Of a stretch of DNA of 64,000 nucleotides, positions 1-64,000 are shown in pieces (within the stretch, counting starts at the first letter, position 1; the number at the start of each line of letters is the position of its first letter). Origin of the DNA: Gammaproteobacteria bacterium (GTDB lineage: Bacteria; Pseudomonadota; Gammaproteobacteria; SZUA-152); assembly GCA_021647505.1 (NCBI GenBank), contig JAKIUN010000002.1, positions 54,158-118,157 on the forward strand. The letters are read 5' to 3'. The position numbers were made by a program, and so were the translations under genes. Under the pieces are notes generated by a model that was given only the letters and a program-made list of their open reading frames with translations, did no database searches and had not been told where the DNA came from.

Positions 1-1583
1 ACCCGCTGGCCACCCGCGCCGGACTGGAGATCCTCGCCCAGGGCGGCAACGCCTTTGATGCTGCGGTGGCGGTGACCGCCATGCTGGCCGTAGTAGAACC
101 CACTGGTTCGGGCCTCGGCGGCGGTGGCTTCTGGCTGCTGCACCGTGCCGGCGACGGCTTCGAAACCCTGCTCGATGGCCGCGAGACGGCCCCGCAAGCG
201 GCCCACAGGGACATGTATCTCGGCAGCGATGGCGAAGTGATCAAAGGCCTGTCCATCGACGGCCCGCTGGCCGCCGGCATCCCCGGCATTCCGGCAGGCA
301 TGACGCACCTGGCCGAACATTACGGTCGCCTGTCACTGGCGCACAGCCTGGCCCCGGCCATTCGCCAGGCTCGCGAGGGCTTTGCAGTCAGCGAGCACTA
401 CCGCCGTATGGCGACATTCCGCCTGGCGGCCCTGCGCGCCTCACCCGCCGCCGCAGCACTGTTTCTGCAAGATAACGAGATACCGCCCGAGGGCTATCAG
501 ATCCGCCAACCAGAGCTGGCCGACACCCTTGAGGCCATCGCCCGCCAAGGCCACGACGGTTTTTACCGAGGCCCGGTGGCGAAAAAACTGGTCGATGGCG
601 TGCGCAGCGCCGGTGGTATCTGGACGCTGCCGGATCTGACAAGCTACCGTGTCATCGAGCGTGAACCTATCCGCGCTCGCTACCGCAGCCCGCACGGCGA
701 AATGCGCATCACCTCGGCGGCGCCGCCCTCCTCCGGGGGGATCACGCTGGCAACCACATTGAATATCCTCTCCGGTTACAATCTCGACGCACAGGACAGC
801 GTCACCCGCAAACACCTGATCATCGAGGCCATGCGCCGCGCCTACCGCGACCGGGCGGTGTATCTGGGTGACCCGGATTTCACCCGCATCCCCGTCGAAC
901 GGCTGCTGCACCCTTACTATGCCGACGGCCTGCGCGCCGCCATCCGCCCCGACCGCGCCCTGCCCAGCGACTATCTGCCCGGCGTGGAGACTGGCCCCAA
1001 GGGGCGCGATACCACCCATTTCTCCATCCTCGACCGCGCGGGCAACCGTGTGGCCGCCACCCTGACCATCAATTATCCCTTCGGCTCCGGCTTCGTTGCC
1101 CCCGGTACCGGTGTATTGCTCAACGATGAAATGGACGACTTTTCCGCCCGCCCCGGCACCCCCAATGTATACGGGCTGGTCGGCGGTGAGGCCAATGCCA
1201 TCGCCCCGGGCAAACGCCCACTGTCCAGCATGTCACCCAGCTTTCTACAGACAGAGCATGGCGTGGCGGTGGTCGGCACCCCCGGTGGCAGCCGCATCAT
1301 CAGCATGCTGGTATTGGCCGCACTGGATTTTGCGACCGGCGGCGATGCCCGCAGCATGGTCGGCCTGCCGCGCTTTCATCACCAATACCTGCCCGATGTG
1401 GTGCACTACGAAACGGCAGCCCTCAGCGAAGATGAAGTGGCCGAGCTGGAATTGCGCGGCCATACCCTGCGCGAATTCACGCAGGGCTGGGGTAATATGC
1501 AGGTTGTGGTCTGGGATAAAAAGCACGCTGTTGTCAGCGCCGCCGCTGACCCCCGAGTGGAAGGCGAGGCCGCCACGCAATAA
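1..1583 (+). CDS. ggt: gamma-glutamyltranspeptidase (5'-partial; reading frame open from window start, codon phase from nt 3)
   Basis: GGT N-terminal signature (VVEPTGSGLGGGGF) and the T-nucleophile region (GRDTTHFSILD); the ORF continues upstream of the listed ATG at 66. Confidence 0.85.
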   Translation, partial: PLATRAGLEILAQGGNAFDAAVAVTAMLAVVEPTGSGLGGGGFWLLHRAGDGFETLLDGRETAPQAAHRDMYLGSDGEVIKGLSIDGPLAAGIPGIPAGMTHLAEHYGRLSLAHSLAPAIRQAREGFAVSEHYRRMATFRLAALRASPAAAALFLQDNEIPPEGYQIRQPELADTLEAIARQGHDGFYRGPVAKKLVDGVRSAGGIWTLPDLTSYRVIEREPIRARYRSPHGEMRITSAAPPSSGGITLATTLNILSGYNLDAQDSVTRKHLIIEAMRRAYRDRAVYLGDPDFTRIPVERLLHPYYADGLRAAIRPDRALPSDYLPGVETGPKGRDTTHFSILDRAGNRVAATLTINYPFGSGFVAPGTGVLLNDEMDDFSARPGTPNVYGLVGGEANAIAPGKRPLSSMSPSFLQTEHGVAVVGTPGGSRIISMLVLAALDFATGGDARSMVGLPRFHHQYLPDVVHYETAALSEDEVAELELRGHTLREFTQGWGNMQVVVWDKKHAVVSAAADPRVEGEAATQ

Positions 1584-1881
1584 GAAATGTGCAGGCATGA
1601 CTGTGGGTGGGTTTCGGTGAAATCATGCAGCGCTATCACCTGAAAGCATCGCAACGCTGACAAAACCGTCCTCATCGCGTCCAGGCCGACGCCATCGGTG
1701 TGACGCTCTGCCTGCCCGCCCTATTCCGTCCCAGCCAGCCGTCGGGCCGAAAGTACCACGTCTTCACCACCTACCCGCCAGTTGGTGAAAAACGACAGAT
1801 CACTGACAGGCACGTTATCCCCGTAGTAATATATAACCCTAAACTAATGAGAGCCTTCCACGGCAATATCAGGAAACCGGC

Positions 1882-2280
1882 ATGAATCAGCCCAATGACG
1901 TGCGTGACAGCGAAAACCACATCGAAGTCAAAGTCGCGACGAATTACATCGAAGAGCAGTCACAGCCGGAAGATGACCGCTATGTGTTCGCCTACACCAT
2001 CACCCTGCGCAACACTGGCAAGCAGCCGGCGCGGCTAATGACGCGACACTGGATCATCAATGACGCCAACGGCAACACCCAGGAAGTACACGGTGAAGGC
2101 GTGGTCGGCGAACACCCCTACCTGCGCCCCGGCGAGACCTTTCAGTACACCAGCGGCACGGTACTGGAAACCCCCGTCGGCAGCATGGAAGGCAGCTATC
2201 AAATGGTCAGCGACGCAGGGCAACCCTTCGACGCGGAGGTTCCCGCCTTCACCCTGTCACGCCCGAATGCCCTGCACTGA
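1882..2280 (+). CDS. apaG: ApaG (DUF525) protein
   Basis: 132 aa; strong similarity to ApaG consensus (RYVFAYTITLRN...GEGVVGE..L.PGE.F.YTSG..LETP.GSM.G.YQM). Confidence 0.8.
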   Translation: MNQPNDVRDSENHIEVKVATNYIEEQSQPEDDRYVFAYTITLRNTGKQPARLMTRHWIINDANGNTQEVHGEGVVGEHPYLRPGETFQYTSGTVLETPVGSMEGSYQMVSDAGQPFDAEVPAFTLSRPNALH

Positions 2281-2288
2281 AAGCCGCG

Positions 2289-3242
2289 TCAGGCCTCCCA
2301 CAGGGCGCGAATAGCCGCAATCCCCTGGCCACTCTGTAACCAGGCGGCCTCGCGGTCGTCCGGGGTCATGCCACCCAGGGCATAGACCGGAAACGGCGCC
2401 GGCTCCACCAGTTCCTCGAAACGTTCCCAGCCCAGTGGCTCGATATCCGGGTGACTGGTGGTCGCCGCCACCGGCGATAGCAGGGCGAAATCGGCACCGA
2501 TGGCGGCAGCTCGGGCCAGCTCATCGGCATCATGACAGGAGGCCGCCACCAGCCCCGCACCTGCGGCCAATGGCCGGGCCTTACACTTGCGCAAGGCACC
2601 ACTACTGAGATGCACGCCATCGGCCCCGGCCGCCGCCACCTGTACGGCATCGGCATTGAGCAGCAGGCGCGCCCCATGACGATGACACAGAGCCGCCGTC
2701 TCGCGCGCCAGCTGCAAGTACTCACTCTCACCCAGCGACTTGGCACGCAACTGCACCAAGCGAATACCGCCCCTCAGACGCAATTCCAGGTGATGCAAAA
2801 AATCCGCCGGCGACATACCGCCGAGATCGGGGGTGATCAGGTAGACATCAGGTAACTGCACGGCACGCACGATGGGTAGATTGGCGGCAGGGAACTCAAC
2901 ATCGTCCAGCGCCACAGGTGACACCCACCGCAGTGGCTGGCCCTCGCGGCCATGCGCCTCCCCCTCGAAGCTATCCACACGCCACACGTCCAGCAACACA
3001 GACTTGTCTGGGTAGTCATGGCGCACGCGGATCAGTGGCCGCGCTGCCGTGATGTGAATACCGACTTCCTCGTCCAGCTCACGCTGCAACGCGCGGCGTG
3101 CATCCTCGCCAGCTTCCAGCTTACCACCTGGAAATTCCCACATCCCCCCCTGGTGGGTATCATCGGCACGGCGGCTAATCAACACCCGGCCCTCGCCGTC
3201 GAACACCGCCGCTGCGGCCACTCTCACCACCGATTCACTCAT
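2289..3242 (-). CDS. mutT: Nudix (MutT-like) hydrolase fused to thiamine-phosphate-synthase-like (ThiE/TenI) domain
   Basis: N-terminal Nudix box (GGKLEAGEDARRALQRELDEEVGI); C-terminal TMP-synthase-like domain; lies downstream of secA as mutT does in E. coli and Pseudomonas. Confidence 0.75.
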   Translation of the reverse strand: MSESVVRVAAAAVFDGEGRVLISRRADDTHQGGMWEFPGGKLEAGEDARRALQRELDEEVGIHITAARPLIRVRHDYPDKSVLLDVWRVDSFEGEAHGREGQPLRWVSPVALDDVEFPAANLPIVRAVQLPDVYLITPDLGGMSPADFLHHLELRLRGGIRLVQLRAKSLGESEYLQLARETAALCHRHGARLLLNADAVQVAAAGADGVHLSSGALRKCKARPLAAGAGLVAASCHDADELARAAAIGADFALLSPVAATTSHPDIEPLGWERFEELVEPAPFPVYALGGMTPDDREAAWLQSGQGIAAIRALWEA

Positions 3243-3260
3243 GTGTCTTTGCCTCCAACC

Positions 3261-4478
3261 TCAAGTCCTGTATTCAGCATTGATGCGCACATAGTCATAA
3301 GACAGGTCACAGGTCCACACCTGCTCGCAGGCCTCGCCGCGACCCAGCACCACGCAAACATTGATCTCATCACGATCCATCACTGCCTGCCCGGCCTCTT
3401 CGGTGTATTCGGACGCTCGGCCACCGTCACGGACGATACACACGTCGTCGAGAAACAGCTGCACGGCGTCGATATCCAGACCCTCCAGGCCGGCACGACC
3501 GACCACGGCAAGAATGCGCCCCCAGTTGGGGTCAGCCGCGAAAAAGGCTGTTTTCACTAACGGTGAATGGGCGATGGCGTAGGCCACTTGCAGACATTCT
3601 TCACGGCTGCTCCCACCTTGCACGTCGATGGTAATAAGCTTAGTGGCGCCTTCGCCGTCACGCACGATGGCCCGCGCCAGTGACTCACAAACCCCACTCA
3701 CCGCCGCGCACAGCGCTTCAAAGGCCGAACCGTCGGCCTGCTCGACACGCAACGCCGCCCCGCCGGTGGCCATCAGCAGACAGGAATCATTGGTGGAAGT
3801 ATCGCCATCCACAGTAATGCGGTTGAAGGAGCGCGCCACGGCTCGTTCGAGACAGGCCTGCAACACCGGCTGCTCGACCTGCGCGTCGGTGGCGATATAG
3901 GCCAGCAGGGTGGCCATATCGGGACGGATCATGCCTGAGCCTTTGGCAATGCCGGTGACGGTCACCAGTACGCCGTCGATATTCACCTGCATCGAAGCCC
4001 CCTTGGGCACGGTGTCGGTGGTCAAAATGCCGTGCGCCGCATCAGCCCAGCCGTCATCGCCGAGAGCCGCCAGCAGGGCGGGCACGACGGTGGTGATTTT
4101 TTCCGCGGGCAAGGGCTCACCGATGACGCCGGTGGAAAAGGGCAATACGGCCGTCGCCGCACAGCCCGCCGCCTGCGCCACCGCCTCACAGCAGGCCAGA
4201 CCATCACGCATGCCCTGTTCACCAGTACCGGCATTGGCATTGCCAGTATTGGTGAGCAGATAACGTGGCGCAGTCTGCGACAGGTGCGCACGACAGATGT
4301 GCACCGGCGCGGCGCGGAAGGCATTGTGGGTAAACACTGCCGCCACCTGTGTACCTTCATCCAGCGCCATCAGCACCACGTCACGGCGCCCTTCCTGCTT
4401 GATACCGGCACAGGTGGCCGCCAGACGCAGCCCGGGCACAGCGTGCATAACTGGAAGTGGTTGCTTTTTAATGCTCAT
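3261..4478 (-). CDS. argJ: bifunctional ornithine acetyltransferase / N-acetylglutamate synthase ArgJ
   Basis: ArgJ family similarity throughout (ATML..I.TD..V..P, autocleavage region ...TLLAYIATDA). Start placed at internal ATG (MSIKKQ) because the upstream ORF extension is non-homologous. Confidence 0.85.
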   Translation of the reverse strand: MSIKKQPLPVMHAVPGLRLAATCAGIKQEGRRDVVLMALDEGTQVAAVFTHNAFRAAPVHICRAHLSQTAPRYLLTNTGNANAGTGEQGMRDGLACCEAVAQAAGCAATAVLPFSTGVIGEPLPAEKITTVVPALLAALGDDGWADAAHGILTTDTVPKGASMQVNIDGVLVTVTGIAKGSGMIRPDMATLLAYIATDAQVEQPVLQACLERAVARSFNRITVDGDTSTNDSCLLMATGGAALRVEQADGSAFEALCAAVSGVCESLARAIVRDGEGATKLITIDVQGGSSREECLQVAYAIAHSPLVKTAFFAADPNWGRILAVVGRAGLEGLDIDAVQLFLDDVCIVRDGGRASEYTEEAGQAVMDRDEINVCVVLGRGEACEQVWTCDLSYDYVRINAEYRT

Positions 4479-4721
4479 GATGTTCTCGGCTCTGGCAATA
4501 AAAAATGGGAACAAAAAACAGCCTACGGATGTTAGCGGCAACCCTACCCACGGCACAAGCCAGCCACTCACACAGCTCAACAACCACCTGCTAACGCGGG
4601 AGGTCAGCCTGGGTGAGCAGGCTTTCCATGCCCACGAGAAATGTGAATCAACCGCGTGAGCACACAAAACGAGCCCATCACCCTACCAGCGAGAGTTTTG
4701 CAAGAGGCTCGCGGGGCTAAT

Positions 4722-4760
4722 AAAAAAGCGCGCAAGATGTATCACCCCGCGCGCCCCTTT
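4722..4760 (-). terminator. putative rho-independent terminator downstream of secA
   Basis: GC hairpin (gcgcgc...gcgcgc) followed by a T-run on the minus strand, immediately 3' of the secA stop. Confidence 0.45.
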
Positions 4761-4781
4761 TACAACTTCACTTGGATCAGA

Positions 4782-7508
4782 TCAGCCAAGCTTGCCGTGA
4801 CATTGCTTGTATTTCTTGCCGGAACCACAGGGGCAGGGTTCGTTGCGCCCCACTTTCCGGCCTTCACGTACGAAAGGCCGGTGCTCAGGCTCTGTACCTG
4901 CCTGTGCTTTTTCGGGTGCAGCACCGGCGGTAGCCGACGGAACCTGCTCGTGCTGATAAGAAACGGGCGCCTCGGAACGCCGCTGTGCCTCCATCGCCTC
5001 GACGTCCTCTTCGGCACGAATCTGCACCTTGGAAAGAATCTCCACCACCTCGCGCTTGAAGCGTTCCAGCATGGCGCCAAACAGCTCAAAGGCCTCGCGC
5101 TTATACTCCTGTTTGGGGTTTTTCTGCGCATAACCACGCAAGTGAATACCCTGACGCAGATGATCCATAGTGGCCAGATGATCCTTCCACTGCTCGTCCA
5201 GCACCTTGAGCAACACGGCCTTTTCGAAGTGACGCAAGACCTCTTTGCCGGCCTGCGCCTCCTTCTCGTAATAGGCCTGCTCCAGTTCATCAAAAATACG
5301 CTGGCGCAGAGTCTCTTCGTGCAGGTCGTGGTCTTCATCCAGCCATTGCTGCACCGGCATGGCCATGCCGAAGCTGGCCTCCAGCGTCTTTTCCAGTCCG
5401 GGTACGTCCCACAGTTCGTCCAGTGAACCCGGCGGAATGTATTCGCTGATCAGATCACCGACCACATCGACGCGGATGTTCTTCACCATCTCCGACACGT
5501 CGCTGGTGGACATCAGTTCCGCGCGTTGCTCGTAGACTACCTTGCGTTGATCATTGGCAACATCGTCGTATTCCAGCAGATTTTTGCGGATATCAAAGTT
5601 ATGGCCTTCTACTTTACGTTGGGCATTTTCGATCGCCTTATTGACCCACGGATGTTCGATGGCCTCGCCGTTTTGCATACCCATCTTCTGCATCAGGGCG
5701 GCGACGCGCTCGGAGGCAAAAATACGCATCAGGTTGTCTTCCAGCGACAGGTAAAAACGGGTCGATCCCGGATCACCCTGGCGGCCAGAACGGCCACGCA
5801 GCTGATTATCGACGCGGCGTGACTCGTGGCGTTCGGTACCCGTCACATGCAGGCCACCCGCCTCCAGCACCTCCCCATGACGCTGCTTCCACGCCTGCCG
5901 GAGCCTCCCCTCCTCCGCCTCATCGAGATCACCGGCGGCCGCCAGCTCGGCATCCAGGTTGCCGCCAAGGACGATATCGGTACCGCGACCGGCCATGTTA
6001 GTGGCAATGGTCACCGAACCGGGCGCACCGGCCTGGGCGATAATCTCCGCCTCCTTTCCGTGGAATTTGGCATTCAGTACCTTATGCGGCACCTCGGCCT
6101 TATCCAGCAACTCAGAGAGATATTCCGAGGTCTCGATAGAGGCGGTACCCACTAACACTGGCTGCTGACGCTCACGGCACTCCTTCACGTCCTCGCAAAT
6201 AGCATCGAATTTCTCTTTACTGGTGAGGAACACCAAGTCAGTGAAATCCTTGCGTGCCACCGGTTTGGAGGGAGGAATGACCACCACTTCCAGGCTGTAG
6301 ATCTGCTGAAACTCGAAGGCTTCAGTATCGGCGGTACCGGTCATGCCGGCCAGCTTGTCGTAGAGACGGAAGTAATTCTGGAAGGTGATTGAGGCCAGGG
6401 TCTGATTCTCGTTCTGCACCGTCACGCCTTCCTTGGCTTCCACGGCTTGATGCAGACCGTCGGACCAGCGCCGCCCCGGCATGGTGCGGCCAGTAAATTC
6501 GTCGACGATGACAACATCATCCTCCTTGACGATATAGTCCACGTTACGTTGATACAGGGCGTGGGCACGCAGCGCGGCATTGACGTGATGAATCAGGCGG
6601 ATGTTGGCCGCATCATAGAGACTTTCGCCCTCCGGTAGCAGACCGATCTCGGCCAGCATCTCCTCCACATGCTGGTGGCCCTGCTCGGTGAGATAGACTT
6701 GTTTGGATTTTTCTTCCAGATAAAAATCGCCCAGCGGGCTATCTTCAGGCTCTTCGCCTTCCTGTCTCTCCAGTTTGGGTACAATCTCATTGATCTTCTC
6801 ATAGAGATCAGAGCTGTCGTCAGCGGGGCCGGAGATGATCAGCGGCGTACGCGCCTCGTCGATGAGGATGGAGTCAACTTCGTCGACAATGGCGTAGTGC
6901 AACTCACGCTGAACCTTATCCTCGAGGCTAAAGGCCATATTGTCACGCAGGTAATCGAAGCCGAATTCATTGTTAGTGCCGTAGGTGATATCAGCGGCAT
7001 AGGCGGCACGCTTTTCGTCCGGACTCTGCCCGGAAAGCGCCACACCCACCGACAGACCGAGAAAGTTATACAGTTTGCCCATCCAGGCGGCGTCGCGACT
7101 GGCGAGATAGTCATTCACCGTCACCAGATGTACGCCCTTGCCAGTGAGTGCATTGAGGTACACCGCCAACGTACCCACCAGGGTCTTGCCCTCACCGGTG
7201 CGCATTTCGGCGATTTTGCCATCGTTGAGCACCATGCCACCGATGAGCTGAACATCGAAGTGGCGCATGTCCAGGGCGCGTTTTCCGGCTTCACGCACCA
7301 CGGCAAAGGCCTCGACCAGCAAGTCGTTGACCTTGGTGCCGTCGGCCAGACGCTGACGGAATTCATCCGTCTTGGCGCGCAGTTCCTCATCGGACAGTTT
7401 CTGAATCTCTGGCTCCAGGGCACTGATTTGAGCCACGACCTTATTCATCTGTTTCAGCAGACGATCGTTTCGACTACCAAAAACCTTGGACAGCAATTTA
7501 CTTACCAT
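4782..7508 (-). CDS. secA: preprotein translocase ATPase SecA
   Basis: 908 aa from [16 protein letters not shown]; DEAD motor motifs; C-terminal zinc finger ([14 protein letters not shown]). Confidence 0.95.
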
Positions 7509-7618
7509 GTCTTTTTCACATCGATTCAGGAATGGACGGCGCACGCACGGGCACGCCGGATAAAAGCTGGGATTATAACGGGGATCAGAGGTTTAGAGAA
7601 TGATTATCGCTTCCCGCA

Positions 7619-8548
7619 CTAGCGGGAAGCCAGGATGTATTTCTTGGGATCGACGGGCTGGCCCTTGTAGTGCACCTCGAAATGCACATGGGGGCCAGTG
7701 GAGCGGCCGGTGGAACCCATCTTTGCCAGTGCCTGGCCCTTTTTCACCGCATCCCCCATACCGACCAGTATCGTCTCGTTATGCCCGTAGCGGGTGACAT
7801 AACCATTGCCGTGATTGATTTCCACCAGGTTGCCATAACCATAGCGACTGCCGGCCCAGGTTACCACACCGGCACCCACGGCAATCACTTCGCTGCCAGC
7901 CTTGCCCGCAAAATCCATGCCTTTGTGATGTTCACGGCGACCACTGAAGGGGTCGGTGCGCATACCATAATAAGATGAAATCCAGCCACGCTTGATAGGA
8001 CGCCCGGCAGGAAATACCGCATCTTGCAGATTACGGCTCATGAGCATGGTTTCCAGCAGACCCAGTTGATTGGCACGATCATCCAACTGGCGGGAAAGGC
8101 TCTCGAGTGACTGCACAAAATCCGGCAGAGGTGTCGCTTCAGGGGCGGAAGCCAATTCCGGACCACCCACAGCGGGCTTGGAGGAGAAATCAAACTCACC
8201 TTTGTCGAGATCAGCCACCTCGGTCAGGCGTTCCCCCAAGGCATCCAGACGAATGACCTTGGCCTGCAGCCCACCCAAGCGCAGAGCCAGAGCATCCATA
8301 TTTTCATGTGCCCTGCGCTGAGCGTCAGCAACCTCTTCACGCTGAGCCAACATCGCCTGCTGCCAAGCGCTCATCAGTAATTCGTCTTGGCTCTGGGGGG
8401 CTGCCTTCTGCGCCACCCAATAGCCACCAAACACCAACAGAGAGGGAACCATGACAAATGCCAGCACTGACGCCAATATCACCGCAGCGCGTGTCACCGT
8501 TACCGTACGCGTCCTGCCTCCCCGCTTGCCAACAAAGATAATATTCAT
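7619..8548 (-). CDS. M23 family metallopeptidase (murein-hydrolase-activator-like), N-terminal TM anchor
   Basis: LytM/M23 motifs (HKGMDFA...G..V.A.G.G.V...GYGN...I.H..G..T.Y.H, HVHFEV); start moved to ATG preceding the TM helix. Confidence 0.8.
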   Translation of the reverse strand: MNIIFVGKRGGRTRTVTVTRAAVILASVLAFVMVPSLLVFGGYWVAQKAAPQSQDELLMSAWQQAMLAQREEVADAQRRAHENMDALALRLGGLQAKVIRLDALGERLTEVADLDKGEFDFSSKPAVGGPELASAPEATPLPDFVQSLESLSRQLDDRANQLGLLETMLMSRNLQDAVFPAGRPIKRGWISSYYGMRTDPFSGRREHHKGMDFAGKAGSEVIAVGAGVVTWAGSRYGYGNLVEINHGNGYVTRYGHNETILVGMGDAVKKGQALAKMGSTGRSTGPHVHFEVHYKGQPVDPKKYILASR

Positions 8549-8653
8549 ACTGCGCCGTCCGCTCCCGTTTATCACCGCTTCGAGGTATCGCTTCCAGCTG
8601 TTACCACTGTGAACTACAATGGTGTCCTGTTTCAATCCGAAGACATTCGCGCC

Positions 8654-9133
8654 ATGCCTGTCCGTAAAAGAGCATTCAGCAAGAGTCTGGCCAGCATTCT
8701 GGCTGCGGACGACAACGGTCTGCAACCGCTGTTTGCTCACGCCCATCGGCTACAGACGCTAAACCGTCTGCTGCGCGGCGCACTGGGTGAACCCCTTGGC
8801 CCGCATGTCAGTCTATGCAACATCCACACCGACACCGCCATCGTTACCGCAGATTCACCCGCTTGGCTCACCCAGCTCCGCTATCAGGCGCCAACGATAC
8901 TGCACATCCTGCAAAGCCAGCCGGGACTCGAGTCCTTGCGCAAGGTACGATTCAAAGTGCAGCCCACCAGCGAGCCGACAGAGCCGGCATCGCCACCCCG
9001 CCGCGCCTCACTCTCTCCTTCAGGGGCAGAGATATTGGAAAGCGCAGCGGAGGGAATTCAGGACTCCGAACTTGCCGAAGCCCTGCGACGCCTGGCACTC
9101 AACGGCTCGGCAAAAGACGGCAGGCCACCGTAA
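8654..9133 (+). CDS. dciA: DUF721/DciA-like protein
   Basis: Residue pattern consistent with DUF721 (DciA) proteins, which often lie next to lpxC/secA; start chosen at MPVRKR to avoid overlap with the divergent M23 gene. Confidence 0.5.
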   Translation: MPVRKRAFSKSLASILAADDNGLQPLFAHAHRLQTLNRLLRGALGEPLGPHVSLCNIHTDTAIVTADSPAWLTQLRYQAPTILHILQSQPGLESLRKVRFKVQPTSEPTEPASPPRRASLSPSGAEILESAAEGIQDSELAEALRRLALNGSAKDGRPP

Positions 9134-9237
9134 CTTATCGAAATCTGGCGCAATAACTTTAAGTTAGAAACGCATCAAAACGCCCACAGCTGACCGTGCG
9201 GAGTAGCAATTCAGGCGCAAAGTAACAAGTTGAACGA

Positions 9238-10149
9238 TCAATTTGCCATCATGGGGTGGGTATAGGAAATAGGGGCGCTGCGCGAATCATCGAATGTCGC
9301 TGACTCCCAGGCCGACTCATCGGCCAACAGGGCTCGCAACAGACTATTATTCAATGCATGGCCAGACTTGCAGCCACTGAAAGCACCGATCAGACTGCAA
9401 CCCAGCAGGTACAGATCGCCAATGGCATCCAGCACCTTGTGTTTGACAAACTCGTCGTGATAACGCAGTCCGTCTTCGTTCAGCACGCGATAATCATCCA
9501 TCACGATGGCATTATCGTGACTGCCGCCGAGGGCAAGATTGTTCTCGCGCAGCTGCTCAATGTCGCGCATGAAACCGAAGGTGCGCGCACGGCTGACTTC
9601 CTTGACGAAGGAGGTGCTGGAAAAATCCACCGTGGTCGTCTGCACGCTGTTCTTGAACACTGGGTGTTCAAAATCGATATTAAAGGAGACCTTGAAGCCT
9701 TCGAACGGATCAAAACGAACCCACTTGTCACCGTCTTCCACGATCACCGTCTTTTTAATACGGATGAAGCGCTTGGGTGCATTCTGGTCTTCAATGCCCG
9801 CCGACTGGATCAGGAAGACGAAGGGTCCGGCGCTGCCATCCATGATCGGCACCTCGGCAGAACTGACGTCGATATAGGCATTGTCGATACCCAGGCCGGC
9901 CATCGCCGACAACAGATGCTCGACGGTGGAAATACGCACATTACCTTTTACCAAGGTGGTGGACAGACGCGTATCACCGACATTTTCCGGCCTGGCCTCG
10001 ATCTCAACCGGCTCATCAAGATCCACGCGCCGAAACACGATACCGGTATCTACCGCCGCCGGCCTCAGGGTCAGATAGACCTTTTCTCCGGTGTGCAGGC
10101 CAATACCCGTGGCGCGAATGACATTCTTCAGTGTACGTTGCTTGATCAT
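9238..10149 (-). CDS. lpxC: UDP-3-O-acyl-N-acetylglucosamine deacetylase LpxC
   Basis: 303 aa from MIKQRTLKN; LpxC family throughout (GIGLHTG..V.L.L.PA, HHDGI); follows ftsZ as in E. coli and Pseudomonas. Confidence 0.95.
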
Positions 10150-10354
10150 TTTTTCAGTCGATTCAAAGTATTCAAAGTATAAAGTTTCGCCCGGCACTCC
10201 AGCCACGCAGAAGCCGCGCATGGTACCACAGCGCTAAAACCCTGCCTAGTGAACAGATCCAGACCCCACGTCATCCGCAGACCCCGCCCTTATCGGCGAG
10301 ACCTCTCGATAACTTGAGGGCATTTCGATTTATTAGGCCAGCGGCCGCACGCAA

Positions 10355-11506
10355 TCAGTCCGCTTGTCGACGCAAAAAGGCCGGAATTTCCAGGTAGTCC
10401 ATATTACCGTCAGCGGTGGCGGCAAAGCGCTCACCGGCCACGGCCTTGTTGCGAATAACCGTCGGCCGATCCAGTTCACCGTAATCAACGCTACCCTCGG
10501 CGGTCTTTGGCGGCACCAGCTTGACCGGCTTGTCCAGGGTCTCGATCTTGCTATTTCCCAACCCCGTCGCCACTACAGTGACACGCAGACCGTTGGACAT
10601 TTCCGGATCGATCACGGTACCCACTACCACAGTGGCGTTTTCGGAGGCAAAGTCTTTTACGGTACTACCCACCGCATCAAACTCGCCAATGGTCATGTCC
10701 ATGCCGGCGGTAACATTCACCAGGATACCGCGTGCACCCGCCAGGTCGATGTTCTCCAGCAGCGGGCTGGCCACGGCGGCCTCGGCAGCGGCGCGGGCGC
10801 GATCCGTACCCTCGGCGTAGCCGGTGCCCATCATGGCCATGCCCATCTCCGACATCACCGTGCGCACATCGGCAAAATCGACGTTAATCAGGCCCGGGCG
10901 GGTGATCAGCTCAGCAATGCCCTGCACCGCACCCAGCAATACGTCGTTGGCGGCCTTGAACACATCCAGCAGGGTCATGTCGGCGCCCAGCACACTCATC
11001 AGCTTCTCATTGGGAATGGTGATCAGCGAGTCGACATACTCCGACAGCTCCTTGATACCCTGGTCGGCGATATCCATGCGCTTCTTACCTTCGAAGGGAA
11101 AGGGTTTGGTGACCACCGCCACCGTCAGCACACCCAGCTCCTTGGCAATCTGCGCCACCACCGGCGCACCACCGGTACCGGTACCACCACCCATGCCGGC
11201 GGTGATGAACACCATGTCGGCGCCCTCTATCAGCTCCACGAGACGCTCACGATCCTCCAGCGCGGCCTGGCGACCGATATCGGGATTGGCGCCGGCGCCC
11301 AGCCCCTTGGTGACATTGTTACCCATCTGTAACACGGTGCGCGCCGAGGAATTTTTAAGCGCCTGGGCATCGGTATTGGTGCAGATGAAATCCACCCCGT
11401 CGATGCTCTGCGCCAGCATATGCTCTACCGCATTACCGCCACCACCACCGACACCGATCACCTTGATGACAGCACCCGCTACGTTGGTCTCCATCAGTTC
11501 AAACAT
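10355..11506 (-). CDS. ftsZ: cell division GTPase FtsZ
   Basis: Tubulin signature GGGTGTG, IKVIGVGGGGGNAV N-terminus. Confidence 0.97.
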   Translation of the reverse strand: MFELMETNVAGAVIKVIGVGGGGGNAVEHMLAQSIDGVDFICTNTDAQALKNSSARTVLQMGNNVTKGLGAGANPDIGRQAALEDRERLVELIEGADMVFITAGMGGGTGTGGAPVVAQIAKELGVLTVAVVTKPFPFEGKKRMDIADQGIKELSEYVDSLITIPNEKLMSVLGADMTLLDVFKAANDVLLGAVQGIAELITRPGLINVDFADVRTVMSEMGMAMMGTGYAEGTDRARAAAEAAVASPLLENIDLAGARGILVNVTAGMDMTIGEFDAVGSTVKDFASENATVVVGTVIDPEMSNGLRVTVVATGLGNSKIETLDKPVKLVPPKTAEGSVDYGELDRPTVIRNKAVAGERFAATADGNMDYLEIPAFLRRQAD

Positions 11507-11572
11507 GGCCTTGACTCTCCTGGTTGAAATTGACTATTCGTCATTTGTAGAAAATTAAATGTTTAAAAAAAA

Positions 11573-12811
11573 TTAAAAATTGCCCTGAAACCAGTTCTTC
11601 ATGCGTGTCCACAGGCCCTTGCCAGCCCACTCGCCACGCTGTTCCCGGCGCTGTTGCTCACCGGCATGCTGATGGCCATACAGCAACAGACCAACACCCG
11701 TGGAGTGAATAGGATTACGTACCACATCCACCAGTCCACTGACATGCTGTGGCACACCCAGACGCACTGGCATATGGAACACCTCTTCCGCCAGTTCGAT
11801 AACGCCTTCCATCTTCGCGCAACCGCCGGTAAGCACCACGCCCGCGGCGCACAAATCCTCGAAACCGCTGCGCCGCAGCTCCGCCTGCACCAGCGACAGC
11901 AGCTCCTCATAACGAGGCTCCACCACCTCGGCCAGGGTCTGGCGCGCCAGACGCCGCGGCGGGCGATCACCCACGCTGGGCACTTCGATGCTCTCCTCCG
12001 GACTGGCCAGCTGAGTCAGCGCGCAGGCGTACTTGATCTTGATTTCTTCGGCGTACTGAGTGGGTGTACGCAGAGCCACGGCGATATCATTGGTCACCTG
12101 ATCGCCGGCGATAGGGATGACTGCGGTGTGACGGATGGAGCCATGGGTGAATATCGCGATATCGGTGGTACCACCGCCCATGTCCACCAGGCACACGCCC
12201 AGTTCCTTTTCGTCCTCGGTGAGCACCGAGTAACTGGAGGCCAACTGCTCGAGGATCACATCGTCCACTTCCAGCCCGCAGCGGCGTACGCACTTGATGA
12301 TGTTCTGCGCCGCCGACACCGCACCAGTGACCATATGCACCTTGGCCTCCAGGCGCACACCGGACATGCCCGCCGGCTCGCGGATACCTTCCTGCTCGTC
12401 GATGATGAATTCCTGCGGCAGGATATGCAGCACCTTCTGATCCGCCGGAATCGCTACCGCACGCGCGGCATCGATGACCCGCTCCACGTCGGCGTGGGTC
12501 ACTTCCTTATCGCGAATAGCGACGATACCGTGGGAGTTGAGGCTGCGGATGTGACTGCCGGCGATGCCCGCATAGACCGAGTCAATCTGACAACCGGCCA
12601 TCAGTTCCGCCTCCTCTACCGCACGTTGAATGGACTGCACCGTAGACTCGATATTGACCACCACGCCCTTTTTCAGCCCACGCGAGGGATTCGAGCCAAT
12701 GCCGATAATCTCGATTTCGCCCTCCGGGGTCACATCCGCGACGATAGCCACCACCTTCGAGGTACCGATATCCAGCCCTACCAGCAGATTCTGATCTGTT
12801 CGTTTGCTCAT
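11573..12811 (-). CDS. ftsA: cell division protein FtsA
   Basis: Actin-like ATPase motifs (LVGLDIGTSKV, DMGGGTTD); located between ftsQ and ftsZ. Confidence 0.95.
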   Translation of the reverse strand: MSKRTDQNLLVGLDIGTSKVVAIVADVTPEGEIEIIGIGSNPSRGLKKGVVVNIESTVQSIQRAVEEAELMAGCQIDSVYAGIAGSHIRSLNSHGIVAIRDKEVTHADVERVIDAARAVAIPADQKVLHILPQEFIIDEQEGIREPAGMSGVRLEAKVHMVTGAVSAAQNIIKCVRRCGLEVDDVILEQLASSYSVLTEDEKELGVCLVDMGGGTTDIAIFTHGSIRHTAVIPIAGDQVTNDIAVALRTPTQYAEEIKIKYACALTQLASPEESIEVPSVGDRPPRRLARQTLAEVVEPRYEELLSLVQAELRRSGFEDLCAAGVVLTGGCAKMEGVIELAEEVFHMPVRLGVPQHVSGLVDVVRNPIHSTGVGLLLYGHQHAGEQQRREQRGEWAGKGLWTRMKNWFQGNF

Positions 12812-12852
12812 TGACTCACTGCCCTACCATTCCGTTAACCCAATTCATTCCA

Positions 12853-13671
12853 TCAACCCAATTTGCCCAACTGCCCGCCCACCTGCGGCGCCATGCCGGC
12901 CTTCCAGCGCACCGCGAAACCATTGGTGTAACGCAAATCCACTCGTTCGATCGCCTCGGCGTGCACTGCCAGCGCCAATGGCCAGGCACGCATGAAGCGA
13001 TCCAGCACCGCCTCATCACCACCGCGTCCCAACAGCAGCAGCACGCCGTTGTCCAACTGCAGGCGCCAGGCACGACGCTGATTAAGACCCAATTCACGCA
13101 CCGACATCCCCAGCGTGGCCAGCAGCACCGACAAACGCTGATAGCGTGCCGCCACGGCCTCCGCTGCACCCGCCGGGGCATGGAACAGGGGTAACTGCGC
13201 CAGCGCCTCTGTCCCGACCGCTGCAAACAATTCCCCGCGCCTATTCACCAATGCCATCGAGCCATCGGCCTGCCGCCAGCGCGCCAGCGGTACCTGTTCC
13301 ACCACCCTCACCCGCAGGCTGTCCGGCCACACCCGGCGTACCGAGGCACGATCCACCCACGACAGGGACTCCGCCGCCAGCTTCACCGCACGCACGTCCA
13401 CGTTGAAAAATCCACCGCTGGCCGGCTCGCCGAGGGCTGCGTACAGATCGGCCTTGTCCAGATAGCGAAACTCACCCTTCACCTGCACCGCACGGATTGG
13501 CAGGGTATCGGGCTGTGCCAGCTGCCAGCCGCCATAACCCAACAGCGAACCGAGGCCACCAAACAGCACCAGCACGCCCAGCAGGCAGCGGTTCAACCAG
13601 CCCGGCGCCGACCACTGCGGCAAGCGCCGCACCGGCTTTTGCATCTTCGGCTGAATGCGCCGCGCACCCAT
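12853..13671 (-). CDS. ftsQ: cell division protein FtsQ
   Basis: Single TM + POTRA-like region; syntenic position; start ATG overlaps ddl stop (ATGA). Confidence 0.85.
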   Translation of the reverse strand: MGARRIQPKMQKPVRRLPQWSAPGWLNRCLLGVLVLFGGLGSLLGYGGWQLAQPDTLPIRAVQVKGEFRYLDKADLYAALGEPASGGFFNVDVRAVKLAAESLSWVDRASVRRVWPDSLRVRVVEQVPLARWRQADGSMALVNRRGELFAAVGTEALAQLPLFHAPAGAAEAVAARYQRLSVLLATLGMSVRELGLNQRRAWRLQLDNGVLLLLGRGGDEAVLDRFMRAWPLALAVHAEAIERVDLRYTNGFAVRWKAGMAPQVGGQLGKLG

Positions 13672-14588
13672 CAGGCCGCCTCCACAGTCTGCGCCAGAAT
13701 GCGCCAGGCTAGCTCATTGAAGCCGATGTCCGCCGCCTGCGCTGCCAAGGGCACCAGGCTGTGGCCAGTCAGGCCCGGTACAGTATTATTTTCCAGCAGC
13801 CACGACCGTCCCTCACCATCACGCATAATATCCACGCGGCCCCAGCCGCAGCCGTCCAACACGCTAAAGGCCTGCAGCGCCAGCGCCTGCATCTCTGCCT
13901 CGTCCTCTGCTGACAGGCCGCAGGGGCAGTGATAGCCGGTATCTTCGGCCTCGTATTTGGCGGCATAGTCGTAAAAACCGCTAGGCGCCTGTAGGCGAAT
14001 CACTGGCAGGGCCTTACCATTAAGAATGGCCACCGTGTACTCGTCACCCACGATCCATGGCTCGGCCATCACCCGCGCATCGAATTCCACCGCCGTACGC
14101 CAGGCAGGTTCGATACCGGCTGTCTCGGTGACTCGCGTAATACCCAGACTGGAGCCCTCACGCACCGGCTTCACCGCCAACGGCAGATCCAGCTTGGCAA
14201 CCACCGCACCCCAGTCGCTGTACTCATCGAGCAGGACGCAGGGCGGGGTGGGCAAGTCGGCGGCCAGCCACACCTGTTTACTGCGAATCTTATCCATGCT
14301 CAGCGCCGAGCCCAGCACGCCGCTGCCGGTGTAGGGCAGGCCCAGCATCTCTAGCAGACCCTGCATCACACCATCCTCGCCACCGCGGCCGTGTAGGGCG
14401 ATGAAGGCGCGGTCGAAATTACCCGTCTGCAACACGCGCACAATGTCATGGCCCACATCCACTCCGTGAGCATCCACACCACGCGACTGTAGTGCCACCA
14501 GCACCGCCGCGCCGCTTTTTAGCGACACTTCACGCTCGGCGGACAAACCGCCCATCAGTACCGCCACCTTGCCGAAGTTGCTGTTCAT
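13671..14588 (-). CDS. ddl: D-alanine--D-alanine ligase
   Basis: Ddl motifs (VAVLMGG.S.EREVSL.SG, ATP-grasp region); start moved to MNSNFGKVAV. Confidence 0.9.
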   Translation of the reverse strand: MNSNFGKVAVLMGGLSAEREVSLKSGAAVLVALQSRGVDAHGVDVGHDIVRVLQTGNFDRAFIALHGRGGEDGVMQGLLEMLGLPYTGSGVLGSALSMDKIRSKQVWLAADLPTPPCVLLDEYSDWGAVVAKLDLPLAVKPVREGSSLGITRVTETAGIEPAWRTAVEFDARVMAEPWIVGDEYTVAILNGKALPVIRLQAPSGFYDYAAKYEAEDTGYHCPCGLSAEDEAEMQALALQAFSVLDGCGWGRVDIMRDGEGRSWLLENNTVPGLTGHSLVPLAAQAADIGFNELAWRILAQTVEAA

Positions 14589-14703
14589 AGACCAAACCCC
14601 GGCGTTGAAATGCAAAGGACGCAGAGGTACTGAGGACGCAGAGAAATACGGGAATGGGTCGCAGCCATCCGTAAAAGGTTTCGTGCAATATTCAAACCCA
14701 TCA

Positions 14704-15603
14704 TCACAGCACTTCCCCCACGACATGCACCTCGCGTACCAGCCGCACGCCTTGCTCGCGTTCCACCGTATCGGCAACGCGCCGGATCAGGGCCTCCACC
14801 TGTACCGCGGTGGCGCCACCGGTGTTGATAATGAAGTTGGCGTGCTTTTCCGACACGCAGGCCGCGCCCTCGCAGACGCCCTTCAGCCCGCAGGCCTCGA
14901 TCAGCCGCGCGGCGAAGTCACCCTCGGGGTTACGGAACACCGAGCCGGCATTGGCCTGCTTGGTGGGCTGGGTCTCACTGCGCTTGGCCAGCAATTCCCT
15001 GATGCGCACCTGTGCCGCCGCCGTGTCGCCAAGCTGCAACTGCAACTCGGCGGTAACGAACCATTCGCCGGCCGGGCCCTGCACGCTGCGGTAACCGATT
15101 CGGTAGTCACCAGCGGTACGCGTGCGGCGCACGCCGTGACGATTCATGGTTTCCACCACACTGACGATGGGCCAGGTCTCTCCGCCAAAGGCACCGGCAT
15201 TCATGGCCAGGGCGCCGCCCAGGGTGCCGGGAATACCCGCCAGGAACTCGGCCCCCACCAGCCCGGCGCGGGCAGCCTCGCGCGCCACCTTGGCGCAGCT
15301 CACACCGGCCTCGACCCGCAGGCGCTTGTCGCCGACCTGTTGCAAGGCATTGAGCATCCCGCTAATGGCAATCACCGAACCGCGGATACCGCCATCACGC
15401 ACCAACAGGTTGCTGCCCAGGCCCAGCCAGAACACCGACTCACCCTCGGGCAGCTGCGACAAATATTCTGCCAGGTCGTCGATATCCGCCGGCTGGTAAT
15501 AGCGATCCGCCGGGCCGCCGATGCGCCAGGTGGTATGGCGCGACAGGGGCTCGTCGTAGCGAAGCTTGCCACGCAGGCCGATCATCTGCAGTGCCGCGTT
15601 CAT
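14704..15603 (-). CDS. murB: UDP-N-acetylenolpyruvoylglucosamine reductase MurB
   Basis: FAD-binding MurB signature (TTWRIGGPAD, GLGSNLL). Confidence 0.9.
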   Translation of the reverse strand: MNAALQMIGLRGKLRYDEPLSRHTTWRIGGPADRYYQPADIDDLAEYLSQLPEGESVFWLGLGSNLLVRDGGIRGSVIAISGMLNALQQVGDKRLRVEAGVSCAKVAREAARAGLVGAEFLAGIPGTLGGALAMNAGAFGGETWPIVSVVETMNRHGVRRTRTAGDYRIGYRSVQGPAGEWFVTAELQLQLGDTAAAQVRIRELLAKRSETQPTKQANAGSVFRNPEGDFAARLIEACGLKGVCEGAACVSEKHANFIINTGGATAVQVEALIRRVADTVEREQGVRLVREVHVVGEVL

Positions 15604-15781
15604 GCGGGTGCTCCGGCTTGGTTCCGCAATTCAACATCATGGCCACAGAGGCACAGGGCACACAGAGAAAAACCAAAATGGATTGGCGACATTTCCAATG
15701 CTTGCGGTTGATGTACGGCCAGTCCCAATAAACTCCGTGACCTCTGTGCCTCTGTGGCCCCCGTCTTGAAGCATCGAACCA

Positions 15782-17209
15782 TCACAAACCCTCCCCCGTC
15801 AGCTGCTTGGGCAGCTGCACTGCCGCCGCGCCGATGGAACCCGCACCGAGGGTGAGCAATACATCACCGTCACGCAGCAGGCCTCGCAGAATCTGCGGCA
15901 GCTCCTCGATATCTTCGACGAATACCGGGTCGACCTTGCCGCGCAGGCGGATAGCACGCGCCAGGGCACGACCGTCGTCGCCGCCCTGGGGTTGTTCGCC
16001 AGCGGCGTAGACTTCCAGCAGCACCAGTACGTCGGCCTCAGACAACACCTGGGCAAAATCCTCGAACAGGTCACGGGTACGCGAGTAGCGGTGCGGCTGG
16101 AAGGCCAGCACCACACGACGACCCGGCCAGGCCTTGCGCGCCGCCGTTAGCGTCGCAGCCACCTCACGCGGATGGTGGCCATAGTCGTCCACCAGCAACA
16201 CCGAGCCTGCAGGTGTATCCAGCTCGCCGTAGAGCTGGAAACGACGACCGATACCCTGAAATTCGAGCAGGGCCTTTTGCATCGCCGTATCGGAAACGCC
16301 CAGCTCGCTGGCCACGGCGATAGCGGCCAAGGCATTCAGGGCATTGTGTTCACCGGGCATATTGAGTGTGATATCCAGCTCACCCTGGTGGCCGCGGCGG
16401 GTGACGCGAAAGTGGGTATGCGGGCCATCCTGGCGCAGGTCAAAGCCACGCACGTCGGCGTCAGAGGCCATGAATCCGTAGGTCAACACCGGTTTGGAAA
16501 AGGCCGGCAACAACTCACAGACCACCGGGTCGTCGGCGCACAGCACCGCCAGACCATAAAAGGGCAGGTGATGCAGAAATTCGACGAAGGCCTGCTTGAG
16601 GCGTTCGAAATCACCACCGTAGGTGCTCATGTGGTCGGCGTCGATGTTAGTGACCACCGCCATCATGGGCGCCAGATAGAGAAAGGAGGCGTCACTCTCG
16701 TCGGCCTCAGCCACCAGGTAACGGCCCTCGCCGAGGCGGGCGTGGGCGCCGGCGCTGTTGAGCAAGCCACCAATGACGAAGGTCGGATCCAGCCCGCCCT
16801 CGGCCAGCAGACTGGCGATAAGACTGGTGGTGGTGGTCTTGCCGTGGGTGCCGGCGACGGCGATGCCGAAACGGAAACGCATCAACTCGGCCAGCATTTC
16901 AGCGCGCGGCACCACCGGAATGCGCGCAGCGCGGGCGGCCACCACTTCGGGGTTATCGGTAGCCACAGCCGTGGAGGTCACCACAACGTCACAGCCGCGC
17001 ACATTGTCCGCCGTGTGGCCGAGGTGCACCACCGCCCCACCCGCCTCCAGGCGCCGAGTAACGGGGTTTTCGCGCAAATCGGAACCGGAGACGTCATAAC
17101 CCAGGTTAAGCAATACTTCAGCGATGCCGCCCATACCGGCGCCACCAATACCGACAAAATGGATCCGCCGGATGCGGCTCCAGCCACTCTCCATGCCACC
17201 GGTGTTCAT
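15782..17209 (-). CDS. murC: UDP-N-acetylmuramate--L-alanine ligase MurC
   Basis: [18 protein letters not shown]-terminus, Mur ligase domains. Start ambiguous: GTG at 17224 or ATG (MNTGG) at 17209 or 17194. Confidence 0.9.
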
Positions 17210-17216
17210 CAAGCGA

Positions 17217-18329
17217 TCAGCCACGCGCCACCTCCAGACAGTGCTCGGCTACCCGCTCTGTGGCCTCGGGCAGGGCCAGCTTGTGCGCCGCCCTGCCCAT
17301 TTCACGCAAGCGCACCTCGTCCAGCTCTTGCAGCAATTGCACCAGCCGCTGCGCACTGAGTTCCTGCTGTGGCAACAACACCGCCGCACCGCCGTCGGCA
17401 AGATAGCCGGCATTGGCGGCCTGGTGGTCGTCCACAGCGTGCGGGTATGGCACCAGGATCGAGGCGGTACCGGCGGCGGCCAGTTCGGCCACCGTCATGG
17501 CGCCGGCGCGGCACAGCACCAAATCGGCCCAGCGATAAGCCTCAGCCATGTCGTCGATAAAGGGCTCGACACGGGCCTCGATGCCGGCCTCGGCGTAAGC
17601 CTCACGAGCCTGTTCGATATTGCGGCGGCCAGTCTGATGCCACACCTCGATCCGTGCGCCGGTGTTCAACACCAGCCCGGAGGCGTCGCTGCTGCCATAT
17701 GCCAGCAGGGCGAGGGCCTCGGGTACCACCTCATTGAGGCGTACCGCGCCCAGACTACCGCCCACCACCAGCAAACGCAGCACGCCGTCGTGGGGTTCAG
17801 CGGCAGCAAAATCCGTGGCCAAGCTCTTATCAAGAAATTCACGGCGCAACGGATTACCGGTGTGCAGGGCACCGCGCAGGGTATGGGGGAAGGCCTCCAT
17901 CACCCGGCTCGCCAGCGGCACCAACAGGCGATTGGTCAGCCCAGCACTGGCGTTCTGTTCGTGAATCAACAACGGCCGCCGCGACAGCCATGCCGCCACG
18001 CCACCGGGGCCGGTGACGAAACCGCCCATACCCAGCACCGCCGCCGGCTGCCGCCGGCGCATCACCGCCCGACTCTGCCACAGGGCTTGTAACAACTTGA
18101 ACGGCGCAGTGACCAGACTGGCCATACGTTTGCCGCGCAGGCCACTGACATCGATGAAGTCGATAGGATAGCCCGCCTGTGGCACCACCTCGGCCTCCAA
18201 ACCATCACGGGTACCCAGCCAGCTCACCTCCACTCCTCGCCCGCGCAGCTCGTCGGCCACCGCCAGCGCGGGGAACACATGACCGCCCGTACCACCAGCC
18301 ATCAGCAGGATGCGTGTCGGTGCGCTCAC
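17217..18329 (-). CDS. murG: undecaprenyldiphospho-muramoylpentapeptide beta-N-acetylglucosaminyltransferase MurG
   Basis: [16 protein letters not shown] motif. The ORF as listed extends into ftsW; a GTG start overlapping the ftsW stop (GTGA) gives a 370-aa protein matching MurG length. Confidence 0.9.
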
Positions 18330-19558
18330 GCGTTCACCCTCCGTGCCCGCTTCAGGATCGGTGTGTGCTTTTGCTCGGACTGGCGCGCAACACGACGCGC
18401 CGGCGGCTGCTCCTGTAACGAATGCTCGTGCGATACACGCAGCAACAGCGCACAGGCCATGCAGGTGACGACGATAGACGAACCACCGTAGCTCATCAGT
18501 GGTAGGGTCAAGCCCTTGGTAGGCAACACACCCATGTTCACGCCCAGATTGATAAAGGCCTGTATGCCCAGCCACAGGCCGAGACCGTAACTCAGATAGG
18601 CGGCAAAGTTGCTACCCATCTGTTGCGCCCGGTGGCCAATAACGAAGGCGCGCCACACCAGCAGTGCAAACAGGCCAACCACCACCAGCACACCCATTAA
18701 TCCCAATTCCTCGGCCAGCACAGCAAACAGAAAGTCCGTGTGTGCCTCGGGCAGGTAAAACAGTTTCTGCACGCTGCCGCCCAGGCCAACACCCCACCAC
18801 TCACCACGACCAAAGGCAATCAACGCCTGGGTCAGCTGAAAGCCGCTATCGAAGGGATCGGCCCAGGGGTCGGCGAACGACGTCATACGCGCCATACGGT
18901 AGGGTGTCGCCAGCACCAACGCCGCCGCCGCGCCCAGCGTGCCGGCAAATAACACGCCGAATTGCCACAGACGCACACCACCGAGAAACATCAGTCCCAG
19001 CACGGTGGCAGTAATCACTGCGGCAGCACCAAAATCCGGCTCGGCCAGTAGCAAACCACCGATCAAGATCACCAGCAGCATGGGCTTGAGAAAGCCCTTC
19101 ACCGAGCGCCGTACCTCTTCGCCACGGCGTACCAGGTACCCGGCCAGATAGATCACAATGAACAATTTCATCAATTCTGAGGGTTGCAGGTTGAACAGAC
19201 CCAGACCCAGCCAGCGGGTACTGCCGTTGATCTCACGACCCAGTCCCAACACCGCCACCAGCAACACCAGGCCGAACAGCAGCAGCACCGGGCCGAGGCG
19301 TTCCCAATACACCAGCCGGGTGCGTAGCACGAGGGCGCCTATCAGCAAACCAATAGTGACAAACACGGCCTGTCGCCAGAGGTAGTAAAAGGGCTGACCG
19401 GTCTGCCGCTCGGCAATGGAAATGGAGGCCGAAGTGACCATCACCAACCCCAAAGCCAGCAGGGCAAACACCGCACCCAGCAGCCAGGGGTCGAGCACGA
19501 AACGGCCACGGCGGGCATCGCTGAGGGGACGCAGCACGGGAATCACACGCACATTCAT
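18326..19558 (-). CDS. ftsW: cell division peptidoglycan polymerase FtsW
   Basis: SEDS-family polytopic membrane protein; start reset to MNVRVIPV (ATG overlapping murD stop, ATGA); the upstream ORF extension is arginine/glycine-rich junk. Confidence 0.9.
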   Translation of the reverse strand: MNVRVIPVLRPLSDARRGRFVLDPWLLGAVFALLALGLVMVTSASISIAERQTGQPFYYLWRQAVFVTIGLLIGALVLRTRLVYWERLGPVLLLFGLVLLVAVLGLGREINGSTRWLGLGLFNLQPSELMKLFIVIYLAGYLVRRGEEVRRSVKGFLKPMLLVILIGGLLLAEPDFGAAAVITATVLGLMFLGGVRLWQFGVLFAGTLGAAAALVLATPYRMARMTSFADPWADPFDSGFQLTQALIAFGRGEWWGVGLGGSVQKLFYLPEAHTDFLFAVLAEELGLMGVLVVVGLFALLVWRAFVIGHRAQQMGSNFAAYLSYGLGLWLGIQAFINLGVNMGVLPTKGLTLPLMSYGGSSIVVTCMACALLLRVSHEHSLQEQPPARRVARQSEQKHTPILKRARRVNA

Positions 19559-20886
19559 GACGCCTCCTCCAGTGCCCGTACGGCAAGAATGAAGGCATCG
19601 CCACGAGCGGCGAAACCATCGAACATGTCGAGGCTGGCACAGGCTGGCGATAGCAGTACTGCATCGCCCGGCTGCGCCAGCACGCGGGCACAGGCCACGG
19701 CGTCGGCCATACTGCCGGCGCGCTGTACCGGCACCACACCGTCCAGTGACCGTTCGATAATGCCTGCCGCCTCTCCCATCAACACAGCCGCACGACCCTT
19801 GCCTGCCAACACCGTACACAGAGGTGCAAAATCCGCACCCTTGCCCTGACCACCGGCAATCAGAACCAATGGGCCGTCCAAGCCGTCGATGGCCGCCAGA
19901 GTGGCACCGACGTTGGTGCCTTTGGAGTCGTTATACCAGCGCACACCGTCGATCTCCGCCACCCATTGAGTGCGATGCCAGAGCCCGGCGAAACGTTGCA
20001 GGGTGGTCTGCATGGCGGCGATGGGCAAACCCACCGCCTCGCCCACGGCCAGTGCGGCAAGGGCATTGGCCTGATTATGACGGCCCGCCATGCGCAGCTC
20101 GCGCACCGGCATCAGCGGCATCTCGCCCTTGGCCAGCCAGTCCTCACCGTCATGGTCGAGAAGGCCGAAATCGCTCGCCAGTGGCCGCCCCAGGGTAAAA
20201 CCCACCGTCTTGCGGCCTGGCACCTGCATAGCCACCACAGTCGGATCATCACAGTTCACTACCATCGCACCGTGGCCATGGTAGATGCGCTGCTTGCTGG
20301 CGGCATAGGCCGACACACTGGGATAGCGATCCATGTGGTCAGGGCTGATATTGAGCACCACGGCCACGGCCGCATCGAGAGAATAGGTGGTCTCCAACTG
20401 GAAGCTGGACAGCTCCAGAATGTAAAAATCGGGCTCGCTGTCGCTCAGCAGATCCAGTGCCGGATGGCCGATGTTGCCGCCCACGCGCACCACACGGCCA
20501 GCATCCGCGGCCATTTCGCCAAGCAAAGTAGTGACGGTGGATTTGCCGTTGGAGCCGGTAATGGCGACCACGGGCGCACGGGCGTGACGCGCAAACAGCT
20601 CGATGTCACCGATGATCTCGGCACCCCGCGCACTTGCGGCTTTGATTAAGGGCTCACTGACCGCCACCCCTGGGCTGACGATGAGCTGACGGGCATGCGC
20701 AAACCAGGCCGTGTCGAAACCACCCAGGGCAGCAGGTACATCGGCAAAGTCCCTTTCCAGCTCGTCGCGGCCGGGCGGATTGACACGGCTGTCAGTCACC
20801 GCCACGGATACACCACGCGCACGCAAAAAGCGCAGTACGGACAGCCCGGTAGCACCCAGACCAACCACCAGCGTCTCAGGCCGCAT
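19555..20886 (-). CDS. murD: UDP-N-acetylmuramoylalanine--D-glutamate ligase MurD
   Basis: MRPETLVVGLGATGLS aligns with the E. coli MurD N-terminus; alternative GTG start at 20925 overlaps the mraY stop. Confidence 0.9.
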   Translation of the reverse strand: MRPETLVVGLGATGLSVLRFLRARGVSVAVTDSRVNPPGRDELERDFADVPAALGGFDTAWFAHARQLIVSPGVAVSEPLIKAASARGAEIIGDIELFARHARAPVVAITGSNGKSTVTTLLGEMAADAGRVVRVGGNIGHPALDLLSDSEPDFYILELSSFQLETTYSLDAAVAVVLNISPDHMDRYPSVSAYAASKQRIYHGHGAMVVNCDDPTVVAMQVPGRKTVGFTLGRPLASDFGLLDHDGEDWLAKGEMPLMPVRELRMAGRHNQANALAALAVGEAVGLPIAAMQTTLQRFAGLWHRTQWVAEIDGVRWYNDSKGTNVGATLAAIDGLDGPLVLIAGGQGKGADFAPLCTVLAGKGRAAVLMGEAAGIIERSLDGVVPVQRAGSMADAVACARVLAQPGDAVLLSPACASLDMFDGFAARGDAFILAVRALEEAS

Positions 20887-20921
20887 CTGCGTCTCTTTTG
20901 TCGTTTGTACCGTCACCACTG

Positions 20922-22004
20922 TCACCGAATCTTCAGCGTCGCCAGCCCCACCAGCACCAGGATCACGGTAATGATCCAGAAGCGCACGATGACGCGGGGC
21001 TCGGGCCAGCCCTTGAGTTCGAAATGGTGATGCAACGGGGCCATGCGGAAGATGCGCTTGCCGGTGAGCTTGTACGAGGTCACCTGCATGATTACCGACA
21101 CCGTCTCCATCACGAACACGCCACCCATGATCAGCAGTACCAGTTCCTGATGCACCACCACGGCGACAATGCCCAGCGCCGCGCCCAGCGCCAGGGCGCC
21201 GATATCACCCATGAACACCATCGCTGGATAGGCGTTGAACCACAGAAAGCCCAGTCCAGCACCCACCAGCGCACCGCAAAACACCACCGTCTCACCCACC
21301 CCGGGGATGAAGGGAATAGACAGATAAGCGGCAAACTTGGCGTGACCGGTAACATAGGCAAAGATCCCCAGCGCACCGGCCACCATCACTGTGGGCAGCA
21401 CGGCGAGGCCATCGAGACCATCGGTGAGATTGACCGCATTGCTGGAACCGACGATGACGAAGTAGGCCAGCACCACGAAACCCCAGCCCAGCGGCACCGC
21501 CACATCCTTGAAGAAGGGCACGATGAGCTGGGTCTCCGCCGGCAGCTCGGCGGTGATATACACAAAACCCGCCGCACCCAATGCCACCACCGACTGCCAA
21601 AAATACTTGTAGCGCGCAATCAACCCGCGCGAGTCCTTTTTCACCAGCTTCTTGTAATCGTCCACCCAGCCGATGAGACCGAACAGCAGCGTGGTGAGCA
21701 GTACCACCCACATGTACTTGTTGCCCAGATCCGACCACAGCAGGGTGCTCACCGAAATGGCGACCAGGATCATCGCACCGCCCATGGTCGGCGTACCGGC
21801 CTTTTGCAGGTGGCTCTCGGGGCCATCGTCACGCACGACCTGCCTCACCTGATAGTGGCTCAGCCGGCGGATCATGGCCGGGCCGACGAGTAAAGAGATC
21901 AGCAACGCCGTCAACGCACCGAGAATGGCTCGTAGAGTCAGGTACTGGAACACGCCGAAGCCACTGTGAAACTGGGTCAGATAGTCGGTGAGGTAGAGCA
22001 ACAT
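20922..22004 (-). CDS. mraY: phospho-N-acetylmuramoyl-pentapeptide transferase MraY
   Basis: 360 aa from [26 protein letters not shown] (matches E. coli MraY start and length); ATGA overlap with murF stop. Confidence 0.95.
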
Positions 22005-23359
22005 CAGCTGCTTCCTTCCGTCAGCGCATCCACCACATATTCCATGTGTGCCGAGCGCGACCCCTTCACCAACAAGGTGCAACCGGCCTGCAGATCGGCC
22101 TGCAGGCGCTCGATGAGCAGCCCCTGAGTGGCAAGGTGCCAGGCCTGTCCGCCACCCAGCTCGGTGAAGGCATCCACGGCGAAACGCGACAGCTCCCCCA
22201 CGGCATACAGGTGCGTGACTCCGGCATCAAAGGCGTGGCGCCCAGCGCTGGCGTGCAAGGCCTCAGCCTCATCGCCCAGCTCGGCCATATCGCCCAGCGC
22301 CAGAAAGCGTTCACCCGACATACCTGCCAATACCTCCAGCGCCGCCAGCAGCGAAGCCGGATTGGCGTTGTAGGTGTCATCAAGGATGCGCGCACCATTG
22401 GTGCCGGCCTTCCAGCACAGCCGGCCCGGTACCGGAGACAGACTCTCCAGCCCGCTGCGGATATCCGCCAGCACGGCACCGGCAGCCAGTGCAGCGGCGG
22501 TCGCGGCCAGCGCATTCATGGCATTGTGGCGGCCCGGCAGGGGCAGACTGACACTCAGTTTGCCTTGCGGGGTGGAAATTTGCAGGGCATCATCCGCTCG
22601 CCACTGGCCGTGCACATCGGCCTCGGCATCGAGGGCGAAACTCAGTACCCGATGCGCACCGGTCTGTCCACGCCACAGCTCGGCGAAGACGTCGTCGGCA
22701 TTGACAATGGCGGTGCCACCTTCGGCCAGTCCCGCAAATATCTCGCCCTTGCTGCGCGCCACCGACTCCAACGAACCGAAACCGGCCAGGTGCGCGCCGG
22801 CAGCATTGGTCAGCACCGCCACGGTGGGCGCAGCGATGCGGGTCAAGTAAGCGATATCGCCAGGCTTGCTGGCGCCGGCCTCGATCACCGCGGCCTGATG
22901 GCTGTCGTCCAGTTGCAGCAGGGTCAGGGGCAGGCCGATCTCGTTGTTCAAATTGCCGTGAGTAGCCAGTACTTCTCTGTTCTGACCGAGAATGGCAGCA
23001 AGCATCTCCTTCACCGTGGTCTTGCCGTTGCTGCCGGTGATAGCGATCACTGGGATGTCGAAGCGCGCGCGCCACAAGGCAGCTAGCTCGCCCAGCGCGG
23101 CGTGGGGCTCGGCAACGACGATCTGTGGCAGCTCGGTTTTCATCTCATGTGCCACCAGCACCGCCACCGCACCGCGTGCAGCAGCTGCGGCGATATAGTC
23201 GTGGCCATCGAAATTCGGGCCCTGCAGAGCTACGAACAGTTGTCCCGGCTGCAACCGACGGGTATCGGTAGCAACGCCATCGAACACCCCATCCTCGCCC
23301 AGCAGGCGGGCATCAAGGGCCATGGCAATATCCTGCAGATAGAGATGACAGCCGCTCAT
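22004..23359 (-). CDS. murF: UDP-N-acetylmuramoyl-tripeptide--D-alanyl-D-alanine ligase MurF
   Basis: Mur ligase motifs (ITGSNGKTT), VATDTRRL near the N-terminus as in E. coli MurF. Confidence 0.9.
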
Positions 23360-24882
23360 TGGGTGCTCCCCGCGTTTTCCGTTGTCGATCCGCCCGGCCG
23401 CGCACGCAGGGCGGCACGCACCTGTTCGGCATCATTGAAGGGCAAACGCTGCCCGCCAAGCAATTGATAGTCTTCGTGTCCCTTACCAGCCACCAGCACC
23501 ACATCACCCTCGCTGGCACGGCTTACGGCATGGCGAATGGCTGCGGCGCGGTCGTTGATAACGGTCACCGCATCCGCGTTTTCAAAACCACTGAAGATGT
23601 CGGCGACGATCACGTCCGGGTCTTCGCTGCGCGGGTTGTCATCGGTGACGATGATCTGATCAGCGGTCTGCTCCACCGCGCGCGCCATCAACGGACGCTT
23701 GCCTTCGTCGCGGTCGCCGCCACAACCGAACACACAGATCAGCCGGCCTGCGCCGTGCGCGCGCAGGGCCTCAAGCACCTGGATGAGAGCATCCGGAGTG
23801 TGGGCGTAATCGACCACCACCAAGGGCTCACCCGCACCACCGCCGAGACGCTGCATACGACCCGGCACCGGTTGCACACACGACAAACGCGCCAAGACCT
23901 CGTCGAAACTCAGGCCGCAGGCCAGCAACGCGGCAAAGGCGGCAAGCAGGTTTTCGGCATTGAAGCGGCCTAGCAAAGGCACGCTCAACTCGCCATAGCC
24001 CCAGTCACTCTCGATGCGCAGGCGCAGGCCCTGGCTATTGAGTTGCAAATCCGTGCCCAGCAGCGAAGGCGGCAGGCGTGAATCATCGAAGCCGTAGCTG
24101 ACCGTGCCGACTGCACCGGGCATACCGGCCAACAGCGACTGACCGTAGTCATCGTCGAGATTGATCACCGCATATTTCAGTCCCGGGGTCTCGAACAAGC
24201 GGCGTTTGGCGCGGCCATAGCTGGCCATATCGCCATGGTAGTCCAAGTGTTCACGACTCAGATTAGTGAACACCGCCACGTCAAAGGCAACACCTGCCAC
24301 ACGCCCCTGGTCGAGGGCGTGAGAGGAGACCTCCATCACCACCTGCGGTGCACCCGCATCGCGCATTCCGGCCAACAGACCGTGCACAGTGATGGCATCC
24401 GGGGTGGTATGGGTACCGGACTGCAAGCCGCCGAACAGGCCGTTGCCGACAAGACCGTTACCGAGGGTGCCGATGACACCACAGGGGCCGTCGGCACGCA
24501 GAGCCTGGGCGATGAAGTGGCTCACCGAAGTCTTACCGTTGGTGCCAGTAACGCCGATCACGGTTAGGGCCTGTGAGGCATTACCGTACCAGCGCTCGGC
24601 AATGGCACCGAGCTTGAACTTCAATTCCGGCAGCGAGATCACGGGCACCCCGCTACGCTGCTCTTTTTTCACCCAAGTGGCCTCTTGCAGCACCGCCGCC
24701 GACCCGCGCTCGATGGCCTGATCGATAAACTGCCTGCCGTGCACCTGACTGCCCTCAAGGGCAAAAAACAGATCACCGAAGGCCACCTGGCGGCTATCCA
24801 GCGCCAAGCCACCAATCTCGACCTCGGGTAGATCGGGCAGCTTGACGATACCCGCGAGCAATTCAGGCAGGGAGCGGGCCAT
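23356..24882 (-). CDS. murE: UDP-N-acetylmuramoyl-L-alanyl-D-glutamate--2,6-diaminopimelate ligase MurE
   Basis: Mur ligase motifs (GVTGTNGKTS), DNPR motif (meso-DAP specificity); ATGA overlap with ftsI stop. Confidence 0.9.
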   Translation of the reverse strand: MARSLPELLAGIVKLPDLPEVEIGGLALDSRQVAFGDLFFALEGSQVHGRQFIDQAIERGSAAVLQEATWVKKEQRSGVPVISLPELKFKLGAIAERWYGNASQALTVIGVTGTNGKTSVSHFIAQALRADGPCGVIGTLGNGLVGNGLFGGLQSGTHTTPDAITVHGLLAGMRDAGAPQVVMEVSSHALDQGRVAGVAFDVAVFTNLSREHLDYHGDMASYGRAKRRLFETPGLKYAVINLDDDYGQSLLAGMPGAVGTVSYGFDDSRLPPSLLGTDLQLNSQGLRLRIESDWGYGELSVPLLGRFNAENLLAAFAALLACGLSFDEVLARLSCVQPVPGRMQRLGGGAGEPLVVVDYAHTPDALIQVLEALRAHGAGRLICVFGCGGDRDEGKRPLMARAVEQTADQIIVTDDNPRSEDPDVIVADIFSGFENADAVTVINDRAAAIRHAVSRASEGDVVLVAGKGHEDYQLLGGQRLPFNDAEQVRAALRARPGGSTTENAGSTQ

Positions 24883-26624
24883 CAGTGCACATCTCCATCA
24901 CCGCGCAGCAGCGCCAGGCGCTGGCCTGGCATGGAGGGCAGGTCATCGGGCGGGATGTCGAGCAGGCGCAGGGCGCCAGCCATGACCTTGCCGAACACTG
25001 GCGCGGCCACCACGCCGCCGTAATATTTTTCACCACGCGGCTCATCGATCATGACCACCATGACCAGTCGTGGCTCACTGGCCGGAGCGATGCCGGCGAA
25101 TACCGCAATAAAACTGTCTTCGACGTAGCCGCCGGCACCGGATTTTTTCACCGTACCGGTCTTGCCGGCGATGCGGTAGCCCGACACGGCGGCACGGGTA
25201 CCGGTGCCGCCCTCGGCCACCACACGTTCCATCATGCCGCGCACCGCACGCAGGCTGTCGGCACTGAACGCAGGCTCATACAGGGCCGCCAGCTCGTCGG
25301 CCTCACTACGCGAGCGGCGCAGAAAACTGACCGGTACTGGGCGGCCATCGGTGGCCAGCGCGGCGTAGGCGCGCGCCAGCTGCAGGGTAGTCGTGGACAT
25401 ACCGTAGCCGTAGGAGATGGTCGCACGCTGGATGTCACGCCAGCTGCCATAGTCGGTAAGCAGACCACCGGATTCACCAGGAAAACCACTGCCCGTGGAC
25501 TCGCCGAGACCGACGCTGGCGAAGGCCTTCCACAGGTGTTCCGGACTCTGCGCCAGGGCCAGCTTGCTGGCGCCCACGTTGCTCGACTTCTGAATCACGG
25601 TAGAGACATCGATGAGACCGTAGTCGCGAAAATCATGAATGGTCTTGCGGCCAACGCGGAAGTAACCGGGAGTCGTATCCACCGGCGTCTGCGAGTGGAA
25701 GCGGCCAGTCTCCAGCGCCGCAGCGACGGTGAAGGGCTTGATGGTAGAACCGGGCTCGAAGACATCGGTGACGGCGCGGTTACGCAGATGCGAGCGCTTC
25801 AGCTTGCTGCGGTTGTTGGGGTTATAGGCAGGTTGGTTGACCATCGCCAACACCTCGCCGGTGTGCACATCAAGAATCACCGCGGATCCGGCATCGGCTC
25901 GGTTACGGCGTACGGCGGCCTTCAGCTCACGATAGGCCAGGTATTGCAGGCGGAGATCGATGCTCAATGCTATGTCTTCACCGGGCTGCGGCTCACGCAC
26001 CCGCTCAACGCTCTCAACGATGCGGCCGAGGCGATCCTTGATCACGCGTTTGGCCCCGGGAATGCTGCGCAGGCGCTCGTCGAAGGCCAGCTCTACACCT
26101 TCCTGGCCAGCATCGTCCACATCGGTAAAGCCAACCACATGTGCGGTCACCTCGCCGGCGGGATAGAAGCGGCGGTACTCAGGGGCCATGGCCACACCGG
26201 GGATCTCCAGCTCGCTGACACGCTGTGCCATATCCGGATTGACGCGGCGCTTGAGATAGACGAATTCCTTGTGCTGACGCGCCACCAGCAGACGTTCAAG
26301 ATCGGCGCGTTTGATGCGCAGAGCCCTGGCCAACTTCGTCCAGCTGTCACGCTCGAGGATCAGCACCTTGGGATTGGCCCATACGGAATCCACCGGGGTG
26401 CTGATGGCCAGGGGCTCGCCAAAGCGGTCGGTAATCATGCCCCGGTGGGCGGGCTCGGAGACCACACGCAGGAAGCGTGCATCACCCTGCCCCTGCAGAA
26501 AATCCTTGTCCAGCACCTGCAGATTCACCGCGCGCACCGCCAGCCCACCTGCGGCCAGCGCAAACACGCCTAGCACCAGCAGACGCCGGCCACGATAAGA
26601 TAAAGACTTGTCTTGCTCACTCAT
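24882..26624 (-). CDS. ftsI: peptidoglycan D,D-transpeptidase FtsI (PBP3)
   Basis: N-terminal TM, transpeptidase motifs (STIKP, SSN, KTGT). Confidence 0.9.
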   Translation of the reverse strand: MSEQDKSLSYRGRRLLVLGVFALAAGGLAVRAVNLQVLDKDFLQGQGDARFLRVVSEPAHRGMITDRFGEPLAISTPVDSVWANPKVLILERDSWTKLARALRIKRADLERLLVARQHKEFVYLKRRVNPDMAQRVSELEIPGVAMAPEYRRFYPAGEVTAHVVGFTDVDDAGQEGVELAFDERLRSIPGAKRVIKDRLGRIVESVERVREPQPGEDIALSIDLRLQYLAYRELKAAVRRNRADAGSAVILDVHTGEVLAMVNQPAYNPNNRSKLKRSHLRNRAVTDVFEPGSTIKPFTVAAALETGRFHSQTPVDTTPGYFRVGRKTIHDFRDYGLIDVSTVIQKSSNVGASKLALAQSPEHLWKAFASVGLGESTGSGFPGESGGLLTDYGSWRDIQRATISYGYGMSTTTLQLARAYAALATDGRPVPVSFLRRSRSEADELAALYEPAFSADSLRAVRGMMERVVAEGGTGTRAAVSGYRIAGKTGTVKKSGAGGYVEDSFIAVFAGIAPASEPRLVMVVMIDEPRGEKYYGGVVAAPVFGKVMAGALRLLDIPPDDLPSMPGQRLALLRGDGDVH

Positions 26625-26886
26625 TACGAATTATTACCACGGATTCAGCGTCCGGCATTTTCATACCCAGACGTTTACGCGCCACGCGCTCCACCCGGCT
26701 GTGTGTCGCCCAGGTGCCCTGCTCCAGCTGTAACTGTCCCCATTCCACATTCATTTGGTCACGCAGTTTTTCCAGCGTTTGCAGCTGTACGAACTGCTTA
26801 CGCCCTTCATGCTTGGCATAGATCACACCAATGGCCGAGGCCAGTACCGCCAACACCAGCGCTATCAGCAAACCGCCGGTTCTCAT
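26617..26886 (-). CDS. ftsL: cell division protein FtsL
   Basis: 89 aa, single TM + coiled coil, positioned between rsmH and ftsI. Confidence 0.8.
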   Translation of the reverse strand: MRTGGLLIALVLAVLASAIGVIYAKHEGRKQFVQLQTLEKLRDQMNVEWGQLQLEQGTWATHSRVERVARKRLGMKMPDAESVVIIRNE

Positions 26887-27846
26887 TCACGAACATCCTC
26901 CGCCGCCACTGCCGGCCAGCCGTTCGGCCACGCGCAACACGGCACTGCGGGCACGCGGATTTTCGTCCAGCTCCCGCTTGCCGGCGCGAATGGCCTTGCC
27001 CACCAGCATCAAGCGGGGATTCAGCGCCGATTGCGGCACTGGCAGAGCGGGCGGAAACTGGTCGCCTTTGGCCTCGTCACGCATGAAGCGTTTGACGATG
27101 CGGTCTTCCAGCGAATGAAAACTGATCACCGCCAACCGCCCGCCAGGACTGAGTGCCTCCAACGCCTGCGGCAGACAGTCGCGCAGGTCATCCAGTTCAG
27201 CATTAATAAAGATGCGGATGCCCTGAAAGCTCTTGGTTGCCGGATCCCGGCCCGGCTCCCAGCTGGGGTGGGCCTGGCGGATGATCTCGGCCAGCTGCGC
27301 GGTGCGCGTAATCGGCGTCTCAGCACGCGCGCTGACGATGGCGCGGGCAATACGCCGGGAGTGACGCTCTTCGCCGTACTGGTACAGCACGTCGGCAATC
27401 TCGCGTTCATTGGCCGAGGCCAGCCACTGCGCGGCACTGCGGCCCTGTTCTGGATCCATGCGCATATCGAGCACACCGTCGTTGCGAAAACTAAAGCCAC
27501 GCGAGGCGTCGTCAAGCTGTGGCGAGGAGACGCCGAGATCCAGCAGAATGCCATCCACCTTGCCCTGCCAGCCGCGCTGTTTCACATGCAGCCCCAGTTG
27601 CGTAAAGGAACCACGCTCGATGGCAAACCGCCCGTCCGTACCAAAACGGCGCTCGGCCTCGGCCACCGCCTGCGGATCCTTGTCCAACCCCAGCAGACAA
27701 CCCTGCGACCCCAGCCGTTCGAGAATGGCACCGGCATGGCCGCCGCGACCAAAGGTGCCGTCGATGTAGATGCCATCAGCGCGGATCGTCAGCGCTGCCA
27801 ACACCTCGTCAAACAGCACCGGTCGATGTGTGAACGGCTGTGTCAC
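26887..27846 (-). CDS. rsmH: 16S rRNA (cytosine1402-N4)-methyltransferase RsmH (MraW)
   Basis: [10 protein letters not shown]...[15 protein letters not shown]-binding motif; GTG start overlapping mraZ stop. Confidence 0.9.
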
Positions 27847-28295
27847 AACGACAGCGATTCGAGTTCAGGCGGCAGGTCATCCAGATCATCCTCTTCCGCC
27901 AGCCATTCATTGCGGCGCTGGGTCCAGAGTTCCTCGTTCCAGATTTCGAATTTGTTGCCCTGGCCGGTCAACACAGCGCGCTTTTCCAGTCCGGCGAACT
28001 CGCGCAGCGACGGCGGCAACAACATGCGCCCGGCGGAATCCAGCTCCACCTCGGTGGCGTGGCCGATATACAGACGCTGCATGCGGCGGGCCGCCTTGTT
28101 AAAGCTGGGCAGCTTCTGCAGCTTGCGCTCAACGATCTCCCATTCGGGTAGCGGATACAGCAGCAGGCAATGGTCACGATCCACAGTCACCACCATCTGC
28201 CCGTCACAGGCATCGGCCAAACGCTGACGGTAACGCGCAGGCATGCCCATACGTCCCTTGACGTCCAGATTCAGTGTGTTGACTCCGCGAAACAA
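27843..28295 (-). CDS. mraZ: transcriptional regulator MraZ
   Basis: 150 aa; [15 protein letters not shown] aligns with the E. coli MraZ N-terminus; apparent TTG start codon. Confidence 0.9.
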
Positions 28296-28339
28296 TGATT
28301 GCTCCCATATGTTGACCCGAGGCGAGCAGGCGTGACATT

Positions 28340-28410
28340 AAAATCCACAATTACCCACTTCACCCCACTTCGCCACACTATAGGAACCACCCCCACCCAC
28401 TGTCAAGAAA
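28340..28410 (-). promoter_or_regulatory. Pmra promoter with MraZ operator (GTGGG direct repeats at 10-bp spacing)
   Basis: On the minus strand: TTGACA-18 bp-TATAGT followed by GTGGGGTGAAGTGGGTAATTGTGG (three GTGG(G) boxes spaced ~10 bp), the canonical MraZ-binding architecture. Confidence 0.5.
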
Positions 28411-28617
28411 TTAACGCGCTAAAATCCAGGAAATCTTTCTTTTCACACAATGACTTAGCGTCATGACAGCATTCCTGGCAGGCAGAAAAACGAACTACCT
28501 GACGGCAATCAAATCGTTGCTGTGTGAAGTTAAAGTAAAAGATTAGGTTTGGAGCCCAGAGGGGGCACAAAACGGAGAATCGTGCGAAAAAGGACAACAG
28601 AAGGAAAAAGCAATAAA

Positions 28618-28988
28618 AAAGGAAGCCGGCCTGTAAGCCGGGTTCTGTCGAGAACAGCCATTCATCTGGGCGCCACGTCACCGCGACGCTCGTGCGACCT
28701 ACCCGGGAGCAACGCGGGCCACGCCAATGCTCCCCTATTTGGTCTTGCTCCGGGTGGGGTTTACCCTGCCACCGCTGTTACCAGCGACGCGGTGCGCTCT
28801 TACCACACCTTTTCACCCTTACCTGTGCACCGGTGTGAACACCGGGCCATCGGCGGTCTGTTTTCTGCGGCACTTTCCGTAGGCTCTCGCCTCCCAGGTG
28901 TTACCTGGCACCCTGCCCTTTGGAGCCCGGACTTTCCTCCACATGTCTTGCAGGCAAGACACACAGCGACTGTCCAGCCGACTTCCGC
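28618..28988 (-). ncRNA. rnpB: RNase P RNA (bacterial type A)
   Basis: Reverse complement contains the universal RNase P RNA blocks GGAGGAAAGTCCGGGCTCCA...AGGGCAGGGTGCCAGGTAAC...GGTAAGGGTGAAA.GGTG.GGTAAGAGCGCACC...GGTAAAC.CCACCCGGAGCAAG.CCAAATAGG...ACAGAACCCGGCTTA; the P1 stem pairs GGAAGTCGGCTGG with CAGGCCGGCTTCC; T-run after the 3' end. Confidence 0.85.
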
Positions 28989-29096
28989 GCATAGTAAACG
29001 CCATTCCGGCCCCGAAATGCAAGCCTGTGGCGGTAAAGTGGACCCCGGATTCCAGACAGTAGTTTAAGCTGTCCCCCAGGATCTGAGGAACAGGTA

Positions 29097-29396
29097 ATGA
29101 GCGAGAAGAAGAAACGCAAGGTACACAGTGCAGAGTTCAAGGCGAAAGTGGGTCTTGAAGCCCTCAAAGGCGTGAAGACAATCAACGAGATTGGTCAGGC
29201 GTATGGAGTTCACCCCGTGCAGGTGGGTCAGTGGAAGAAGGCTATTCAGGAGCAGGCGAAGAGTCTGTTTGAGGGTAAGCGAGGCCCCAAGCCTGCTGCC
29301 GAACACCGACAGCCAGAGAAGCTGTTTTGCGAGATTGGCAAGCTGAAGATGGAGCTGGACTGGCTGAAAAAAAAGTCCGGGATCAGCCAGCCATGA
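29097..29396 (+). CDS. IS3-family transposase OrfA (HTH subunit)
   Basis: MSEKKKRKVHSAEFKAKVGLEALKGVKTINEIGQAYGVHPVQVGQWKK... characteristic of IS3 OrfA, including leucine-zipper C-terminus. Confidence 0.8.
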   Translation: MSEKKKRKVHSAEFKAKVGLEALKGVKTINEIGQAYGVHPVQVGQWKKAIQEQAKSLFEGKRGPKPAAEHRQPEKLFCEIGKLKMELDWLKKKSGISQP

Positions 29397-29515
29397 AGCG
29401 CTGGTTGTGGATTGAGCGGGAACATGAGATTCCGGTGGTTCGCCACCAATGCGAGTTAACCGGGGTCAAGCCTTACAATTTATACCTTATCAGAAAGAAG
29501 GGGTCAGGTCTTTGA
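29393..29515 (+). pseudogene. truncated IS3-family OrfB (integrase-core subunit) 5' fragment
   Basis: Only the first ~40 codons of orfB remain (…WIEREHEIPVVRHQCELTGVKPYNLYLIRKK…) before a stop; no DDE domain follows. Confidence 0.5.
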
Positions 29516-29682
29516 CTTGTAATCTCTACTCCGATAATCTCTTAGTTCCTGAGAGTCTCACAAGACACCGACATGACCCGCCCGATCATAAATCAAAGAC
29601 CTGACCCTGCATTTCTTTCGCTACGCTCATAAATTTCCGGCGAATTGGAGGCAAGAGGGAGAGTTCCCGCATTGTGGCTATC

Positions 29683-29725
29683 GGTAGGGTGGGCAGGCTT
29701 TTCATGCCCACGTGAAATATGCGCC
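29683..29725. repeat. half-copy (one hairpin unit, 42/43 identical) of the REP/MITE-like repeat family
   Basis: ggtagggtgggcaggcttttcatgcccacgtgaaatatgcgcc is the reverse complement of the second half of the full elements at 55947-56128 and 60040-60211. Confidence 0.7.
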
Positions 29726-29730
29726 TAGCT

Positions 29731-29797
29731 CAGCGGCAGGAATAAGGGGCGCGTATTTTTGCGAGCGCAAAAATCGTGACGCTTATTCCTGCCGCTG
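29731..29797 (-). terminator. long perfect hairpin (16-bp stem cagcggcaggaataag / cttattcctgccgctg, nested inner palindrome) 3' of the parE-like operon
   Basis: Perfect 16-bp inverted repeat with 35-nt loop itself partly palindromic; sits 10 bp downstream of the toxin stop on the minus strand; no obvious U-tract. Confidence 0.35.
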
Positions 29798-29807
29798 GAG
29801 ATTATAG

Positions 29808-30107
29808 TTATCTTTTTTTCAATTTATCCCTTATCCATGCCGGTTTCTTACGACAATCAAGAACAGCATATATAAGCACTGCGTCTTCCTCTATGTAGTA
29901 GTAAACAGAAAATGGAAATCGTTTTGACAGCAAGCGATGATATTTTCCAAAATGTATGGAGTGAATCCCAGCATTGAGAATCAATGAATCTATATCCGAG
30001 AAAAGAGTGTCCAAAAAATACGTACCGATACCCTCGGATTGTTTTTCATAGAACCAGTAGCCATCGATTAAGTCTTGGCTTGCCGATTTAAGTATTTTTA
30101 TCTTCAC
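29808..30107 (-). CDS. type II toxin, RelE/ParE superfamily
   Basis: 99 aa, low GC; ParE/RelE-like fold pattern; 4-bp overlap with upstream small antitoxin gene. Confidence 0.7.
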   Translation of the reverse strand: MKIKILKSASQDLIDGYWFYEKQSEGIGTYFLDTLFSDIDSLILNAGIHSIHFGKYHRLLSKRFPFSVYYYIEEDAVLIYAVLDCRKKPAWIRDKLKKR

Positions 30108-30322
30108 GAGATGTCATTTCTAATATTATTTTTGGCTTCCTCCCAATCAACAAATTGATCCTCTCCCCTCTTTAAGCGCCCTTCTCTTTCATTAAGAATC
30201 TTCTCATGCCATGGAGGAGATGAGAGGCTATCTGCCTTTTTGCATAAATCATCCCAGATGGATTCCATGGCTTGGAGTTTTTCTTCTACAGACATTGTAT
30301 CTAAAGGTAAAGTAACTGCCAT
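30104..30322 (-). CDS. putative addiction-module antitoxin (TIGR02574-like component)
   Basis: 72 aa; MSVEEKLQAMESIWDDL...PPWHEKILNEREGRLKRGEDQFVDWEEAK matches the 'putative addiction module component' family paired with ParE-like toxins. Confidence 0.65.
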   Translation of the reverse strand: MAVTLPLDTMSVEEKLQAMESIWDDLCKKADSLSSPPWHEKILNEREGRLKRGEDQFVDWEEAKNNIRNDIS

Positions 30323-30358
30323 TGTTTTCTCCTATGTTTTTTGTGCAAGATAACGCTT

Positions 30359-30420
30359 CACATCACCGGCAGCAAAAAGCAGAGCGAGGAACGACCGAGA
30401 TTTTTGCTGCCGGTGATGTG
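30359..30420 (-). terminator. perfect 20-bp inverted repeat (cacatcaccggcagcaaaaa / tttttgctgccggtgatgtg) between the 163-aa gene and the TA operon
   Basis: Perfect stem, 22-nt loop; located 26 bp 3' of the 163-aa gene stop and 37 bp upstream of the antitoxin start, so could be terminator and/or operator. Confidence 0.4.
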
Positions 30421-30445
30421 ATTGTTAGCAATATTTATATAGCCA

Positions 30446-30937
30446 TCAGATCTGAATGATTTCGTCTAGTTCTAATTGCCAACTTTTTAACTTATTCTGC
30501 ATTTCTGTTCGGAGTGTCAGTTCGGCCTCTTGTGCTTCCTTAAATACTTTTTTAACTTCTTCAACATCTAGCTCTTCACCTGTTTTGCCCTTGTAAATAA
30601 TCTCCCCGACCTTTGCACTTAAATTATTTATATTTTCTGCAATACTCTTGCACAGATAATGTTGACACTGTTGAGAAATACCAGCTTTTTCAGTAAAGGA
30701 AACCATAGCGTGCCCTATCATTTGCTGCGGTAATATTTCACCAATACCAACATCCATTTTTACTGTGCTAATTTGGTTAAGAGCCGTCTCCACCTTAGAT
30801 ATTTTCTTTTGAAGAATTTCTATCCTAATATTTTTTAAAGCTACTTCATTTTGTCTACGTGACGCTATCAATGTAGCTAAAAAGCTAACAAACGCTCCAA
30901 TAATAACCCCAAAAAAGCCAATAAGTGCAGTGTCCAT
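30446..30937 (-). CDS. hypothetical membrane-anchored coiled-coil protein (163 aa, low GC)
   Basis: N-terminal TM helix (LIGFFGVIIGAFVSFLATLIA) followed by predicted coiled coil; codon usage distinct from core genes; no recognisable family. Confidence 0.5.
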   Translation of the reverse strand: MDTALIGFFGVIIGAFVSFLATLIASRRQNEVALKNIRIEILQKKISKVETALNQISTVKMDVGIGEILPQQMIGHAMVSFTEKAGISQQCQHYLCKSIAENINNLSAKVGEIIYKGKTGEELDVEEVKKVFKEAQEAELTLRTEMQNKLKSWQLELDEIIQI

Positions 30938-31019
30938 ATTTTTCCTATTGCTAACGCTTATTATACGGCTTTTGCCTCGATATCATCGGTTTTGGCGTGG
31001 GCAATGTTCGCCTGTCGAA

Positions 31020-31066
31020 GGAGATTGAGCCTGGGTGGCAAACTTTTAATGCCCACGCGAAATACG
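31020..31066. repeat. degenerate copy of one hairpin unit of the REP/MITE-like repeat family
   Basis: cctgggtggcaaacttttaatgcccacgcgaaatacgagcc resembles gtagggtgggcacgttttttgtgcccacgcggttggcgc. Confidence 0.3.
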
Positions 31067-31115
31067 AGCCAACCGCCGCTGGCTGGCCAGTATGCGGCAC
31101 TGAGGCCCGGCGGGA

Positions 31116-32732
31116 TTACTCCCGCTTCAACGAAGACAGGCGCGCGAAACCCTGGCGCTCGGCCGCCGCCAGTTGGCTCTCGTGGATAGTAAAAACATTA
31201 ATCACGCCATCCGGGTCATCGCAGACCTGGAGATAGTCCTTACCGTCGGTGTCTTCCCAGTACTTGGCCACGTCGACACCGGCCTTCGTTAGAATTTTCG
31301 CCATCTCTACTGCGGGCGTCCCGCTGCCAACAGCACACTGCAGCGAATCCTTGTAACGATAAACATCCACCGGGGGGCTGTCGCCGCAACCCACAGTCCA
31401 GTCAGCCACCACCAGCGATCCCTCCAGGGTTTTCACCTGTCCGATGTGGAGCAGCCTCGCCGTATCACGGACGTACACCGCAAAGAGGAAGGGCCGCTGA
31501 TCCGGGGGATAGAAGCAGGAAATGACGGGCGAGTCGGGTGAGTCACCGACACCCGCCGTAATGTTGCCAAGAATGAGGCCGAGAGGCTCATCCTCAGTAG
31601 CGGTATGTACCGCTGCCACCGCCGTGACAGCATTCAACCCTTCCTCCCCCACTTGCAGCTCGATGGACTGGCGCAAAGGCTCCAGGTAGAGAAACCCAGC
31701 ACCATTGACCGGCGTGAAGTCGGCCTGCGCCTCGCTCAGGGCAATGCCTAGGCCGGGCAACATATCATCGACCAACATCCGTTGCAGGGAAAACACTGGC
31801 AGGTCAAGGGTAGTCTGCTCAGGCGCCAGGCCCTCGGTAAGCTGCTGCCAAAATCCAGCATCCAGTCGTCCGCGAACCGTATCGAAGCTGCCAGCCGCCG
31901 GGATGATCACCACCAGCGACAGGCCGTCTTCGGCCAGCGGCACGGCCACCGCCCGGTAGTCCTCGCCCTCGGCCACCGACAGCTCGCCGCCGATGTGCAG
32001 CATGGGCACCCGGCGCTGTTCCTCGTGCTCGCCAAAGCGGCCCTCGAACAGCTCTATCGCCAGATCATCCGACCAGGCAGTCTGCAAGCGGGTGGTCTGG
32101 GCAAGGATCAGGCGGCTGCGCTCGCCGATTTCCTCCAGCGCCAGGCGGTCATCCAACGCATCCTCGATGGCGCTGCGCGCCGAGATGAAGTCATCGCGGA
32201 AGTCCAGCCCGGCCATCTCGGGACCGAACAACTCGGCCTGAGCCTGGAGATAGTCACGATGGAAACGATAACCTTGCTGGCCCCACAATAAACGCTGGCG
32301 TTCGACAGCGTCGAGATCACCGATTCGCTGTTCCCACAGGCTGAGACCGGCCAGAATCTCGGCCCTGACCGAATCCTCCAGTGACGGCCAACCACCGGCG
32401 GTAGCGATGGCCTGCAGGGTCTCGCCCCTGGCGCCAAGGGTAAGGCCAGCCAGGAGCTGCTGCACATCGAAGGGTGCAGTGAGGGTATTTCCCTCACCCG
32501 CACGAAAACGGAAATCGTCGAAGGCAAAGGCCAGATGCACCGCTGCCGGGTCGCTGGCGGCAGCGGCCACCAATGCCTCGGGCGGGGTACGCCGGTCATC
32601 GCCCGGGTAGGATTCAATGGAGACCCTGTCGTCATCGATATCGACCGGCGTGGTGGCCTCCTCGGCACAGGCGGTGAGTAGCATGGCAGCCGTAAGAAGC
32701 CACACGGGTAGCGCTTTTCGTAAGCTCAACAT
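31116..32732 (-). CDS. serpin-family lipoprotein with ~100-aa C-terminal extension
   Basis: Lipobox (LLTAC) after signal peptide; serpin N-terminal block (N.L.APF.V..LL.GL.LGARGETL..I); reactive-centre-loop hinge (EEGLNAVTAVAAVHTA); C-terminal serpin motif (DQRPFLFAVYVRDTARLLHIGQV). ATG at 32732 chosen over the upstream TTG. Confidence 0.6.
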   Translation of the reverse strand: MLSLRKALPVWLLTAAMLLTACAEEATTPVDIDDDRVSIESYPGDDRRTPPEALVAAAASDPAAVHLAFAFDDFRFRAGEGNTLTAPFDVQQLLAGLTLGARGETLQAIATAGGWPSLEDSVRAEILAGLSLWEQRIGDLDAVERQRLLWGQQGYRFHRDYLQAQAELFGPEMAGLDFRDDFISARSAIEDALDDRLALEEIGERSRLILAQTTRLQTAWSDDLAIELFEGRFGEHEEQRRVPMLHIGGELSVAEGEDYRAVAVPLAEDGLSLVVIIPAAGSFDTVRGRLDAGFWQQLTEGLAPEQTTLDLPVFSLQRMLVDDMLPGLGIALSEAQADFTPVNGAGFLYLEPLRQSIELQVGEEGLNAVTAVAAVHTATEDEPLGLILGNITAGVGDSPDSPVISCFYPPDQRPFLFAVYVRDTARLLHIGQVKTLEGSLVVADWTVGCGDSPPVDVYRYKDSLQCAVGSGTPAVEMAKILTKAGVDVAKYWEDTDGKDYLQVCDDPDGVINVFTIHESQLAAAERQGFARLSSLKRE

Positions 32733-33114
32733 CCCTTTAATTCCTTTCAAGATCAACAATACTCAACAACCACCGGCTAAAGCTGGTGGGTTAGTTTTAC
32801 GGACTGAAAGTCATAATACGGGTTTAATCCGGCCCGGCAATGGCCATCAAAACACCGTGTAGGATGCCTGTGCCAACCGTAGATGCATTAAGCGAGCCTG
32901 CAAACCACATTGGTCGAGAACGATACCCCCTCACAATGACCAGCACGCAATCTCACACGAACGATGCGGTTCACTACCGCTCATCAGCATCCTACACGAA
33001 TGACCCAAGTGCCTTTCCATAGATAATATTCCCAAACCGACTCATGTGTGCCTTGCAATACGCTTCCCTCAGGTTTAAAAAGGGATTTAAGCCCTTGCCC
33101 CAAGGAGCACGATT

Positions 33115-34274
33115 ATGACACACCACCTGCGGCGTCTCATCATTATTGCGGTTCTGCTCGCCATCGGCGCCGGGCTGGGTTGGTACTGGTCACAACCAAA
33201 GCCGGTGGTGGTGCGCCTACAAGTGGTAGAACGCGGCAGCGTGCAGTCCAGCGTCGCCAACACCCGCGCCGGCACCGTCAAGGCCTGCCGCCGTTCGCGA
33301 ATCACGCCAGCCATCGGCGGCGTGATCACCAGCCTGCCGGCCAGGGATGGCGCCACGGTGAAAAAAGGTGAGTTGCTGCTGGAGCTGTGGAATCACGACC
33401 TGATTGCCCTGGTGGAACTGGCCAAACGCGAGGCCGAAGCCAACCGCGCCCGCGCCACCGAGGCCTGCGTGGTGGCCGATGTGGCCAAGCGCGAGGCCGA
33501 TCGTATGGTGCGCCTGCGCAAACAGAACATCGCCTCCGAAGAAACCACCGAACGCGCCGTGGGTGAGGCCAAGGCCAAGGCGGCGGCCTGTCAGGCGGCG
33601 AAGACGGCCAACCTGGTCGCCGAAGCACGCATCAAAGTCGCCCGCGAAAACCTCGAACGCACCCTGATGCACGCCCCCTTCGACGGCACCATCGCCGAGG
33701 TCAACGGCGAGCTGGGCGAATTCGTCACGCCTTCGCCGCCCGGCATCGCCACCCTGCCGGTGGTAGATCTCATCGACACCACCTGTCTGACCATTTCCGC
33801 CCCCATCGACGAGGTCGACGCCCCCGCCGTGAAACCGGGTCTGACTGCGCGCCTCAGCCTCGATGCCTTCCCCGGCGAGATCTTCGACGGCCGCGTGCGG
33901 CGCATCGCCCCCTATGTGCTGGAGATCGAGAAACAGGCACGCACCGTGGACATCGAGGCGGACTTCATCAACCCCGCCGACACCGCGCGGCTGCTGCCCG
34001 GCTACAGCGCCGACGTGGAAATCATCCTGCAGACACGCGACAACGTCCTGTATATCCCCACCGAGGCCCTGCTGGAAGGTCAGCGGGTGCTGGTCTACGA
34101 CCCGGATAGCGAAACCCTGCAATCACGCGAAGTGGAAACGGGTCTGTCCAACTGGAAGCTGACGGAGATCAGCTCGGGCCTGGAAGAAGGCGAACAAGTG
34201 GTATTGTCGGTGGATCGCAAGGGTGTGGAGCCCGGCACATTGGCGATACCAGAAAGCACCGCCGGACAATCCAG

Positions 34275-34278
<4 letters not shown>
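33115..34278 (+). CDS. HlyD/MacA-family periplasmic adaptor (membrane fusion protein)
   Basis: N-terminal TM, coiled-coil hairpin, lipoyl and beta-barrel regions typical of MacA/DevB; strong RBS (AAGGAG) 8 nt upstream. Confidence 0.85.
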
Positions 34279-34948
<670 letters not shown>

Positions 34949-34952
<4 letters not shown>

Positions 34953-36157
34953 AAACCATCGATATCGCCCGTTATTCGCTGGGTTCGCTCAACGGCGCAC
35001 GCAGCCGCACAGCGCTGATGCTGCTAGCCATGTCCATCGGCGTGGCCTCGGTGCTGGTGCTCACCTCGCTGGGCGAGGCGGCACGGCGTTACGTCTCGGG
35101 CGAATTCGCCTCACTCGGCACCAATCTGGTAATCGTTCTACCGGGCCGCACGGAAACGGCTGGCGGCGAGCCCTCGATGCTGATTGGCGACACACCGCGC
35201 GCACTAACCCTCGGCGATGCCCAGGCGCTGCTACGCTCATCACTGATACGGCATGTCGCGCCGCTCAATATCGGCTCGGCGCCGGTATCCTACGGTGGAC
35301 TGGAACGCGACATCCCCATCTGGGGCTCCACGGCGGAACTGCTGGAAATACGCCACTGGAAAATGGGACTGGGCCGCTTTCTACCCAAGACCGAGTGGGA
35401 TCGCGCCAGCCCGGTGTGTGTACTGGGACAAAAGGTGCGCAAGGAACTGTTCGGCAACCAGCCGGTACTGGGCGAATGGGTGCGCATTGGCGACCGGCGC
35501 TTCCGCGTCATCGGCATCCTGGAATCGGCCGGTGAATCCCTCGGCGTCGCCGTGGAAGACATGGTCATCGTGCCGGTCGCCTCGATCCAGAGGCTGTTCA
35601 ATACCTCGTCACTGTTCCGTATTCTTGTCGAGGCGCGCTCGCGCGAGGCCATCCCCCGCGTCATCGAACACATCACCCATACCATCCGCGAACGCCATCA
35701 GGGCGAGGAAGATATCACCGTCATCACGCAAGATGCCGTACTGGCCACCTTCGACAATATCCTCCAGGCACTGACCCTTACCGTGGCAGGCATTGCCGCC
35801 ATCAGTCTTGGTGTGGCGGGTATTCTGATCATGAACGTGATGCTGGTGGCGGTGGCACAACGAACCACCGAAATTGGTCTGCTCAAGGCACTGGGCGCAC
35901 CGGAGCAACAAATCGTCAACCTGTTCCTTGCCGAAGCGGCGCTGCTGTCCCTGCTCGGTGCCGGCTTGGGTTTGGTCATCGGTCAGGTTGGCAATGGGCT
36001 GATCGGTTATTTCTATCCAGACCTGCCCATGGGCACGCCCCTGTGGGCCTTCGCCGCCGCCATTGGCGTGGCACTGGGCACCGGCCTGCTGTTTTCGCTG
36101 CTGCCGGCACGGCGTGCGGCACGGCTGGATCCGGTACAGGCACTGGCGCGACGGTGA
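34949..36157 (+). CDS. ABC transporter permease, FtsX/MacB-LolC/E family (permease 1)
   Basis: 4-TM FtsX-like topology with large periplasmic loop; GTG start overlapping the ATPase stop. Confidence 0.85.
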
Positions 36158-36286
36158 TGGTGATGCGCCCTGAAATCCAGACCAGCCACCGGATGACTTG
36201 TCCAGCGCCCGGTGGGCAATGCCCACCCTACAAATCTTGCCTCCACCCCGGTAGGAGCGGGCCATGCCCGCTAAACAGCTCTTTCT

Positions 36287-36368
36287 TGCCACAGAGGCAC
36301 GGAGAACACGGAGAACACAGAAAAATAATTGATTTATTTTTCTCCGGGCCCTCCGTGCCTCCGTGGCA
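36287..36368. repeat. 19-bp inverted repeat (ttgccacagaggcacggag / ctccgtgcctccgtggcaa) with 44-nt AT-rich loop between the two permease genes
   Basis: Near-perfect long-range inverted repeat (one mismatch: cagagg versus cctccg arm) in the 270-bp gap; contains direct repeat cacggagaacacggagaacac. Confidence 0.4.
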
Positions 36369-36427
36369 AACGGTCTTTTATCGTGGGCATGGCCCACTCC
36401 TACGAAATCGTCACAGCGGGAGGCATC

Positions 36428-37627
36428 ATGCTCACCCGTGACCTCGTCCGTCTCTCCTTTTCCTCCATCGTCGCCCACCGCCTGCGCAGCCTGCTCACGG
36501 TGCTGGGCATCAGCGTCGGTATTGGTGCAGTCGTTCTTCTCACCTCCATCGGCGAGGGCATCCACAAGTTCGTGCTCAGTGAATTCACCCAGTTCGGCAC
36601 CACCCTGATCGGCATTAACCCGGGCAAAGCCACCACCTTCGGCACCTCGCTGGGCATCATGGGCACGGTACGACCACTGAGCATCGACGACGCCGAGGCC
36701 CTGCGGCGAGTACCACACACCCGCGCCGTGGTAGCCGCCACCCAGGGTAATGCCGAGGTCAAGGCCGGTGCAAAAACCCGCCGCACCACCGTCTATGGCA
36801 TGGGGGCGGACATGCCCGTCGCCTTTTCCATGAAAGTGCAACTGGGCCAGTTCCTGCCTCACGACGACCCGCGTTCACCACGCGCCTTTGCGGTACTGGG
36901 CAGCAAGCTGAAAACAGAACTGTTCGGCACGGAAAACCCGCTGGGCAAAAAGATCCGTATCGGCGGCGACCGCTACCGGGTCATCGGCGTAATGGAGAGC
37001 AAAGGCCAGGTGCTGGGCATGGATCTGGACGACACAGTTTACATTCCCGCCGCGCGCGCACTGGAGATGTTCAACCGCACCAGCCTGATGGAAGTGGATC
37101 TGCTCTACGAGGAAGGCGCAGACGTGGATGAAGTGGTCGCCAGTATCAAGCGCATCCTTATCAACCGCCACGGCCGCGAAGACTTCACCATCACCACCCA
37201 GCAACAAATGATGGACGTGCTGGGCAACGTCCTGAATGTACTGACCTTCGCCGTCGGTGCCCTGGGCAGCATCTCCCTGCTGGTGGGCGGCATCGGCATC
37301 CTCACCATCATGACCATCGCGGTAAAGGAACGCACCAGTGAAATCGGCTTGCTGCGCGCCCTGGGTGCGGAGCGTGGGCAGATCCTGCTGCTGTTCCTCG
37401 GCGAGGCAGCGGTATTGGCCGCCATCGGCGGTATCGCCGGGCTGATCCTCGGCGTCGGCGGCGCACAGCTGTTGAGCCTCGCCCTGCCCGCCCTACCGGT
37501 GCACACACCCTGGTCTTATGTGCTGGCGGCGGAGGCTGTGGCCATTCTCATCGGCTTTGCCGCCGGTGTACTGCCCGCCCGGCGGGCGGCGGCGATGGAT
37601 CCGGTGGAGGCATTGCGGACAGAGTAA
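36428..37627 (+). CDS. ABC transporter permease, FtsX/MacB-LolC/E family (permease 2)
   Basis: Paralogous to permease 1; start reset to MLTRDLVRLSFSS (the upstream ORF extension is intergenic). Confidence 0.8.
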   Translation: MLTRDLVRLSFSSIVAHRLRSLLTVLGISVGIGAVVLLTSIGEGIHKFVLSEFTQFGTTLIGINPGKATTFGTSLGIMGTVRPLSIDDAEALRRVPHTRAVVAATQGNAEVKAGAKTRRTTVYGMGADMPVAFSMKVQLGQFLPHDDPRSPRAFAVLGSKLKTELFGTENPLGKKIRIGGDRYRVIGVMESKGQVLGMDLDDTVYIPAARALEMFNRTSLMEVDLLYEEGADVDEVVASIKRILINRHGREDFTITTQQQMMDVLGNVLNVLTFAVGALGSISLLVGGIGILTIMTIAVKERTSEIGLLRALGAERGQILLLFLGEAAVLAAIGGIAGLILGVGGAQLLSLALPALPVHTPWSYVLAAEAVAILIGFAAGVLPARRAAAMDPVEALRTE

Positions 37628-37642
37628 CGGCTTCTTCAGAGA

Positions 37643-38482
37643 TTAAATAAACACCTTCAACACATCCGAAAACTCCGGCGTACGCAGATAGCCGTAGGAC
37701 TTGTGGTTGAGGCCACCCCAGTCATTCATCACCAGATCATCCTTGACCCTCACGCCAGCGTAGTTTTTTTCGTAGTCGTCACTCAGGTGGATATCCAGTG
37801 CAACGGGATCGCGGCGGTCGGCAAAATTGGTCCAATTTTTTACGATACTGGGCGTGCGAATAATCGGGCTTTCTTTGAGAATCATGTGTTTGACATGCGG
37901 CAGACCGAGCGGTGAGCCAATGGTCACGAAATGCTCGACCGACAAGGTCGGATCTTCACGGCCCAGTTCACGCAATACGTCATAGGCAATAATGGAGCCC
38001 ATAGAGTGCGCCACCAGCATCAGGCGCTTGTCACGATTTTCGGTAATAACTTGTGTCAGACGGCCGCGTAACGCCTTGCGTATTTCCTCTTCTTTGTAAT
38101 AGCGATATAAGTCCGGCAATTTTTCCTTCAGTACTTTTTCCGCCGTTTTATCCATATCCAGTTTATCTTTCATGAAATCCAGGAAGTCACCTCCCATATC
38201 CAAGACTCGCGAACGTACATAATCTATCCAGCCATCTTTGTAATATTTTAAATCACCGCTTTTGGCCCCACGATAGGCATCCGGTTTGGGGTCAGGGCTT
38301 GGATACATCACATCCGCCCAGTGAACGGATAAAAAATCCAGCGATTCGACTGGCAGACGACTGTTTTTCTTCAGCCCTTCGAGCATCGATTGCTCCCACC
38401 ACGCCGCCAAGGTTTCCTTTTCCGGCTTGTTGGCCAAGCCATGCACACCAATGATCAACTTGCTCGATTTATTTGAACTCAT
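37643..38482 (-). CDS. alpha/beta-hydrolase-fold protein (lipase/esterase-like, GxSxG = AHSMGS), lower-GC
   Basis: LIIGVHGL oxyanion-hole-like N-terminus, nucleophile elbow VAHSMGS, Lys/Glu-rich composition atypical for this genome. Confidence 0.6.
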   Translation of the reverse strand: MSSNKSSKLIIGVHGLANKPEKETLAAWWEQSMLEGLKKNSRLPVESLDFLSVHWADVMYPSPDPKPDAYRGAKSGDLKYYKDGWIDYVRSRVLDMGGDFLDFMKDKLDMDKTAEKVLKEKLPDLYRYYKEEEIRKALRGRLTQVITENRDKRLMLVAHSMGSIIAYDVLRELGREDPTLSVEHFVTIGSPLGLPHVKHMILKESPIIRTPSIVKNWTNFADRRDPVALDIHLSDDYEKNYAGVRVKDDLVMNDWGGLNHKSYGYLRTPEFSDVLKVFI

Positions 38483-38588
38483 TTTCTCTCTCTCCCTTTG
38501 ATTTATTTTGTCGGACGATGCTACCGCTACGACAAATAGGATGCAAAGGATGGGTCGAAAATCAGAGACAAATGGTCATATCACACTT

Positions 38589-38611
38589 TGTGTGTGTGTG
38601 GGGGGGGGGGG
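38589..38611. repeat. simple-sequence tract (GT)5-6 followed by G12 homopolymer in the hydrolase promoter region
   Basis: tgtgtgtgtgtgggggggggggg read directly; located 107-129 bp upstream of the hydrolase start on its template. Confidence 0.9.
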
Positions 38612-38649
38612 AATGCAGATGATAAGGGCCGTGCTATGTCCGGGGGGAG

Positions 38650-39435
38650 TTAAATGGCCGCTGCGACTTCCCGCAGCCGCTGAAGCTGTGATTCCCTACG
38701 CATGACATCCTTCATGGCCCTTTTGAAAAAGGGGCGCAAGGTGGATTTCAGGTGTTTTACCGCCTCACGGGCCGGGATGTTTTTCAGGCAACAGAAGATC
38801 GCCAGTGCATAGGTCACATCAAACTGGGACAGGTAGTTTTCACGTTCGACGGCCGGCCCGGAACAGCTGCCGCAGGATCGAATCCTGGCGGTATTGGCGC
38901 TGTCCGCCATGACCACGCCGAAGCCCATGAACACGGCCAGCAGCTCCGTCACATGAGGCCAGTTTTCTTCGCCGCCGGGCGGGGGCTCGTTGGCCGTGGT
39001 GCCGAGATAGTGGGCCAGGGTATGTGCGAAGTGGGCGATCATGACCTCCGGATCGCGTAGCTGATCCGCACGATAGATGATCGGCAGGGGTTGCGCCGCC
39101 TCCACCGCAATGGGCATCGCTCCCTCCATCGCCCGGACCAGGCCTGCAACCGGCAGGATCCGGAGCGGCAACTCCTCCACGACATCCTCATCCACCAGTT
39201 GACAGGGCCAGTGTTGCATGCTGGCAAAAAACCTGACCCTGTCGAAGATCAATCCGCTCATGCCCTCGGGGCTGGATTCCCGGCCGGGAAAATGTGCGTT
39301 GCTGGGCGTCACCAGGATCGTCTCGTCACGGAAGATCCGTGCATCGAAGTTGCGTAGCGCCCAGGCGAAGCTGTCGAACATCCATTGCACAGTGGCTTCA
39401 TCGAGCAGCTGGGTTGGTTTCAGAAACGGGAACAA
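38650..39435 (-). CDS. hypothetical protein (261 aa)
   Basis: Long ORF with genome-typical GC and codon usage, no recognisable motifs; co-directional and immediately upstream of the hydrolase. Confidence 0.45.
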   Translation of the reverse strand: MFPFLKPTQLLDEATVQWMFDSFAWALRNFDARIFRDETILVTPSNAHFPGRESSPEGMSGLIFDRVRFFASMQHWPCQLVDEDVVEELPLRILPVAGLVRAMEGAMPIAVEAAQPLPIIYRADQLRDPEVMIAHFAHTLAHYLGTTANEPPPGGEENWPHVTELLAVFMGFGVVMADSANTARIRSCGSCSGPAVERENYLSQFDVTYALAIFCCLKNIPAREAVKHLKSTLRPFFKRAMKDVMRRESQLQRLREVAAAI

Positions 39436-39882
39436 GGCATCGCCTCCATGTGGTGAAAGGGCTTGGGGAAGGTCTGCGAAAAAACGGACATGCTGTAGAT
39501 CATACGGGAAGTTTATCCCGGATTCCGCTGCATTTCATCCAGGCTACGGCACCGGCCAGCCACTCGTTGTAGGTGTGCTCCATCAGATCACTGGTGATCG
39601 CTTGTATGGAAAAGGCTCTCGTCCCGAGTCACTGGTCAAGGCGACACAGCCATCCACAGGCCGAAAAATACCGCAATAACACACTGTCACCGGTACAGCA
39701 TTTTCGTTACATTTTTTCCAGTCAGCGATATCGGCGGCAGCGGTATTTTTTCATCTCATTAGGATGCCGAAAGTTTGCTAGACTCTCAGACTCAGGGTAT
39801 GACCGGAGGGGAGGGCGGTAGCAATGCTGCGTAGCCTTCATGTCGCTCCGGTATTTAGTTCGCATTTTCAAGGAAATACACA

Positions 39883-40164
39883 ATGAACAGGAAAGTCATT
39901 GCCCTGGCGGTACTGCTCAGTGTCGCAACGCCTTTGATCAGCCATGCAGGATCGATAAGATCCGCAGAAGAAAATAGGGTGGCGGAGATCGGGCTTGTTG
40001 CCGGGACAGGCCAGGACAGCGTCTTTGAAGAGATCGAGAGCAGCACACTGGAAAAAACGGCCGTCTCTGCGGCGGCTGGGGCTGCCATCGGCTCGGTCTG
40101 GCCGGGCCCCGGCACCGCCATTGGCTTTGTGGTCGGCGGTATCTACGGATTTTTCTTCCGTTAA
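39883..40164 (+). CDS. small secreted protein with C-terminal glycine-zipper hydrophobic segment (93 aa)
   Basis: Signal peptide MNRKVIALAVLLSVATPLISHA; C-terminus AAAGAAIGSVWPGPGTAIGFVVGGIYGFFF (GxxxG repeats). Confidence 0.5.
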   Translation: MNRKVIALAVLLSVATPLISHAGSIRSAEENRVAEIGLVAGTGQDSVFEEIESSTLEKTAVSAAAGAAIGSVWPGPGTAIGFVVGGIYGFFFR

Positions 40165-40194
40165 CCCTCTCTCCTTTCCTTTACAGGGCACAGC

Positions 40195-40944
40195 ATGAAC
40201 ATCAGTTCCCGCTTCAGCGAATTCGGCATGACGGGCGCATTTTTCTGGATTGCGCAGATCATCTATTTCACCCTTGTGCACGACACAGAATTACAACAAC
40301 TGACGCCAGGCTGGATCGCATCACTCAACCACTATCAAACCCTCACCGAGGCCCTGCCACAGACCTTCAAGGACGTCGCCGGTTCCCTGCTTACAGCCTT
40401 TGGCCTCATCGGCATCTTCGTCACCGGCTTGATATTGAATCTGCTCGGTTCCTATTTTTTCCTCTTCGAGGACATCTACCTCAATCGTCACCTGAAAAAA
40501 AACCACGACTGGCTGGACAAGATGGTCAATGCATGCCCTGGTGCCGTCCATGACGACTATTTCAAATTACGCGAAGAATTCGGCGCCAATATTTTCGTTT
40601 CCGCCCGCCAGGGCCTCAAACGCCTTCAGCTCACCGGCTGTTGTACGAGGATGCAGTCTTTCCTGTTTTCCTATATCCATGTCTTCAGCGGCAACGGCTC
40701 ACCAGAAGTACTCAGCGACCATGTGCACCTGTGGCGCACCGCGCGCGCCATCGGCATTACCTTTTGGGTGCTCAGCATCGAGATTCTGATATTTGGCCTA
40801 CATGGCTCGGAATGGATAGCCATACTGCTGGCCCTACTCCTGTTCCTGGTAGCCATTTACACCACGCTGCGTTCCTACAACCGCATGTGCCACACGCTGT
40901 TTACTCTGGCTTGCGCCACCTACAGCAAGCAGCAGGACAAGTGA
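40195..40944 (+). CDS. hypothetical polytopic membrane protein (249 aa)
   Basis: Several predicted TM helices; 30 bp downstream of the small secreted protein gene, likely co-transcribed. Confidence 0.5.
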   Translation: MNISSRFSEFGMTGAFFWIAQIIYFTLVHDTELQQLTPGWIASLNHYQTLTEALPQTFKDVAGSLLTAFGLIGIFVTGLILNLLGSYFFLFEDIYLNRHLKKNHDWLDKMVNACPGAVHDDYFKLREEFGANIFVSARQGLKRLQLTGCCTRMQSFLFSYIHVFSGNGSPEVLSDHVHLWRTARAIGITFWVLSIEILIFGLHGSEWIAILLALLLFLVAIYTTLRSYNRMCHTLFTLACATYSKQQDK

Positions 40945-41072
40945 ACCATAAACATCCCCGGGGCAAGCCTTCTCGCTGATACTCGACTTTCGCTGCGTGA
41001 AAGCGGGGTATTTTCAGAGCAGTGCTAACTGATAGTTCTCATGAATTTTCGTATATTCTTGCCCTTGGTTTT

Positions 41073-41312
41073 TTATGGTTTTTTACATGAGCCCCCTATC
41101 ATCTTTTCATTTCTATGCTTTCCTACCGTCGTTGCAAAATAACCATCTGTCCAAAACTCACCACCCCATAACAGCTTCTTTACATGTGGACACTTCTTGA
41201 ATACCTCTCGAGCGGTTAAGGTCTTGATCATGGCCACTAATTTCACAACACTATACGTCGGTACTACTGAACTAAAAATGAACGTGGTCTTTATCCGTAC
41301 CAATTTCCACAA
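41073..41312 (-). pseudogene. IS200/IS605-family (REP-associated tyrosine transposase-like) TnpA fragment
   Basis: …VVPTYSVVKLVAMIKTLTAREVFKKCPHVKKLLWGGEFWTDGYFATTVGKHRNEKMI… matches the C-terminal half of IS200-like TnpA (PK.SVS..V..IKG.TAR..F...P..KK.LWGG.FWS.GYF..TVG); N-terminal HUH half and true C-terminus missing. Confidence 0.55.
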
Positions 41313-41584
41313 ACTGAACCTAATAACAGTTTTCTATCTCAAGACATATTTCCGACAGCGCTCTGCCAACCCCTTTATCAAAAACTACTCGACGATAACT
41401 AACTGTAAATAGAAAATGATATAGGAGAACTATTACATAGTGGTTCTTATGGATATATTGACTCATCCGCCCACTTTACGCCGCAAGCGGCGGGGAATAA
41501 AACCCAAGAAATTTAGGGATATCACGCGGCAGGAGGGATCGCTCCTACGTGCCGAGAGCTAAGGAACGTACACATTCCTTAGCT

Positions 41585-41611
41585 CCGTAACTGGATATTG
41601 TCGATCAGGCG
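41585..41611. repeat. 27-bp duplicate of the panC 3' coding end (att-like left repeat)
   Basis: ccgtaactggatattgtcgatcaggcg identical to 53622-53648 inside the panC 3' end; followed by an 11-bp-stem hairpin (gagctaaggaa…ttccttagctc). Confidence 0.7.
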
Positions 41612-41709
41612 GGCCGGCCACGGCGAAGATAACCAGCTCAGCAGCAACGCAAGCGCTGCCTGCCTCCCCCTACCCCCTACGGGTTTCTCATAGGAAGTAG
41701 TTTCTGGTA

Positions 41710-41753
41710 CCCTGCATAATCCCTGCATAATCCCTGCATAACCCCTGTATAAC
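41710..41753. repeat. 4 tandem 11-bp repeats (ccctgcataat x2, ccctgcataac, ccctgtataac)
   Basis: Read directly; 107-150 bp upstream of bcsG. Confidence 0.9.
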
Positions 41754-41756
41754 CAA

Positions 41757-41810
41757 GGATTCAGCATTGAAAAGGATTCAGCATTGAAAAGGATTCAGCA
41801 TTGAAAAAGA
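41757..41810. repeat. 3 tandem 18-bp repeats (ggattcagcattgaaaag)
   Basis: Read directly; 50 bp upstream of bcsG ATG. Confidence 0.9.
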
Positions 41811-41859
41811 GCAACTTGTACCTTGTGCTTGTTCCCTTACTTTGTTTTTTTTGGTACTA

Positions 41860-43614
41860 ATGCCAGCAACATCTCGGCCTTTAAAGGAATCTTCTAAAAC
41901 ATCGACTAATTCCAGTTCAAAGGTCACAGAACAGCAGGCTCCCGCGCACTCAGATGCCGTAACGGATCAGAAAAAAGGTTTTCCCTCGACCCTGGACTAC
42001 ATGGGTCTCGGCGCCTGGAATATTTATTTTCTTGCCAAGTTCTTTTTATTCTGGCAGCACTATATCGGCTTTCACCCTTTAGAGAATCTGGCATTCGCCG
42101 CTTTCCTGCTAATGCCCGTCAGATCTGCTACGGGTCGTTTTCTTCGCCAAGTGGTGGCGTTTCCTGCCGGTGTGGCGCTGCTTTACTACGATTCCTGGCT
42201 GCCTCCAGTGGCGCGGGTGCTCAATCAAGCCGACAACATGAAGGGGTTTAGTTCTACCTATCTTCTTGAGCTTGTGGGACGCTTTTTCGATGTACAGGTA
42301 GTAGCGGCACTGATTCTGATTTGGGCTGTCACGCGGATTATTTCCCGGTATTTGCGTATCGGAACGCTGGTTACCGTTACGCTTGCCTCCATGGTGATCT
42401 GGAGTACCCTGAAACAAGAGGATGTTTCCATGCCGTCTGTCTCCGTTACCAGTATCTCTCCGGCTGTTTTTGGCGCGGAGGCTACACCTTCTTCCGCCAA
42501 AAACGGCGATAGCCAAGATTCACTGAATGCAGTGCTGGAAAACTTTTATCACGAGGAAGCGAAGCGAAAAGTGAACTTTATAGCGCCAGCATCGGCTGCC
42601 GCGCCGTTCGATGTATTATTTCTGCACATTTGCTCACTTTCCTGGGATGATCTTGAGTTTACCGGGCTGAGCACGCACCCGCTGTTCGACCGTTTTGATC
42701 TGCTTTTCACCAACTTCAACAGTGCATCCTCCTACAGTGGCCCCGCCATGGTGCACCTGCTGCGAGCCACTTGTGGCCAATCCAGTCACCACGATCTGTA
42801 CCAGACAGCGCCGGGACACTGCTATCTGTTCCAAAATCTTGCCCAAGCCGGCTTTTCACCCCAGGTTGCACTGAATCATGACGGTCATTTTGACGGCTTT
42901 CTTGAGGTAATGCGGGAGCAAGGCAAGCTGAACGCCACACCCCTGTCACTGGATGGGATAGAAATCGCACAGCGATCTTTCGACGACTCGCCGATTCATG
43001 CTGATCTGCAAGTATTGAACCGCTGGCTGGAGCAACGCCAGCAAAGCATGAAGCCCAAGGTTGCCGCCTACTACAATACCATCAGCCTGCATGACGGCAA
43101 CCGCCTGGTCACCGGCCCCGGCAGCAAACTGAGCAGCCTGAAAAGCTATCCCCAGCGGCTGCGGACGTTACTGGATGATCTTGAGGCATTCCTGCGCCAA
43201 GTCGAGGCATCAGGGCGCCAGATGGTGGTAGTGCTGGCTCCGGAACACGGCGCGGCCCTCCGCGGAGACCGGATGCAGATCGCGGGTATGCGCGAGATTC
43301 CCAGCCCGGCCATTACCCGAGTGCCGGCTGCCATCGCAGTGATTGGCCCCAACCTGAAACGCAAGGGTAGGCAGGTACGAAACGATGCTCCGGTAAGCTA
43401 TCTGGCCATCAGCCATGTGATCGAGCAGGTGTTGCAGGAAGATGTCTTCGGTAACAGCAGTTTTGATCCCGCCAGGCTGGTGACGAACCTGCCGCAAACG
43501 GCCTTCGTTGCCGAGAACGAAGGCACGGTGGTGATGCGTTATGGTGACCAATACTACCTGCGCCTCGGAAAAGAAGACTGGAGCAAGTATCCCGTAGCGG
43601 AACTCCGGCCATGA
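41860..43614 (+). CDS. bcsG: cellulose biosynthesis protein BcsG (phosphoethanolamine transferase-like)
   Basis: Strong similarity to E. coli BcsG along full length (GLGAWNIYFLAKFFLFW, FHPLENLAFAAFLLMP, NFYHEEAKRK, FDVLFLHICSLSWDDLE, NFNSASSYSGPAMVHLLRATCGQSSH, YNTISLHDGN, MVVVLAPEHGAALRGDRMQIAGMREIPSPAIT). ATG at 41860 chosen; upstream TTG possible. Confidence 0.85.
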   Translation: MPATSRPLKESSKTSTNSSSKVTEQQAPAHSDAVTDQKKGFPSTLDYMGLGAWNIYFLAKFFLFWQHYIGFHPLENLAFAAFLLMPVRSATGRFLRQVVAFPAGVALLYYDSWLPPVARVLNQADNMKGFSSTYLLELVGRFFDVQVVAALILIWAVTRIISRYLRIGTLVTVTLASMVIWSTLKQEDVSMPSVSVTSISPAVFGAEATPSSAKNGDSQDSLNAVLENFYHEEAKRKVNFIAPASAAAPFDVLFLHICSLSWDDLEFTGLSTHPLFDRFDLLFTNFNSASSYSGPAMVHLLRATCGQSSHHDLYQTAPGHCYLFQNLAQAGFSPQVALNHDGHFDGFLEVMREQGKLNATPLSLDGIEIAQRSFDDSPIHADLQVLNRWLEQRQQSMKPKVAAYYNTISLHDGNRLVTGPGSKLSSLKSYPQRLRTLLDDLEAFLRQVEASGRQMVVVLAPEHGAALRGDRMQIAGMREIPSPAITRVPAAIAVIGPNLKRKGRQVRNDAPVSYLAISHVIEQVLQEDVFGNSSFDPARLVTNLPQTAFVAENEGTVVMRYGDQYYLRLGKEDWSKYPVAELRP

Positions 43615-44540
43615 ATCATGAGAGAGACAACATCCCCGGGAGCGAGCGGCTGCGGGAAGATATTTGTGGCCTGCTGCGCAACACCCAGGGACTAAGCAAC
43701 TACCACGAACTGCGCCACTGCGATGAGATCCAGGAAATACTGCAGCGCTGGCCCTTGTTGGATCTGAAAACAGAGCAGCAAACTCGATCTGCCAATTTGC
43801 CGTCAGCCCATAAACGGCCTGTCAACGTGACCCTGGTCACCGGTGCCGTAAGTGGCGTGGGAACCACGACCGTGGTGGCCAACTTGGCCAGGGCGTTGCA
43901 GCAGCAAGGCAGGAAAGTGATGGTGGCAGATCTTTCTTGCCGCCAAGATCTGTATTTTCACCTGGGCGGGGCGTCTGCAGTACCCGCTAACGATAGCGAT
44001 GCGGGCCATCGTATTTCCTTGCTCTCTGACCCAGAGGATCCTGGTGATGTCCAGGATGTCCCACGGGCAGCATCGCCCTGGTTGGCAGACCAGCTATCAA
44101 CACTCCCGGTCAATGTGATCGACCACTTGTTGATCGATTGCCCATGGCATGCCCAGGTTGCGTTTCAGCAGGCATGCGCGTTGGCCGGACGTATCCTGCT
44201 GGTGACCACCGCCGAGCAGCCCATCACTTTCCATCAGATTGGCCTCGCCCTGGCCCATGTGACTTCAGCGAGCCAGCCGGACACCATCAACACTCACCTG
44301 TTGATCAACCGGTTCAATTTTGCCGTACCGCTGCAACGGGATATCCATACGCTGTTGCACAGCAGGCCCCCCATCGCGCTGGTGCCAGCAGAAATACCCC
44401 ACGAAAGCCGCATTGCCGACAGCCTCGCCCGGCTGCGAGACATTGTGTCTCTCGTTCCTGGTTGCGCGGCGACCCACAGGTTCCACCTCTTGGGAAATTG
44501 GTTGATTGATCAAGCCACACAGCAGGGAAAGACGGTTTAG
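43611..44540 (+). CDS. bcsQ: cellulose synthase operon protein BcsQ (MinD/ParA-family ATPase) with ~65-aa N-terminal BcsR-like extension
   Basis: Deviant Walker A (TLVTGAVSGVGTTTVVANLARAL) and YhjQ-like body; N-terminal 60-70 aa not part of canonical BcsQ, possibly a fused BcsR. Confidence 0.75.
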   Translation: MNHERDNIPGSERLREDICGLLRNTQGLSNYHELRHCDEIQEILQRWPLLDLKTEQQTRSANLPSAHKRPVNVTLVTGAVSGVGTTTVVANLARALQQQGRKVMVADLSCRQDLYFHLGGASAVPANDSDAGHRISLLSDPEDPGDVQDVPRAASPWLADQLSTLPVNVIDHLLIDCPWHAQVAFQQACALAGRILLVTTAEQPITFHQIGLALAHVTSASQPDTINTHLLINRFNFAVPLQRDIHTLLHSRPPIALVPAEIPHESRIADSLARLRDIVSLVPGCAATHRFHLLGNWLIDQATQQGKTV

Positions 44541-47104
44541 TGAAAAATGGCAGCCCTGCTGAAGGAACAGCGATACCGATGAATTCTGACTCAAATCGCC
44601 ATTCCAACACCGTCAGCCACCGGTCACTGTTGTTCCGGATGCCCCGCGGCTTTTTCCGGGAGCGAATCGCACCACTGTTCCCCCATGTGGATTTTCGCAA
44701 CCTCCGGCCCACAGATCTAATCCGCATCCTGCTGCAGGCACTATGGCTGGCAGTGTTTCGGCAAAACCCCCCGTCATTCCGGCCATCTGTGCGTGTCCGC
44801 TGGCTTCGCCAGCGCATGAAACAGGGGGGCAAGCGCCTGATCCGGCTGATACCCGGCGGCTTACACCAAAAACTGTCTTGGACGCACTTTCGTAAACCAT
44901 TAGAGGCTATCGCCGGACATGATCTGCGTTGGAGCCGACCGCTAGGTCTGGCCGCCTACCTGCTAGCGGCCGGCATCCTCGTGATTGCCATCATTACCCC
45001 GTTCAGCTTGCTCAGCCAGCTGGTGTTCATGGTGCTACTGTGGTTGATCGCCCTCTCGATCCAGCGTATTCCCGGAAATCTGGCCACCTTGATACTGGTC
45101 GTACTCTCTGTCATCGCCTCTAGCCGGTATCTCTGGTGGCGCATTAACTATACCCTCAACTGGGATGACCTCATTGACCTGACGTTGGGCCTTGGCCTGC
45201 TGGCCGCCGAGTTGTTTGCCTGGCTGGTGCTGATACTTGGCTATTTTCAGACCGCCCGACCCTTGCAGCGCCGACCGGTGGAACTTCCCGCAAATCCAGC
45301 GCAGTGGCCAACCGTCGACGTATTCATTCCAACCTACAATGAACCACTGGAGGTGGTTAAACCGACGGTATATGCCGCATTGGGCATGGACTGGCCCAAG
45401 GAAAAGCTCAACGTCTATCTGCTGGATGATGGACGGCGACCGGCATTTCGCCAGTTCGCACAGGAAGCAGGTGTCATTTACATGACACGCCCGGACAACA
45501 GTCATGCCAAGGCAGGCAATCTCAACCATGCCCTGGCCAGAAGCAAAGGTAAATTCGTCGCTATTTTTGATTGCGACCATGTCCCCACCCGCTCTTTCCT
45601 ACAGGTGAACATGGGCTGGTTTCTGCGTGATCCCAAACTGGCGTTAATGCAAACACCTCATCATTTCTTCTCTCCAGACCCTTTTGAGCGAAATCTGAAC
45701 AATTTCCGTACCGTGCCCAACGAAAACGCGCTTTTCTACGGACTCGTGCAAGGTGGCAACGACCTGTGGAACGCTACCTTTTTCTGTGGCTCCTGCGCAG
45801 TGCTTCGGCGCAAGCCGTTGGAAGAGATTGGCGGTATTGCCGTAGAAACCGTCACTGAAGATGCACATACCGCCCTGCGTCTGCACCGTCTCGGCTACAA
45901 TTCCGCCTATCTCAAGATCCCCCAGGCAGCCGGGCTGGCAACCGAGAGTTTCGCGGCCCACGTCGGTCAGCGCATCCGCTGGGCGCGCGGCATGGCACAG
46001 ATACTCCGCCTCGACAATCCGCTACTGGGCAAGGGCCTGAGCATATGGCAGCGTCTGTGCTACGGCAACGCGATGCTGCATTTCCTGTCAGGGATACCCC
46101 GTCTGGTCTTTCTCAGTGCGCCACTCGCATTTTTGCTCCTGCATGCCTACATTATCTACGCACCGGCGCTGCTGATACTGCTCTATGTGGCGCCACATCT
46201 CATTCACGCCAGCATCACCAACTCCCGTATCCAGGGAAAATACCGCTACTCTTTCTGGGCCGAGATCTACGAAACCGCCCTCGCCTGGTATATTGCCCGT
46301 CCGACCACCACGGCGCTCATCGCCCCTCACAAGGGCAGCTTCAATGTCACCGCCAAAGGCGGCCTGATCGCCGAAGAACATTTCGACTGGCGTATCTCCA
46401 AGCCATTTCTTGTCCTGATTGTACTGAATCTGCTGGGTATTATCGTAGGACTGGGACGTTTGGTTGGAGGCCCTGACCATGAAGTGGGCACTGTACTTCT
46501 CAACCTTGCCTGGGCCAGTTACAACCTGCTGATTCTGGGGGCCGCCCTTGGCGTGGCCATGGAAGCCCGGCAGGTGCGCCGTGCACATCGTGTCGATTTC
46601 CTTTTGCCAGCGGCACTGCTACTGCCAAACGGTCAGCACCTGCTGGCAGAGGTACAGAACTTCTCGCTTGACGGCATGAGTCTGTCTTGCAAGGAAGACG
46701 GTGATCTGAAAATCGGCGCATCCGTGCAGGTGTCATTACGTCCTGGTCTGCGCAGTTATGCTTTCCCGGCCACCTTGGTGCGCCTTGAAGGCAACTCACT
46801 TGGATTACAGTTCCAGAAATTGACGCCCCAACAGGAAGCAGACCTGGTGAAATGCACCTTTGGGCGGGCGGATATCTGGATGGACTGGGCCGCCAACAGG
46901 CCACATGACCGTCCTCTTCGCAGTCTAAAAGCAGTGATGTTGAAAGGCATGGAGGGCTATCAGCGCCTGTTTCATTGGGCCCTTCCATCCCATGCCCAGC
47001 CTCTGATCAGGCAGACACGCAGCCTGCTTAAGTATTTCTCCACCTATCTGCCGCGCCGTCCAGCGGTTCAGTCCCATCGCGCGACCTTAAGGAAGGCCCC
47101 ATGA
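44540..47104 (+). CDS. bcsA: cellulose synthase catalytic subunit BcsA (UDP-forming), C-terminal PilZ domain
   Basis: GT2 motifs (DDG, DCDH, TED, QRIRWARG) and PilZ (RRAHRV…DGMSLS); start either GTG at 44540 or ATG at 44579. Confidence 0.9.
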   Translation: MKNGSPAEGTAIPMNSDSNRHSNTVSHRSLLFRMPRGFFRERIAPLFPHVDFRNLRPTDLIRILLQALWLAVFRQNPPSFRPSVRVRWLRQRMKQGGKRLIRLIPGGLHQKLSWTHFRKPLEAIAGHDLRWSRPLGLAAYLLAAGILVIAIITPFSLLSQLVFMVLLWLIALSIQRIPGNLATLILVVLSVIASSRYLWWRINYTLNWDDLIDLTLGLGLLAAELFAWLVLILGYFQTARPLQRRPVELPANPAQWPTVDVFIPTYNEPLEVVKPTVYAALGMDWPKEKLNVYLLDDGRRPAFRQFAQEAGVIYMTRPDNSHAKAGNLNHALARSKGKFVAIFDCDHVPTRSFLQVNMGWFLRDPKLALMQTPHHFFSPDPFERNLNNFRTVPNENALFYGLVQGGNDLWNATFFCGSCAVLRRKPLEEIGGIAVETVTEDAHTALRLHRLGYNSAYLKIPQAAGLATESFAAHVGQRIRWARGMAQILRLDNPLLGKGLSIWQRLCYGNAMLHFLSGIPRLVFLSAPLAFLLLHAYIIYAPALLILLYVAPHLIHASITNSRIQGKYRYSFWAEIYETALAWYIARPTTTALIAPHKGSFNVTAKGGLIAEEHFDWRISKPFLVLIVLNLLGIIVGLGRLVGGPDHEVGTVLLNLAWASYNLLILGAALGVAMEARQVRRAHRVDFLLPAALLLPNGQHLLAEVQNFSLDGMSLSCKEDGDLKIGASVQVSLRPGLRSYAFPATLVRLEGNSLGLQFQKLTPQQEADLVKCTFGRADIWMDWAANRPHDRPLRSLKAVMLKGMEGYQRLFHWALPSHAQPLIRQTRSLLKYFSTYLPRRPAVQSHRATLRKAP

Positions 47105-49392
47105 AGACAGGACGATTACTCTCCTTTTTAACCTTGTTCCTCTTAACCTTATTCCTCTGTCTGTGGAGCATGCAGATACCTGCCAAGACGACGCCGGCGG
47201 GTGCAGCACAGCAGGACACGCCGACAAACTCGCAGAATTTGCCGGCAACACAACGCAGCTATACCTTTGAGGAACTCGGCGCCAGCCACCCCCTGACCCT
47301 GAGCGGCTCCAGCGGTAGCATGGCGCTTTCTTTCGGTGTACACGGTGATGAACTGGTCACTGCGGCCCGGGCGCGAATTACCTATACCTACTCGCCATCA
47401 TTGCTGCCGCATCTTTCGCACATCAAGGTAATACTGAACGATGAGGTACTGGCAACGCTGTCCCTGCCTCAGGAAGAGGCAGGGCAACCAGCCACCCGTG
47501 AAATCGCTCTTGACCCACGCTTTCTGTCCGATTTCAATCGCCTGAGATTCGAGATGGTAGGTCATTACCAGACCGGATGCGAAGACCCGTTCCACTCCAG
47601 TCTGTGGGCACGCATTAGCAATCAGAGTGAATTATTGCTTGAGATTCAGCCAGTAAAGCAGGCAGTGAACCTTGCCGACTTCCCCGAGCCTTTCTTCGAC
47701 CCGAGAAACCTGCATCGCCTGTCTCTGCCTTTCGTGTTTGCTGATGGGGCGGGTCACGAAACCCTGGCGGCAGCGGCAGAACTTGCCTCCTGGTTTGGCA
47801 TCCAGGCCGCCTGGCGTGGCGCCCGTTTCGATGTGCTGATTGACCAGATGCCGGAACGCTATGGCATGGTATTCGCCACCAACGAAAAGCGGCCTGCTTT
47901 TCTCGCACAGCAGGCGCCGGTGACTGGCCCCACGCTTGCCCTCATTGAGCACCCGAACAACTCCTGGGGCAAATTGTTGCTAATCATGGGGCGCAACGAA
48001 GCAGACCTGCGCATGGCGGTGCATGGACTCGTGCTGGGGGAGGCCACCCTTTCCGGCACCACCGTCGAAATCCGCGACTTTGTGCTGCTGAAGGAGCGCA
48101 AACCCTACGATGCTCCCAGCTGGATACGTCTGGACCGTCCCGTGAAGCTCGGTGAACTGATCGAAAACCGCCAGGAGTTACAGGCTGCCGGACGCCAACC
48201 TGGCGCCATCGACATCGAATTGCGTATCCCTGATGACCTGTTTACCTGGCGCAGCGCCGGTATTCCGCTGAAACTGAAATACCGCTACTCCGCACCACTG
48301 AAGGAAGATGAATCACGCCTTACCGTGAAGCTCAACGACCAGTTTCTCACTGCCTTCAATCTGGCGGATGGCCGAGGAGGACTCAAGGAGGGAGTCACCA
48401 TTCCCCTGTTTGGCGAGCTGTTGAGCAACACCAATGAAGTGCTGTTGCCCTCATTTGGCCTACGTCACCGCAACCAGTTGCAGTTGCAGTTTTCCTTTGG
48501 CCACCACCAAAATAGTGGCTGCGGCAGTTACAACCTGGATAACATGCAAGCCGCCATCGACGATGACTCGGTGATCGATCTCCGCGGTTTCTCCCACTAC
48601 ACCGCACTGCCAAATTTACGTTTCTTTGCCAATTCCGGCTACCCCTTCACCCGTCTGGCAGACCAGTCTGAAACCGTTGCGGTCATCGCTGCGGAACCTC
48701 AGGCTGATGAGATCAGCACTCTGTTGACACTGGCCGGTCGCCTGGGTGAATCCACAGGGTATCCCGCTACCCGATTGCAGGTTGTGCCACCAACCGCAAC
48801 GGAAAAACTTCAGAACCGGGAGATACTAATTATCGGCAGCCGCGCCGCCCAGCCTCTGATGGAACACTGGGGAGTGGATCCCGCATCCAAACTGGGTGAG
48901 CAGGGAACTATCAGCACCCCCGCGCTGGCGGTAAACCCACGCTATGACTGGTTCGGTTTCGGCACAGCCCCGATTTTGTCACCGATCACGCAAATCACTA
49001 CCCGCGCCAATGGGCCATTGGCTGCAATTGTAGCCTTTGAATCTCCGCTCAGCGCCGGCCGCAGCGTTGTAGCGTTCATGTCGAACATCCCTGGTAGCTT
49101 GTTGTCGCTACTTGATGCGCTGGAAAACCCGGATACCGCATTAGCAATAAATGGCAGTGCGGTTTTTGTCCGTGACGGAAAGGTAACCAGCAGTAGCAGC
49201 ACCTTGGTGGGCCAAAGCTATTTTGTTGGCGACCTGTCCCTGTGGAGCCGTGTTCACTTTTTCTTTTCACGCCATCCGCTACTGCTGATTTTCCTTACTG
49301 TCGGAGCAACCCTGATCATGGCGTTCGCCCTGTGGCGTACCCTCAAGGGCGTCGCCCGGCGACGCATGGAGGTGGGAGAAAGGAGCCCATGA
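47101..49392 (+). CDS. bcsB: cellulose synthase regulatory (periplasmic) subunit BcsB
   Basis: 763 aa, signal peptide, C-terminal TM anchor, BcsB-family similarity; ATGA overlaps with bcsA stop and bcsZ start. Confidence 0.85.
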   Translation: MKTGRLLSFLTLFLLTLFLCLWSMQIPAKTTPAGAAQQDTPTNSQNLPATQRSYTFEELGASHPLTLSGSSGSMALSFGVHGDELVTAARARITYTYSPSLLPHLSHIKVILNDEVLATLSLPQEEAGQPATREIALDPRFLSDFNRLRFEMVGHYQTGCEDPFHSSLWARISNQSELLLEIQPVKQAVNLADFPEPFFDPRNLHRLSLPFVFADGAGHETLAAAAELASWFGIQAAWRGARFDVLIDQMPERYGMVFATNEKRPAFLAQQAPVTGPTLALIEHPNNSWGKLLLIMGRNEADLRMAVHGLVLGEATLSGTTVEIRDFVLLKERKPYDAPSWIRLDRPVKLGELIENRQELQAAGRQPGAIDIELRIPDDLFTWRSAGIPLKLKYRYSAPLKEDESRLTVKLNDQFLTAFNLADGRGGLKEGVTIPLFGELLSNTNEVLLPSFGLRHRNQLQLQFSFGHHQNSGCGSYNLDNMQAAIDDDSVIDLRGFSHYTALPNLRFFANSGYPFTRLADQSETVAVIAAEPQADEISTLLTLAGRLGESTGYPATRLQVVPPTATEKLQNREILIIGSRAAQPLMEHWGVDPASKLGEQGTISTPALAVNPRYDWFGFGTAPILSPITQITTRANGPLAAIVAFESPLSAGRSVVAFMSNIPGSLLSLLDALENPDTALAINGSAVFVRDGKVTSSSSTLVGQSYFVGDLSLWSRVHFFFSRHPLLLIFLTVGATLIMAFALWRTLKGVARRRMEVGERSP

Positions 49393-50564
49393 TGCGAAAT
49401 ACCAGAGAAACACTGACTCGACAATATAGAGTGGTTGCTGCACTAGGGTGTTCCCTGTTGCTGCTGGCCTGGCTAACGCCGGCTGCGGCTGCGGCCTGCC
49501 CGCCCTGGCCTTTGTGGCAAAGCTTCCAGTATCATTTGCTGAGCGAAGATGGCAGAGTGATCGACTACCATACTCCCGCGCAGCATTCCACTTCCGAGGG
49601 GCAGTCCTATGCACTGTTCATGGCGCTGGTAAACAATGACCAGAAGCTTTTCGACCTGCTGCTGCGCTGGACCGAGAACAACCTCGCACACGGCAGTCTC
49701 GAAGCCCATTTGCCTGCCTGGCAGTGGGGACGCAAGAAAGATGGCGACTGGGGAGTGATCGATACCAACAGCGCCAGCGATGCAGACCTCTGGATAGCAT
49801 ACGGCCTGGCCGAGGCAGGACGCCTCTGGCGCAGACCAGACCTGACGAAAATGGCCAAATCCCTGGCCAGGCGCATCCTGAAGGAGGAAAGCCAACGCCT
49901 GCCCGGCCTGGGATTGATGCTGCTTCCTGGGATCCGGGGGTTTGCCCTGCAAGCGGGGCGCTGGCGCCTCAACCCCAGCTATCTACCACTACAATTGCTG
50001 CGGCGGATGGAGACATTGCAACCAGGCGCAGGCTGGCGGGAAATACTGGAAAACACGGTTACCATGCTGCACGCCAGCGGTAACGGCTTCATCCCAGACT
50101 GGATCATCTATGATGCCCGGCTTGGCTTCCTTCCCGATGAGGTGCATGGCGCCAGTGGCAGCTATGGCGCCATTCGCAACTATTTGTGGGTTGGAATGCT
50201 CTCACCGGACGAACCCCTGCGGCTGCCGCTACTACAGCTTATGCGCCCCATGGCGGAACGGGTGAAACAACTCGGTGCCCCTCCCCGTAACATCAATACC
50301 AAAACCGGGCAATCCAGCGGTCTTGGATCGCCCGGGTTCTCCGCATCCCTGATGCCACTGCTGAAAGCCCTGAAGTACCCCCAGGAACTCGCACTGCTAC
50401 AAGGCCAGACACAGCGGATTCTGCAACATCCGAACCACTATTATGATCAGGTTCTGGCGCTATTTGCCTTGGGTTGGATGGAAGGACGCTACCAATTCGG
50501 CCGCGATGGCAGGCTGCAACCCCTCTGGAAGTCATCATGTACGGAAAACTCAAGTCATTCCTGA
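49389..50564 (+). CDS. bcsZ: endo-1,4-beta-glucanase BcsZ (glycoside hydrolase family 8)
   Basis: Signal peptide then GH8 core (SEGQSYALFMALV, DADLWIAYGL); start reset to MMRNTRE (RBS GGAGAAAGGAG upstream) rather than ORF-tool start inside bcsB. Confidence 0.85.
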   Translation: MMRNTRETLTRQYRVVAALGCSLLLLAWLTPAAAAACPPWPLWQSFQYHLLSEDGRVIDYHTPAQHSTSEGQSYALFMALVNNDQKLFDLLLRWTENNLAHGSLEAHLPAWQWGRKKDGDWGVIDTNSASDADLWIAYGLAEAGRLWRRPDLTKMAKSLARRILKEESQRLPGLGLMLLPGIRGFALQAGRWRLNPSYLPLQLLRRMETLQPGAGWREILENTVTMLHASGNGFIPDWIIYDARLGFLPDEVHGASGSYGAIRNYLWVGMLSPDEPLRLPLLQLMRPMAERVKQLGAPPRNINTKTGQSSGLGSPGFSASLMPLLKALKYPQELALLQGQTQRILQHPNHYYDQVLALFALGWMEGRYQFGRDGRLQPLWKSSCTENSSHS

Positions 50565-53419
50565 TACTGCTGCTCGCCGGTACTAGCCCTTGCTTTGGAG
50601 ACAGCAACGTTTTTTCCACACTGTTGGAACGGGCGGAATTCTGGCACTCCCTTGGCCGCAATGACTTTGCCGGGCAGGCGCTGAAAAAAGCCATACGAGC
50701 CGAACCGGATAATCCTGCCGGCTTGGTGTTGCAAGCTTTTTTGGATCTTGATCTGGACAGACGCCCGGCGGCCGAGAAGCTGCTCCAGCAGCTGCGACAA
50801 CACCATCCTAAAGCCCCCCAGACCATGGTGTTGGAACAAGTACTGGATATCACCGGCCGGAGCAGAACACAGCTCCACAAGGCACGCCTGGCGGTGCGTC
50901 TGGGCAGGCGGCAGGAAGCGCTGCAAGTTTTTCGTCAGCTGTTCGCGGGAACCCCGCACCCCTCTCCGCTGGCGTTAGAGTACTGGGGGCTCCTGGGACG
51001 ACAGGCAGTCCACCGGGAAGAGGCCATGAAAGGTTTGCAAACACTGGTGCGCACCTATCCCGGCAATCTGCGCTACCGGATGGCGCTGGCCCGGCAACTG
51101 GCCAGAAAAGATCCTCCTGCGCCTGAAAGTATCGAAACTTTCATCGAACTCAGTCAGTACTCCCAACTCCGCCGCGAAGCCAGGTCAGCCTGGCGCAACG
51201 CCGTCCTGGCGCTGCCGGCAGAGCATGATGCTCTACCGGCACTGCGGCAATACATCGAACAGGCCCCAAAAGACAGCGGTGTAGCACAGCGAATCCAGAA
51301 AATCGAGTCTGCGATCATTGCCCAAAAGAAACGGGATCGCGATCCCGTGCATGCAGGCTTGTTGCGCGGCATAACACTCATGGAAAAAGGCCGTCTGGAT
51401 GCCGCCGATCCACTGCTGGGGGCCGCCGTCAAAAAATGGCCCGGGGAGGTAAGGCCCGTAGGCGCCATAGGACGGTTACGGCTGAAACAGGCTCGTTACC
51501 GCGAAGCTATTTCCTGGTTCCAGCGGGCGCTGGAACTGGAACCGGACAATGCCAGCAAATGGCGCTCCCTGTTGCATGCCGCAAACTACTGGGGATTCAT
51601 CAAACAGGCGAAGTCGGCGCTACAACGAGGTGATTTGCACCAGGCGGATGCAATATCACGCAAGGCCGTCGCGCTCGATGCGCAAGAAGCGTATGGCATC
51701 GCTCTGCTCGCCCAGGTACAGTCGCAACTAAAAGACACCCATGAAGCAGAGCGGCTTTATCGCCAAGCACTGACCGTTGACCCGCAAAGTAGCACGGCAC
51801 TGCGTGGGTTGATCAATCTTTATGCCGATAATCAGCGTCTGGATGATGCATTTGCATTGCTTGATGAGCTGACATCCTCTCAGCAGCAGACACTGGGGAA
51901 ATCCTACACGACACTGCGGGCCTCTCTGCTGCAAAAACAAGCCGATCAGCATCTCCGGGACGGCGCCCCGGAGATGGCAATCACCGCCTTGCGGCAGGCC
52001 GTTGACTTCGATCCGGAGAATCCCTGGCTGCGCTTTGATCTGGCTGATCTGCTGCTGGTGGGAAACGAGATGGAACAGGCTGTCGAGGTGTTCGAGACGG
52101 GCCTCGCCCTCGCGCCACAGAATCCGCAAATGCGCTATGCCTATGCATTGCTGCTTTCCCGCCTGGGCAGGGAAACGGACGCACTGGAAATACTGGATGA
52201 ACTGCCGAGTAACCAGCTGCCGCCAAACGTACTGGCCTACCGCAATCGCCTGCAACACAAGCAGCAGATACAGCAAAGTCCCAGGCTTTTCTCCGGACTA
52301 CATATGAGGTTCCGCGATGCAACCGGAGGGCTTTCCAGCCTGACGTCCCATGAACTGCCCATAGAGGCACAGTGGCCATTGTACCAAGGACAAATGTTCG
52401 CACATGTTGCCCCCGTACACCTGGATGCAGGCAAACTTGACTTGGGCAACCCGGATATCCGGAGCCTTTTTGGCGCAGGCGCCTTGTGCCTGAAAAACTG
52501 CGCTGACTCACCACTGGTGCAGATAGAGAGAGGCACATCCTTTGCTATCGGATACCGAGATATCAACTGGCGTGCAGATCTGGGCCACTCACCTTTAGGC
52601 TTTCCCATTTCCCACCTGCTTGGGGGTGTGGAAATCGATGGCGACCTGCGGGGTGTTAGCTGGAGCCTGGGACTCTCCCAGCGACCGGTCACCAGCACTC
52701 TACTGAGTTATGCCGGCATGGAGGATGCGGAAACCGGCAAGGTCTGGGGGGGGGTTGTTGCCACTGGCCTGCATCTCGGACTCAGCGGGGATCAAGGTGA
52801 TTCATACGGGTTCTGGGGCAGTTTTGGTATTCATAACCTGCACGGGGAAGGGGTTGCTGACAACTTTCGGTTGCGGGCTTTGAGCGGCATTTACTGGCGT
52901 TTACTCAACCGGGAGAATACCCAGCTGCGTGGCGGATTAAACATAATGGCCTTGCGTTTTGACAAAAACATGGGTGAGTTCACTATCGGTCACGGCGGTT
53001 ACTATAGTCCCCAGTCCTATGTTTCGCTTTCACTGCCGATGAGTTTTTATGGGCGCAGGGATCGCTGGTCATGGGAGTTACGCGGCTCAGTTTCCTACTC
53101 GGTTTCCCACTTCGACCGCAGCCCCTACTTTCCTGAAGCCCCGAGTCTACAGGCCAAAGCCGAACGGCTGGAAGCAATAACCGGGATCACGCCATATTAT
53201 GGTGCCTACACCAGCTCCGGCGCTAGCTACTCCTTCAGTGGAGCGGTGGAATATCGGCTCAATCCCCACCTGCATATGGGCACGAAAATGAAGATCGAAC
53301 GCGCCGACTTTTATGCGCCAGACCACTTCCTTCTCTACTTCCGCTACAGCGCCCACCCCCACCTGGGTCCAATGCCCTTGCATCCGCGTCCGACAGTCCC
53401 TTATTCCGACGTTAACTGA
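50537..53419 (+). CDS. bcsC: cellulose synthase operon protein BcsC (TPR periplasmic scaffold + C-terminal outer-membrane beta-barrel)
   Basis: Signal peptide MYGKLKSFLILLLAGTSPCFG, multiple TPR repeats, C-terminal BcsC barrel region (GGYYSPQSYVSLSLPMSFYGRRDRW); shorter than E. coli BcsC (fewer TPRs). Confidence 0.85.
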   Translation: MYGKLKSFLILLLAGTSPCFGDSNVFSTLLERAEFWHSLGRNDFAGQALKKAIRAEPDNPAGLVLQAFLDLDLDRRPAAEKLLQQLRQHHPKAPQTMVLEQVLDITGRSRTQLHKARLAVRLGRRQEALQVFRQLFAGTPHPSPLALEYWGLLGRQAVHREEAMKGLQTLVRTYPGNLRYRMALARQLARKDPPAPESIETFIELSQYSQLRREARSAWRNAVLALPAEHDALPALRQYIEQAPKDSGVAQRIQKIESAIIAQKKRDRDPVHAGLLRGITLMEKGRLDAADPLLGAAVKKWPGEVRPVGAIGRLRLKQARYREAISWFQRALELEPDNASKWRSLLHAANYWGFIKQAKSALQRGDLHQADAISRKAVALDAQEAYGIALLAQVQSQLKDTHEAERLYRQALTVDPQSSTALRGLINLYADNQRLDDAFALLDELTSSQQQTLGKSYTTLRASLLQKQADQHLRDGAPEMAITALRQAVDFDPENPWLRFDLADLLLVGNEMEQAVEVFETGLALAPQNPQMRYAYALLLSRLGRETDALEILDELPSNQLPPNVLAYRNRLQHKQQIQQSPRLFSGLHMRFRDATGGLSSLTSHELPIEAQWPLYQGQMFAHVAPVHLDAGKLDLGNPDIRSLFGAGALCLKNCADSPLVQIERGTSFAIGYRDINWRADLGHSPLGFPISHLLGGVEIDGDLRGVSWSLGLSQRPVTSTLLSYAGMEDAETGKVWGGVVATGLHLGLSGDQGDSYGFWGSFGIHNLHGEGVADNFRLRALSGIYWRLLNRENTQLRGGLNIMALRFDKNMGEFTIGHGGYYSPQSYVSLSLPMSFYGRRDRWSWELRGSVSYSVSHFDRSPYFPEAPSLQAKAERLEAITGITPYYGAYTSSGASYSFSGAVEYRLNPHLHMGTKMKIERADFYAPDHFLLYFRYSAHPHLGPMPLHPRPTVPYSDVN

Positions 53420-53597
53420 ATCGAGTCAGACCGGGCTCAAAAAAACCGATATTTCGAGAGCTGAAATGATGGGCAATACAAATGAAGAAACGAACAATTG
53501 GGAAGAAAACCTCACCAGCAGCGGCAGCACTATCTACAGCAACGAATTCACCATCCACGTCTTCAGCGACAACGGGAAAAACGAATGTGTGAGGGAA

Positions 53598-54470
53598 TCA
53601 CGCTGGAGCAGCTCCGTGACGCCGTAACTGGATATTGTCGATCAGGCGCGTCTCACCCAGCCAGGTGGCGGTGAGGATGACCAACGCCGTGTCTGCCGTC
53701 GTGGCAGGCTGCAGATCATCGGCACGGCACACGGTAAAATATTCCGGACAGAAACCAGCCTCTCTCAGAGTCTTCTCGGCATCGGATTCGATAGCGGCAA
53801 TGTCTCCCTCGCCGGATATCAGCCGCTCTTTGGCGGTCTGCAATGTCCGGTACAAGGCGGCAGCCCGTTGCCTTTCTTCCGCGCTAAGGTACTGATTGCG
53901 CGAACTCATGGCCAGGCCATCGGCCTCGCGCACGGTCGGTACACCGATGATCTCGACGGGGAAGCACAATTCCTCGGTGAAACGGCGGATCACCAACAAT
54001 TGCTGGTAGTCCTTTTCACCGAACACCGCCACATCCGGCTGCACCATGTTGAAAAACTTGGCCACCACAGTAGCCACACCGACGAAATGACTGGGGCGAA
54101 ACACGCCACAGAGGATGTCGGAAATACCCGGCACCATCACCCGCGTCACATTCTTGAAGCCCGCCGGATACATCTCTTCCTGTGCAGGGAAAAACAGCAA
54201 ATCCACACCGCTCTCCATCAGTTTTTTCTGGTCGACTTCGAAGGTGCGCGGATAGTGCTCGAAGTCGCCGCCACTGGCATCGCTGAACTGCATGGGATTG
54301 ACGAAGATGCTGACCACCACATGATTCGCCTGCCGTCGCGCCGTCTCGACCAGTTGCAGATGGCCGGCATGCAGGTTGCCCATGGTCGGCACCAGGGCGA
54401 TGCGCTCACCGGCCTGCCGCCACAGACTGACTCGCCGACGCAGGTCGGCAATGGTGGTAATACTCTGCAT
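53598..54470 (-). CDS. panC: pantoate--beta-alanine ligase
   Basis: PanC signature (ALVPTMGNLHAGHLQLV, HIS motif), 290 aa. Confidence 0.9.
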   Translation of the reverse strand: MQSITTIADLRRRVSLWRQAGERIALVPTMGNLHAGHLQLVETARRQANHVVVSIFVNPMQFSDASGGDFEHYPRTFEVDQKKLMESGVDLLFFPAQEEMYPAGFKNVTRVMVPGISDILCGVFRPSHFVGVATVVAKFFNMVQPDVAVFGEKDYQQLLVIRRFTEELCFPVEIIGVPTVREADGLAMSSRNQYLSAEERQRAAALYRTLQTAKERLISGEGDIAAIESDAEKTLREAGFCPEYFTVCRADDLQPATTADTALVILTATWLGETRLIDNIQLRRHGAAPA

Positions 54471-54472
54471 AG

Positions 54473-55267
54473 CTAGAAACTATGCGCGCTGGAGGGAAAG
54501 CTGCCGCCCTTGACGGCCTGCACATAGGCGGCCACGGCGGCGGAGATGTCGCCACTATCGGCGAGAAAGTCGTGACTGAAGCTGGGCCGCTTACCCGGCG
54601 TGATGCCCAGCATGTCGTACAACACCAGCACCTGCGCATCCACATCCGGCCCGGCGCCGATGCCGATCACCGGGATTTCCACGGCACGAGTGATCTCGGC
54701 GGCCAGAGTCGCAGGTACACATTCCAACAACAGCATGTCGGCACCGGCGGCCTGCATGGCGCTGGCATCACTGATCATATCCAGGGCCCCGGCCTCGTCG
54801 CGGCCCTGCACCCGGTAGCCGCCCTGCTTGTGCACCGACTGCGGCAACAGACCCAAGTGCGAACACACCGGGATACCTCGCGCCGCCAAGGCCTGCACGG
54901 TTTCCAGCAGGACGCTGCCGCCCTCCAGTTTCACCATCTGCGCACCGCCTTCCTTCATCAGACGGCCGGCACTGTGCATAGCCTGCTCGGGCGTGGCATC
55001 GGCCATGAAGGGCATGTCCACCATCAGCAGTGCCTTTTCGCTGCCGGTGCGCACCGCACGGGCATGGTAGATCATCTCGTCGAGGCTCACCGGCAGGGTG
55101 GTTTCCTGGCCCTGGATCACCATCCCCAGAGAATCGCCCACCAGCAGAATTTCTACTCCGGCGGCGTCCAAAATATGCGCAAAACTGGCGTCATAGGCGG
55201 TCAGACAGGCAATTTTCTCGCCCCCCTGCTTCATCTTTTTCAACCGTGTCGTGGTGATACGATTCAT
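54473..55267 (-). CDS. panB: 3-methyl-2-oxobutanoate hydroxymethyltransferase
   Basis: PanB signature (KIACLTAYDASFA, LLVGDSLGMV). Confidence 0.9.
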   Translation of the reverse strand: MNRITTTRLKKMKQGGEKIACLTAYDASFAHILDAAGVEILLVGDSLGMVIQGQETTLPVSLDEMIYHARAVRTGSEKALLMVDMPFMADATPEQAMHSAGRLMKEGGAQMVKLEGGSVLLETVQALAARGIPVCSHLGLLPQSVHKQGGYRVQGRDEAGALDMISDASAMQAAGADMLLLECVPATLAAEITRAVEIPVIGIGAGPDVDAQVLVLYDMLGITPGKRPSFSHDFLADSGDISAAVAAYVQAVKGGSFPSSAHSF

Positions 55268-55279
55268 GCTCAGAACTCC

Positions 55280-55933
55280 TCAGAACGCAAAGGAACCGGG
55301 GTTAAAGTAGTGACGGCCGCTGCGCACCTCGCCCAGACGCTCCACCAGACGTTGATAGTCACCCGTGTTGTTGACCAGGTCAATTTCAGCGGCATTGACG
55401 ATCAGCAGCGGGCTATCACTGTAGTAATGGAAAAAGCGCGTGTAGGCCTCTACCAGACGTTGCAGATAGTTGCTCTCAATGAAACGCTCGAAGGCACGGC
55501 CGCGCTTTTGCACCCGATCCAGCAATACTTCCACTGGCGCCTGCAGATAGATCACCAGATCCGGGCTAGGGACGTCGAGGGTGAGGCTGGCATAGACCTG
55601 TTCATAGAGACGCAGCTCATCGTCGTCCAGATTCAGCTGTGCGAACAGACGATCCTTTTCGAGCAGAAAGTCGGCTACGCGCACGGGGGCGAAAAGGTCA
55701 TTCTGACGCAACGCCTGCATCTGCCGGGTACGCTGAAAGAGGAAGAATAACTGTGTCGGCAAGGCCGCATGGCGCGGGTTCTTGTAGAAGCGTTCGAGGA
55801 AGGGGTTTTCCTCCGCCCCCTCCAGCAGCAGCTCGCCTTCATAATCCTCGGCGAGACGCCGGGCGAGGCTGGTCTTGCCCACCCCGATGGGACCTTCGAT
55901 GACGATATGATGAGGAATGTCTGCGGTATTCAT
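55280..55933 (-). CDS. deoxynucleoside kinase family protein
   Basis: P-loop IVIEGPIGVGKTSLARRLAE and dNK-family body; sits between folK and panB as in several pseudomonads. Confidence 0.75.
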   Translation of the reverse strand: MNTADIPHHIVIEGPIGVGKTSLARRLAEDYEGELLLEGAEENPFLERFYKNPRHAALPTQLFFLFQRTRQMQALRQNDLFAPVRVADFLLEKDRLFAQLNLDDDELRLYEQVYASLTLDVPSPDLVIYLQAPVEVLLDRVQKRGRAFERFIESNYLQRLVEAYTRFFHYYSDSPLLIVNAAEIDLVNNTGDYQRLVERLGEVRSGRHYFNPGSFAF

Positions 55934-55946
55934 GGTATGTAAATCC

Positions 55947-56128
55947 GGATCAGGGCACTTCTGTTAATCGCTCGCGGCCTCTGGCTCGCAGCCATGTAGG
56001 GTGGGCACGTTTTTTGTGCCCACGCGGTTGGCGCATATTCCACGTGGGCATGAAAAGCCTGCCCACCCTACCAGGTTTTTTGTGGGGAGCCGTCAGGATC
56101 AGGGTACGTCTGTCAATCGCTCGCGGCC
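55947..56128. repeat. full copy of REP/MITE-like double-hairpin element bracketed by 33-bp direct repeats
   Basis: Core catgtagggtgggcacgttttttgtgcccacgcggttggcgcatattccacgtgggcatgaaaagcctgcccaccctaccaggttttttgtggggagccgtcag flanked by ggatcagggcacttctgttaatcgctcgcggcc (55947-55979) and ggatcagggtacgtctgtcaatcgctcgcggcc (56096-56128). Confidence 0.8.
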
Positions 56129-56210
56129 CGTAGCCCCGATGGGCGTTGTTTGTCAGGTTGCACAGAGGACGCGACACCACGATTGATCGACGTGCCTTAC
56201 TTAGCCAGTA

Positions 56211-56714
56211 TTAATCAGCTCGTATCCGACTGGTTTTTTCGATAACGAGCAGCGACCCGCGCTCGCATCGGGCCAACAGCTCGCCCAGCACACCAAGGCC
56301 GGGAATGACCAGCCCGGGTGCTATCTCGGCCAGAGGATACAGGACGAAGTTGCGTTCATACAGCCCCGGGTGGGGCACCGTCAACGTGGGCAGGTCGATG
56401 GTCTGATCGGCATACAGCAGCAGGTCGAGATCCAGTGTACGTGGCCCCCAGCGTTCACCGCGCACACGCTGGTGGGCAGCCTCCACGGCCTGTAATCCGG
56501 CCAGCAGGGCCAATGGTGACAGCGCCGTTTCCAGCGCCGCCACGGCATTGAGGTAATCAGGCTGATCCTGCGATCCCATGGGCGCGCTGCGATACAGGGA
56601 GGACTGTGCCAGCAGTTGGCTTTGCGGCAGCTGCGCCAATTCGGCGAAGGCACGCCGCAGCCGGGCCTGCGGATCAGCCAGATTACTGCCGAGGCCGATG
56701 TACGCCGTCACCAT
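56211..56714 (-). CDS. folK: 2-amino-4-hydroxy-6-hydroxymethyldihydropteridine diphosphokinase
   Basis: HPPK signature (AYIGLGSNL, RWGPRTLDLDLL). Confidence 0.9.
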   Translation of the reverse strand: MVTAYIGLGSNLADPQARLRRAFAELAQLPQSQLLAQSSLYRSAPMGSQDQPDYLNAVAALETALSPLALLAGLQAVEAAHQRVRGERWGPRTLDLDLLLYADQTIDLPTLTVPHPGLYERNFVLYPLAEIAPGLVIPGLGVLGELLARCERGSLLVIEKTSRIRAD

Positions 56715-56726
56715 GTAGCAATCCTT

Positions 56727-58031
56727 CTATTCTGTGCTGGCAGGCTTCTTGCGCCGACGCCGACGGCGGCGCTTCTTGCCACCGCTCTCACCGGCAGGTG
56801 CGTCACGGCTCAAGGTGGCACGAGACTCTTCATCGACGGCCTGAAAATCCGTCCACCACTGTGCCAGCTCTTGCAACTCTTCGTCACCACTTTCGGCACG
56901 CAGCAGCAGGAAGTCGTAGGCGGCGCGAAAGCGCGGCATCTCCAGAAGACGCGCGGCACGCTTGCCGTTGCGGCGTGGCAGGCGCGCCTGCATCACCCAG
57001 ATCTCGCGGGTCTGCAGACTGAAGCGCTTGGGCAGAGCGACGTAGCGGATGGACTGGCCAATAACCGTCTCGCCGGCCGACTGCAGAGCCTGGATCTCGC
57101 TCATACCCTCGGCCTGTAGGACTTCGGCGCGGTCACGCACCGGCTCCCACAGCAGCACCGCAAACAGGAAGGCCGGCGTTACCGGCTTGCCCTCGGCGAC
57201 GCGGGCGTCGGTGTTTTCCAGGCCACGCAACACCATCTGGTGCGGGAAGCCATTCTCCTCCTGCGCCAAACAGGCCTCGGTCATGGGAAACAGATGACGG
57301 AACAGGTCATAGTGGCGCAGTAACTCGAAGCTGGCCACACCATGCCCGGAGAGAAACAGCTTGAGAATTTCCTCGTACAGGCGCGCCGATGGCACCGCCT
57401 CCAGGGTCTCTCCCAGTTCGAAAATGGGCGTCTCGCTGCCCGGATGGATACGAAAACCCAGTTTGGAGGCAAAGCGTATCGCCCGCAGCATGCGTACCGG
57501 GTCTTCACGGTAGCGCTGCCCGGCATCGCCGATGACACGCAGCAGGCCGGCCTCGAGGTCTTCCAGTCCACCGGTGAAATCCACCACAGAAAAGTCGCGG
57601 ATGTTGTAATAGAGGGAGTTGATGCTAAAGTCACGCCGCCAAGCGTCCTCTTCCAGGGTACCGTAGACATTGTCGTGCAGGATCATACCGTCCTCGCCAG
57701 CACCCTCATGGCTGCCGCGAAAGGTCGCCACCTCAATGATCTCACGGCCAAAGTGCACATGCGCGAGGCGGAAACGACGGCCGATGAGGCGGCAATTGCG
57801 GAACAAGGCACGAACCTCGTCTGGATGCGCATCGGTCGCGATGTCAAAATCTTTGGGTTCACGGCCAAGCAGCAGGTCACGCACACCGCCACCCACGAGA
57901 TAGCTTTCAAAACCCGCAGCCCTGAGACGGTAAAGAACCTTTAGCGCTGTCTCGGCGATATTGGCGCGGGTAATGATGTGTTCGGGGCGGGGGACGATTC
58001 TGGGCGTCCCATTTTGATGATCAGTTTTCAA
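56727..58031 (-). CDS. pcnB: poly(A) polymerase I
   Basis: Nucleotidyltransferase motif (YLVGGGVRDLLLGREPKDFDIAT), basic C-terminal tail. Confidence 0.9.
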   Translation of the reverse strand: MKTDHQNGTPRIVPRPEHIITRANIAETALKVLYRLRAAGFESYLVGGGVRDLLLGREPKDFDIATDAHPDEVRALFRNCRLIGRRFRLAHVHFGREIIEVATFRGSHEGAGEDGMILHDNVYGTLEEDAWRRDFSINSLYYNIRDFSVVDFTGGLEDLEAGLLRVIGDAGQRYREDPVRMLRAIRFASKLGFRIHPGSETPIFELGETLEAVPSARLYEEILKLFLSGHGVASFELLRHYDLFRHLFPMTEACLAQEENGFPHQMVLRGLENTDARVAEGKPVTPAFLFAVLLWEPVRDRAEVLQAEGMSEIQALQSAGETVIGQSIRYVALPKRFSLQTREIWVMQARLPRRNGKRAARLLEMPRFRAAYDFLLLRAESGDEELQELAQWWTDFQAVDEESRATLSRDAPAGESGGKKRRRRRRRKKPASTE

Positions 58032-58079
58032 TTTTTATTGTGTTTTTCAAAGCGTGTCGTCCGTTACACAGAAAACGGC

Positions 58080-58107
58080 TTGAGCAATCAGTAAGGGCGC
58101 GTATAAT
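58080..58107 (+). promoter_or_regulatory. putative sigma70 promoter (TTGAGC-16 bp-TATAAT) upstream of tRNA-Glu
   Basis: Near-consensus -35/-10 hexamers with 16-bp spacer followed by GC-rich discriminator; 67 nt upstream of tRNA 5' end. Confidence 0.35.
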
Positions 58108-58173
58108 ACCACCCTTTTCGCGCAACACACCTTTATTCATGCGTAAGTCCCCGTGTTGCTCGAAGCGCTTGCC

Positions 58174-58248
58174 GCTCCCTTCGTCTAGTGGTTAGGACAC
58201 TGGCCTCTCACGCCGGTAACAGGGGTTCGAATCCCCTAGGGAGCGCCA
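58174..58248 (+). tRNA. tRNA-Glu (anticodon CUC)
   Basis: Cloverleaf folds perfectly: acceptor stem GCTCCCT/AGGGAGC, anticodon loop CT-CTC-AC, T-arm GGGGTTCGAATCCCC, CCA end; body nearly identical to tRNA-Glu of E. coli except anticodon CTC instead of TTC. Confidence 0.85.
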
Positions 58249-58368
58249 CTATTTATCCGCCCCCCTTTCATCGTTCATCTCACTTTGCCATGCGCGCGGC
58301 CGGTAATCCTTGCGCCACCCTGGCAGTTCTGGTAACAAAGACTCCGTAATATCAGGGGAAGATAGCCA

Positions 58369-58677
58369 ATGATCAATTTTGAAGAAAAACGCGACTTTAT
58401 TCGCATGACCGCAGATCATCCACTGCACTTTCACGTCATGGAATCCGGGCAAACGGGCCGCGGGATCTGCGTCAACCTGAGCGCCACCGGGATACTGTTC
58501 CACACCGATCAGCCCATCGCCACCGGCACACAGCTGAGCATTAATATCACGCCAAAATATTCCGTGGTATCCCCCTTCGATGCCGATATCGAGGTACTGC
58601 GCTGCATCCCCAACGGCGTTGAAGACGAGTATGAAGTCGCAGGCAAGATTCTTTCTATCCTTAATCCTCAGCCTTAA
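58369..58677 (+). CDS. stand-alone PilZ-domain (c-di-GMP-binding) protein
   Basis: RxxxR motif (KRDFIR) and (D/N)xSxxG motif (NLSATG), 102 aa. Confidence 0.7.
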   Translation: MINFEEKRDFIRMTADHPLHFHVMESGQTGRGICVNLSATGILFHTDQPIATGTQLSINITPKYSVVSPFDADIEVLRCIPNGVEDEYEVAGKILSILNPQP

Positions 58678-58681
58678 CTGA

Positions 58682-59938
58682 TCAGGGCTCGAAGCGAATC
58701 ACGTCGCCAGGCGCCAGGCGGGCAATGTCCTCGGCCAACTCTCCCACCGAGAACAGACGTTGTACCTGCGTCACAATCAAGTTCGTGGCCGGATTTTCCG
58801 CATAGCCCAGCGCGCGCTGGCCCGGGTAATCCTTTACCGGCACTTCGCTGAGCTTGTAGGTATTCAGCACGTCACCCACACGGATGTCGGCCAATCCACC
58901 GGCATCGAAATAGACCTTGTTGCCTTCGGCGCGGATCACTCGTGCAGTAAAGGGCTGTGAACCGACATCACTGACGATCAGTGCCACCATTCTGTCCAAC
59001 ATCTGATCCACTTCCCGGCCGAAAGGCGAAGCGAAGAATTTTTCACTCATCATCACAGTATTAGCGGGATGCAATACCGTCAAAAAACGCTCTTCCACCG
59101 TTTCACTGACCCTGTGCCGTGCCACCAAGGCTCCAGAAATACCGTCATGAATAAACAAGTCCAGTTCCAAATGACGCATTTTGGTGCCGAGAAAATGATT
59201 GCTCACACTCATGTCGCGAATCACCCCTGTGATGACGAACTGCACACCCAGGGATTCGGCGAACTCCGAAGCCACCTGATGCGGCTCACGCGCCGGCGGC
59301 AGAGCACCGAGAATGCGCCGCTGGGAAATGACGCCCTCTTCGCTCAGCGGCAGTAAGTATTGACTGGCGTTCACTGTCAGCACTCGGCCATCACTGATCA
59401 GGCGTCGTTCCAGTTCGCGCGCCAGTTCCGTTTCGATCTTCGGCAGGTCGTGAATCTGGGTTCGGTCGAGAACGTGGAACTGGCTCACGGCGACCTTGCG
59501 GCGGTAACGATTTGCCGCTTCGGCATTGCCATTCGCGTACCGGCTGGCCTGTCCGGTATCGCCAGCGCCACCCGGCTCCGCCTTCATTAGCGCCTGTAGC
59601 AGCGCATCATCTGGCACCTGGGCACGAATCTTCACATAATAATGATCTTCATCCGCCCATTCGCGGAGAATCACCACATGGGTCACGCGCCCCTGTGCGG
59701 AAAAACGCATATTGTCCGCCACCACACCGTTACGGGTCGTCACCGTGGTGATGGAGATGCGTGCATTGGCCTGCATCAGTGCCTGGCGAATAGCATCCTG
59801 CAGGGCCATACGCTTGGCCTGCGCCGTCGAGTCGCCGATGCGCGCCGCGCCCTCGGCCTCTACGGTCTGCGCCTGTGCCAGTCCGCCCGGCAGCGGCACA
59901 ATCAGCAATAACAGCAGGATTTTTAACAGCTTGGACAC
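58682..59938 (-). CDS. flgT: FlgT-like protein (flagellar H-ring assembly protein T family)
   Basis: Signal peptide; N-terminal domain resembles Vibrio FlgT (VEAEGAARIGDSTAQAKRMALQDAIRQALMQA vs YEATGQAVI.GD...AR..A.QDALRQAS.QA); adjacent to motY; GTG start. Confidence 0.5.
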   Translation of the reverse strand: MSKLLKILLLLLIVPLPGGLAQAQTVEAEGAARIGDSTAQAKRMALQDAIRQALMQANARISITTVTTRNGVVADNMRFSAQGRVTHVVILREWADEDHYYVKIRAQVPDDALLQALMKAEPGGAGDTGQASRYANGNAEAANRYRRKVAVSQFHVLDRTQIHDLPKIETELARELERRLISDGRVLTVNASQYLLPLSEEGVISQRRILGALPPAREPHQVASEFAESLGVQFVITGVIRDMSVSNHFLGTKMRHLELDLFIHDGISGALVARHRVSETVEERFLTVLHPANTVMMSEKFFASPFGREVDQMLDRMVALIVSDVGSQPFTARVIRAEGNKVYFDAGGLADIRVGDVLNTYKLSEVPVKDYPGQRALGYAENPATNLIVTQVQRLFSVGELAEDIARLAPGDVIRFEP

Positions 59939-60039
59939 AACATTCCCTCCATCGCCACCCGGGTGGCGCTCACGTCACACCCACAGCGGCAAACATCCCA
60001 ACATTCTTGAAGTCTGACGGCTTCTTAAAAAGTCTCTAA

Positions 60040-60211
60040 TTTTGTGGGGAGTCGTCAGCCACAGGCGCCATAACACGTTAAAGCCATGTAGGGTGGGCAC
60101 GTTTTTTGTGCCCACGCGGTTGGCACATATTCCACGTGGGCATGAAAAGCCTGCCCACCCTGCCAGGTTTTTGTGGGGAGCCGTCAGCCACAGGCGCCAT
60201 AACACGTTAAA
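60040..60211. repeat. full copy of REP/MITE-like double-hairpin element bracketed by 43-bp direct repeats
   Basis: ttttgtggggagtcgtcagccacaggcgccataacacgttaaag (60040-60083) + core (98% identical to the 55993-56095 copy) + tttgtggggagccgtcagccacaggcgccataacacgttaaag (60169-60211). Confidence 0.8.
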
Positions 60212-60244
60212 GAATGCAGATCCCGTGCCGACATTTTCTGCATC

Positions 60245-61228
60245 ATGGCGTACAGATGCAGCACAGCCGCCTGTCGGTGCAAAAAAGCGGCCCTCGGCCT
60301 GGTACTGCTGCTGTTATGCCCCCCACCCCTGCTGGCCAACACCCAGCATTTCCAGGCACCGCTCAATGCGGTGAAATGGGAGCCCTCCGCGAGACAAAAG
60401 TCCTCAGCTGGGCAAGAGCCCTCAGCGAGACAGGAGCCCCCCACAGAAAACCTGTACTGCAGCCTCAGCCACGACATCCCCCTTTACGGACGCGCCACCT
60501 TTGCCAAATCCGCAGGCCATGAACTGGGTTTCCGTATGACGACGAAATGGAATATCGGACTCAATGCCAAGCGCGCCCGGCTGCGCGCCATGCCGCCGGA
60601 ATGGCGCCCGCAGGCGACGGGCCAAAACCTGGGAGATATTCGCATACAGCCAGGCAATACACCCTTCCGGCTGGATGAATCCCTGACACGGCGGCTGTTG
60701 ATGGCATTGCAAAACGGCATGGAGGTCTCTTTCACCTACCCTGTCGAGCTTGATGGGCAGGATCACATCAAGGTCTCTTTGCCGGGGGTCAGTTTTCGTC
60801 CGGCGATGGATGTATTTGCTTCCTGCCTGAGCCGGTTGCCGGTATACGACTTTGCCGATTTCAGCGATACCGTGGTGCACTTTGCCGCCGGCACCGATGG
60901 ACTCAGTCCCAAAATCCACAAGCAACTGGATGCTATTGCCAAATACCTGGCCACTGACCCGACAGTGAAAAAAATCATCATCGAGGGCCACACGGATGAC
61001 ATCGGCCAATACCGCGCCAACGATAAGCTGGGACAGCGTCGCAGCTCAGCAATTCGCGACTACCTGTTAGCTATGGGTGTACCAACCGGCAAATTCGAGC
61101 TGCGCTCCTTGGGTGAACGCAGGCCCATCTATACCAACACCACGGATGAAGGCCGAGCCCGTAACCGGCGGGCCCGTATCACCCTAGAACGCAGCAGTGA
61201 CGAGGCAATGCACGTCCACAGTCACTGA
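60245..61228 (+). CDS. motY: sodium-type flagellar motor T-ring protein MotY (OmpA-like C-terminal domain)
   Basis: N-terminal domain matches MotY (F.APL...W...S...CSLSHDIPLYGRATF vs Vibrio Y.ASLDQSHW.L..S.LECTLRHDIPGYG.A.F); C-terminal OmpA/PG-binding motif (IEGHTDDIG..AND.LGQRRS.A…R..NRRA). Confidence 0.65.
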   Translation: MAYRCSTAACRCKKAALGLVLLLLCPPPLLANTQHFQAPLNAVKWEPSARQKSSAGQEPSARQEPPTENLYCSLSHDIPLYGRATFAKSAGHELGFRMTTKWNIGLNAKRARLRAMPPEWRPQATGQNLGDIRIQPGNTPFRLDESLTRRLLMALQNGMEVSFTYPVELDGQDHIKVSLPGVSFRPAMDVFASCLSRLPVYDFADFSDTVVHFAAGTDGLSPKIHKQLDAIAKYLATDPTVKKIIIEGHTDDIGQYRANDKLGQRRSSAIRDYLLAMGVPTGKFELRSLGERRPIYTNTTDEGRARNRRARITLERSSDEAMHVHSH

Positions 61229-61250
61229 CGCGACGAATCGAACGGATACG

Positions 61251-61283
61251 AAAAAGGCCGGGATCAACCGGCCTTGTATATTT
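61251..61283. terminator. bidirectional rho-independent terminator
   Basis: aaaaa-GGCCGG-gatcaa-CCGGCC-ttgtatattt between convergent motY and the SecB-like gene. Confidence 0.6.
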
Positions 61284-61311
61284 CGCGAGAAACGCGGGAA
61301 CACAATAATTT

Positions 61312-61824
61312 TTACACTTCGCCGTCAGCCTCACTCATTTCATCTCTTGGAGGAATGATGTACACAGGCACTTCGAAAGCAGGTGAAAACCCTATCCTTG
61401 CACAAGTAGACTGCACATACTCGCGCCAATACGGCCATACATGATAGCCTACATTATCAGCAGAGAATGCCTTAAGCTCTTCTTCTTTTAACTGACTCTT
61501 AGATAAATATTTAGCTTCAAAGACACCAACGATTTCCAATATCGGTTTGTATTCATCATTGACACTCTCTTCTTTCTCATTCAAAAAGATTAGACGAATA
61601 CCAACGGAGTAAGTAAAACGGTAATCCCAAACATTCTCTCCGCCCTCAGGATCTGTCAATGAAATTTCTTTTATCCTGACAAACGATCTGAAACTCTGTG
61701 CAGCTGTTTCATCTCTATCTAAAGTTGAGGGGTCTATATCATCCCTAACAAATATTTTGCTCTCTTTCAGATTTACCGATTGAATACAAAGATTGTTTTG
61801 AGCTATGTTCAAACAACTATTCAT
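61312..61824 (-). CDS. SecB-like chaperone (third gene of a toxin-antitoxin-chaperone module)
   Basis: 170 aa, low GC; C-terminal region NVGYHVWPYWREYVQSTCARIGFSPAFEVPVYI matches the SecB signature (…YPY.REYV.....R....P..L) including the M. tuberculosis SecB-like TAC chaperone. Confidence 0.55.
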   Translation of the reverse strand: MNSCLNIAQNNLCIQSVNLKESKIFVRDDIDPSTLDRDETAAQSFRSFVRIKEISLTDPEGGENVWDYRFTYSVGIRLIFLNEKEESVNDEYKPILEIVGVFEAKYLSKSQLKEEELKAFSADNVGYHVWPYWREYVQSTCARIGFSPAFEVPVYIIPPRDEMSEADGEV

Positions 61825-61826
61825 AA

Positions 61827-62255
61827 TTAAGCGGCCTGATTCTCCCAGGCCTTAAAATCACGGTAGTCAAATACATTCTCAGACTTACGGATCAATTCGT
61901 CTGTCCTCAGATCAACCTTCTCCGTTACCCAAGAAATTTTACCCGTAGCTTCCAGACTCTCCAGCACGGACTCAACTTGAATAGTAATTTTTGGCTTTAC
62001 ATCCAAGGCAAAACAAATATCAGAGAGAGTTCCTAGAGTCATATTACGAGCACCACCCAAGATTTGAGTGACATAAGAACGAGATTTCCCCAGACGTCGT
62101 GCAAGCTCTTTCTTGTTAACATTCAAATCTTCGAGAGTGACTAAAATATCTTCAGTCACGTTATACACAAGTTCTTCTCGTGCATACACTCTTTCATCTG
62201 CTCTGCTGAACTCTTTATTTTCAGAGAAAAATAAGTTTTTAGCGCTCATCTCCAT
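61827..62255 (-). CDS. XRE-family HTH antitoxin with C-terminal extension (candidate chaperone-addiction region)
   Basis: HTH (LNVNKKELARRLGKSRSYVTQILGGARNMTLGTLSDICFAL) followed by ~60-aa tail; overlaps upstream toxin gene; start chosen at MEMSAKNL (ORF-tool start at 62300 also possible). Confidence 0.55.
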   Translation of the reverse strand: MEMSAKNLFFSENKEFSRADERVYAREELVYNVTEDILVTLEDLNVNKKELARRLGKSRSYVTQILGGARNMTLGTLSDICFALDVKPKITIQVESVLESLEATGKISWVTEKVDLRTDELIRKSENVFDYRDFKAWENQAA

Positions 62256-62658
62256 TCTCCTCGATTCTTCGCCAATTAGCCCCAACCTTGTGCGTATCAC
62301 GTTCTCTCAGATTATCATAATCCTTATAGACATAATGACTGATAAAATACGTATTCTTATACCTCTCCGACAACCAACAATAACCTCGAACAGGTATTCG
62401 TTTCAGGACGTTAAACTTCTTAGCTTTCTGCTGCCCTTTCCTTTTAGGCAGATCACCTTCTTGCGGAAAATTTTCCCTGGACATTCTCTGCCCATCAGAA
62501 AGCCTTTCTATCTGCTGAATGATTCCGCGCGTAAACGACTCACGCCTCCTGGCATCGACTCTATTCAGAGTCTCGCTATAACTTTTCAGTGCTCCCTCAC
62601 AGTGTATGACCGTAAATTTAGACCCGTTGTAGCTGTCCTTGGGTTTGTCGTTTTTCAC
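62239..62658 (-). CDS. putative HigB/Gp49-like (RelE superfamily) toxin
   Basis: Basic 139-aa protein, C-terminal half …KFNVLKRIPVRGYCWLSERYKNTYFISHYVYKDYDNL resembles HigB/Gp49-like toxins; GTG start; first gene of operon with HTH gene. Confidence 0.45.
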   Translation of the reverse strand: MKNDKPKDSYNGSKFTVIHCEGALKSYSETLNRVDARRRESFTRGIIQQIERLSDGQRMSRENFPQEGDLPKRKGQQKAKKFNVLKRIPVRGYCWLSERYKNTYFISHYVYKDYDNLRERDTHKVGANWRRIEENGDER

Positions 62659-62674
62659 TTCGAAACCGAACTAT

Positions 62675-62694
62675 AGTTAATATATATGTTAACT
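62675..62694. promoter_or_regulatory. 20-bp palindrome agttaatatatatgttaact upstream of the toxin gene (candidate antitoxin operator)
   Basis: 19/20 self-complementary, centred 27 bp upstream of the toxin start in an AT-rich promoter region. Confidence 0.45.
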
Positions 62695-62839
62695 GCAATA
62701 TTTTTTCAAATAAATTCGGATGGAATATAGCCATAAAACTATTGCAGCCTTCAAAATATAACTTATTATTCAATGAGTTATATTTTGTCACGAGCGATTA
62801 AATCAAATAACTTTACAGATATATCCCTATAGCTGACTC

Positions 62840-63331
62840 CTAGAACGGAATATCGTCGTCAAAACCACCATCGTCGAAACTACCACTGGACTGGCCGGAA
62901 GACTGACTCTGCCCCTGACTCGGGTTCTGGCCCTGACTCTGGCTTTGCCCCTGGTTTTGCTGCTCCCCGCCAAACTGATTACCACCACCGCCGCCACGAG
63001 CATCCAACATCTGCATCTCATTGGCGATAATCTCGGTGGTATAGCGGTCGTTGCCGCTCTGATCCTGCCATTTTCGGGTCTGTAGCCGGCCCTCGATGTA
63101 GACCTTGGAGCCCTTTTTCAGGTATTCACCGGCGATCTCCGCCAGACGGCGAAAAAACACCACGCGATGCCATTCAGTGCGCTCCTGCATCTCACCGGTA
63201 TTCTTGTCCTTCCAGCTATCGCTGGTGGCCACCGTAACATTGGCCACTGCGCCGCCATTGGGCATGTATTTTACGTCGGGATCCTGACCCAGATTGCCGA
63301 TCAGGATAACCTTGTTGATACCTCGTGCCAT
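62840..63331 (-). CDS. ssb: single-stranded DNA-binding protein
   Basis: OB-fold N-terminus ([43 protein letters not shown]), Gly/Gln-rich linker, acidic tail DDDIPF. Confidence 0.95.
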
Positions 63332-63389
63332 TGTTCTCTCCTAATCTGAGTTCATTGTAATCGATATTAATCTGCCGCCACCGACTTGC

Positions 63390-64000
63390 TCACGGCTTTT
63401 CTTCGCCCTCTGCAACGGGCTCATCTTTTTCCGCAAAGGCCCGCAGGGCTTCCCGATCCAGCGCACGCAGATCCACCTTCAGATAGGCAATGCCATCCTC
63501 GGCAAGCACCACCGCCTCGGCAACACCGGTAACCTTGGTGAACTCCCCCACCAGATGGCGTGCCTGCTCTTCGTCGATCTTGCCCACCCGAACCAGGTGA
63601 CTACTGAGATAGCGCGGGCTCTGCATGGTGGCGGCGACACAGAACCACACCACCGCCACGGCGACACAGAAACCGAATACTGCCTCAAAACCACCGATGC
63701 TGTACAACCAACCGCCCAGCACACCGCCAAAAAAGGCGCCCATAAACTGCGAGCTGGAGTAAACACCCATCGCGGTACCCTTGTTGTTGGGCGACACCAT
63801 CTTGGCGATCAATGACGGCAGGGTGGCCTCCAGGGCATTAAAGGCGGTGAAAAAGACAAATAGGCCGATGACGATGCCATACAAGGAATCATGGAAGGTC
63901 ATGAAGATCACTTCGGCCAGCGCCAGTGCTAATACACAGGCGGTAAAAATGGGTTTTATGCGGCGCTTCTTCTCCGCGATAATCACAAAGGGAATCATCA
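63390..64000 (-). CDS. MFS transporter (C-terminal part; N-terminus beyond window end)
   Basis: Polytopic membrane protein with MFS TM7-12-like segments; ORF open to window edge; MFS-ssb adjacency as in Pseudomonas. Confidence 0.75.
   Translation of the reverse strand, partial: MIPFVIIAEKKRRIKPIFTACVLALALAEVIFMTFHDSLYGIVIGLFVFFTAFNALEATLPSLIAKMVSPNNKGTAMGVYSSSQFMGAFFGGVLGGWLYSIGGFEAVFGFCVAVAVVWFCVAATMQSPRYLSSHLVRVGKIDEEQARHLVGEFTKVTGVAEAVVLAEDGIAYLKVDLRALDREALRAFAEKDEPVAEGEEKP

Follow-up and report, generated by a model that had tools for sequence, protein, structure and literature searches.

Two short copies of a REPIN-bearing element in a gammaproteobacterial contig are bracketed by long direct repeats of host DNA, which are probably scars of microhomology-mediated rearrangement or aberrant repair that followed conventional insertion of a MITE, and not the footprint of transposition itself. 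Intact copies of the same transposon make ordinary 9-bp duplications, and the long flanking repeats therefore look like scars of later local rearrangement. Both copies lie in one stretch of 64 kb, referred to below as the window: the first is located between the genes dNK and folK (locus 1), and the second in the flgT-motY spacer (locus 2). A first-pass annotation of this DNA had viewed the structure as a mobile element creating target duplications of about 30 bp, which in a bacterial element would have been categorically new; the comparisons described here remove that tempting inference.

Structure of the two copies in the window

At locus 1, the 33-mer GGATCAGGGCACTTCTGTTAATCGCTCGCGGCC to the left of the core is found again with three mismatches, as had been annotated, at 56096-56128, giving a period of 149 nt, and none of 100 dinucleotide-preserving shuffles yielded two or more matches to it. 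The 91-nt core lying between dNK and folK (55990-56080) is 98% identical to its counterpart at locus 2 (60082-60172), also in agreement with the annotation, and the identity is 97% across 107 nt if the adjacent TIR is included. The duplication at locus 1 is really about 40 nt long, not 33, since the left copy resumes as CGCAGCC after a 7-nt filler. On the forward strand, which corresponds to the orientation of the MITE, the order (with joints marked by slashes) is GTAAATCC, the left 33-mer (GGATCAGGGC ACTTCTGTTAATCGCTCGCGGCC), TCTGGCT, CGCAGCC/ATGTAGGG...REPIN...CCAGG, TIR_R, the right 33-mer (GGATCAGGGT ACGTCTGTCAATCGCTCGCGGCC), and CGTAGCC/CCGATGG. The duplicated segment of about 40 nt thus stands in place of TIR_L and the internal segment of the MITE. 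Four nucleotides, AGCC, are common to the host sequence ...GCAGCC and to the canonical element sequence AAAGCC/ATGTAGGG, which places the joint at a microhomology.

At locus 2, the direct repeat is 44 nt long, with one mismatch and a 129-nt period, and is different from that of locus 1. The order here is ctctaa-(TIR'-X)-CCATG-REPIN-CCAGG-(TIR_R-X)-aatgcag, where X is a host segment and TIR' an older TIR copy, and the joint is again shared by both partners: AAAG is common to the host sequence ...GTTAAAG at the end of X and to the canonical element sequence CAAAG/CCATG. Both cores are adjoined by TTTT(T)GTGGGGAGCCGTCAG, of which a third, slightly different copy constitutes TIR' (Table 1). The annotation had also noted a resemblance between the flanking repeats at the string cgctcgcggcc; we could not reproduce it, and the 44-mer of locus 2 does not contain that string.

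Table 1. Features of the two loci and related repeats, in coordinates of the window.
Feature	Position	Strand	Remarks
dNK (deoxynucleoside kinase)	55280..55933	-	ORF; PF01712 on the identical L001 product; downstream of the insertion
Left (extra) copy of the native 33-mer	55947..55979	+	Starts with the 9-bp IS target GATCAGGGC; single-copy in core-less L125, L252
Filler TCTGGCT, 7 nt	55980..55986	+	Missing from the right copy and from orthologues
CGCAGCC, end of duplicated host flank	55987..55993	+	Compare CGTAGCC at 56129-56135
REPIN core, locus 1	55994..56075	+	REP1, 20-nt spacer, inverted REP2
TIR_R TTTTTGTGGGGAGCCGTCAG of IS4-family MITE	56077..56096	+	Sole TIR remaining at locus 1
Right (original) copy of the host flank	56096..56135	+	9-bp target GATCAGGGT at 56097-56105, remaining 33-mer, CGTAGCC
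Native folK-dNK spacer	56136..56210	+	Common to L125, L252, L004; missing in L007, L003, L127
folK (HPPK)	56211..56714	-	PF01288; gene upstream of the locus-1 insertion
Possible degenerate other end of old locus-2 MITE, CTGACGGCT + tcttaaaaagtctctaa	60013..60039	+	Uncertain
Left 44-mer copy	60040..60083	+	Older TIR copy TTTTGTGGGGAGTCGTCAG (60040-60058) and host segment X CCACAGGCGCCATAACACGTTAAAG (60059-60083)
REPIN core, locus 2 (CCATG...CCAGGT)	60084..60168	+	96-98% identical to locus-1 core
Right 44-mer copy	60169..60212	+	TIR_R (60169-60187) and X (60188-60212)
Solo REPIN half (one REP and spacer)	29683..29750	+	79-82% complementarity with both full cores
Diverged REPIN-like relic CCTGGGTGAGCAGGCTTTCCATGCCCACG ... 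GAGCCCATCACCCTACC	4608..4690	+	Repeat family D1
Diverged single-REP relic	31029..31057	+	Repeat family D1

In total, the window harbors two full REPIN copies and three partial or diverged ones. The inserted segments (116 nt at locus 1, 85-129 nt at locus 2) are non-coding, with only spurious frames of 61-76 aa running across them. A promoter and terminator scan of locus 1 gave no signal attributable to the element, and an Rfam scan of the window at gathering thresholds returned RNase P RNA and one tRNA only, with no match at the element. The 129- and 149-nt periods were left undetected by Tandem Repeats Finder because they comprise too few copies (1.2-1.3 units).

As the window and most of its relatives represent metagenome-assembled genomes, we considered whether strain variants could have been mis-joined through repeated sequence during assembly, the more so since contigs from related samples do break at the TIR (L005 and L006 begin 11 nt before it). 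Such an artefact is very improbable: both architectures are also present in an independent assembly, L001 (GCA_021648705.1), with scattered SNPs relative to the window; the whole structure, with its period of 129-149 nt, is shorter than a read pair; and the novel joints X/CCATG and CGCAGCC/ATG need real reads. Structures of the kind seen in L027 and L049 (described below) occur as well, and L049 is an isolate genome.

The core is a REPIN

The core consists of two inverted GTAG-hairpin REPs, i.e. it is a REPIN. At locus 1, REP1 (GTAGGGTGGGCAC-T6-GTGCCCAC, 55996-56023) is followed by a 20-nt spacer and by the inverted REP2 (GTGGGCATGAAAAGCCTGCCCACCCTAC, 56044-56071); the inverted mate in each core reads GTGGGCAT-GAAAAGCC-TGCCCACCCTAC, and the REP pattern of locus 2 is alike from position 60088 on. 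The core contains an inverted repeat (I5) with 32-nt arms that are 84% complementary and 12 nt apart, and its centroid fold is a single long hairpin; folding of the wider region gave z-scores of -2.7 and -3.9. This anatomy, GTAG followed by a palindrome and doubled in inverted order, is that of the REP doublet or REPIN (PMC3116915).

The pattern GTAGGGTGGGCA-N9-TGCCCACG was found in at least 117 stretches from GTDB species-representative genomes belonging to many genera; the matches listed include Gallionella, Sideroxydans, Sedimenticola, Methylomonas, Nevskia and many gammaproteobacterial MAGs. The REP family is widespread in beta- and gammaproteobacteria. In L027, an ORF of 179 aa on the minus strand (5490-6029) matches the NCBIfam model NF047646, REP-associated tyrosine transposase, with 195.8 bits (cut-off 80 bits), and is situated between two REPs of this family, at 5453-5481 and 6058-6086. 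Its homologues with 78% and 65% identity adjoin the same REP in L046 and L115, respectively, indicating that this is a genuine RAYT-type REP family. Neither the 64 kb of the window nor the small number of contigs from the same species and its relatives yielded a RAYT. Another RAYT, located beside the insertion sequence in L171, is not associated with this REP family, as there is no REP match anywhere in that contig.

The family shares with described REP/REPIN and RAYT systems (Nunvar 2010; Bertels & Rainey 2011, PMC3116915) the GTAG 5′ of a short GC-rich palindrome, the pairing of inverted REPs across a short spacer into one long hairpin, and the extragenic and widespread distribution, with several copies in the window. 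It differs in that both full copies in the window are not free, but are fused to one TIR of a DDE-transposon derivative.

An IS4-family insertion sequence and its MITE

A motif scan of metagenome sequences detected TIRs paired in inverted orientation at a distance of about 1.34 kb. Of the 120 metagenome matches to the 17-mer, many lack the TTTT extension and are due to chance, and only copies of the full 19-mer were used. In L171, the TIR TTTTGTGGGGAGCCGTCAG is present at both ends of a 1,344-bp element (1135-2478) enclosing an ORF of 422 aa, which matches Pfam PF01609 (DDE_Tnp_1) and NCBIfam NF033591 (IS4-family transposase, 351 bits) and is about 38% identical to transposases of ISVsa5 and IS10-like elements. 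The same TIR-bounded IS with its transposase is also found in L174, L184, L198, L202, L208 and others. The IS4-family transposase, too, was detected neither in the 64 kb of the window nor in the small number of contigs from its species.

Both ends of the L171 IS consist of the 19-20-nt TIR, as do those of the MITEs found in L218, L107 and L004. The MITE in L218 is a non-coding element of 285 bp, composed of TIR_L, about 160 bp, AAAG-CCATG-REPIN-CCAGG and TIR_R, and surrounded by a perfect 9-bp duplication (ACTCAGTCC); the 285-bp type is also present in L107 and L223. The junction REPIN-CCAGG-TIR_R recurs in L107, L218, L223, L247, L004, L125 and L252; it is thus borne by the element, and the cores in the window are the right-hand part of a REPIN-carrying IS10-like MITE. 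This MITE measures about 140-285 bp, has TIRs of 20 bp (CTGACGGCTCCCCACAAAAA) and one REPIN just inside the right TIR, and is derived from the 1.34-kb IS4-family IS.

Complete copies insert conventionally, at 9-mers resembling GSTCWGACC and with a 9-bp duplication. The direct repeats at paired-TIR copies match at 9 of 9 positions in L184, L206 and L218, and at 8 of 9 in L171, L208, L239 and L004, while 62 distinct outside flanks give the symmetric 9-bp target consensus GSTCWGACC. It is this 9-mer at the TIR joint that constitutes the actual target preference; the one previously suggested for cgctcgcggcc is not real.

The ends of IS10 read CTGATGAATCCCC, and this element makes a 9-bp duplication and undergoes precise excision between its 9-bp repeats, which is stimulated by the inverted ends. 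The elements described here resemble the IS10/IS4 family and its MITEs in having a DDE transposase (PF01609, NF033591), a length of about 1.3 kb, TIRs of about 20 bp beginning with CTGA, a 9-bp duplication with a symmetric 9-bp target consensus, and short non-coding derivatives with the same TIRs and subterminal sequence. They differ in the protein, whose identity of about 38% to ISVsa5 makes this a separate IS, in the presence of a REPIN as MITE cargo, and in the single TIR of the window copies. The latter have one TIR each and repeats of 33-44 nt, instead of two TIRs and a 9-bp duplication, and are therefore one-ended derivatives rather than intact MITEs.

Alleles at the orthologous sites

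L125 (dNK 209/217) and L252/L253 (208/217) have a folK-dNK spacer of 118-142 bp which is homologous to window positions 56136-56210. As predicted by the annotation for spacers without the core, it contains exactly one 33-mer, directly abutting GGATTTAC-ATG(dNK), and neither core nor TIR. The folK-dNK spacers of L007, L003, L127-L130 and L254 are just 16-28 bp long. In L004, the dNK of which is identical to that of the window at 216/217, the 20-mer TIR is found in inverted orientation on both sides of the locus-1 core. The site reads ...AGATCAGGGC/CTGACGG... (TIR_L), 20 bp, REPIN, TIR_R/CATCAGGGC ACGTCTG..., with a duplication of the 9 bp GATCAGGGC only, and three samples (L004, L005, L006) have the complete two-TIR MITE inserted at the identical nucleotide. 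The TIR/GATCAGGG joint of the window is at the same nucleotide position as in L004. Exact-protein look-ups with folK and panB of the window yielded no further strains.

Locus 2 exhibits five allelic states among close relatives, with breakpoints at the REPIN edges. In L004, the 44-mer is present once, the core is missing and the outer flanks are identical; in L125, some 125 bp of internal sequence come after X-TIR-REPIN; in L252, X-TIR-REPIN is directly joined to native sequence, with no long repeat; and L127 and L128 have no element. The internal sequence of about 125 bp in L125 separates the core from a stretch similar to 60013..60039. Within that stretch of the window, AAGAAGCCGTCAG (approximately 60013-60030, on the other strand) was considered as a remnant of a right TIR and left uncertain, as it partly aligns with native sequence of L127 and L128.

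Each flank is single-copy in relatives lacking the core (L125 and L252 for locus 1, L004 for locus 2), and the repeats are therefore duplicated host DNA and are not borne by the element, which bears out the earlier view that the flanking duplications are locus-specific. A small circular element entering by site-specific recombination through a shared segment of 33-44 nt would also give a repeat-insert-repeat arrangement, with the repeats corresponding to attL and attR. The repeats, however, are host sequence and wholly different between the two loci, no integrase is found near either locus in the window, the insert has no coding capacity, and the circle could have gained its host segment only from the same locus, so that we attach almost no weight to integration of this type.

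One-ended derivatives were also found elsewhere. At a third, unrelated locus, in L247, REPIN and TIR_R without TIR_L lie between GCTCGGAACCG...GACACAG and GCTCGGAGCCGGACACAG, and are bracketed by a repeat of about 18 nt with a 29-nt interruption, while the derivative in L146 has only 12 nt of the core and no long repeat. Breakpoints are concentrated at either edge of the hairpin formed by the REPIN, and at the outer limit of the TIR that is missing. The same half (REPIN and TIR_R) was kept at three independent loci, the two in the window and L247, which could equally indicate a dedicated one-ended insertion.

Alleles that bear the element, lack the core or are empty coexist at both loci in very close relatives from similar samples, and two of them might have been brought together by illegitimate, homology-facilitated recombination in a mixed population, the element-bearing allele being joined, just beyond its REPIN, to an allele without element or core; with the crossover in the latter lying upstream of the insertion site, the flank copies of both alleles would be retained. 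Three of 33 positions differ between the 33-mer copies whereas the cores are 98% alike, and most differences between the gene 3′ ends duplicated in L027 and L063 are synonymous or conservative, as if these had evolved as coding sequence in separate lineages; in addition, the locus-2 core resembles its paralogue more than the orthologous cores. We nevertheless regard such recombination as unlikely, since the variants of the left 33-mer (T at 55958 and 55964) occur in no sampled allele, the constant crossover point at the REPIN edge is left unexplained by the model itself, and events within a single chromosome can give the same product.

With regard to the cores themselves, that of locus 2 is 96-98% identical to that of locus 1, versus only 87-91% to those at the orthologous sites of L125 and L252, a pattern which fits re-acquisition from the paralogue better than purely local duplication.

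Origin of the long repeats

The MITE inserted conventionally at locus 1. The TIR/target nucleotide is shared with L004, and insertion in the window lineage is thus most simply explained as conventional; the complete copies of the IS and MITE have 9-bp duplications even at this very locus (L004), which is at odds with the claim that the element creates target duplications of about 30 bp. Nor is there a constant footprint of that size: the repeat lengths vary (40 nt at locus 1; 25 or 44 nt at locus 2; about 18 nt in L247), one repeat has a filler, and the joints are at microhomologies at the REPIN edge.

At locus 1, the MITE inserted at GATCAGGGC, just upstream of dNK, and L004 still has the complete two-TIR copy there. 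We propose the following scenario. In the window lineage, TIR_L and the internal part would then have been replaced by a second copy of the approximately 40 nt of host DNA located to the right of the element. Locus 2 has the same architecture, X and the older TIR copy being duplicated around REPIN and TIR_R and AAAG marking the joint. That the change at locus 1 went from the L004 allele to that of the window is a matter of parsimony, based on the shared TIR/target joint and not on a rooted tree.

Two routes, each made up of steps that are known, could have led to this outcome. In the first one, the unit composed of REPIN, TIR_R, the 9 bp and the flank would undergo tandem duplication by microhomology at the hairpin, and the complete upstream copy would subsequently be lost by precise excision between its 9-bp repeats; the product, 9 bp-flank-REPIN-TIR_R-9 bp-flank, would have the exact structure seen in the window. 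At locus 2, such a duplication and then the CTCTAA/TTTTGTGG deletion, which is also carried by L004, would yield the window allele, and loss of one 129-nt unit would yield that of L004. In the second route, the transposase would cut at the left end, and the gap would be filled by aberrant synthesis-dependent repair with template switches. The result of either route would be a one-ended copy that is immobile and has long direct repeats on both sides, and the persistence of such a product would be favoured, as it could no longer be excised. An intermediate allele with two complete tandem units was not seen at either window locus, and the 4-nt microhomology, occurring at two joints only, provides weak statistics.

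A different view would be that the half-element REPIN+TIR_R is itself mobile, inserting in a one-ended or hybrid manner, and that the long target duplications of variable length are its genuine footprint. Its TIR end might be joined by the IS4-type transposase, or the RAYT might nick at CT by the hairpin, with the other end resolved 25-45 nt away. Such insertion would agree with the single-copy state of the flanks in core-less relatives at both loci, and with the retention of exactly the same half, bracketed by host repeats, in both window copies and L247. Moreover, on the other strand both novel joints come after a CT dinucleotide (CATGGCT/), and the E. coli TnpA-REP reportedly cuts at such CT sites. 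Several observations speak against it: the TIR/target joint of locus 1 is at the same nucleotide as that of the complete MITE with its 9-bp duplication in L004, all paired-TIR copies have 9-bp duplications, the repeats are irregular in length and one has a filler, other one-ended derivatives (L252 at locus 2, and L146) have no long repeat, and REPINs without a TIR show the same sort of flank duplication. One-ended insertion thus appears to be a doubtful explanation, and rearrangement after conventional insertion is preferred.

REPIN-plus-flank duplications elsewhere

Duplication of DNA next to a REPIN is not confined to copies with a TIR. In L063, a cheR-like gene (a label given from reading of the translated sequence alone) contributes about 100 bp of its 3′ end which, together with a REPIN, form a repeat of 178 bp x 1.9 with 86% matches, the joint being in a CCCACCC microhomology. 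In L027, a REP and a segment of about 125 bp from the 3′ end of sthA are duplicated around a REPIN with a 216-bp period. Neither structure contains a TIR. Overall, direct repeats of at least 18 nt bracket 10 of 139 REP sites (8 of 137 independent ones), compared with 7 of 695 controls, which were random positions with the same geometry as the REP sites (Fisher p = 0.001).

In Pseudomonas fluorescens SBW25, 16 tandem REPIN clusters with flanking sequence included in the units have been described (Bertels & Rainey, PMC3116915, text and Fig. S7), and no mechanism was proposed for such clusters, according to PMC3337134. By analogy, the architecture in the window can be regarded as a short version of these known clusters. 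As in SBW25 and in the BIME arrays of E. coli, the unit comprises a flank and a REPIN (with or without a second flank) in direct tandem and nearly identical form, and L063 and L027 provide clear cases involving the REP family of the window. The window loci differ in having only 1.2-1.3 units, i.e. one REPIN and two flanks, in the inclusion of an IS TIR in the unit, and in the availability of core-less and complete-element alleles that expose the breakpoints. The two loci offer an allele series, from the empty site and the complete insertion to deletion derivatives and one-ended copies with a duplicated flank, which is useful for understanding how tandem REPIN-plus-flank arrays form, as it shows the breakpoints to lie at the edge of the hairpin and to coincide with microhomologies.

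It is conceivable, albeit rather unlikely, that REPIN hairpins actively seed the duplication of adjoining DNA, e.g. through nicking by a RAYT at the CT adjacent to it, or through a replication stall there, either of which would prime re-copying of 20-130 nt. If so, the window loci, L247, L063 and L027 would be snapshots of one process, tandem REPIN-plus-flank clusters would be explained, and there would be a route by which REPINs become welded onto other mobile elements, such as the IS10-like MITE, and onto gene 3′ ends.

True long target duplications are produced when Cas1-Cas2 duplicates the CRISPR repeat, and those of casposons measure 14-15 bp; in such systems the integrase sets the length, which does not vary between sites. 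The window structures are similar in having a unique insert between direct repeats of approximately 30-45 nt which represent pre-existing sequence. They differ in that the lengths range from about 18 to 44 nt, a filler is present, the left boundary is not an element terminus, and the complete element makes a 9-bp duplication; no Cas1-like gene was found nearby. Long direct repeats around a short repeat element should not, by themselves, be taken to signify a transposition footprint.

A REP in L049 (Methylomonas aurea), which has a bracketing repeat of 45-49 nt, was rejected as a further candidate: its "flank" has a third copy 1.1 kb away, beside another REP, and the structure is therefore a composite dispersed repeat, not a target duplication. 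As for the REPIN riding as cargo in an IS10-like MITE, it can be viewed as a curiosity in which the kinds of elements involved are already known.

Allelic states at the two insertion loci

Comparison of the divergent flgT-motY promoter region (59938-60245) with its orthologs in close relatives (the sister strain L004, L125, L252, L127 and L128) revealed at least five allelic states: no element, the full MITE, the REPIN with a TIR only, the TIR only, and a duplicated form. At the folK-dNK spacer (56136-56210), a segment of ~115 bp that includes the 33-mer is shared by the window, L004, L125 and L252, and is absent from L007 (dNK 213/217), L003, L127 and others, in which folK and dNK are separated by 16-28 bp. 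Because this distribution is at odds with dNK similarity, the sequence comparison suggests that the ~115-bp difference represents an older indel or a recombination event. The two groups differ, too, at the 3′ end of folK, over its final ~5 codons. In L252, the panB-panC spacer is AT-rich and extends to ~490 bp, as opposed to ~2 bp in the window; its sequence is an unrelated insertion.

The IS4-family insertion sequence and REP-associated repeats in other genomes

The IS4-family (IS10-like) elements, of ~1.34 kb, form a family in environmental metagenomes (L171, L174, L184, L198, L202, L208, L226, L237, L239 and L243), with CTGACGGCTCCCCACAAAAA as TIRs, 9-bp flanking duplications and the symmetric target consensus GSTCWGACC, and with transposases 36 to 78% identical to that of the L171 copy.

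In L027, a genome with the same REP family, the RAYT gene lies directly downstream of sthA and has the GTAGGGTGGGCA REP on its flanks. About 125 bp of the sthA 3′ end is present twice, around a REPIN; the differences between the two copies are mainly synonymous, and the sthA stop codon, TAG, is part of the REP's GTAG. A repeat unit in L063, which carries the same REPs, consists of a REPIN and the 3′ end of a gene that is cheR-like by reading of its translation. Its outer copy is a decaying pseudo-3′-end containing a stop codon, and the joint falls inside a CCCACCC microhomology between coding sequence and REP. The L049 composite, found in at least three copies inside 1.3 kb, is a different repeat and comprises ~80 bp with two small hairpins, CTTTCTTTTGG/CCAAAAGAAAG and CCGGT-CCGCGA-ACCGG, next to the same REP.

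Other features of the window

A solo half-REPIN, followed by a separate hairpin with 29-nt arms, is located ~700 bp away from the RNase P gene. The GCCACAGAGGCACRGNGNACACRGAG repeats, which form an inverted pair at one site and occur as single copies at the others, are unrelated to the REP/TIR element.

Coordinates of features in the window and in other sequences
Feature	Position	Strand	Details
RAYT gene	L027:5490-6029	minus	within region 5100-6100
IS4-family (IS10-like) insertion sequence	L171:1135-2478		~1.34 kb
Tandem repeat	L063:197-535		178-bp period, 1.9 copies, 86% matches
Composite dispersed repeat	L049:4049-5364		Methylomonas aurea
panB-panC spacer	L252:7461-7955		
RNase P RNA	window 28618-28985	minus	class A, 330 bits
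Solo half-REPIN	window 29683-29750		
Separate hairpin	window 29731-29797		
tRNA gene	window 58174-58245	plus	
Short repeat family GCCACAGAGGCACRGNGNACACRGAG	window 14618-14661, 15619-15781 (inverted pair), 36288-36331		
17-nt unit AAGGATTCAGCATTGAA	window 41755-41810		three tandem copies, almost perfect

Follow-up and report, generated by a model that had tools for sequence, protein, structure and literature searches.

Two genes of the Vibrio-type flagellar motor, flgT and motY, form a divergent pair in this stretch of DNA, and the gene for a small PilZ protein meets flgT tail to tail. Of all adjacencies in the locus, the junction between the PilZ gene and flgT is the one kept most persistently in a clade of uncultured Gammaproteobacteria from marine and vent settings. 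The PilZ protein is predicted to bind c-di-GMP. It may couple the c-di-GMP level to swimming as a trans-acting adaptor of the motility apparatus, a reading to which we assign a probability of roughly one half.

The window is the whole stretch of 64,000 nucleotides that was analysed. It contains all four features that the initial annotation described between positions 58174 and 61228, and all four are real. They are arranged in the order tRNA-Glu(CUC) (+), PilZ (+), flgT (-) and motY (+). The flgT/motY pair stands apart from other flagellar genes, with housekeeping genes on either side, pcnB-folK-panBC and ssb. The three proteins are added members of known families. MotX and pomAB-type stator genes are absent from the 64-kb window. 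A sodium motor is a putative assignment that draws on the published correlation of FlgT with Na+ or Na+/H+ stators (PMC6375700). The overall interpretation offered earlier, a sodium-motor locus of H- and T-ring genes with a possible c-di-GMP input, is supported in part.

The PilZ protein is encoded at 58369..58677 on the forward strand. It has 102 amino acids and lacks a signal peptide, as is expected of a cytoplasmic protein. A Pfam search gives PilZ (PF07238) as the sole match, at 32.7 bits against a cut-off of 22.5 and over residues 6-86, and finds no PilZN (YcgR_N) domain. Both motifs of c-di-GMP receptors are present in canonical form: RxxxR as K7-R8-x3-R12 (R8-D-F-I-R12), and NxSxxG as N36-L-S-x-x-G41 (N36-L-S-A-T-G41). 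Across 45 close and 8 distant homologues, R8, R12, N36, S38 and G41 never vary, and the same holds for the extended patterns KRxxxR and NLSxxG. A further conserved loop, ITPxYSVVSPFxA at residues 60-72, is specific to the family. All of the homologues found come from uncultured organisms.

The AF2 model of the PilZ protein (pLDDT ~82; 81.6) is a six-stranded beta-barrel that stops at residue 98, and a C-terminal helix is missing from it. Foldseek matches the model to the PilZ domains of MotI, Alg44, BcsA, YcgR, MrkH and PA0012 with TM scores of 0.56-0.68. The best folds in the PDB are the c-di-GMP-bound domains of MotI, Alg44, BcsA and YcgR, with MotI at the top (5vx6, TM 0.68). Searches of all PDB chains with phmmer and with a family profile return no PilZ match at E <= 10, and so detect no sequence similarity to the characterised adaptors included there, such as MapZ and PA0012. 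Motifs and fold together suggest that the protein binds c-di-GMP. A lysine or arginine before RxxxR indicates a dimeric ligand (bioRxiv 10.1101/2020.02.11.943704), and the lysine at this position suggests an intercalated c-di-GMP dimer. A BcsA with a PilZ domain is encoded in the same window, from which it follows that the organism uses c-di-GMP.

In Vibrio, the periplasmic protein FlgT, which is made up of three domains, nucleates the H-ring. The FlgT homologue is encoded here at 58682..59938 on the reverse strand and has 418 amino acids, with a Sec signal peptide that ends in AQA. The FlgT_N (E 4.9e-12, 46.7 bits) and FlgT_M (E 4.1e-17, 63.2 bits) domains of Pfam are both above gathering, while neither Pfam FlgT_C nor any NCBIfam model matches; of the three domains that were to be searched for, the profiles thus recover two. 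The AF2 model (pLDDT 80) contains an all-beta domain at residues 331-415. Foldseek aligns this model full length with Vibrio FlgT (3w1e, E 2e-24; 8z5n, E 7e-24; 414-420 columns). The family profile matches 8z5n at E 7e-24 over positions 3-349, and the HMM alignment extends to residue 324 of 377 in the Vibrio protein. As modelled, the protein has the C-terminal beta domain and the full three-domain fold. Its N-terminus reads MSKLLKILLLLLIVPLPGGLAQA followed by QT, and inspection by eye finds no lipobox cysteine after the signal peptide. It is therefore predicted to be a secreted, non-lipidated periplasmic protein.

MotY is a periplasmic protein of the T-ring, composed of MotY_N and OmpA domains, that anchors the stators to peptidoglycan. 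The homologue at 60245..61228 on the forward strand (327 amino acids) matches both Pfam domains, MotY_N at E 7.5e-28 (98 bits) and OmpA at E 3.5e-22 (79 bits). Over residues 69-325 it aligns with Vibrio MotY (2zf8) at E 5.7e-32, both N-domain cysteines included, and the identification made earlier is secure. The score against the NCBIfam equivalog for Vibrio MotY is 139.7 bits, below the cut-off of 400, and the protein is a divergent orthologue rather than a Vibrio-type equivalog by the NCBIfam criterion. NCBI labels it only "OmpA family protein". Within the gene, Tandem Repeats Finder reports an 18-nt tandem repeat of 3.3 copies (60380..60439); the EPSARQ-like linker that it encodes joins the signal peptide to the MotY_N domain. 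A pattern scan places a terminator-like hairpin after the gene at 61254..61275, readable on both strands.

Both flagellar genes have predicted promoters of the sigma-28 type. For flgT this is TCAAG-N15-GCCGCTGT (59983..60010, reverse strand), at a position that each of the 12 aligned relatives keeps; in the sister clade the site reads TAAAG-N15-GCCGCTAG. Of 56 loci, 25 have a sigma-28-like site upstream of flgT, compared with 2/40 for pcnB and 0/20 for ssb. The copy in the window scores 4/5 + 5/8 and would alone fall below the scan threshold. The conserved motY promoter is TAAAG-N14-GCCGACAT (60208..60234, forward strand). Its TAAAG and GCCGAC elements are the same in 12 of 12 aligned relatives, including those with a diverged spacer, and it is above the scan threshold in 12 of 33 motY loci. 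The start codon of motY follows the predicted -10 element by only 10 nt, which makes its true start or leader uncertain. The conservation of these FliA (sigma-28)-type sites leads to the prediction that flgT and motY are both late flagellar genes.

The spacer between flgT and motY also contains the REP-like element noticed earlier, confirmed here at 60040..60212. This palindromic REP/MITE-like element consists of an 85-nt hairpin core with a flanking 44-nt direct repeat, and it folds at -86 kcal/mol (z -6.3). A second copy is found at 55944-56128; none is expected by chance. Compared with the closest relative, the element amounts to an insertion of 129 nt. It is missing in L049, whose PilZ is 98% identical to that of the window, and present in L004 and L008. 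The TAAAG of the predicted motY promoter comes from its 3' direct repeat.

The PilZ gene has a predicted promoter of a different kind. The only block conserved 5' of the gene across aligned relatives consists of TTGCGC (58310-58315), a 17-nt spacer ending in TG-G, and TAACAA (58333-58338), on the forward strand. It is kept even in L004 and L008, where the tRNA gene sits 1.4 kb away. No sigma-28 or sigma-54 motif occurs in the region upstream of PilZ, and this block is a putative sigma-70-like promoter, judged by its sequence and conservation. The frequency of sigma-28-like sites upstream of PilZ is that of the background (7/105, against 2/40 for pcnB).

The tRNA gene (58174..58248, forward strand) has an encoded CCA end and the anticodon CUC, as initially annotated. 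ARAGORN calls the anticodon CTC, Rfam RF00005 gives 64.3 bits where the gathering score is 29, and the anticodon loop CUCUCAC can be read directly. A sigma-70-like promoter, TTGAGC-16-TATAAT, precedes it at 58080..58107 on the same strand (10/12 in a consensus scan, a pattern match only). The CUC anticodon had been pointed out as a departure from the usual UUC, but it is not anomalous. The gene is kept at the same position in at least 14 relatives' loci and is identical in sequence in six close relatives (L001, L002, L004, L005, L006 and L008), one relative also encodes tRNA-Glu(UUC), and the genes of the window use GAG 467 times and GAA 374 times. As an additional isoacceptor for the abundant GAG codon this tRNA is ordinary, and it lies outside the module.

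Evidence for a link between PilZ and flgT can be found in the gene order of related genomes. In a scan centred on FlgT, PilZ is convergent with flgT within at most 530 nt in 29 of 30 gammaproteobacterial flgT loci, in which FlgT identity ranges from 91% down to 36%. In the same scan, MotY is adjacent in 18/26 loci and pcnB adjoins PilZ in 15/29. A scan centred on PilZ places the FlgT-adjacent PilZs in one clade of about 60 metagenomic loci. The pair has withstood an insertion of 4.5 kb on the PilZ side, made up of HTH-REC, PAS-MCP, REC-HD-GYP and hybrid-kinase genes, and it is kept after relocation behind secA and behind cheW-mcp-cheA. In all, it persists through at least four left contexts (pcnB, the signalling insert, secA, cheWA), while on the right there are two, either motY or flgP plus p283. 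Three independent neighbourhoods, namely flgT, MCP with HD-GYP, and cheWA, thus link PilZ to motility or c-di-GMP genes.

The initial annotation had placed PilZ immediately downstream of flgT. It does adjoin the 3' end of flgT, with 4 nt between the stop codons, but on the opposite strand and behind a predicted promoter of its own. The two genes are convergent and therefore not co-transcribed. The annotation's suggestion that PilZ is a candidate motor regulator draws support from the conserved synteny and is unproven. If it is correct, c-di-GMP-loaded PilZ would act on a cytoplasmic motility component, for example an A subunit of the stator, FliG/FliM, FliL or an enzyme of chemotaxis. MapZ, which acts with CheR1, is a precedent for the last of these. 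PilZ cannot act directly on mature FlgT or MotY, because both are periplasmic.

Several observations count against a motility role: the convergent orientation, the sigma-70-like promoter, and the background level of sigma-28 sites at PilZ. In E. coli, by contrast, ycgR is FliA-dependent. The absence of detected sequence similarity to any characterised PilZ adaptor also counts against it. Orientation and promoter would equally fit a PilZ unrelated to the flagellum, serving as a general c-di-GMP adaptor or acting on some other target, with flgT kept beside it by inheritance of a rarely broken 3'-3' junction. This explanation is a serious one, somewhat short of even odds. Four to five loci within the clade retain PilZ without flgT, in L044-L046 as pcnB|PilZ|x|ssb and in L076/L079 as secA-PilZ-pyrE, and distant PilZ relatives (34-42% identity) lie in housekeeping contexts beside queD/trpS, ispG, cinA, mlaA and rraA. 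For these reasons a motility role is plausible but unproven, a case by association only. Vertical inheritance predicts that FlgT-adjacent PilZs form a single clade, and all of them do; neutral inheritance could explain much of the persistence, because rearrangements would seldom hit a 3'-3' junction of only 4 to 250 nt. Against this stand the many contexts through which the pair was kept when every other adjacency broke, and the recruitment of MCP, HD-GYP, CheW and CheA genes, all of motility or c-di-GMP signalling, as neighbours in sister lineages.

Alternatively, the link could operate at the level of RNA, with convergent PilZ and flgT transcripts damping each other by transcriptional interference or antisense pairing, whatever PilZ binds. 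The transcripts would overlap, since the stops are 4 nt apart and no terminator-like hairpin is found at 58600-58750, and the tail-to-tail arrangement is conserved. However, the gap between the open reading frames varies from 10 to 529 nt among relatives, so the overlap is not obviously conserved, and the strong conservation of the PilZ protein means that the protein itself is under selection; a link at the RNA level is improbable. Least credible of all is that the locus has nothing to do with flagella, the FlgT-like protein being an LPP20/CsgG/PelC-type lipoprotein and "MotY" a generic OmpA-family protein. The missing FlgT_C and NCBIfam matches, the low equivalog score and the NCBI name of MotY would agree with it. 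It is effectively refuted by the fold and profile matches of FlgT and by the MotY matches: PelC, CsgG and GNA1162 match the FlgT model over one domain only, with E >= 1e-7, against a full-length match to Vibrio FlgT, which disposes of the concern that the protein might be a generic LPP20/curli-type lipoprotein. The lack of a lipobox cysteine, the cysteine pair of MotY and the sigma-28-type promoters at both genes also speak against it.

A broader proposal goes beyond the adaptor reading. The flgT-linked PilZs of about 100 residues could be an undescribed, lineage-wide family of c-di-GMP effectors for Vibrio-type (H/T-ring, high-torque) motors. Such a protein would be a minimal single-domain brake, clutch or assembly regulator replacing the two-domain YcgR/FlgZ type, its level possibly also set against that of flgT by convergent transcription. 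This proposal is speculative, and we consider it unlikely as a whole.

To our knowledge, work on H- and T-ring proteins has been confined almost entirely to Vibrio, Shewanella and their relatives. The present examples belong to uncultured vent and marine sulfur-cycle Gammaproteobacteria that form a deep-branching clade, and their genes are arranged differently, as a divergent flgT/motY pair under predicted FliA-type promoters. Most clusters of single-domain PilZ adaptors have, as far as we know, no known function. Should PilZ control motility, high-torque polar motors would have in it a minimal c-di-GMP input, and such adaptors a new partner class. If it does not, the locus is a warning that tail-to-tail genes can stay together across order-level divergence with no coupling of function.

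Compared with FlgT of V. alginolyticus and V. cholerae (3W1E, 8Z5N), the homologue described here shares the three domains, the Sec signal peptide, and a full-length structure and profile match. It differs in having only ~17% identity, 418 rather than 377 amino acids, a longer disordered N-M linker (110-145), an extra segment around 196-218, and no Pfam FlgT_C match. Its gene faces motY, and flgO and flgP are absent from the window; in distant relatives an LPP20/FlgP-like gene precedes flgT, as flgP lies beside flgT in Vibrio. MotY resembles Vibrio MotY (2ZF8) over the whole mature protein, with MotY_N, an OmpA-like peptidoglycan-binding domain and the N-domain cysteine pair. It has a sigma-28-type promoter, and motY is a late flagellar gene in Vibrio too. 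The score below the equivalog cut-off, the EPSARQ-like linker and the lack of MotX in the window set it apart. Locus tags show that flgT is grouped with flgO/flgP in Vibrio, Shewanella and Colwellia and that motY is unlinked to it (PMC6375700), so the divergent adjacency seen here is not, as had been stated, that of Vibrio.

Among PilZ proteins, YcgR, FlgZ and MotI (the DgrA of B. subtilis) are flagellar brakes and clutches of ~210-250 amino acids with two domains, PilZN/YcgR_N and PilZ. The present protein shares with them a PilZ domain with c-di-GMP motifs, a genomic link to flagellar genes and, in MotI, its best fold. It has the PilZ domain alone and no FliA-type promoter, and the earlier grouping with these proteins must be given up. 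It can also be compared with Caulobacter DgrA/DgrB and with MapZ (PA4608), HapZ and PA0012 of P. aeruginosa, which likewise have ~100 amino acids, a single PilZ barrel, RxxxR and D/NxSxxG. Domain and motifs would make it a single-domain adaptor, with no sequence relationship to the DgrA/MapZ type detectable beyond the motifs and hence no sequence-level orthology to a characterised adaptor; its model lacks the C-terminal helix, and the ITPxYSVVSPFxA loop is its own. DgrA and MapZ are regulators of motor function and chemotaxis (bioRxiv 10.1101/2020.02.11.943704). By analogy, the flgT-linked PilZ is presumably also a trans-acting adaptor that binds its partner when loaded with c-di-GMP.

The genes considered here lie on a 129-kb contig of an uncultured gammaproteobacterial MAG, and the G+C content of the window is 58%. 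A tRNA-Glu with anticodon CUC (58174-58248, +) is followed after 120 nt, on the same strand, by the ORF of a 102-aa protein whose sole Pfam match is PilZ, above gathering score (58369-58677, +). The 418-aa FlgT-like ORF, with Pfam domains FlgT_N and FlgT_M (58682-59938, -), meets PilZ tail to tail, the two stops being 4 nt apart on opposite strands. Across a spacer of 306 nt, motY is divergent from flgT and encodes 327 aa with MotY_N and OmpA domains (60245-61228, +). The three products are NCBI entries MCF6209333-35. The left flank is housekeeping (panC, panB, a deoxynucleoside kinase gene, folK and pcnB); the right flank has a low-GC cassette of three ORFs, ssb and an MFS transporter gene. 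A scan of about 40 larger window ORFs, covering the dcw region in part, revealed no further gene of flagellar, GGDEF or EAL type.

Several other features of the window were recorded. A complete cellulose-synthase operon, bcsGQABC (41842-53419, +), encodes a pEtN transferase (BcsG), BcsQ, a GT2 protein with a PilZ domain (BcsA), BcsB and BcsC; it is a second c-di-GMP effector system within the window. The cassette between motY and ssb (61312-62658, -) consists of orf170, a gene for a 157-aa HTH_26/HTH_3 protein and orf139, with a GC3 of about 0.35-0.44 against 0.6-0.8 in most adjoining genes. It is present in four of the relatives' loci retrieved for comparison (L003, L006, L008, L039) and missing from four others (L001, L002, L005, L007). 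PADLOC and Pfam searches matched the HTH protein alone (PADLOC PDC-M64B/C, "control protein"), and these ORFs may represent a small mobile cassette, a toxin-antitoxin-like one or one for defence. A class A RNase P RNA (330 bits; 28618-28985, -) is followed by two ORFs of 99 and 163 aa with GC3 of 0.30-0.37 (29808-30937, -). Neither has a Pfam match, and the longer has a marginal PADLOC match only (PDC-S67, E 0.005). Beyond them, a gene encodes 547 aa that include a serpin domain (E 1e-27; 31116-32759, -). Serpin domains are uncommon in bacteria.

The FlgT-like protein is only weakly similar to Vibrio FlgT (8z5n) in a single-sequence search (E 3e-5), but a profile built from 66 homologues finds Vibrio FlgT over nearly the full length (E 7e-24). 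The AlphaFold2 model (pLDDT 80) has three domains, the C-terminal one all-beta. Searched as a whole with Foldseek, it retrieves the FlgT crystal structure (E 2e-24) and FlgT in the cryo-EM LPHT ring (E 7e-24). The runners-up, CT253, GNA1162, PelC and CsgG, fall short of this by 17 orders of magnitude and align over a single domain. The ORF is therefore not a generic LPP20/curli-type lipoprotein, the reading that would have overturned the initial annotation. MotY matches Vibrio MotY across the full mature protein (E 5.7e-32), with both N-domain cysteines aligned. The FlgT and MotY assignments are both genuine. The MotY score is under the NCBI cut-off for the Vibrio equivalog, which points to a divergent orthologue of Vibrio MotY, and NCBI annotates it only as "OmpA family protein". 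Of the three proteins, MotY varies most among close relatives, with 60% identity where FlgT has 87%. Within motY, an 18-nt tandem repeat of 3.3 copies (60380-60439, +) codes for an EPSARQ-like linker that follows the signal peptide.

ARAGORN and Rfam both detect the tRNA-Glu(CUC), the only tRNA that they find in the window; its anticodon loop is CUCUCAC and its 3' CCA is encoded. The gene is identical in six close relatives, is kept beside pcnB in at least 14 loci and is missing from the distant clade. One relative (L013) also has a tRNA-Glu(UUC), and Glu codons in the window are GAG 467 times and GAA 374 times. This tRNA is an additional isoacceptor of an ordinary kind. The REP-like element reported between flgT and motY is likewise real. 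It belongs to a palindromic REP/MITE-like element with two copies in the window, 4 kb apart (55944-56128 and 60040-60212), whose 91-nt cores are 98% identical. Relative to the closest relative (L049), where it is absent, the copy near motY is a 129-nt palindromic insertion, which also occurs in L004 and L008; this copy forms a very stable hairpin (z -6.3). A 44-nt duplication flanking the element restores the TAAAG of the motY promoter, which is therefore intact.

When the flgT-motY spacer is aligned across 12 relatives, two motif pairs are invariant. One is the predicted sigma-28-type promoter of motY, TAAAG-N14-GCCGACAT (60208-60234, +), retained even where the spacer sequence has diverged. 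The other is that of flgT, TCAAG-N15-GCCGCTGT (60010 to 59983, -), whose counterpart in the sister clade is TAAAG-N15-GCCGCTAG. In a scan with a score threshold, 25 of 56 loci have a sigma-28-like site upstream of flgT and 12 of 33 have one upstream of motY; the corresponding counts are 2/40 for pcnB, 0/20 for ssb and 7/105 for PilZ. PilZ is instead preceded by a conserved element, TTGCGC-N17(TG)-TAACAA (58310-58338, +), which is kept in relatives whose tRNA sits 1.4 kb off. Together, the invariant motifs and the scan counts predict that flgT and motY are FliA-dependent late genes and that PilZ is outside that set. A sigma-28 promoter for PilZ built on GCCGGTAA at 58299-58306 was rejected, as this site lacks a -35 partner and varies among relatives. 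No sigma-54 promoter was found at PilZ or motY, and on the flgT side there is one marginal match (score 9/11), inside the motY promoter region. The annotated ATG of motY (60234-60247 region) is 10 nt past the predicted -10 and has no Shine-Dalgarno sequence; two relatives (L007 and L066) have the ATG some 40 nt further downstream. motY may have an almost leaderless transcript, or its start codon may be mis-set.

The PilZ protein carries K7-R8-D-F-I-R12 and N36-L-S-A-T-G41. Motifs of the K-R-x-x-x-R and NxSxxG types are the canonical c-di-GMP contacts of PilZ domains, and here neither varies among 45 homologues at 49-85% identity and 8 at 36-41%. A loop at residues 60-72 is conserved as well. 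In the model (pLDDT 82) six strands form a barrel and a C-terminal helix is lacking; the closest folds are c-di-GMP-bound PilZ domains (MotI, Alg44, BcsA, YcgR, MrkH and PA0012). No sequence or profile link to any solved PilZ protein was found. When 1.84 billion cluster representatives were scanned in full with HMMER, 282 clusters matched at E <= 1e-10; almost all of those listed are about 96-110 aa, and the family of minimal PilZ proteins is a modest one. The protein has no signal peptide and is therefore cytoplasmic. Since FlgT and MotY are periplasmic, any effect on the motor would need a cytoplasmic partner.

A FlgT-centred scan covered 185,579 species genomes and gave 36 loci, 35 of them from MAGs labelled Gammaproteobacteria, Chromatiales, Ectothiorhodospiraceae or Thiohalomonadales, plus some Betaproteobacteria. 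Of the 30 gammaproteobacterial loci, over which FlgT identity falls from 91% to 36%, 29 have a convergent PilZ homologue no more than 530 nt from the 3' end of flgT. By comparison, motY adjoins flgT in just 18 of 26 evaluable loci and pcnB adjoins PilZ in just 15 of 29. The PilZ-flgT junction is thus the most stable adjacency of the locus. At betaproteobacterial flgP-flgT loci PilZ is absent.

In a sister clade, a 4.5-kb insert separates PilZ from tRNA-Glu and pcnB, and PilZ remains beside flgT (loci L009, L011-L020, L039-L043 and L056-L068). The insert encodes a HTH(MerR-like)-REC regulator, divergent from PilZ, a PAS chemoreceptor, a REC-HD-GYP c-di-GMP phosphodiesterase and a PAS hybrid histidine kinase. 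In distant lineages flgT is second in an operon, after a gene for an LPP20/FlgP-like lipoprotein (loci L021-L029, L037, L047, L071-L078 and L098). This operon faces a conserved secreted protein of 283-288 aa (p283), which has no Pfam match and is VWA-like by eye. On the left of PilZ are pcnB, secA or cheW-mcp-cheA, and the block PilZ, flgT-flgP, p283 shifts as a unit among the pcnB, secA and cheA contexts.

A PilZ-centred metagenome scan (alignment A2) returned 80 loci. In a neighbour-joining tree built from the PilZ sequences of every locus retrieved, FlgT-adjacent PilZs are essentially one clade of about 60 loci. Two kinds of locus within this clade lack flgT, with gene orders pcnB, PilZ, x, ssb (L044-L046) and secA-PilZ-pyrE (L076/L079). 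L044 comes from assembly GCA_022627515.1, L076 from contig VAPL010036046.1 and L079 from contig Ga0316206_1000056. Relatives outside the clade (34-42% identity) adjoin queD/trpS, ispG, cinA, mlaA, rraA or an RR-PP2C/STAS pair. In one of these loci (L117) flgP-flgT is 4 kb away with unrelated genes between, and the proximity is coincidental. A homologue labelled "Beggiatoa alba" was discarded as a non-flagellated test case, since its contig belongs to a MAG and carries flgT and motY.

PilZ may tentatively be regarded as a motility adaptor, with a probability of about 0.45-0.5. Its stablest junction is with flgT, and sister lineages have recruited motility and c-di-GMP genes beside it; this respectable guilt-by-association argues for a role in motility or chemotaxis. 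Several points count against that role: PilZ and flgT converge, PilZ has a promoter of non-flagellar type, the junction offers rearrangement only a small target, some loci within the clade lack flgT, and no cultured carrier of the family was found, all matches being metagenomic. Only a little less probable is that PilZ stays beside flgT through neutral inheritance; the gain of further motility and c-di-GMP genes in sister lineages speaks against this. A minor possibility, compatible with either explanation, is that overlapping convergent PilZ and flgT transcripts interact at the RNA level. The initial annotation's candidate motor regulator is accordingly favoured by conserved synteny and weakened by orientation, promoter and the loci without flgT; as a whole, that annotation described the genes correctly and its interpretation holds in part only. 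A literature search found no paper connecting FlgT with PilZ. PilZ, FlgT and MotY all belong to known families, and what is of interest is only the conserved PilZ-flgT pairing and the predicted FliA-type promoters.

PilZ had been likened to small PilZ proteins such as YcgR, FlgZ and MotI. Those are two-domain proteins, and the single-domain PilZ described here is not of that family. In function it comes nearest to DgrA and MapZ, which are single-domain adaptors; in a comparison that covered MapZ and other solved single-domain PilZ adaptors, no orthology was detectable. FlgT has been reported only from species with Na+ or Na+/H+ stators (PMC6375700). A sodium-driven motor is a reasonable supposition for the present locus; pomAB and motX are both absent from the window. 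The adjacency of flgT and motY had been described as Vibrio-like. However, flgT accompanies flgO/flgP in Vibrio, Shewanella and Colwellia, with motY at another site (PMC6375700), and the divergent flgT/motY pair of the window is thus a different arrangement.

Follow-up and report, generated by a model that had tools for sequence, protein, structure and literature searches.

How did a hairpin-forming repetitive element come to be enclosed by two long direct repeats in the flgT-motY intergenic region, and are these repeats a product of its insertion? The site lies within a 64,000-nucleotide (64-kb) stretch of gammaproteobacterial DNA, the whole of which was analyzed and is called the window below, between the genes for FlgT (58682-59938, minus strand; Pfam domains FlgT_N/FlgT_M on the orthologue) and MotY (60245-61228). 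The original prediction described here a REP/MITE-like double hairpin bracketed by 43-bp direct repeats. Both the repeats and two inverted REP units were found, and only the length has to be corrected: positions 60040-60083 and 60169-60212 form a direct repeat of 44 nt with one mismatch (T/C at 60052/60181) at a spacing of 129 nt.

The two 44-mers enclose an 85-nt core (60084-60168, plus strand), in the order X - 44-mer - core - 44-mer - motY leader. The core is REPIN-like, with the structural features of that class, i.e., a GTAG head and an inverted, hairpin-forming doublet; its two units are GTGGGCAcgttttttgTGCCCAC at 60093-60115 and the inverted GTGGGCAtgaaaagccTGCCCAC at 60135-60159. The hairpin stem spans 60080-60171, with 40-nt arms (60080-60119 and 60132-60171) that are 78% complementary. 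Folding as DNA and as RNA, proposed earlier as a check, yielded a stable hairpin either way: the core forms a single long hairpin of -28.3 kcal/mol as DNA (z = -4.1) and is still further from expectation as RNA (z = -7.1), none of 200 shuffled sequences being as stable.

The right 44-mer consists of two parts, both on the plus strand. The first is TTTTGTGGGGAGCCGTCAG (60169-60187), the right terminal inverted repeat (IR) of a MITE from the IS10 subgroup of the IS4 family, with its outer end at 60187; the same sequence terminates the full MITE of the closest relative. The second is the original 25-nt right flank CCACAGGCGCCATAACACGTTAAAG (60188-60212), kept in L002, L004, L005, L044, and L087, the last five nucleotides of which, TAAAG, serve both as the microhomology discussed below and as the -35 element of a candidate motY promoter. 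The left 44-mer (60040-60083, plus strand) repeats both parts, i.e., a solo copy of the right IR (60040-60058) is followed by a copy of the 25 nt after the right end (60059-60083).

A second one-ended copy, composed of core and right IR, is located at 55990-56096 (plus strand) between a dNK-like gene and folK, and is 97% identical to 60082-60187. It is flanked by a direct repeat of its own, about 33-36 nt long and unlike the flgT-motY repeat in sequence (55944-55979 and 56093-56128, plus strand; 36 nt, 89% identity). The left repeat copy replaces the left IR still present in the closest relative, and the right one starts at the IR/flank junction with the original 9-bp target duplication GATCAGGG(C/T), which is thus embedded in the longer repeat. 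Pairs of direct repeats of at least 30 nt less than 400 bp apart occur in the window only around these two copies, and in shuffle tests the flank-only repeats scored z = 15.3 and 14.6. The 18-mer TTTGTGGGGAGCCGTCAG, previously noted as both the first 18 nt of the repeat and the right end of the element, is found in the window at 56079, where it likewise ends the 55990-56096 copy, at 60041 (with one mismatch), and at 60170, against a chance expectation of 0.06.

In total, seven sites in the window bear REP sequences. They include a diverged double-REP copy (4596-4690, minus strand; doublet at 4611-4677), with IR-tip-like sequence adjoining, and a singlet of the same family (29686-29721, minus strand), which has neither IR nor flank repeat. 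No flank repeats were found at the diverged or single units at 4611-4677, 29686-29721, 31033-31076, and 63224-63247. The IR-tip-like sequence gcgggaggtcag / GCGGGAGGTCAG (4596-4607) abuts the diverged doublet in an unusual orientation, its outer end toward the core. The window encodes no IS4 transposase, and a left IR was not found within 2 kb of either one-ended copy with up to three mismatches allowed, the only candidate being the degenerate one described below. A metagenome scan for further copies returned a single locus. Other features of the window are two adjacent tandem arrays at 41710-41810 (3.9 copies of the 11-mer CCCTGCATAAT and 3.1 copies of the 17-mer AAGGATTCAGCATTGAA, with 100% matches), a bacterial RNase P RNA of class A (28618-28985, minus strand, 330 bits), and a tRNA gene (58174-58245) between pcnB and the PilZ/flgT genes.

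The 18-mer proved to be the key to the origin of the element. A degenerate scan of one genome per species produced many chance matches, including some in unrelated phyla, beside a clear signal: TTTTGTGGGGAGCCGTCAG is outermost in a repeated element in gammaproteobacterial metagenome-assembled genomes, Nitrospirales, Ewingella, Chimaeribacter, and others, often at contig ends, and it closes many IS and MITE copies across diverse phyla. The 9-mer that follows TTTTGTGGGGAGCCGTCAG is usually roughly symmetric, e.g., GGTCAGACC or AGTCTGACC. At one locus (L027), two inverted copies of TTTTGTGGGGAGCCGTCAG lie 1.36 kb apart around a frameshifted IS4-family transposase gene (NF033591, 239 bits; PF01609, 56 bits), and homologous transposase genes adjoin such an end at at least eight further loci; IS copies ending in the 18-19-mer were recorded at L027, L064, L014, L009, L012, L047, and others. 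Since TTTTGTGGGGAGCCGTCAG ends IS copies that encode an IS4-family transposase, the 18-mer TTTGTGGGGAGCCGTCAG can be assigned to a DDE insertion sequence of the IS4 family, IS10 subgroup, as its terminal inverted repeat. An intact 419-aa homologue of the transposase is about 41% identical to transposases of the ISVsa5/IS10 type, which occur on thousands of plasmids. The size, the CT ends, and the 9-bp duplications tabulated for the IS10 subgroup (PMC2266710, Table 1) match those of the parent IS. The transposase is not of the IS1634 type, with NF033559 scoring 26 bits against a cutoff of 100 and IS4_2 as the best match. At L023 (82-125), the IR tip is partly duplicated just past the IS end (…GAGCCGTCAG ggtAGCCGTCAG ggtcagag), a small end-proximal duplication.

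In related genomes, the REP doublet adjoins this IR as part of two-ended MITEs, which range from 147 bp to several hundred bp in length and mostly measure about 285 bp. Three of them have 9-bp target duplications, each with eight of nine positions identical: GATCAGGGC / CATCAGGGC for L004, GCTTGGAGC / GCTCGGAGC for L021, and AGTCTGACC / AGTCTAACC for L066. Over its left 32 nt, the L004 MITE agrees with the left end of the L027 IS, and every intact, i.e., undiverged, REP doublet among those examined is joined to an IS10-type IR. Judging from these alleles, the element appears to be a non-autonomous MITE of an IS10-subgroup IS that carries a REP doublet beside its right IR. The copies in the window are one-ended remnants and not intact members of the subgroup.

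The flgT-motY copy has no visible 9-bp target duplication. Its original left end may tentatively be seen in a degenerate stretch at 60014-60039 (plus strand; CTGACGGCTTCTTAAAAAGTCTCTAA), which, when compared with the left ends in L004 and L027, resembles the IS/MITE left end CTGACGGCTCCCCACAAAAAGTTCTTTAAAAA but lacks the inner portion of the IR. Positions 60014-60031 are 78% complementary to 60170-187, no target duplication is visible at this candidate end, and the stretch is conserved in relatives, some of them element-free.

Orthologous sites place the core before the duplication. At the flgT-motY site of four relatives (L002, L044, L087, and L005), the core is followed by the right end and by CCACA(A/G)GCGCCAT… with no duplication, and the core is hence ancestral at this site. 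The element is absent there from L003, L006, L007, and L091. The closest relative (L004; assembly GCA_006240915.1 / VAPF01; MotY 96% identical) has X, a single 44-mer, and motY without any core. Compared with the window, exactly 129 nt are missing, and the junction, TCTCTAA|TTTTGTGGGG, is the one that excision of the hairpin at its base would leave. This allele was considered as a virgin empty site, i.e., the target of an insertion with a 44-bp duplication, and the possibility was rejected because a solo IR is retained and the outgroups carry the core. The 129-nt unit has TAAAG at its end; the TAAAG at its start is deduced from the L005 junction (GAAAGCCATG). Read together with its extended form (…AGAAAGCCATG), this junction leads to an ancestral sequence of the window lineage …TCTC-TAAAG-CCATG[core][right end]CCACAGG…ACGT-TAAAG-AATGCAG, which implies an ancestor in which TAAAG would have stood on either side of the unit.

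The contigs themselves bear on how these alleles are to be read. P0002 breaks at the repeat, and the contig of the relative with the next-closest MotY (L090, 1-20; 83%) stops precisely at GCGCCATAACACGTTAAAG, within the 25-nt flank. The latter suggests that short-read assemblies break here, and the allele states of metagenome-assembled genomes should be taken with care. The spacer is also a repeated landing site. A second, unrelated MITE-like family, with ends such as ACGTCATTCTGGCGAA… / CACCTGAATCCGTGA… and an internal hairpin CTCCGGTGTTTACCGGAG, is present in the same intergenic regions of relatives (L002, 3727-3855; L003, about 3010-3120; L091, about 1825-1960; L092, upstream of 1501).

On the motY side, conservation across all relatives starts exactly at TAAAG. 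The consensus of sigma-28 promoters is TAAA-N15-GCCGATAA, and the sequence just 5' of motY (60208-60247) contains TAAA-N15-GCCGACAT, a candidate sigma-28-type (FliA) promoter at 60208-60234 on the plus strand, as read from the window and its relatives. The -10-like box is spanned by a perfect 7-nt inverted repeat (ATGCAGA … TCTGCAT), which stops 1 nt short of the motY ATG, so that the leader would be very short or absent. Scans of the element for sigma-70 promoters and intrinsic terminators found none. No function of the element has been demonstrated; it sits just 5' of the conserved motY promoter-like region without disrupting it. An 18-nt tandem repeat (3.3 copies, 71% matches) inside motY, in its 5' part (60380-60439), encodes a repeated EPSARQ/QEPSARQ peptide after the signal peptide, and related genomes have similar but different repeats in that part of the gene.

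At two loci, one-ended and two-ended forms of the same insertion can be compared between genomes. At the dNK-folK site, the closest relative carries an intact 147-bp MITE with CTGACGGCTCCCCACAAAAAGTTCTTTAAAAAATGGCA at the equivalent of 55944-55979 and a right junction identical to that of the window, and the more distant L005 is empty and has the segment repeated in the window only once. With L004 intact and L005 empty, it follows that the left 38 nt of the MITE were replaced by a copy of the right flank in the window lineage. A second such locus has a two-ended MITE in L021/L045 and a long-repeat form with the same exact right junction in L089, a contig from the same assembly as the closest relative. 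The order in L089 is X - 9-mer - 38 nt of right flank - core - right end - 9-mer, and its right flank has an additional loss of 29 nt. The right junction common to long-repeat and two-ended forms at these two loci indicates that the long repeats arose in place. They are thus secondary, made after a normal DDE insertion, and not target-site duplications.

Similar rearrangements are seen at three to four loci besides flgT-motY. In L037/L074, a one-ended copy is enclosed by 51-nt repeats about 84% identical to each other, a duplication older than the split between these genomes. The orthologous positions in L092, L093, and L094 have neither element nor duplication, and L092 aligns as a single copy of the segment. 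The flank repeat at L052/L046 is shorter, about 24 nt. In the shuffle tests of flank repeats, one-ended copies with repeats scored z = 14.6-23.6, two-ended loci no more than 2.2 (n = 5), and REP singlets no more than 1.8 (n = 12). The flank repeat is absent at the one-ended copies L015/L067, L072, and L002. At four loci (window position 56097, L037, L052, and L089), the right repeat copy begins at the IR/flank junction. The return point coincides at most loci with the 5' base of the REP hairpin or lies no further than about 10 nt away; in L052, it falls inside the core. Most relatives are represented by metagenome-assembled contigs, single alleles of which may hold assembly errors.

The original account is supported in part. 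Its view of the locus as a tandem or re-insertion event agrees with the local duplication recorded here. None of the relatives examined carries the repeats as a pre-existing tandem duplication, a case that had been weighed at the outset. A conserved structured RNA, the other such case, was rejected since no Rfam family matches the region: in Rfam 15, nothing reached the gathering threshold, and only weak hairpin-like matches lay below it, potC being the best (24.7 bits vs 44). In turn, the proposal of an unusual insertion mechanism rather than DDE transposition is contradicted, the 18-mer being an IS4-family IR and intact copies having ordinary 9-bp duplications. The same applies to the proposal that 25-43-bp duplications arose on insertion, given the right junctions shared with two-ended copies at two loci. 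The observation itself therefore stands, and the exotic mechanism is replaced by a decayed DDE MITE with a secondary duplication.

As to how the repeats were made, we consider it on balance probable, with much left to doubt, that replication switched templates at the hairpin after an ordinary DDE insertion. This scheme is inferred from end products, no step having been observed. The element would have inserted by cut-and-paste with a 9-bp target duplication, and some copies would later have become one-ended, the left IR and adjoining bases being lost and a copy of the DNA after the right end taking their place. In the first step, the nascent strand would skip the base of the folded element, moving in two-ended copies from the left to the right 9-bp duplication and in the flgT-motY copy across the base of the REP hairpin. 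In the second, 24-44 nt of right-hand sequence would be copied. In the third, the strand would realign by microhomology (TAAAG at flgT-motY, AG elsewhere) at the 5' base of the hairpin or within about 10 nt of it (in L052, inside the core), and the core would be copied again. At flgT-motY, the hairpin would thus be skipped, the right end and 25 nt copied up to TAAAG, and the strand realigned on the first TAAAG before the core was copied.

An equivalent path in two steps would first duplicate [core - right end - flank] in tandem by strand slippage and then remove the first copy, by loss of its hairpin or by precise excision; at flgT-motY, TAAAG would mediate the tandem duplication, and the first hairpin would then be lost. 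The closest relative's allele, shorter by 129 bp, would be the complementary loss and may have arisen by slippage or deletion between the 44-nt repeats, or by an independent hairpin skip.

Independent signs of template switching at the hairpin come from three kinds of alleles. Firstly, the center of the hairpin occurs in both orientations, with identical sequence, in different genomes: L013 (1682-1748) and L026 (1185-1251) have 100% identical flanks around a central 51 nt that are exact reverse complements, and the window copy at 55990 (56000-56067) is related in the same way to L015 (2503-2570) over the central ~51 nt. This flip-flop implies that inversion within the palindrome would be frequent. 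Secondly, L083 contains a 130-nt partial tandem duplication in a different register. Thirdly, at the flgT-motY site of L005 (5604-5656), the doublet has collapsed to one long palindrome, CCATGTGGGGCACGTTTTTGTGCCCATACATGG, beside the IR; it matches the "long palindromic singlet" products of REPIN excision (PMC3337134).

Several observations weigh against template switching. At the return point, most loci offer only 2 nt of microhomology (AG), which is a weak point of the scheme. About 10 nt between flank copy and core (tctggctcgc, 55980-55989) fall outside the model, the right copy of the flank in L089, which lacks 29 nt, requires an extra event there, and the one-ended copies that have no flank repeat (L015/L067, L072, and L002) also count against it.

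The start of the right repeat copy suggests another course, in which the transposase itself would be the trigger. An IS10-like enzyme may have cut only the left end of a two-ended MITE or aborted its excision. The 9-bp copy at the flank end would then anneal to the other 9-bp copy and prime a short synthesis of right flank, and the element end, resected to the stable REP hairpin, would be joined to it by microhomology, resembling synthesis-dependent microhomology-mediated end joining. Such repair would account for the 9-bp target duplication at the start of the right repeat copy (window position 56097, L037, L052, and L089), for a lost segment that always includes the left IR and mostly ends within about 10 nt of the hairpin base (L052: inside the core), and for the filler-like bases at the 55990 copy. 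It does not predict the flgT-motY copy, however, which duplicates the right IR and starts at the hairpin base rather than at a target duplication, and no such transposase gene is present in the 64-kb window. Moreover, we know of no established case of synthesis-dependent templated end joining in bacteria, and the flip-flop of the hairpin center and the L083 duplication point to a transposase-independent process. We regard this route as unlikely.

A broader proposal is that a dedicated and recurrent process converts two-ended IS10-type MITEs into immobile one-ended forms with the IR replaced by a 25-50-nt copy of the opposite flank, whether driven by the transposase or by the hairpin. Recurrence of the same architecture at at least four independent loci, with the return at or near the hairpin base, would be explained equally well by an enzyme-driven process and by template switching; still, we find a dedicated process doubtful. 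If it exists and is enzymatic, e.g., one-ended cleavage with templated repair, bacteria would have their own counterpart of the footprints of templated break repair, and the process might bear on the long variable duplications of IS1549/IS1634.

Recurrence could also reflect selection rather than mutation bias, if the retained rearrangements were those that restored displaced regulatory DNA and immobilized the element. The flank copy at 55944-55979 does restore native sequence directly upstream of the start codon of the dNK-like gene (55933), and the 51-nt repeats of L037/L074 predate the split of the two genomes, the L074 copies each keeping a perfect 7-bp hairpin stem with different stem bases (as read by eye). 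On the other hand, the left copy at flgT-motY has a -35-like TAAAG with no -10, far from flgT, and brings no evident regulatory benefit. Selection would in any case explain retention and not origin, is compatible with template switching, and as the cause of the recurrence seems improbable.

Less probable still is a genuine long target duplication of variable length, in which a mobile one-ended unit (core and right end) would duplicate 25-51 bp of target, mobilized either through its REP doublet by a RAYT or by a transposase with widely staggered cuts, as for IS1549/IS1634. One-ended units at several unrelated loci do share a similar left border (…AGCCATGTAGGG), the repeats correspond to a single contiguous target in the empty-site allele at three loci, the REP heads are of the RAYT-associated GTAG type, and IS4-related elements with duplications of 8-514 bp exist for which no model has been proposed (PMC2266710). 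Yet the junctions shared with two-ended MITEs would demand two independent insertions at the same nucleotide, twice, and for the same reason an independently mobile one-ended unit is disfavored. Besides, the flgT-motY core is ancestral and present in outgroups that have no duplication, the transposase is of the IS4/IS10 and not the IS1634 type (26 bits against a cutoff of 100), the left repeat copy is not everywhere flush with the unit (55980-55989 are 10 extra nt), and enzymes of the IS200/IS605 type make no target duplication (PMC2817692). Finally, att-type site-specific integration was dismissed, as the repeats differ completely between loci (60040, 55944, L037, and L089).

Template switching thus being the preferred reading, the recurrent loss of one end with duplication of the opposite flank, together with the hairpin flip, suggests that REP-hairpin MITEs may be hotspots of template switching, able to immobilize the element and to remodel promoter-proximal DNA. 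This combination of recurrence and flip-flop is mildly new. It is relevant to the annotation of MITEs and REPINs and to studies of hairpin-driven mutation, and reveals no new class of mobile elements. A long flanking repeat can pass for an exotic target-site duplication until relatives reveal an ordinary DDE insertion with a local rearrangement.

Among known systems, IS10-subgroup ISs and their MITEs share with the element an IR beginning with CT (CTGACGGCTCCCCACAAAA), a parent of about 1.36 kb with a DDE_Tnp_1 / IS4-family transposase, 9-bp target duplications in intact copies, and a roughly symmetric target preference. The copies in the window differ in having a single recognizable IR and 33-44-nt flanking repeats instead of 9 bp, and the interior of the element is a REP doublet rather than IS-derived sequence. 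With REPs and REPINs, the element shares GTAG-headed palindromic units (GTAGGGTGGGCA…TGCCCAC), with GTAGGGTGGGCA-N9-TGCCCAC on both arms, two inverted units that form one long hairpin, singlets of this family dispersed through intergenic DNA, and, in one relative, the collapse of the doublet to a long palindromic singlet. The REP heads, of the form GTAGGGTGGGC, resemble RAYT-associated (Haemophilus) REPs (PMC2817692, Table 1). Two points differ: intact doublets are here joined to an IS10-type IR, and REPINs are not reported with flanking duplications.

IS1549 and IS1634 are IS4-related DDE elements with long variable direct repeats and no accepted model (PMC2266710). The relationship to IS4 and the variable length of the repeats, far above 9 bp, are common to both cases. 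In contrast, their repeats flank complete two-ended elements and are made on insertion, whereas those described here occur only on one-ended copies, after insertion, and the transposase is not of the IS1634 family. Long repeats around complete two-ended copies, the trait of IS1634, were not found at the five loci of this kind (z ≤ 2.2).

The closest mechanistic precedent for the forward slip would be the slippage excision of Tn10 and Tn5. Their precise and nearly precise excision, studied by Foster and colleagues in 1981 and in later work, is said to be independent of transposase and RecA, to use short direct repeats, and to be stimulated by inverted repeats. A slip between the 9-bp duplications across the folded element is common to both systems, as is hairpin loss of the kind seen in the 129-bp-shorter allele. 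The difference is that the slipped strand would here return into the element, with one end deleted, the opposite flank duplicated, and the element kept.
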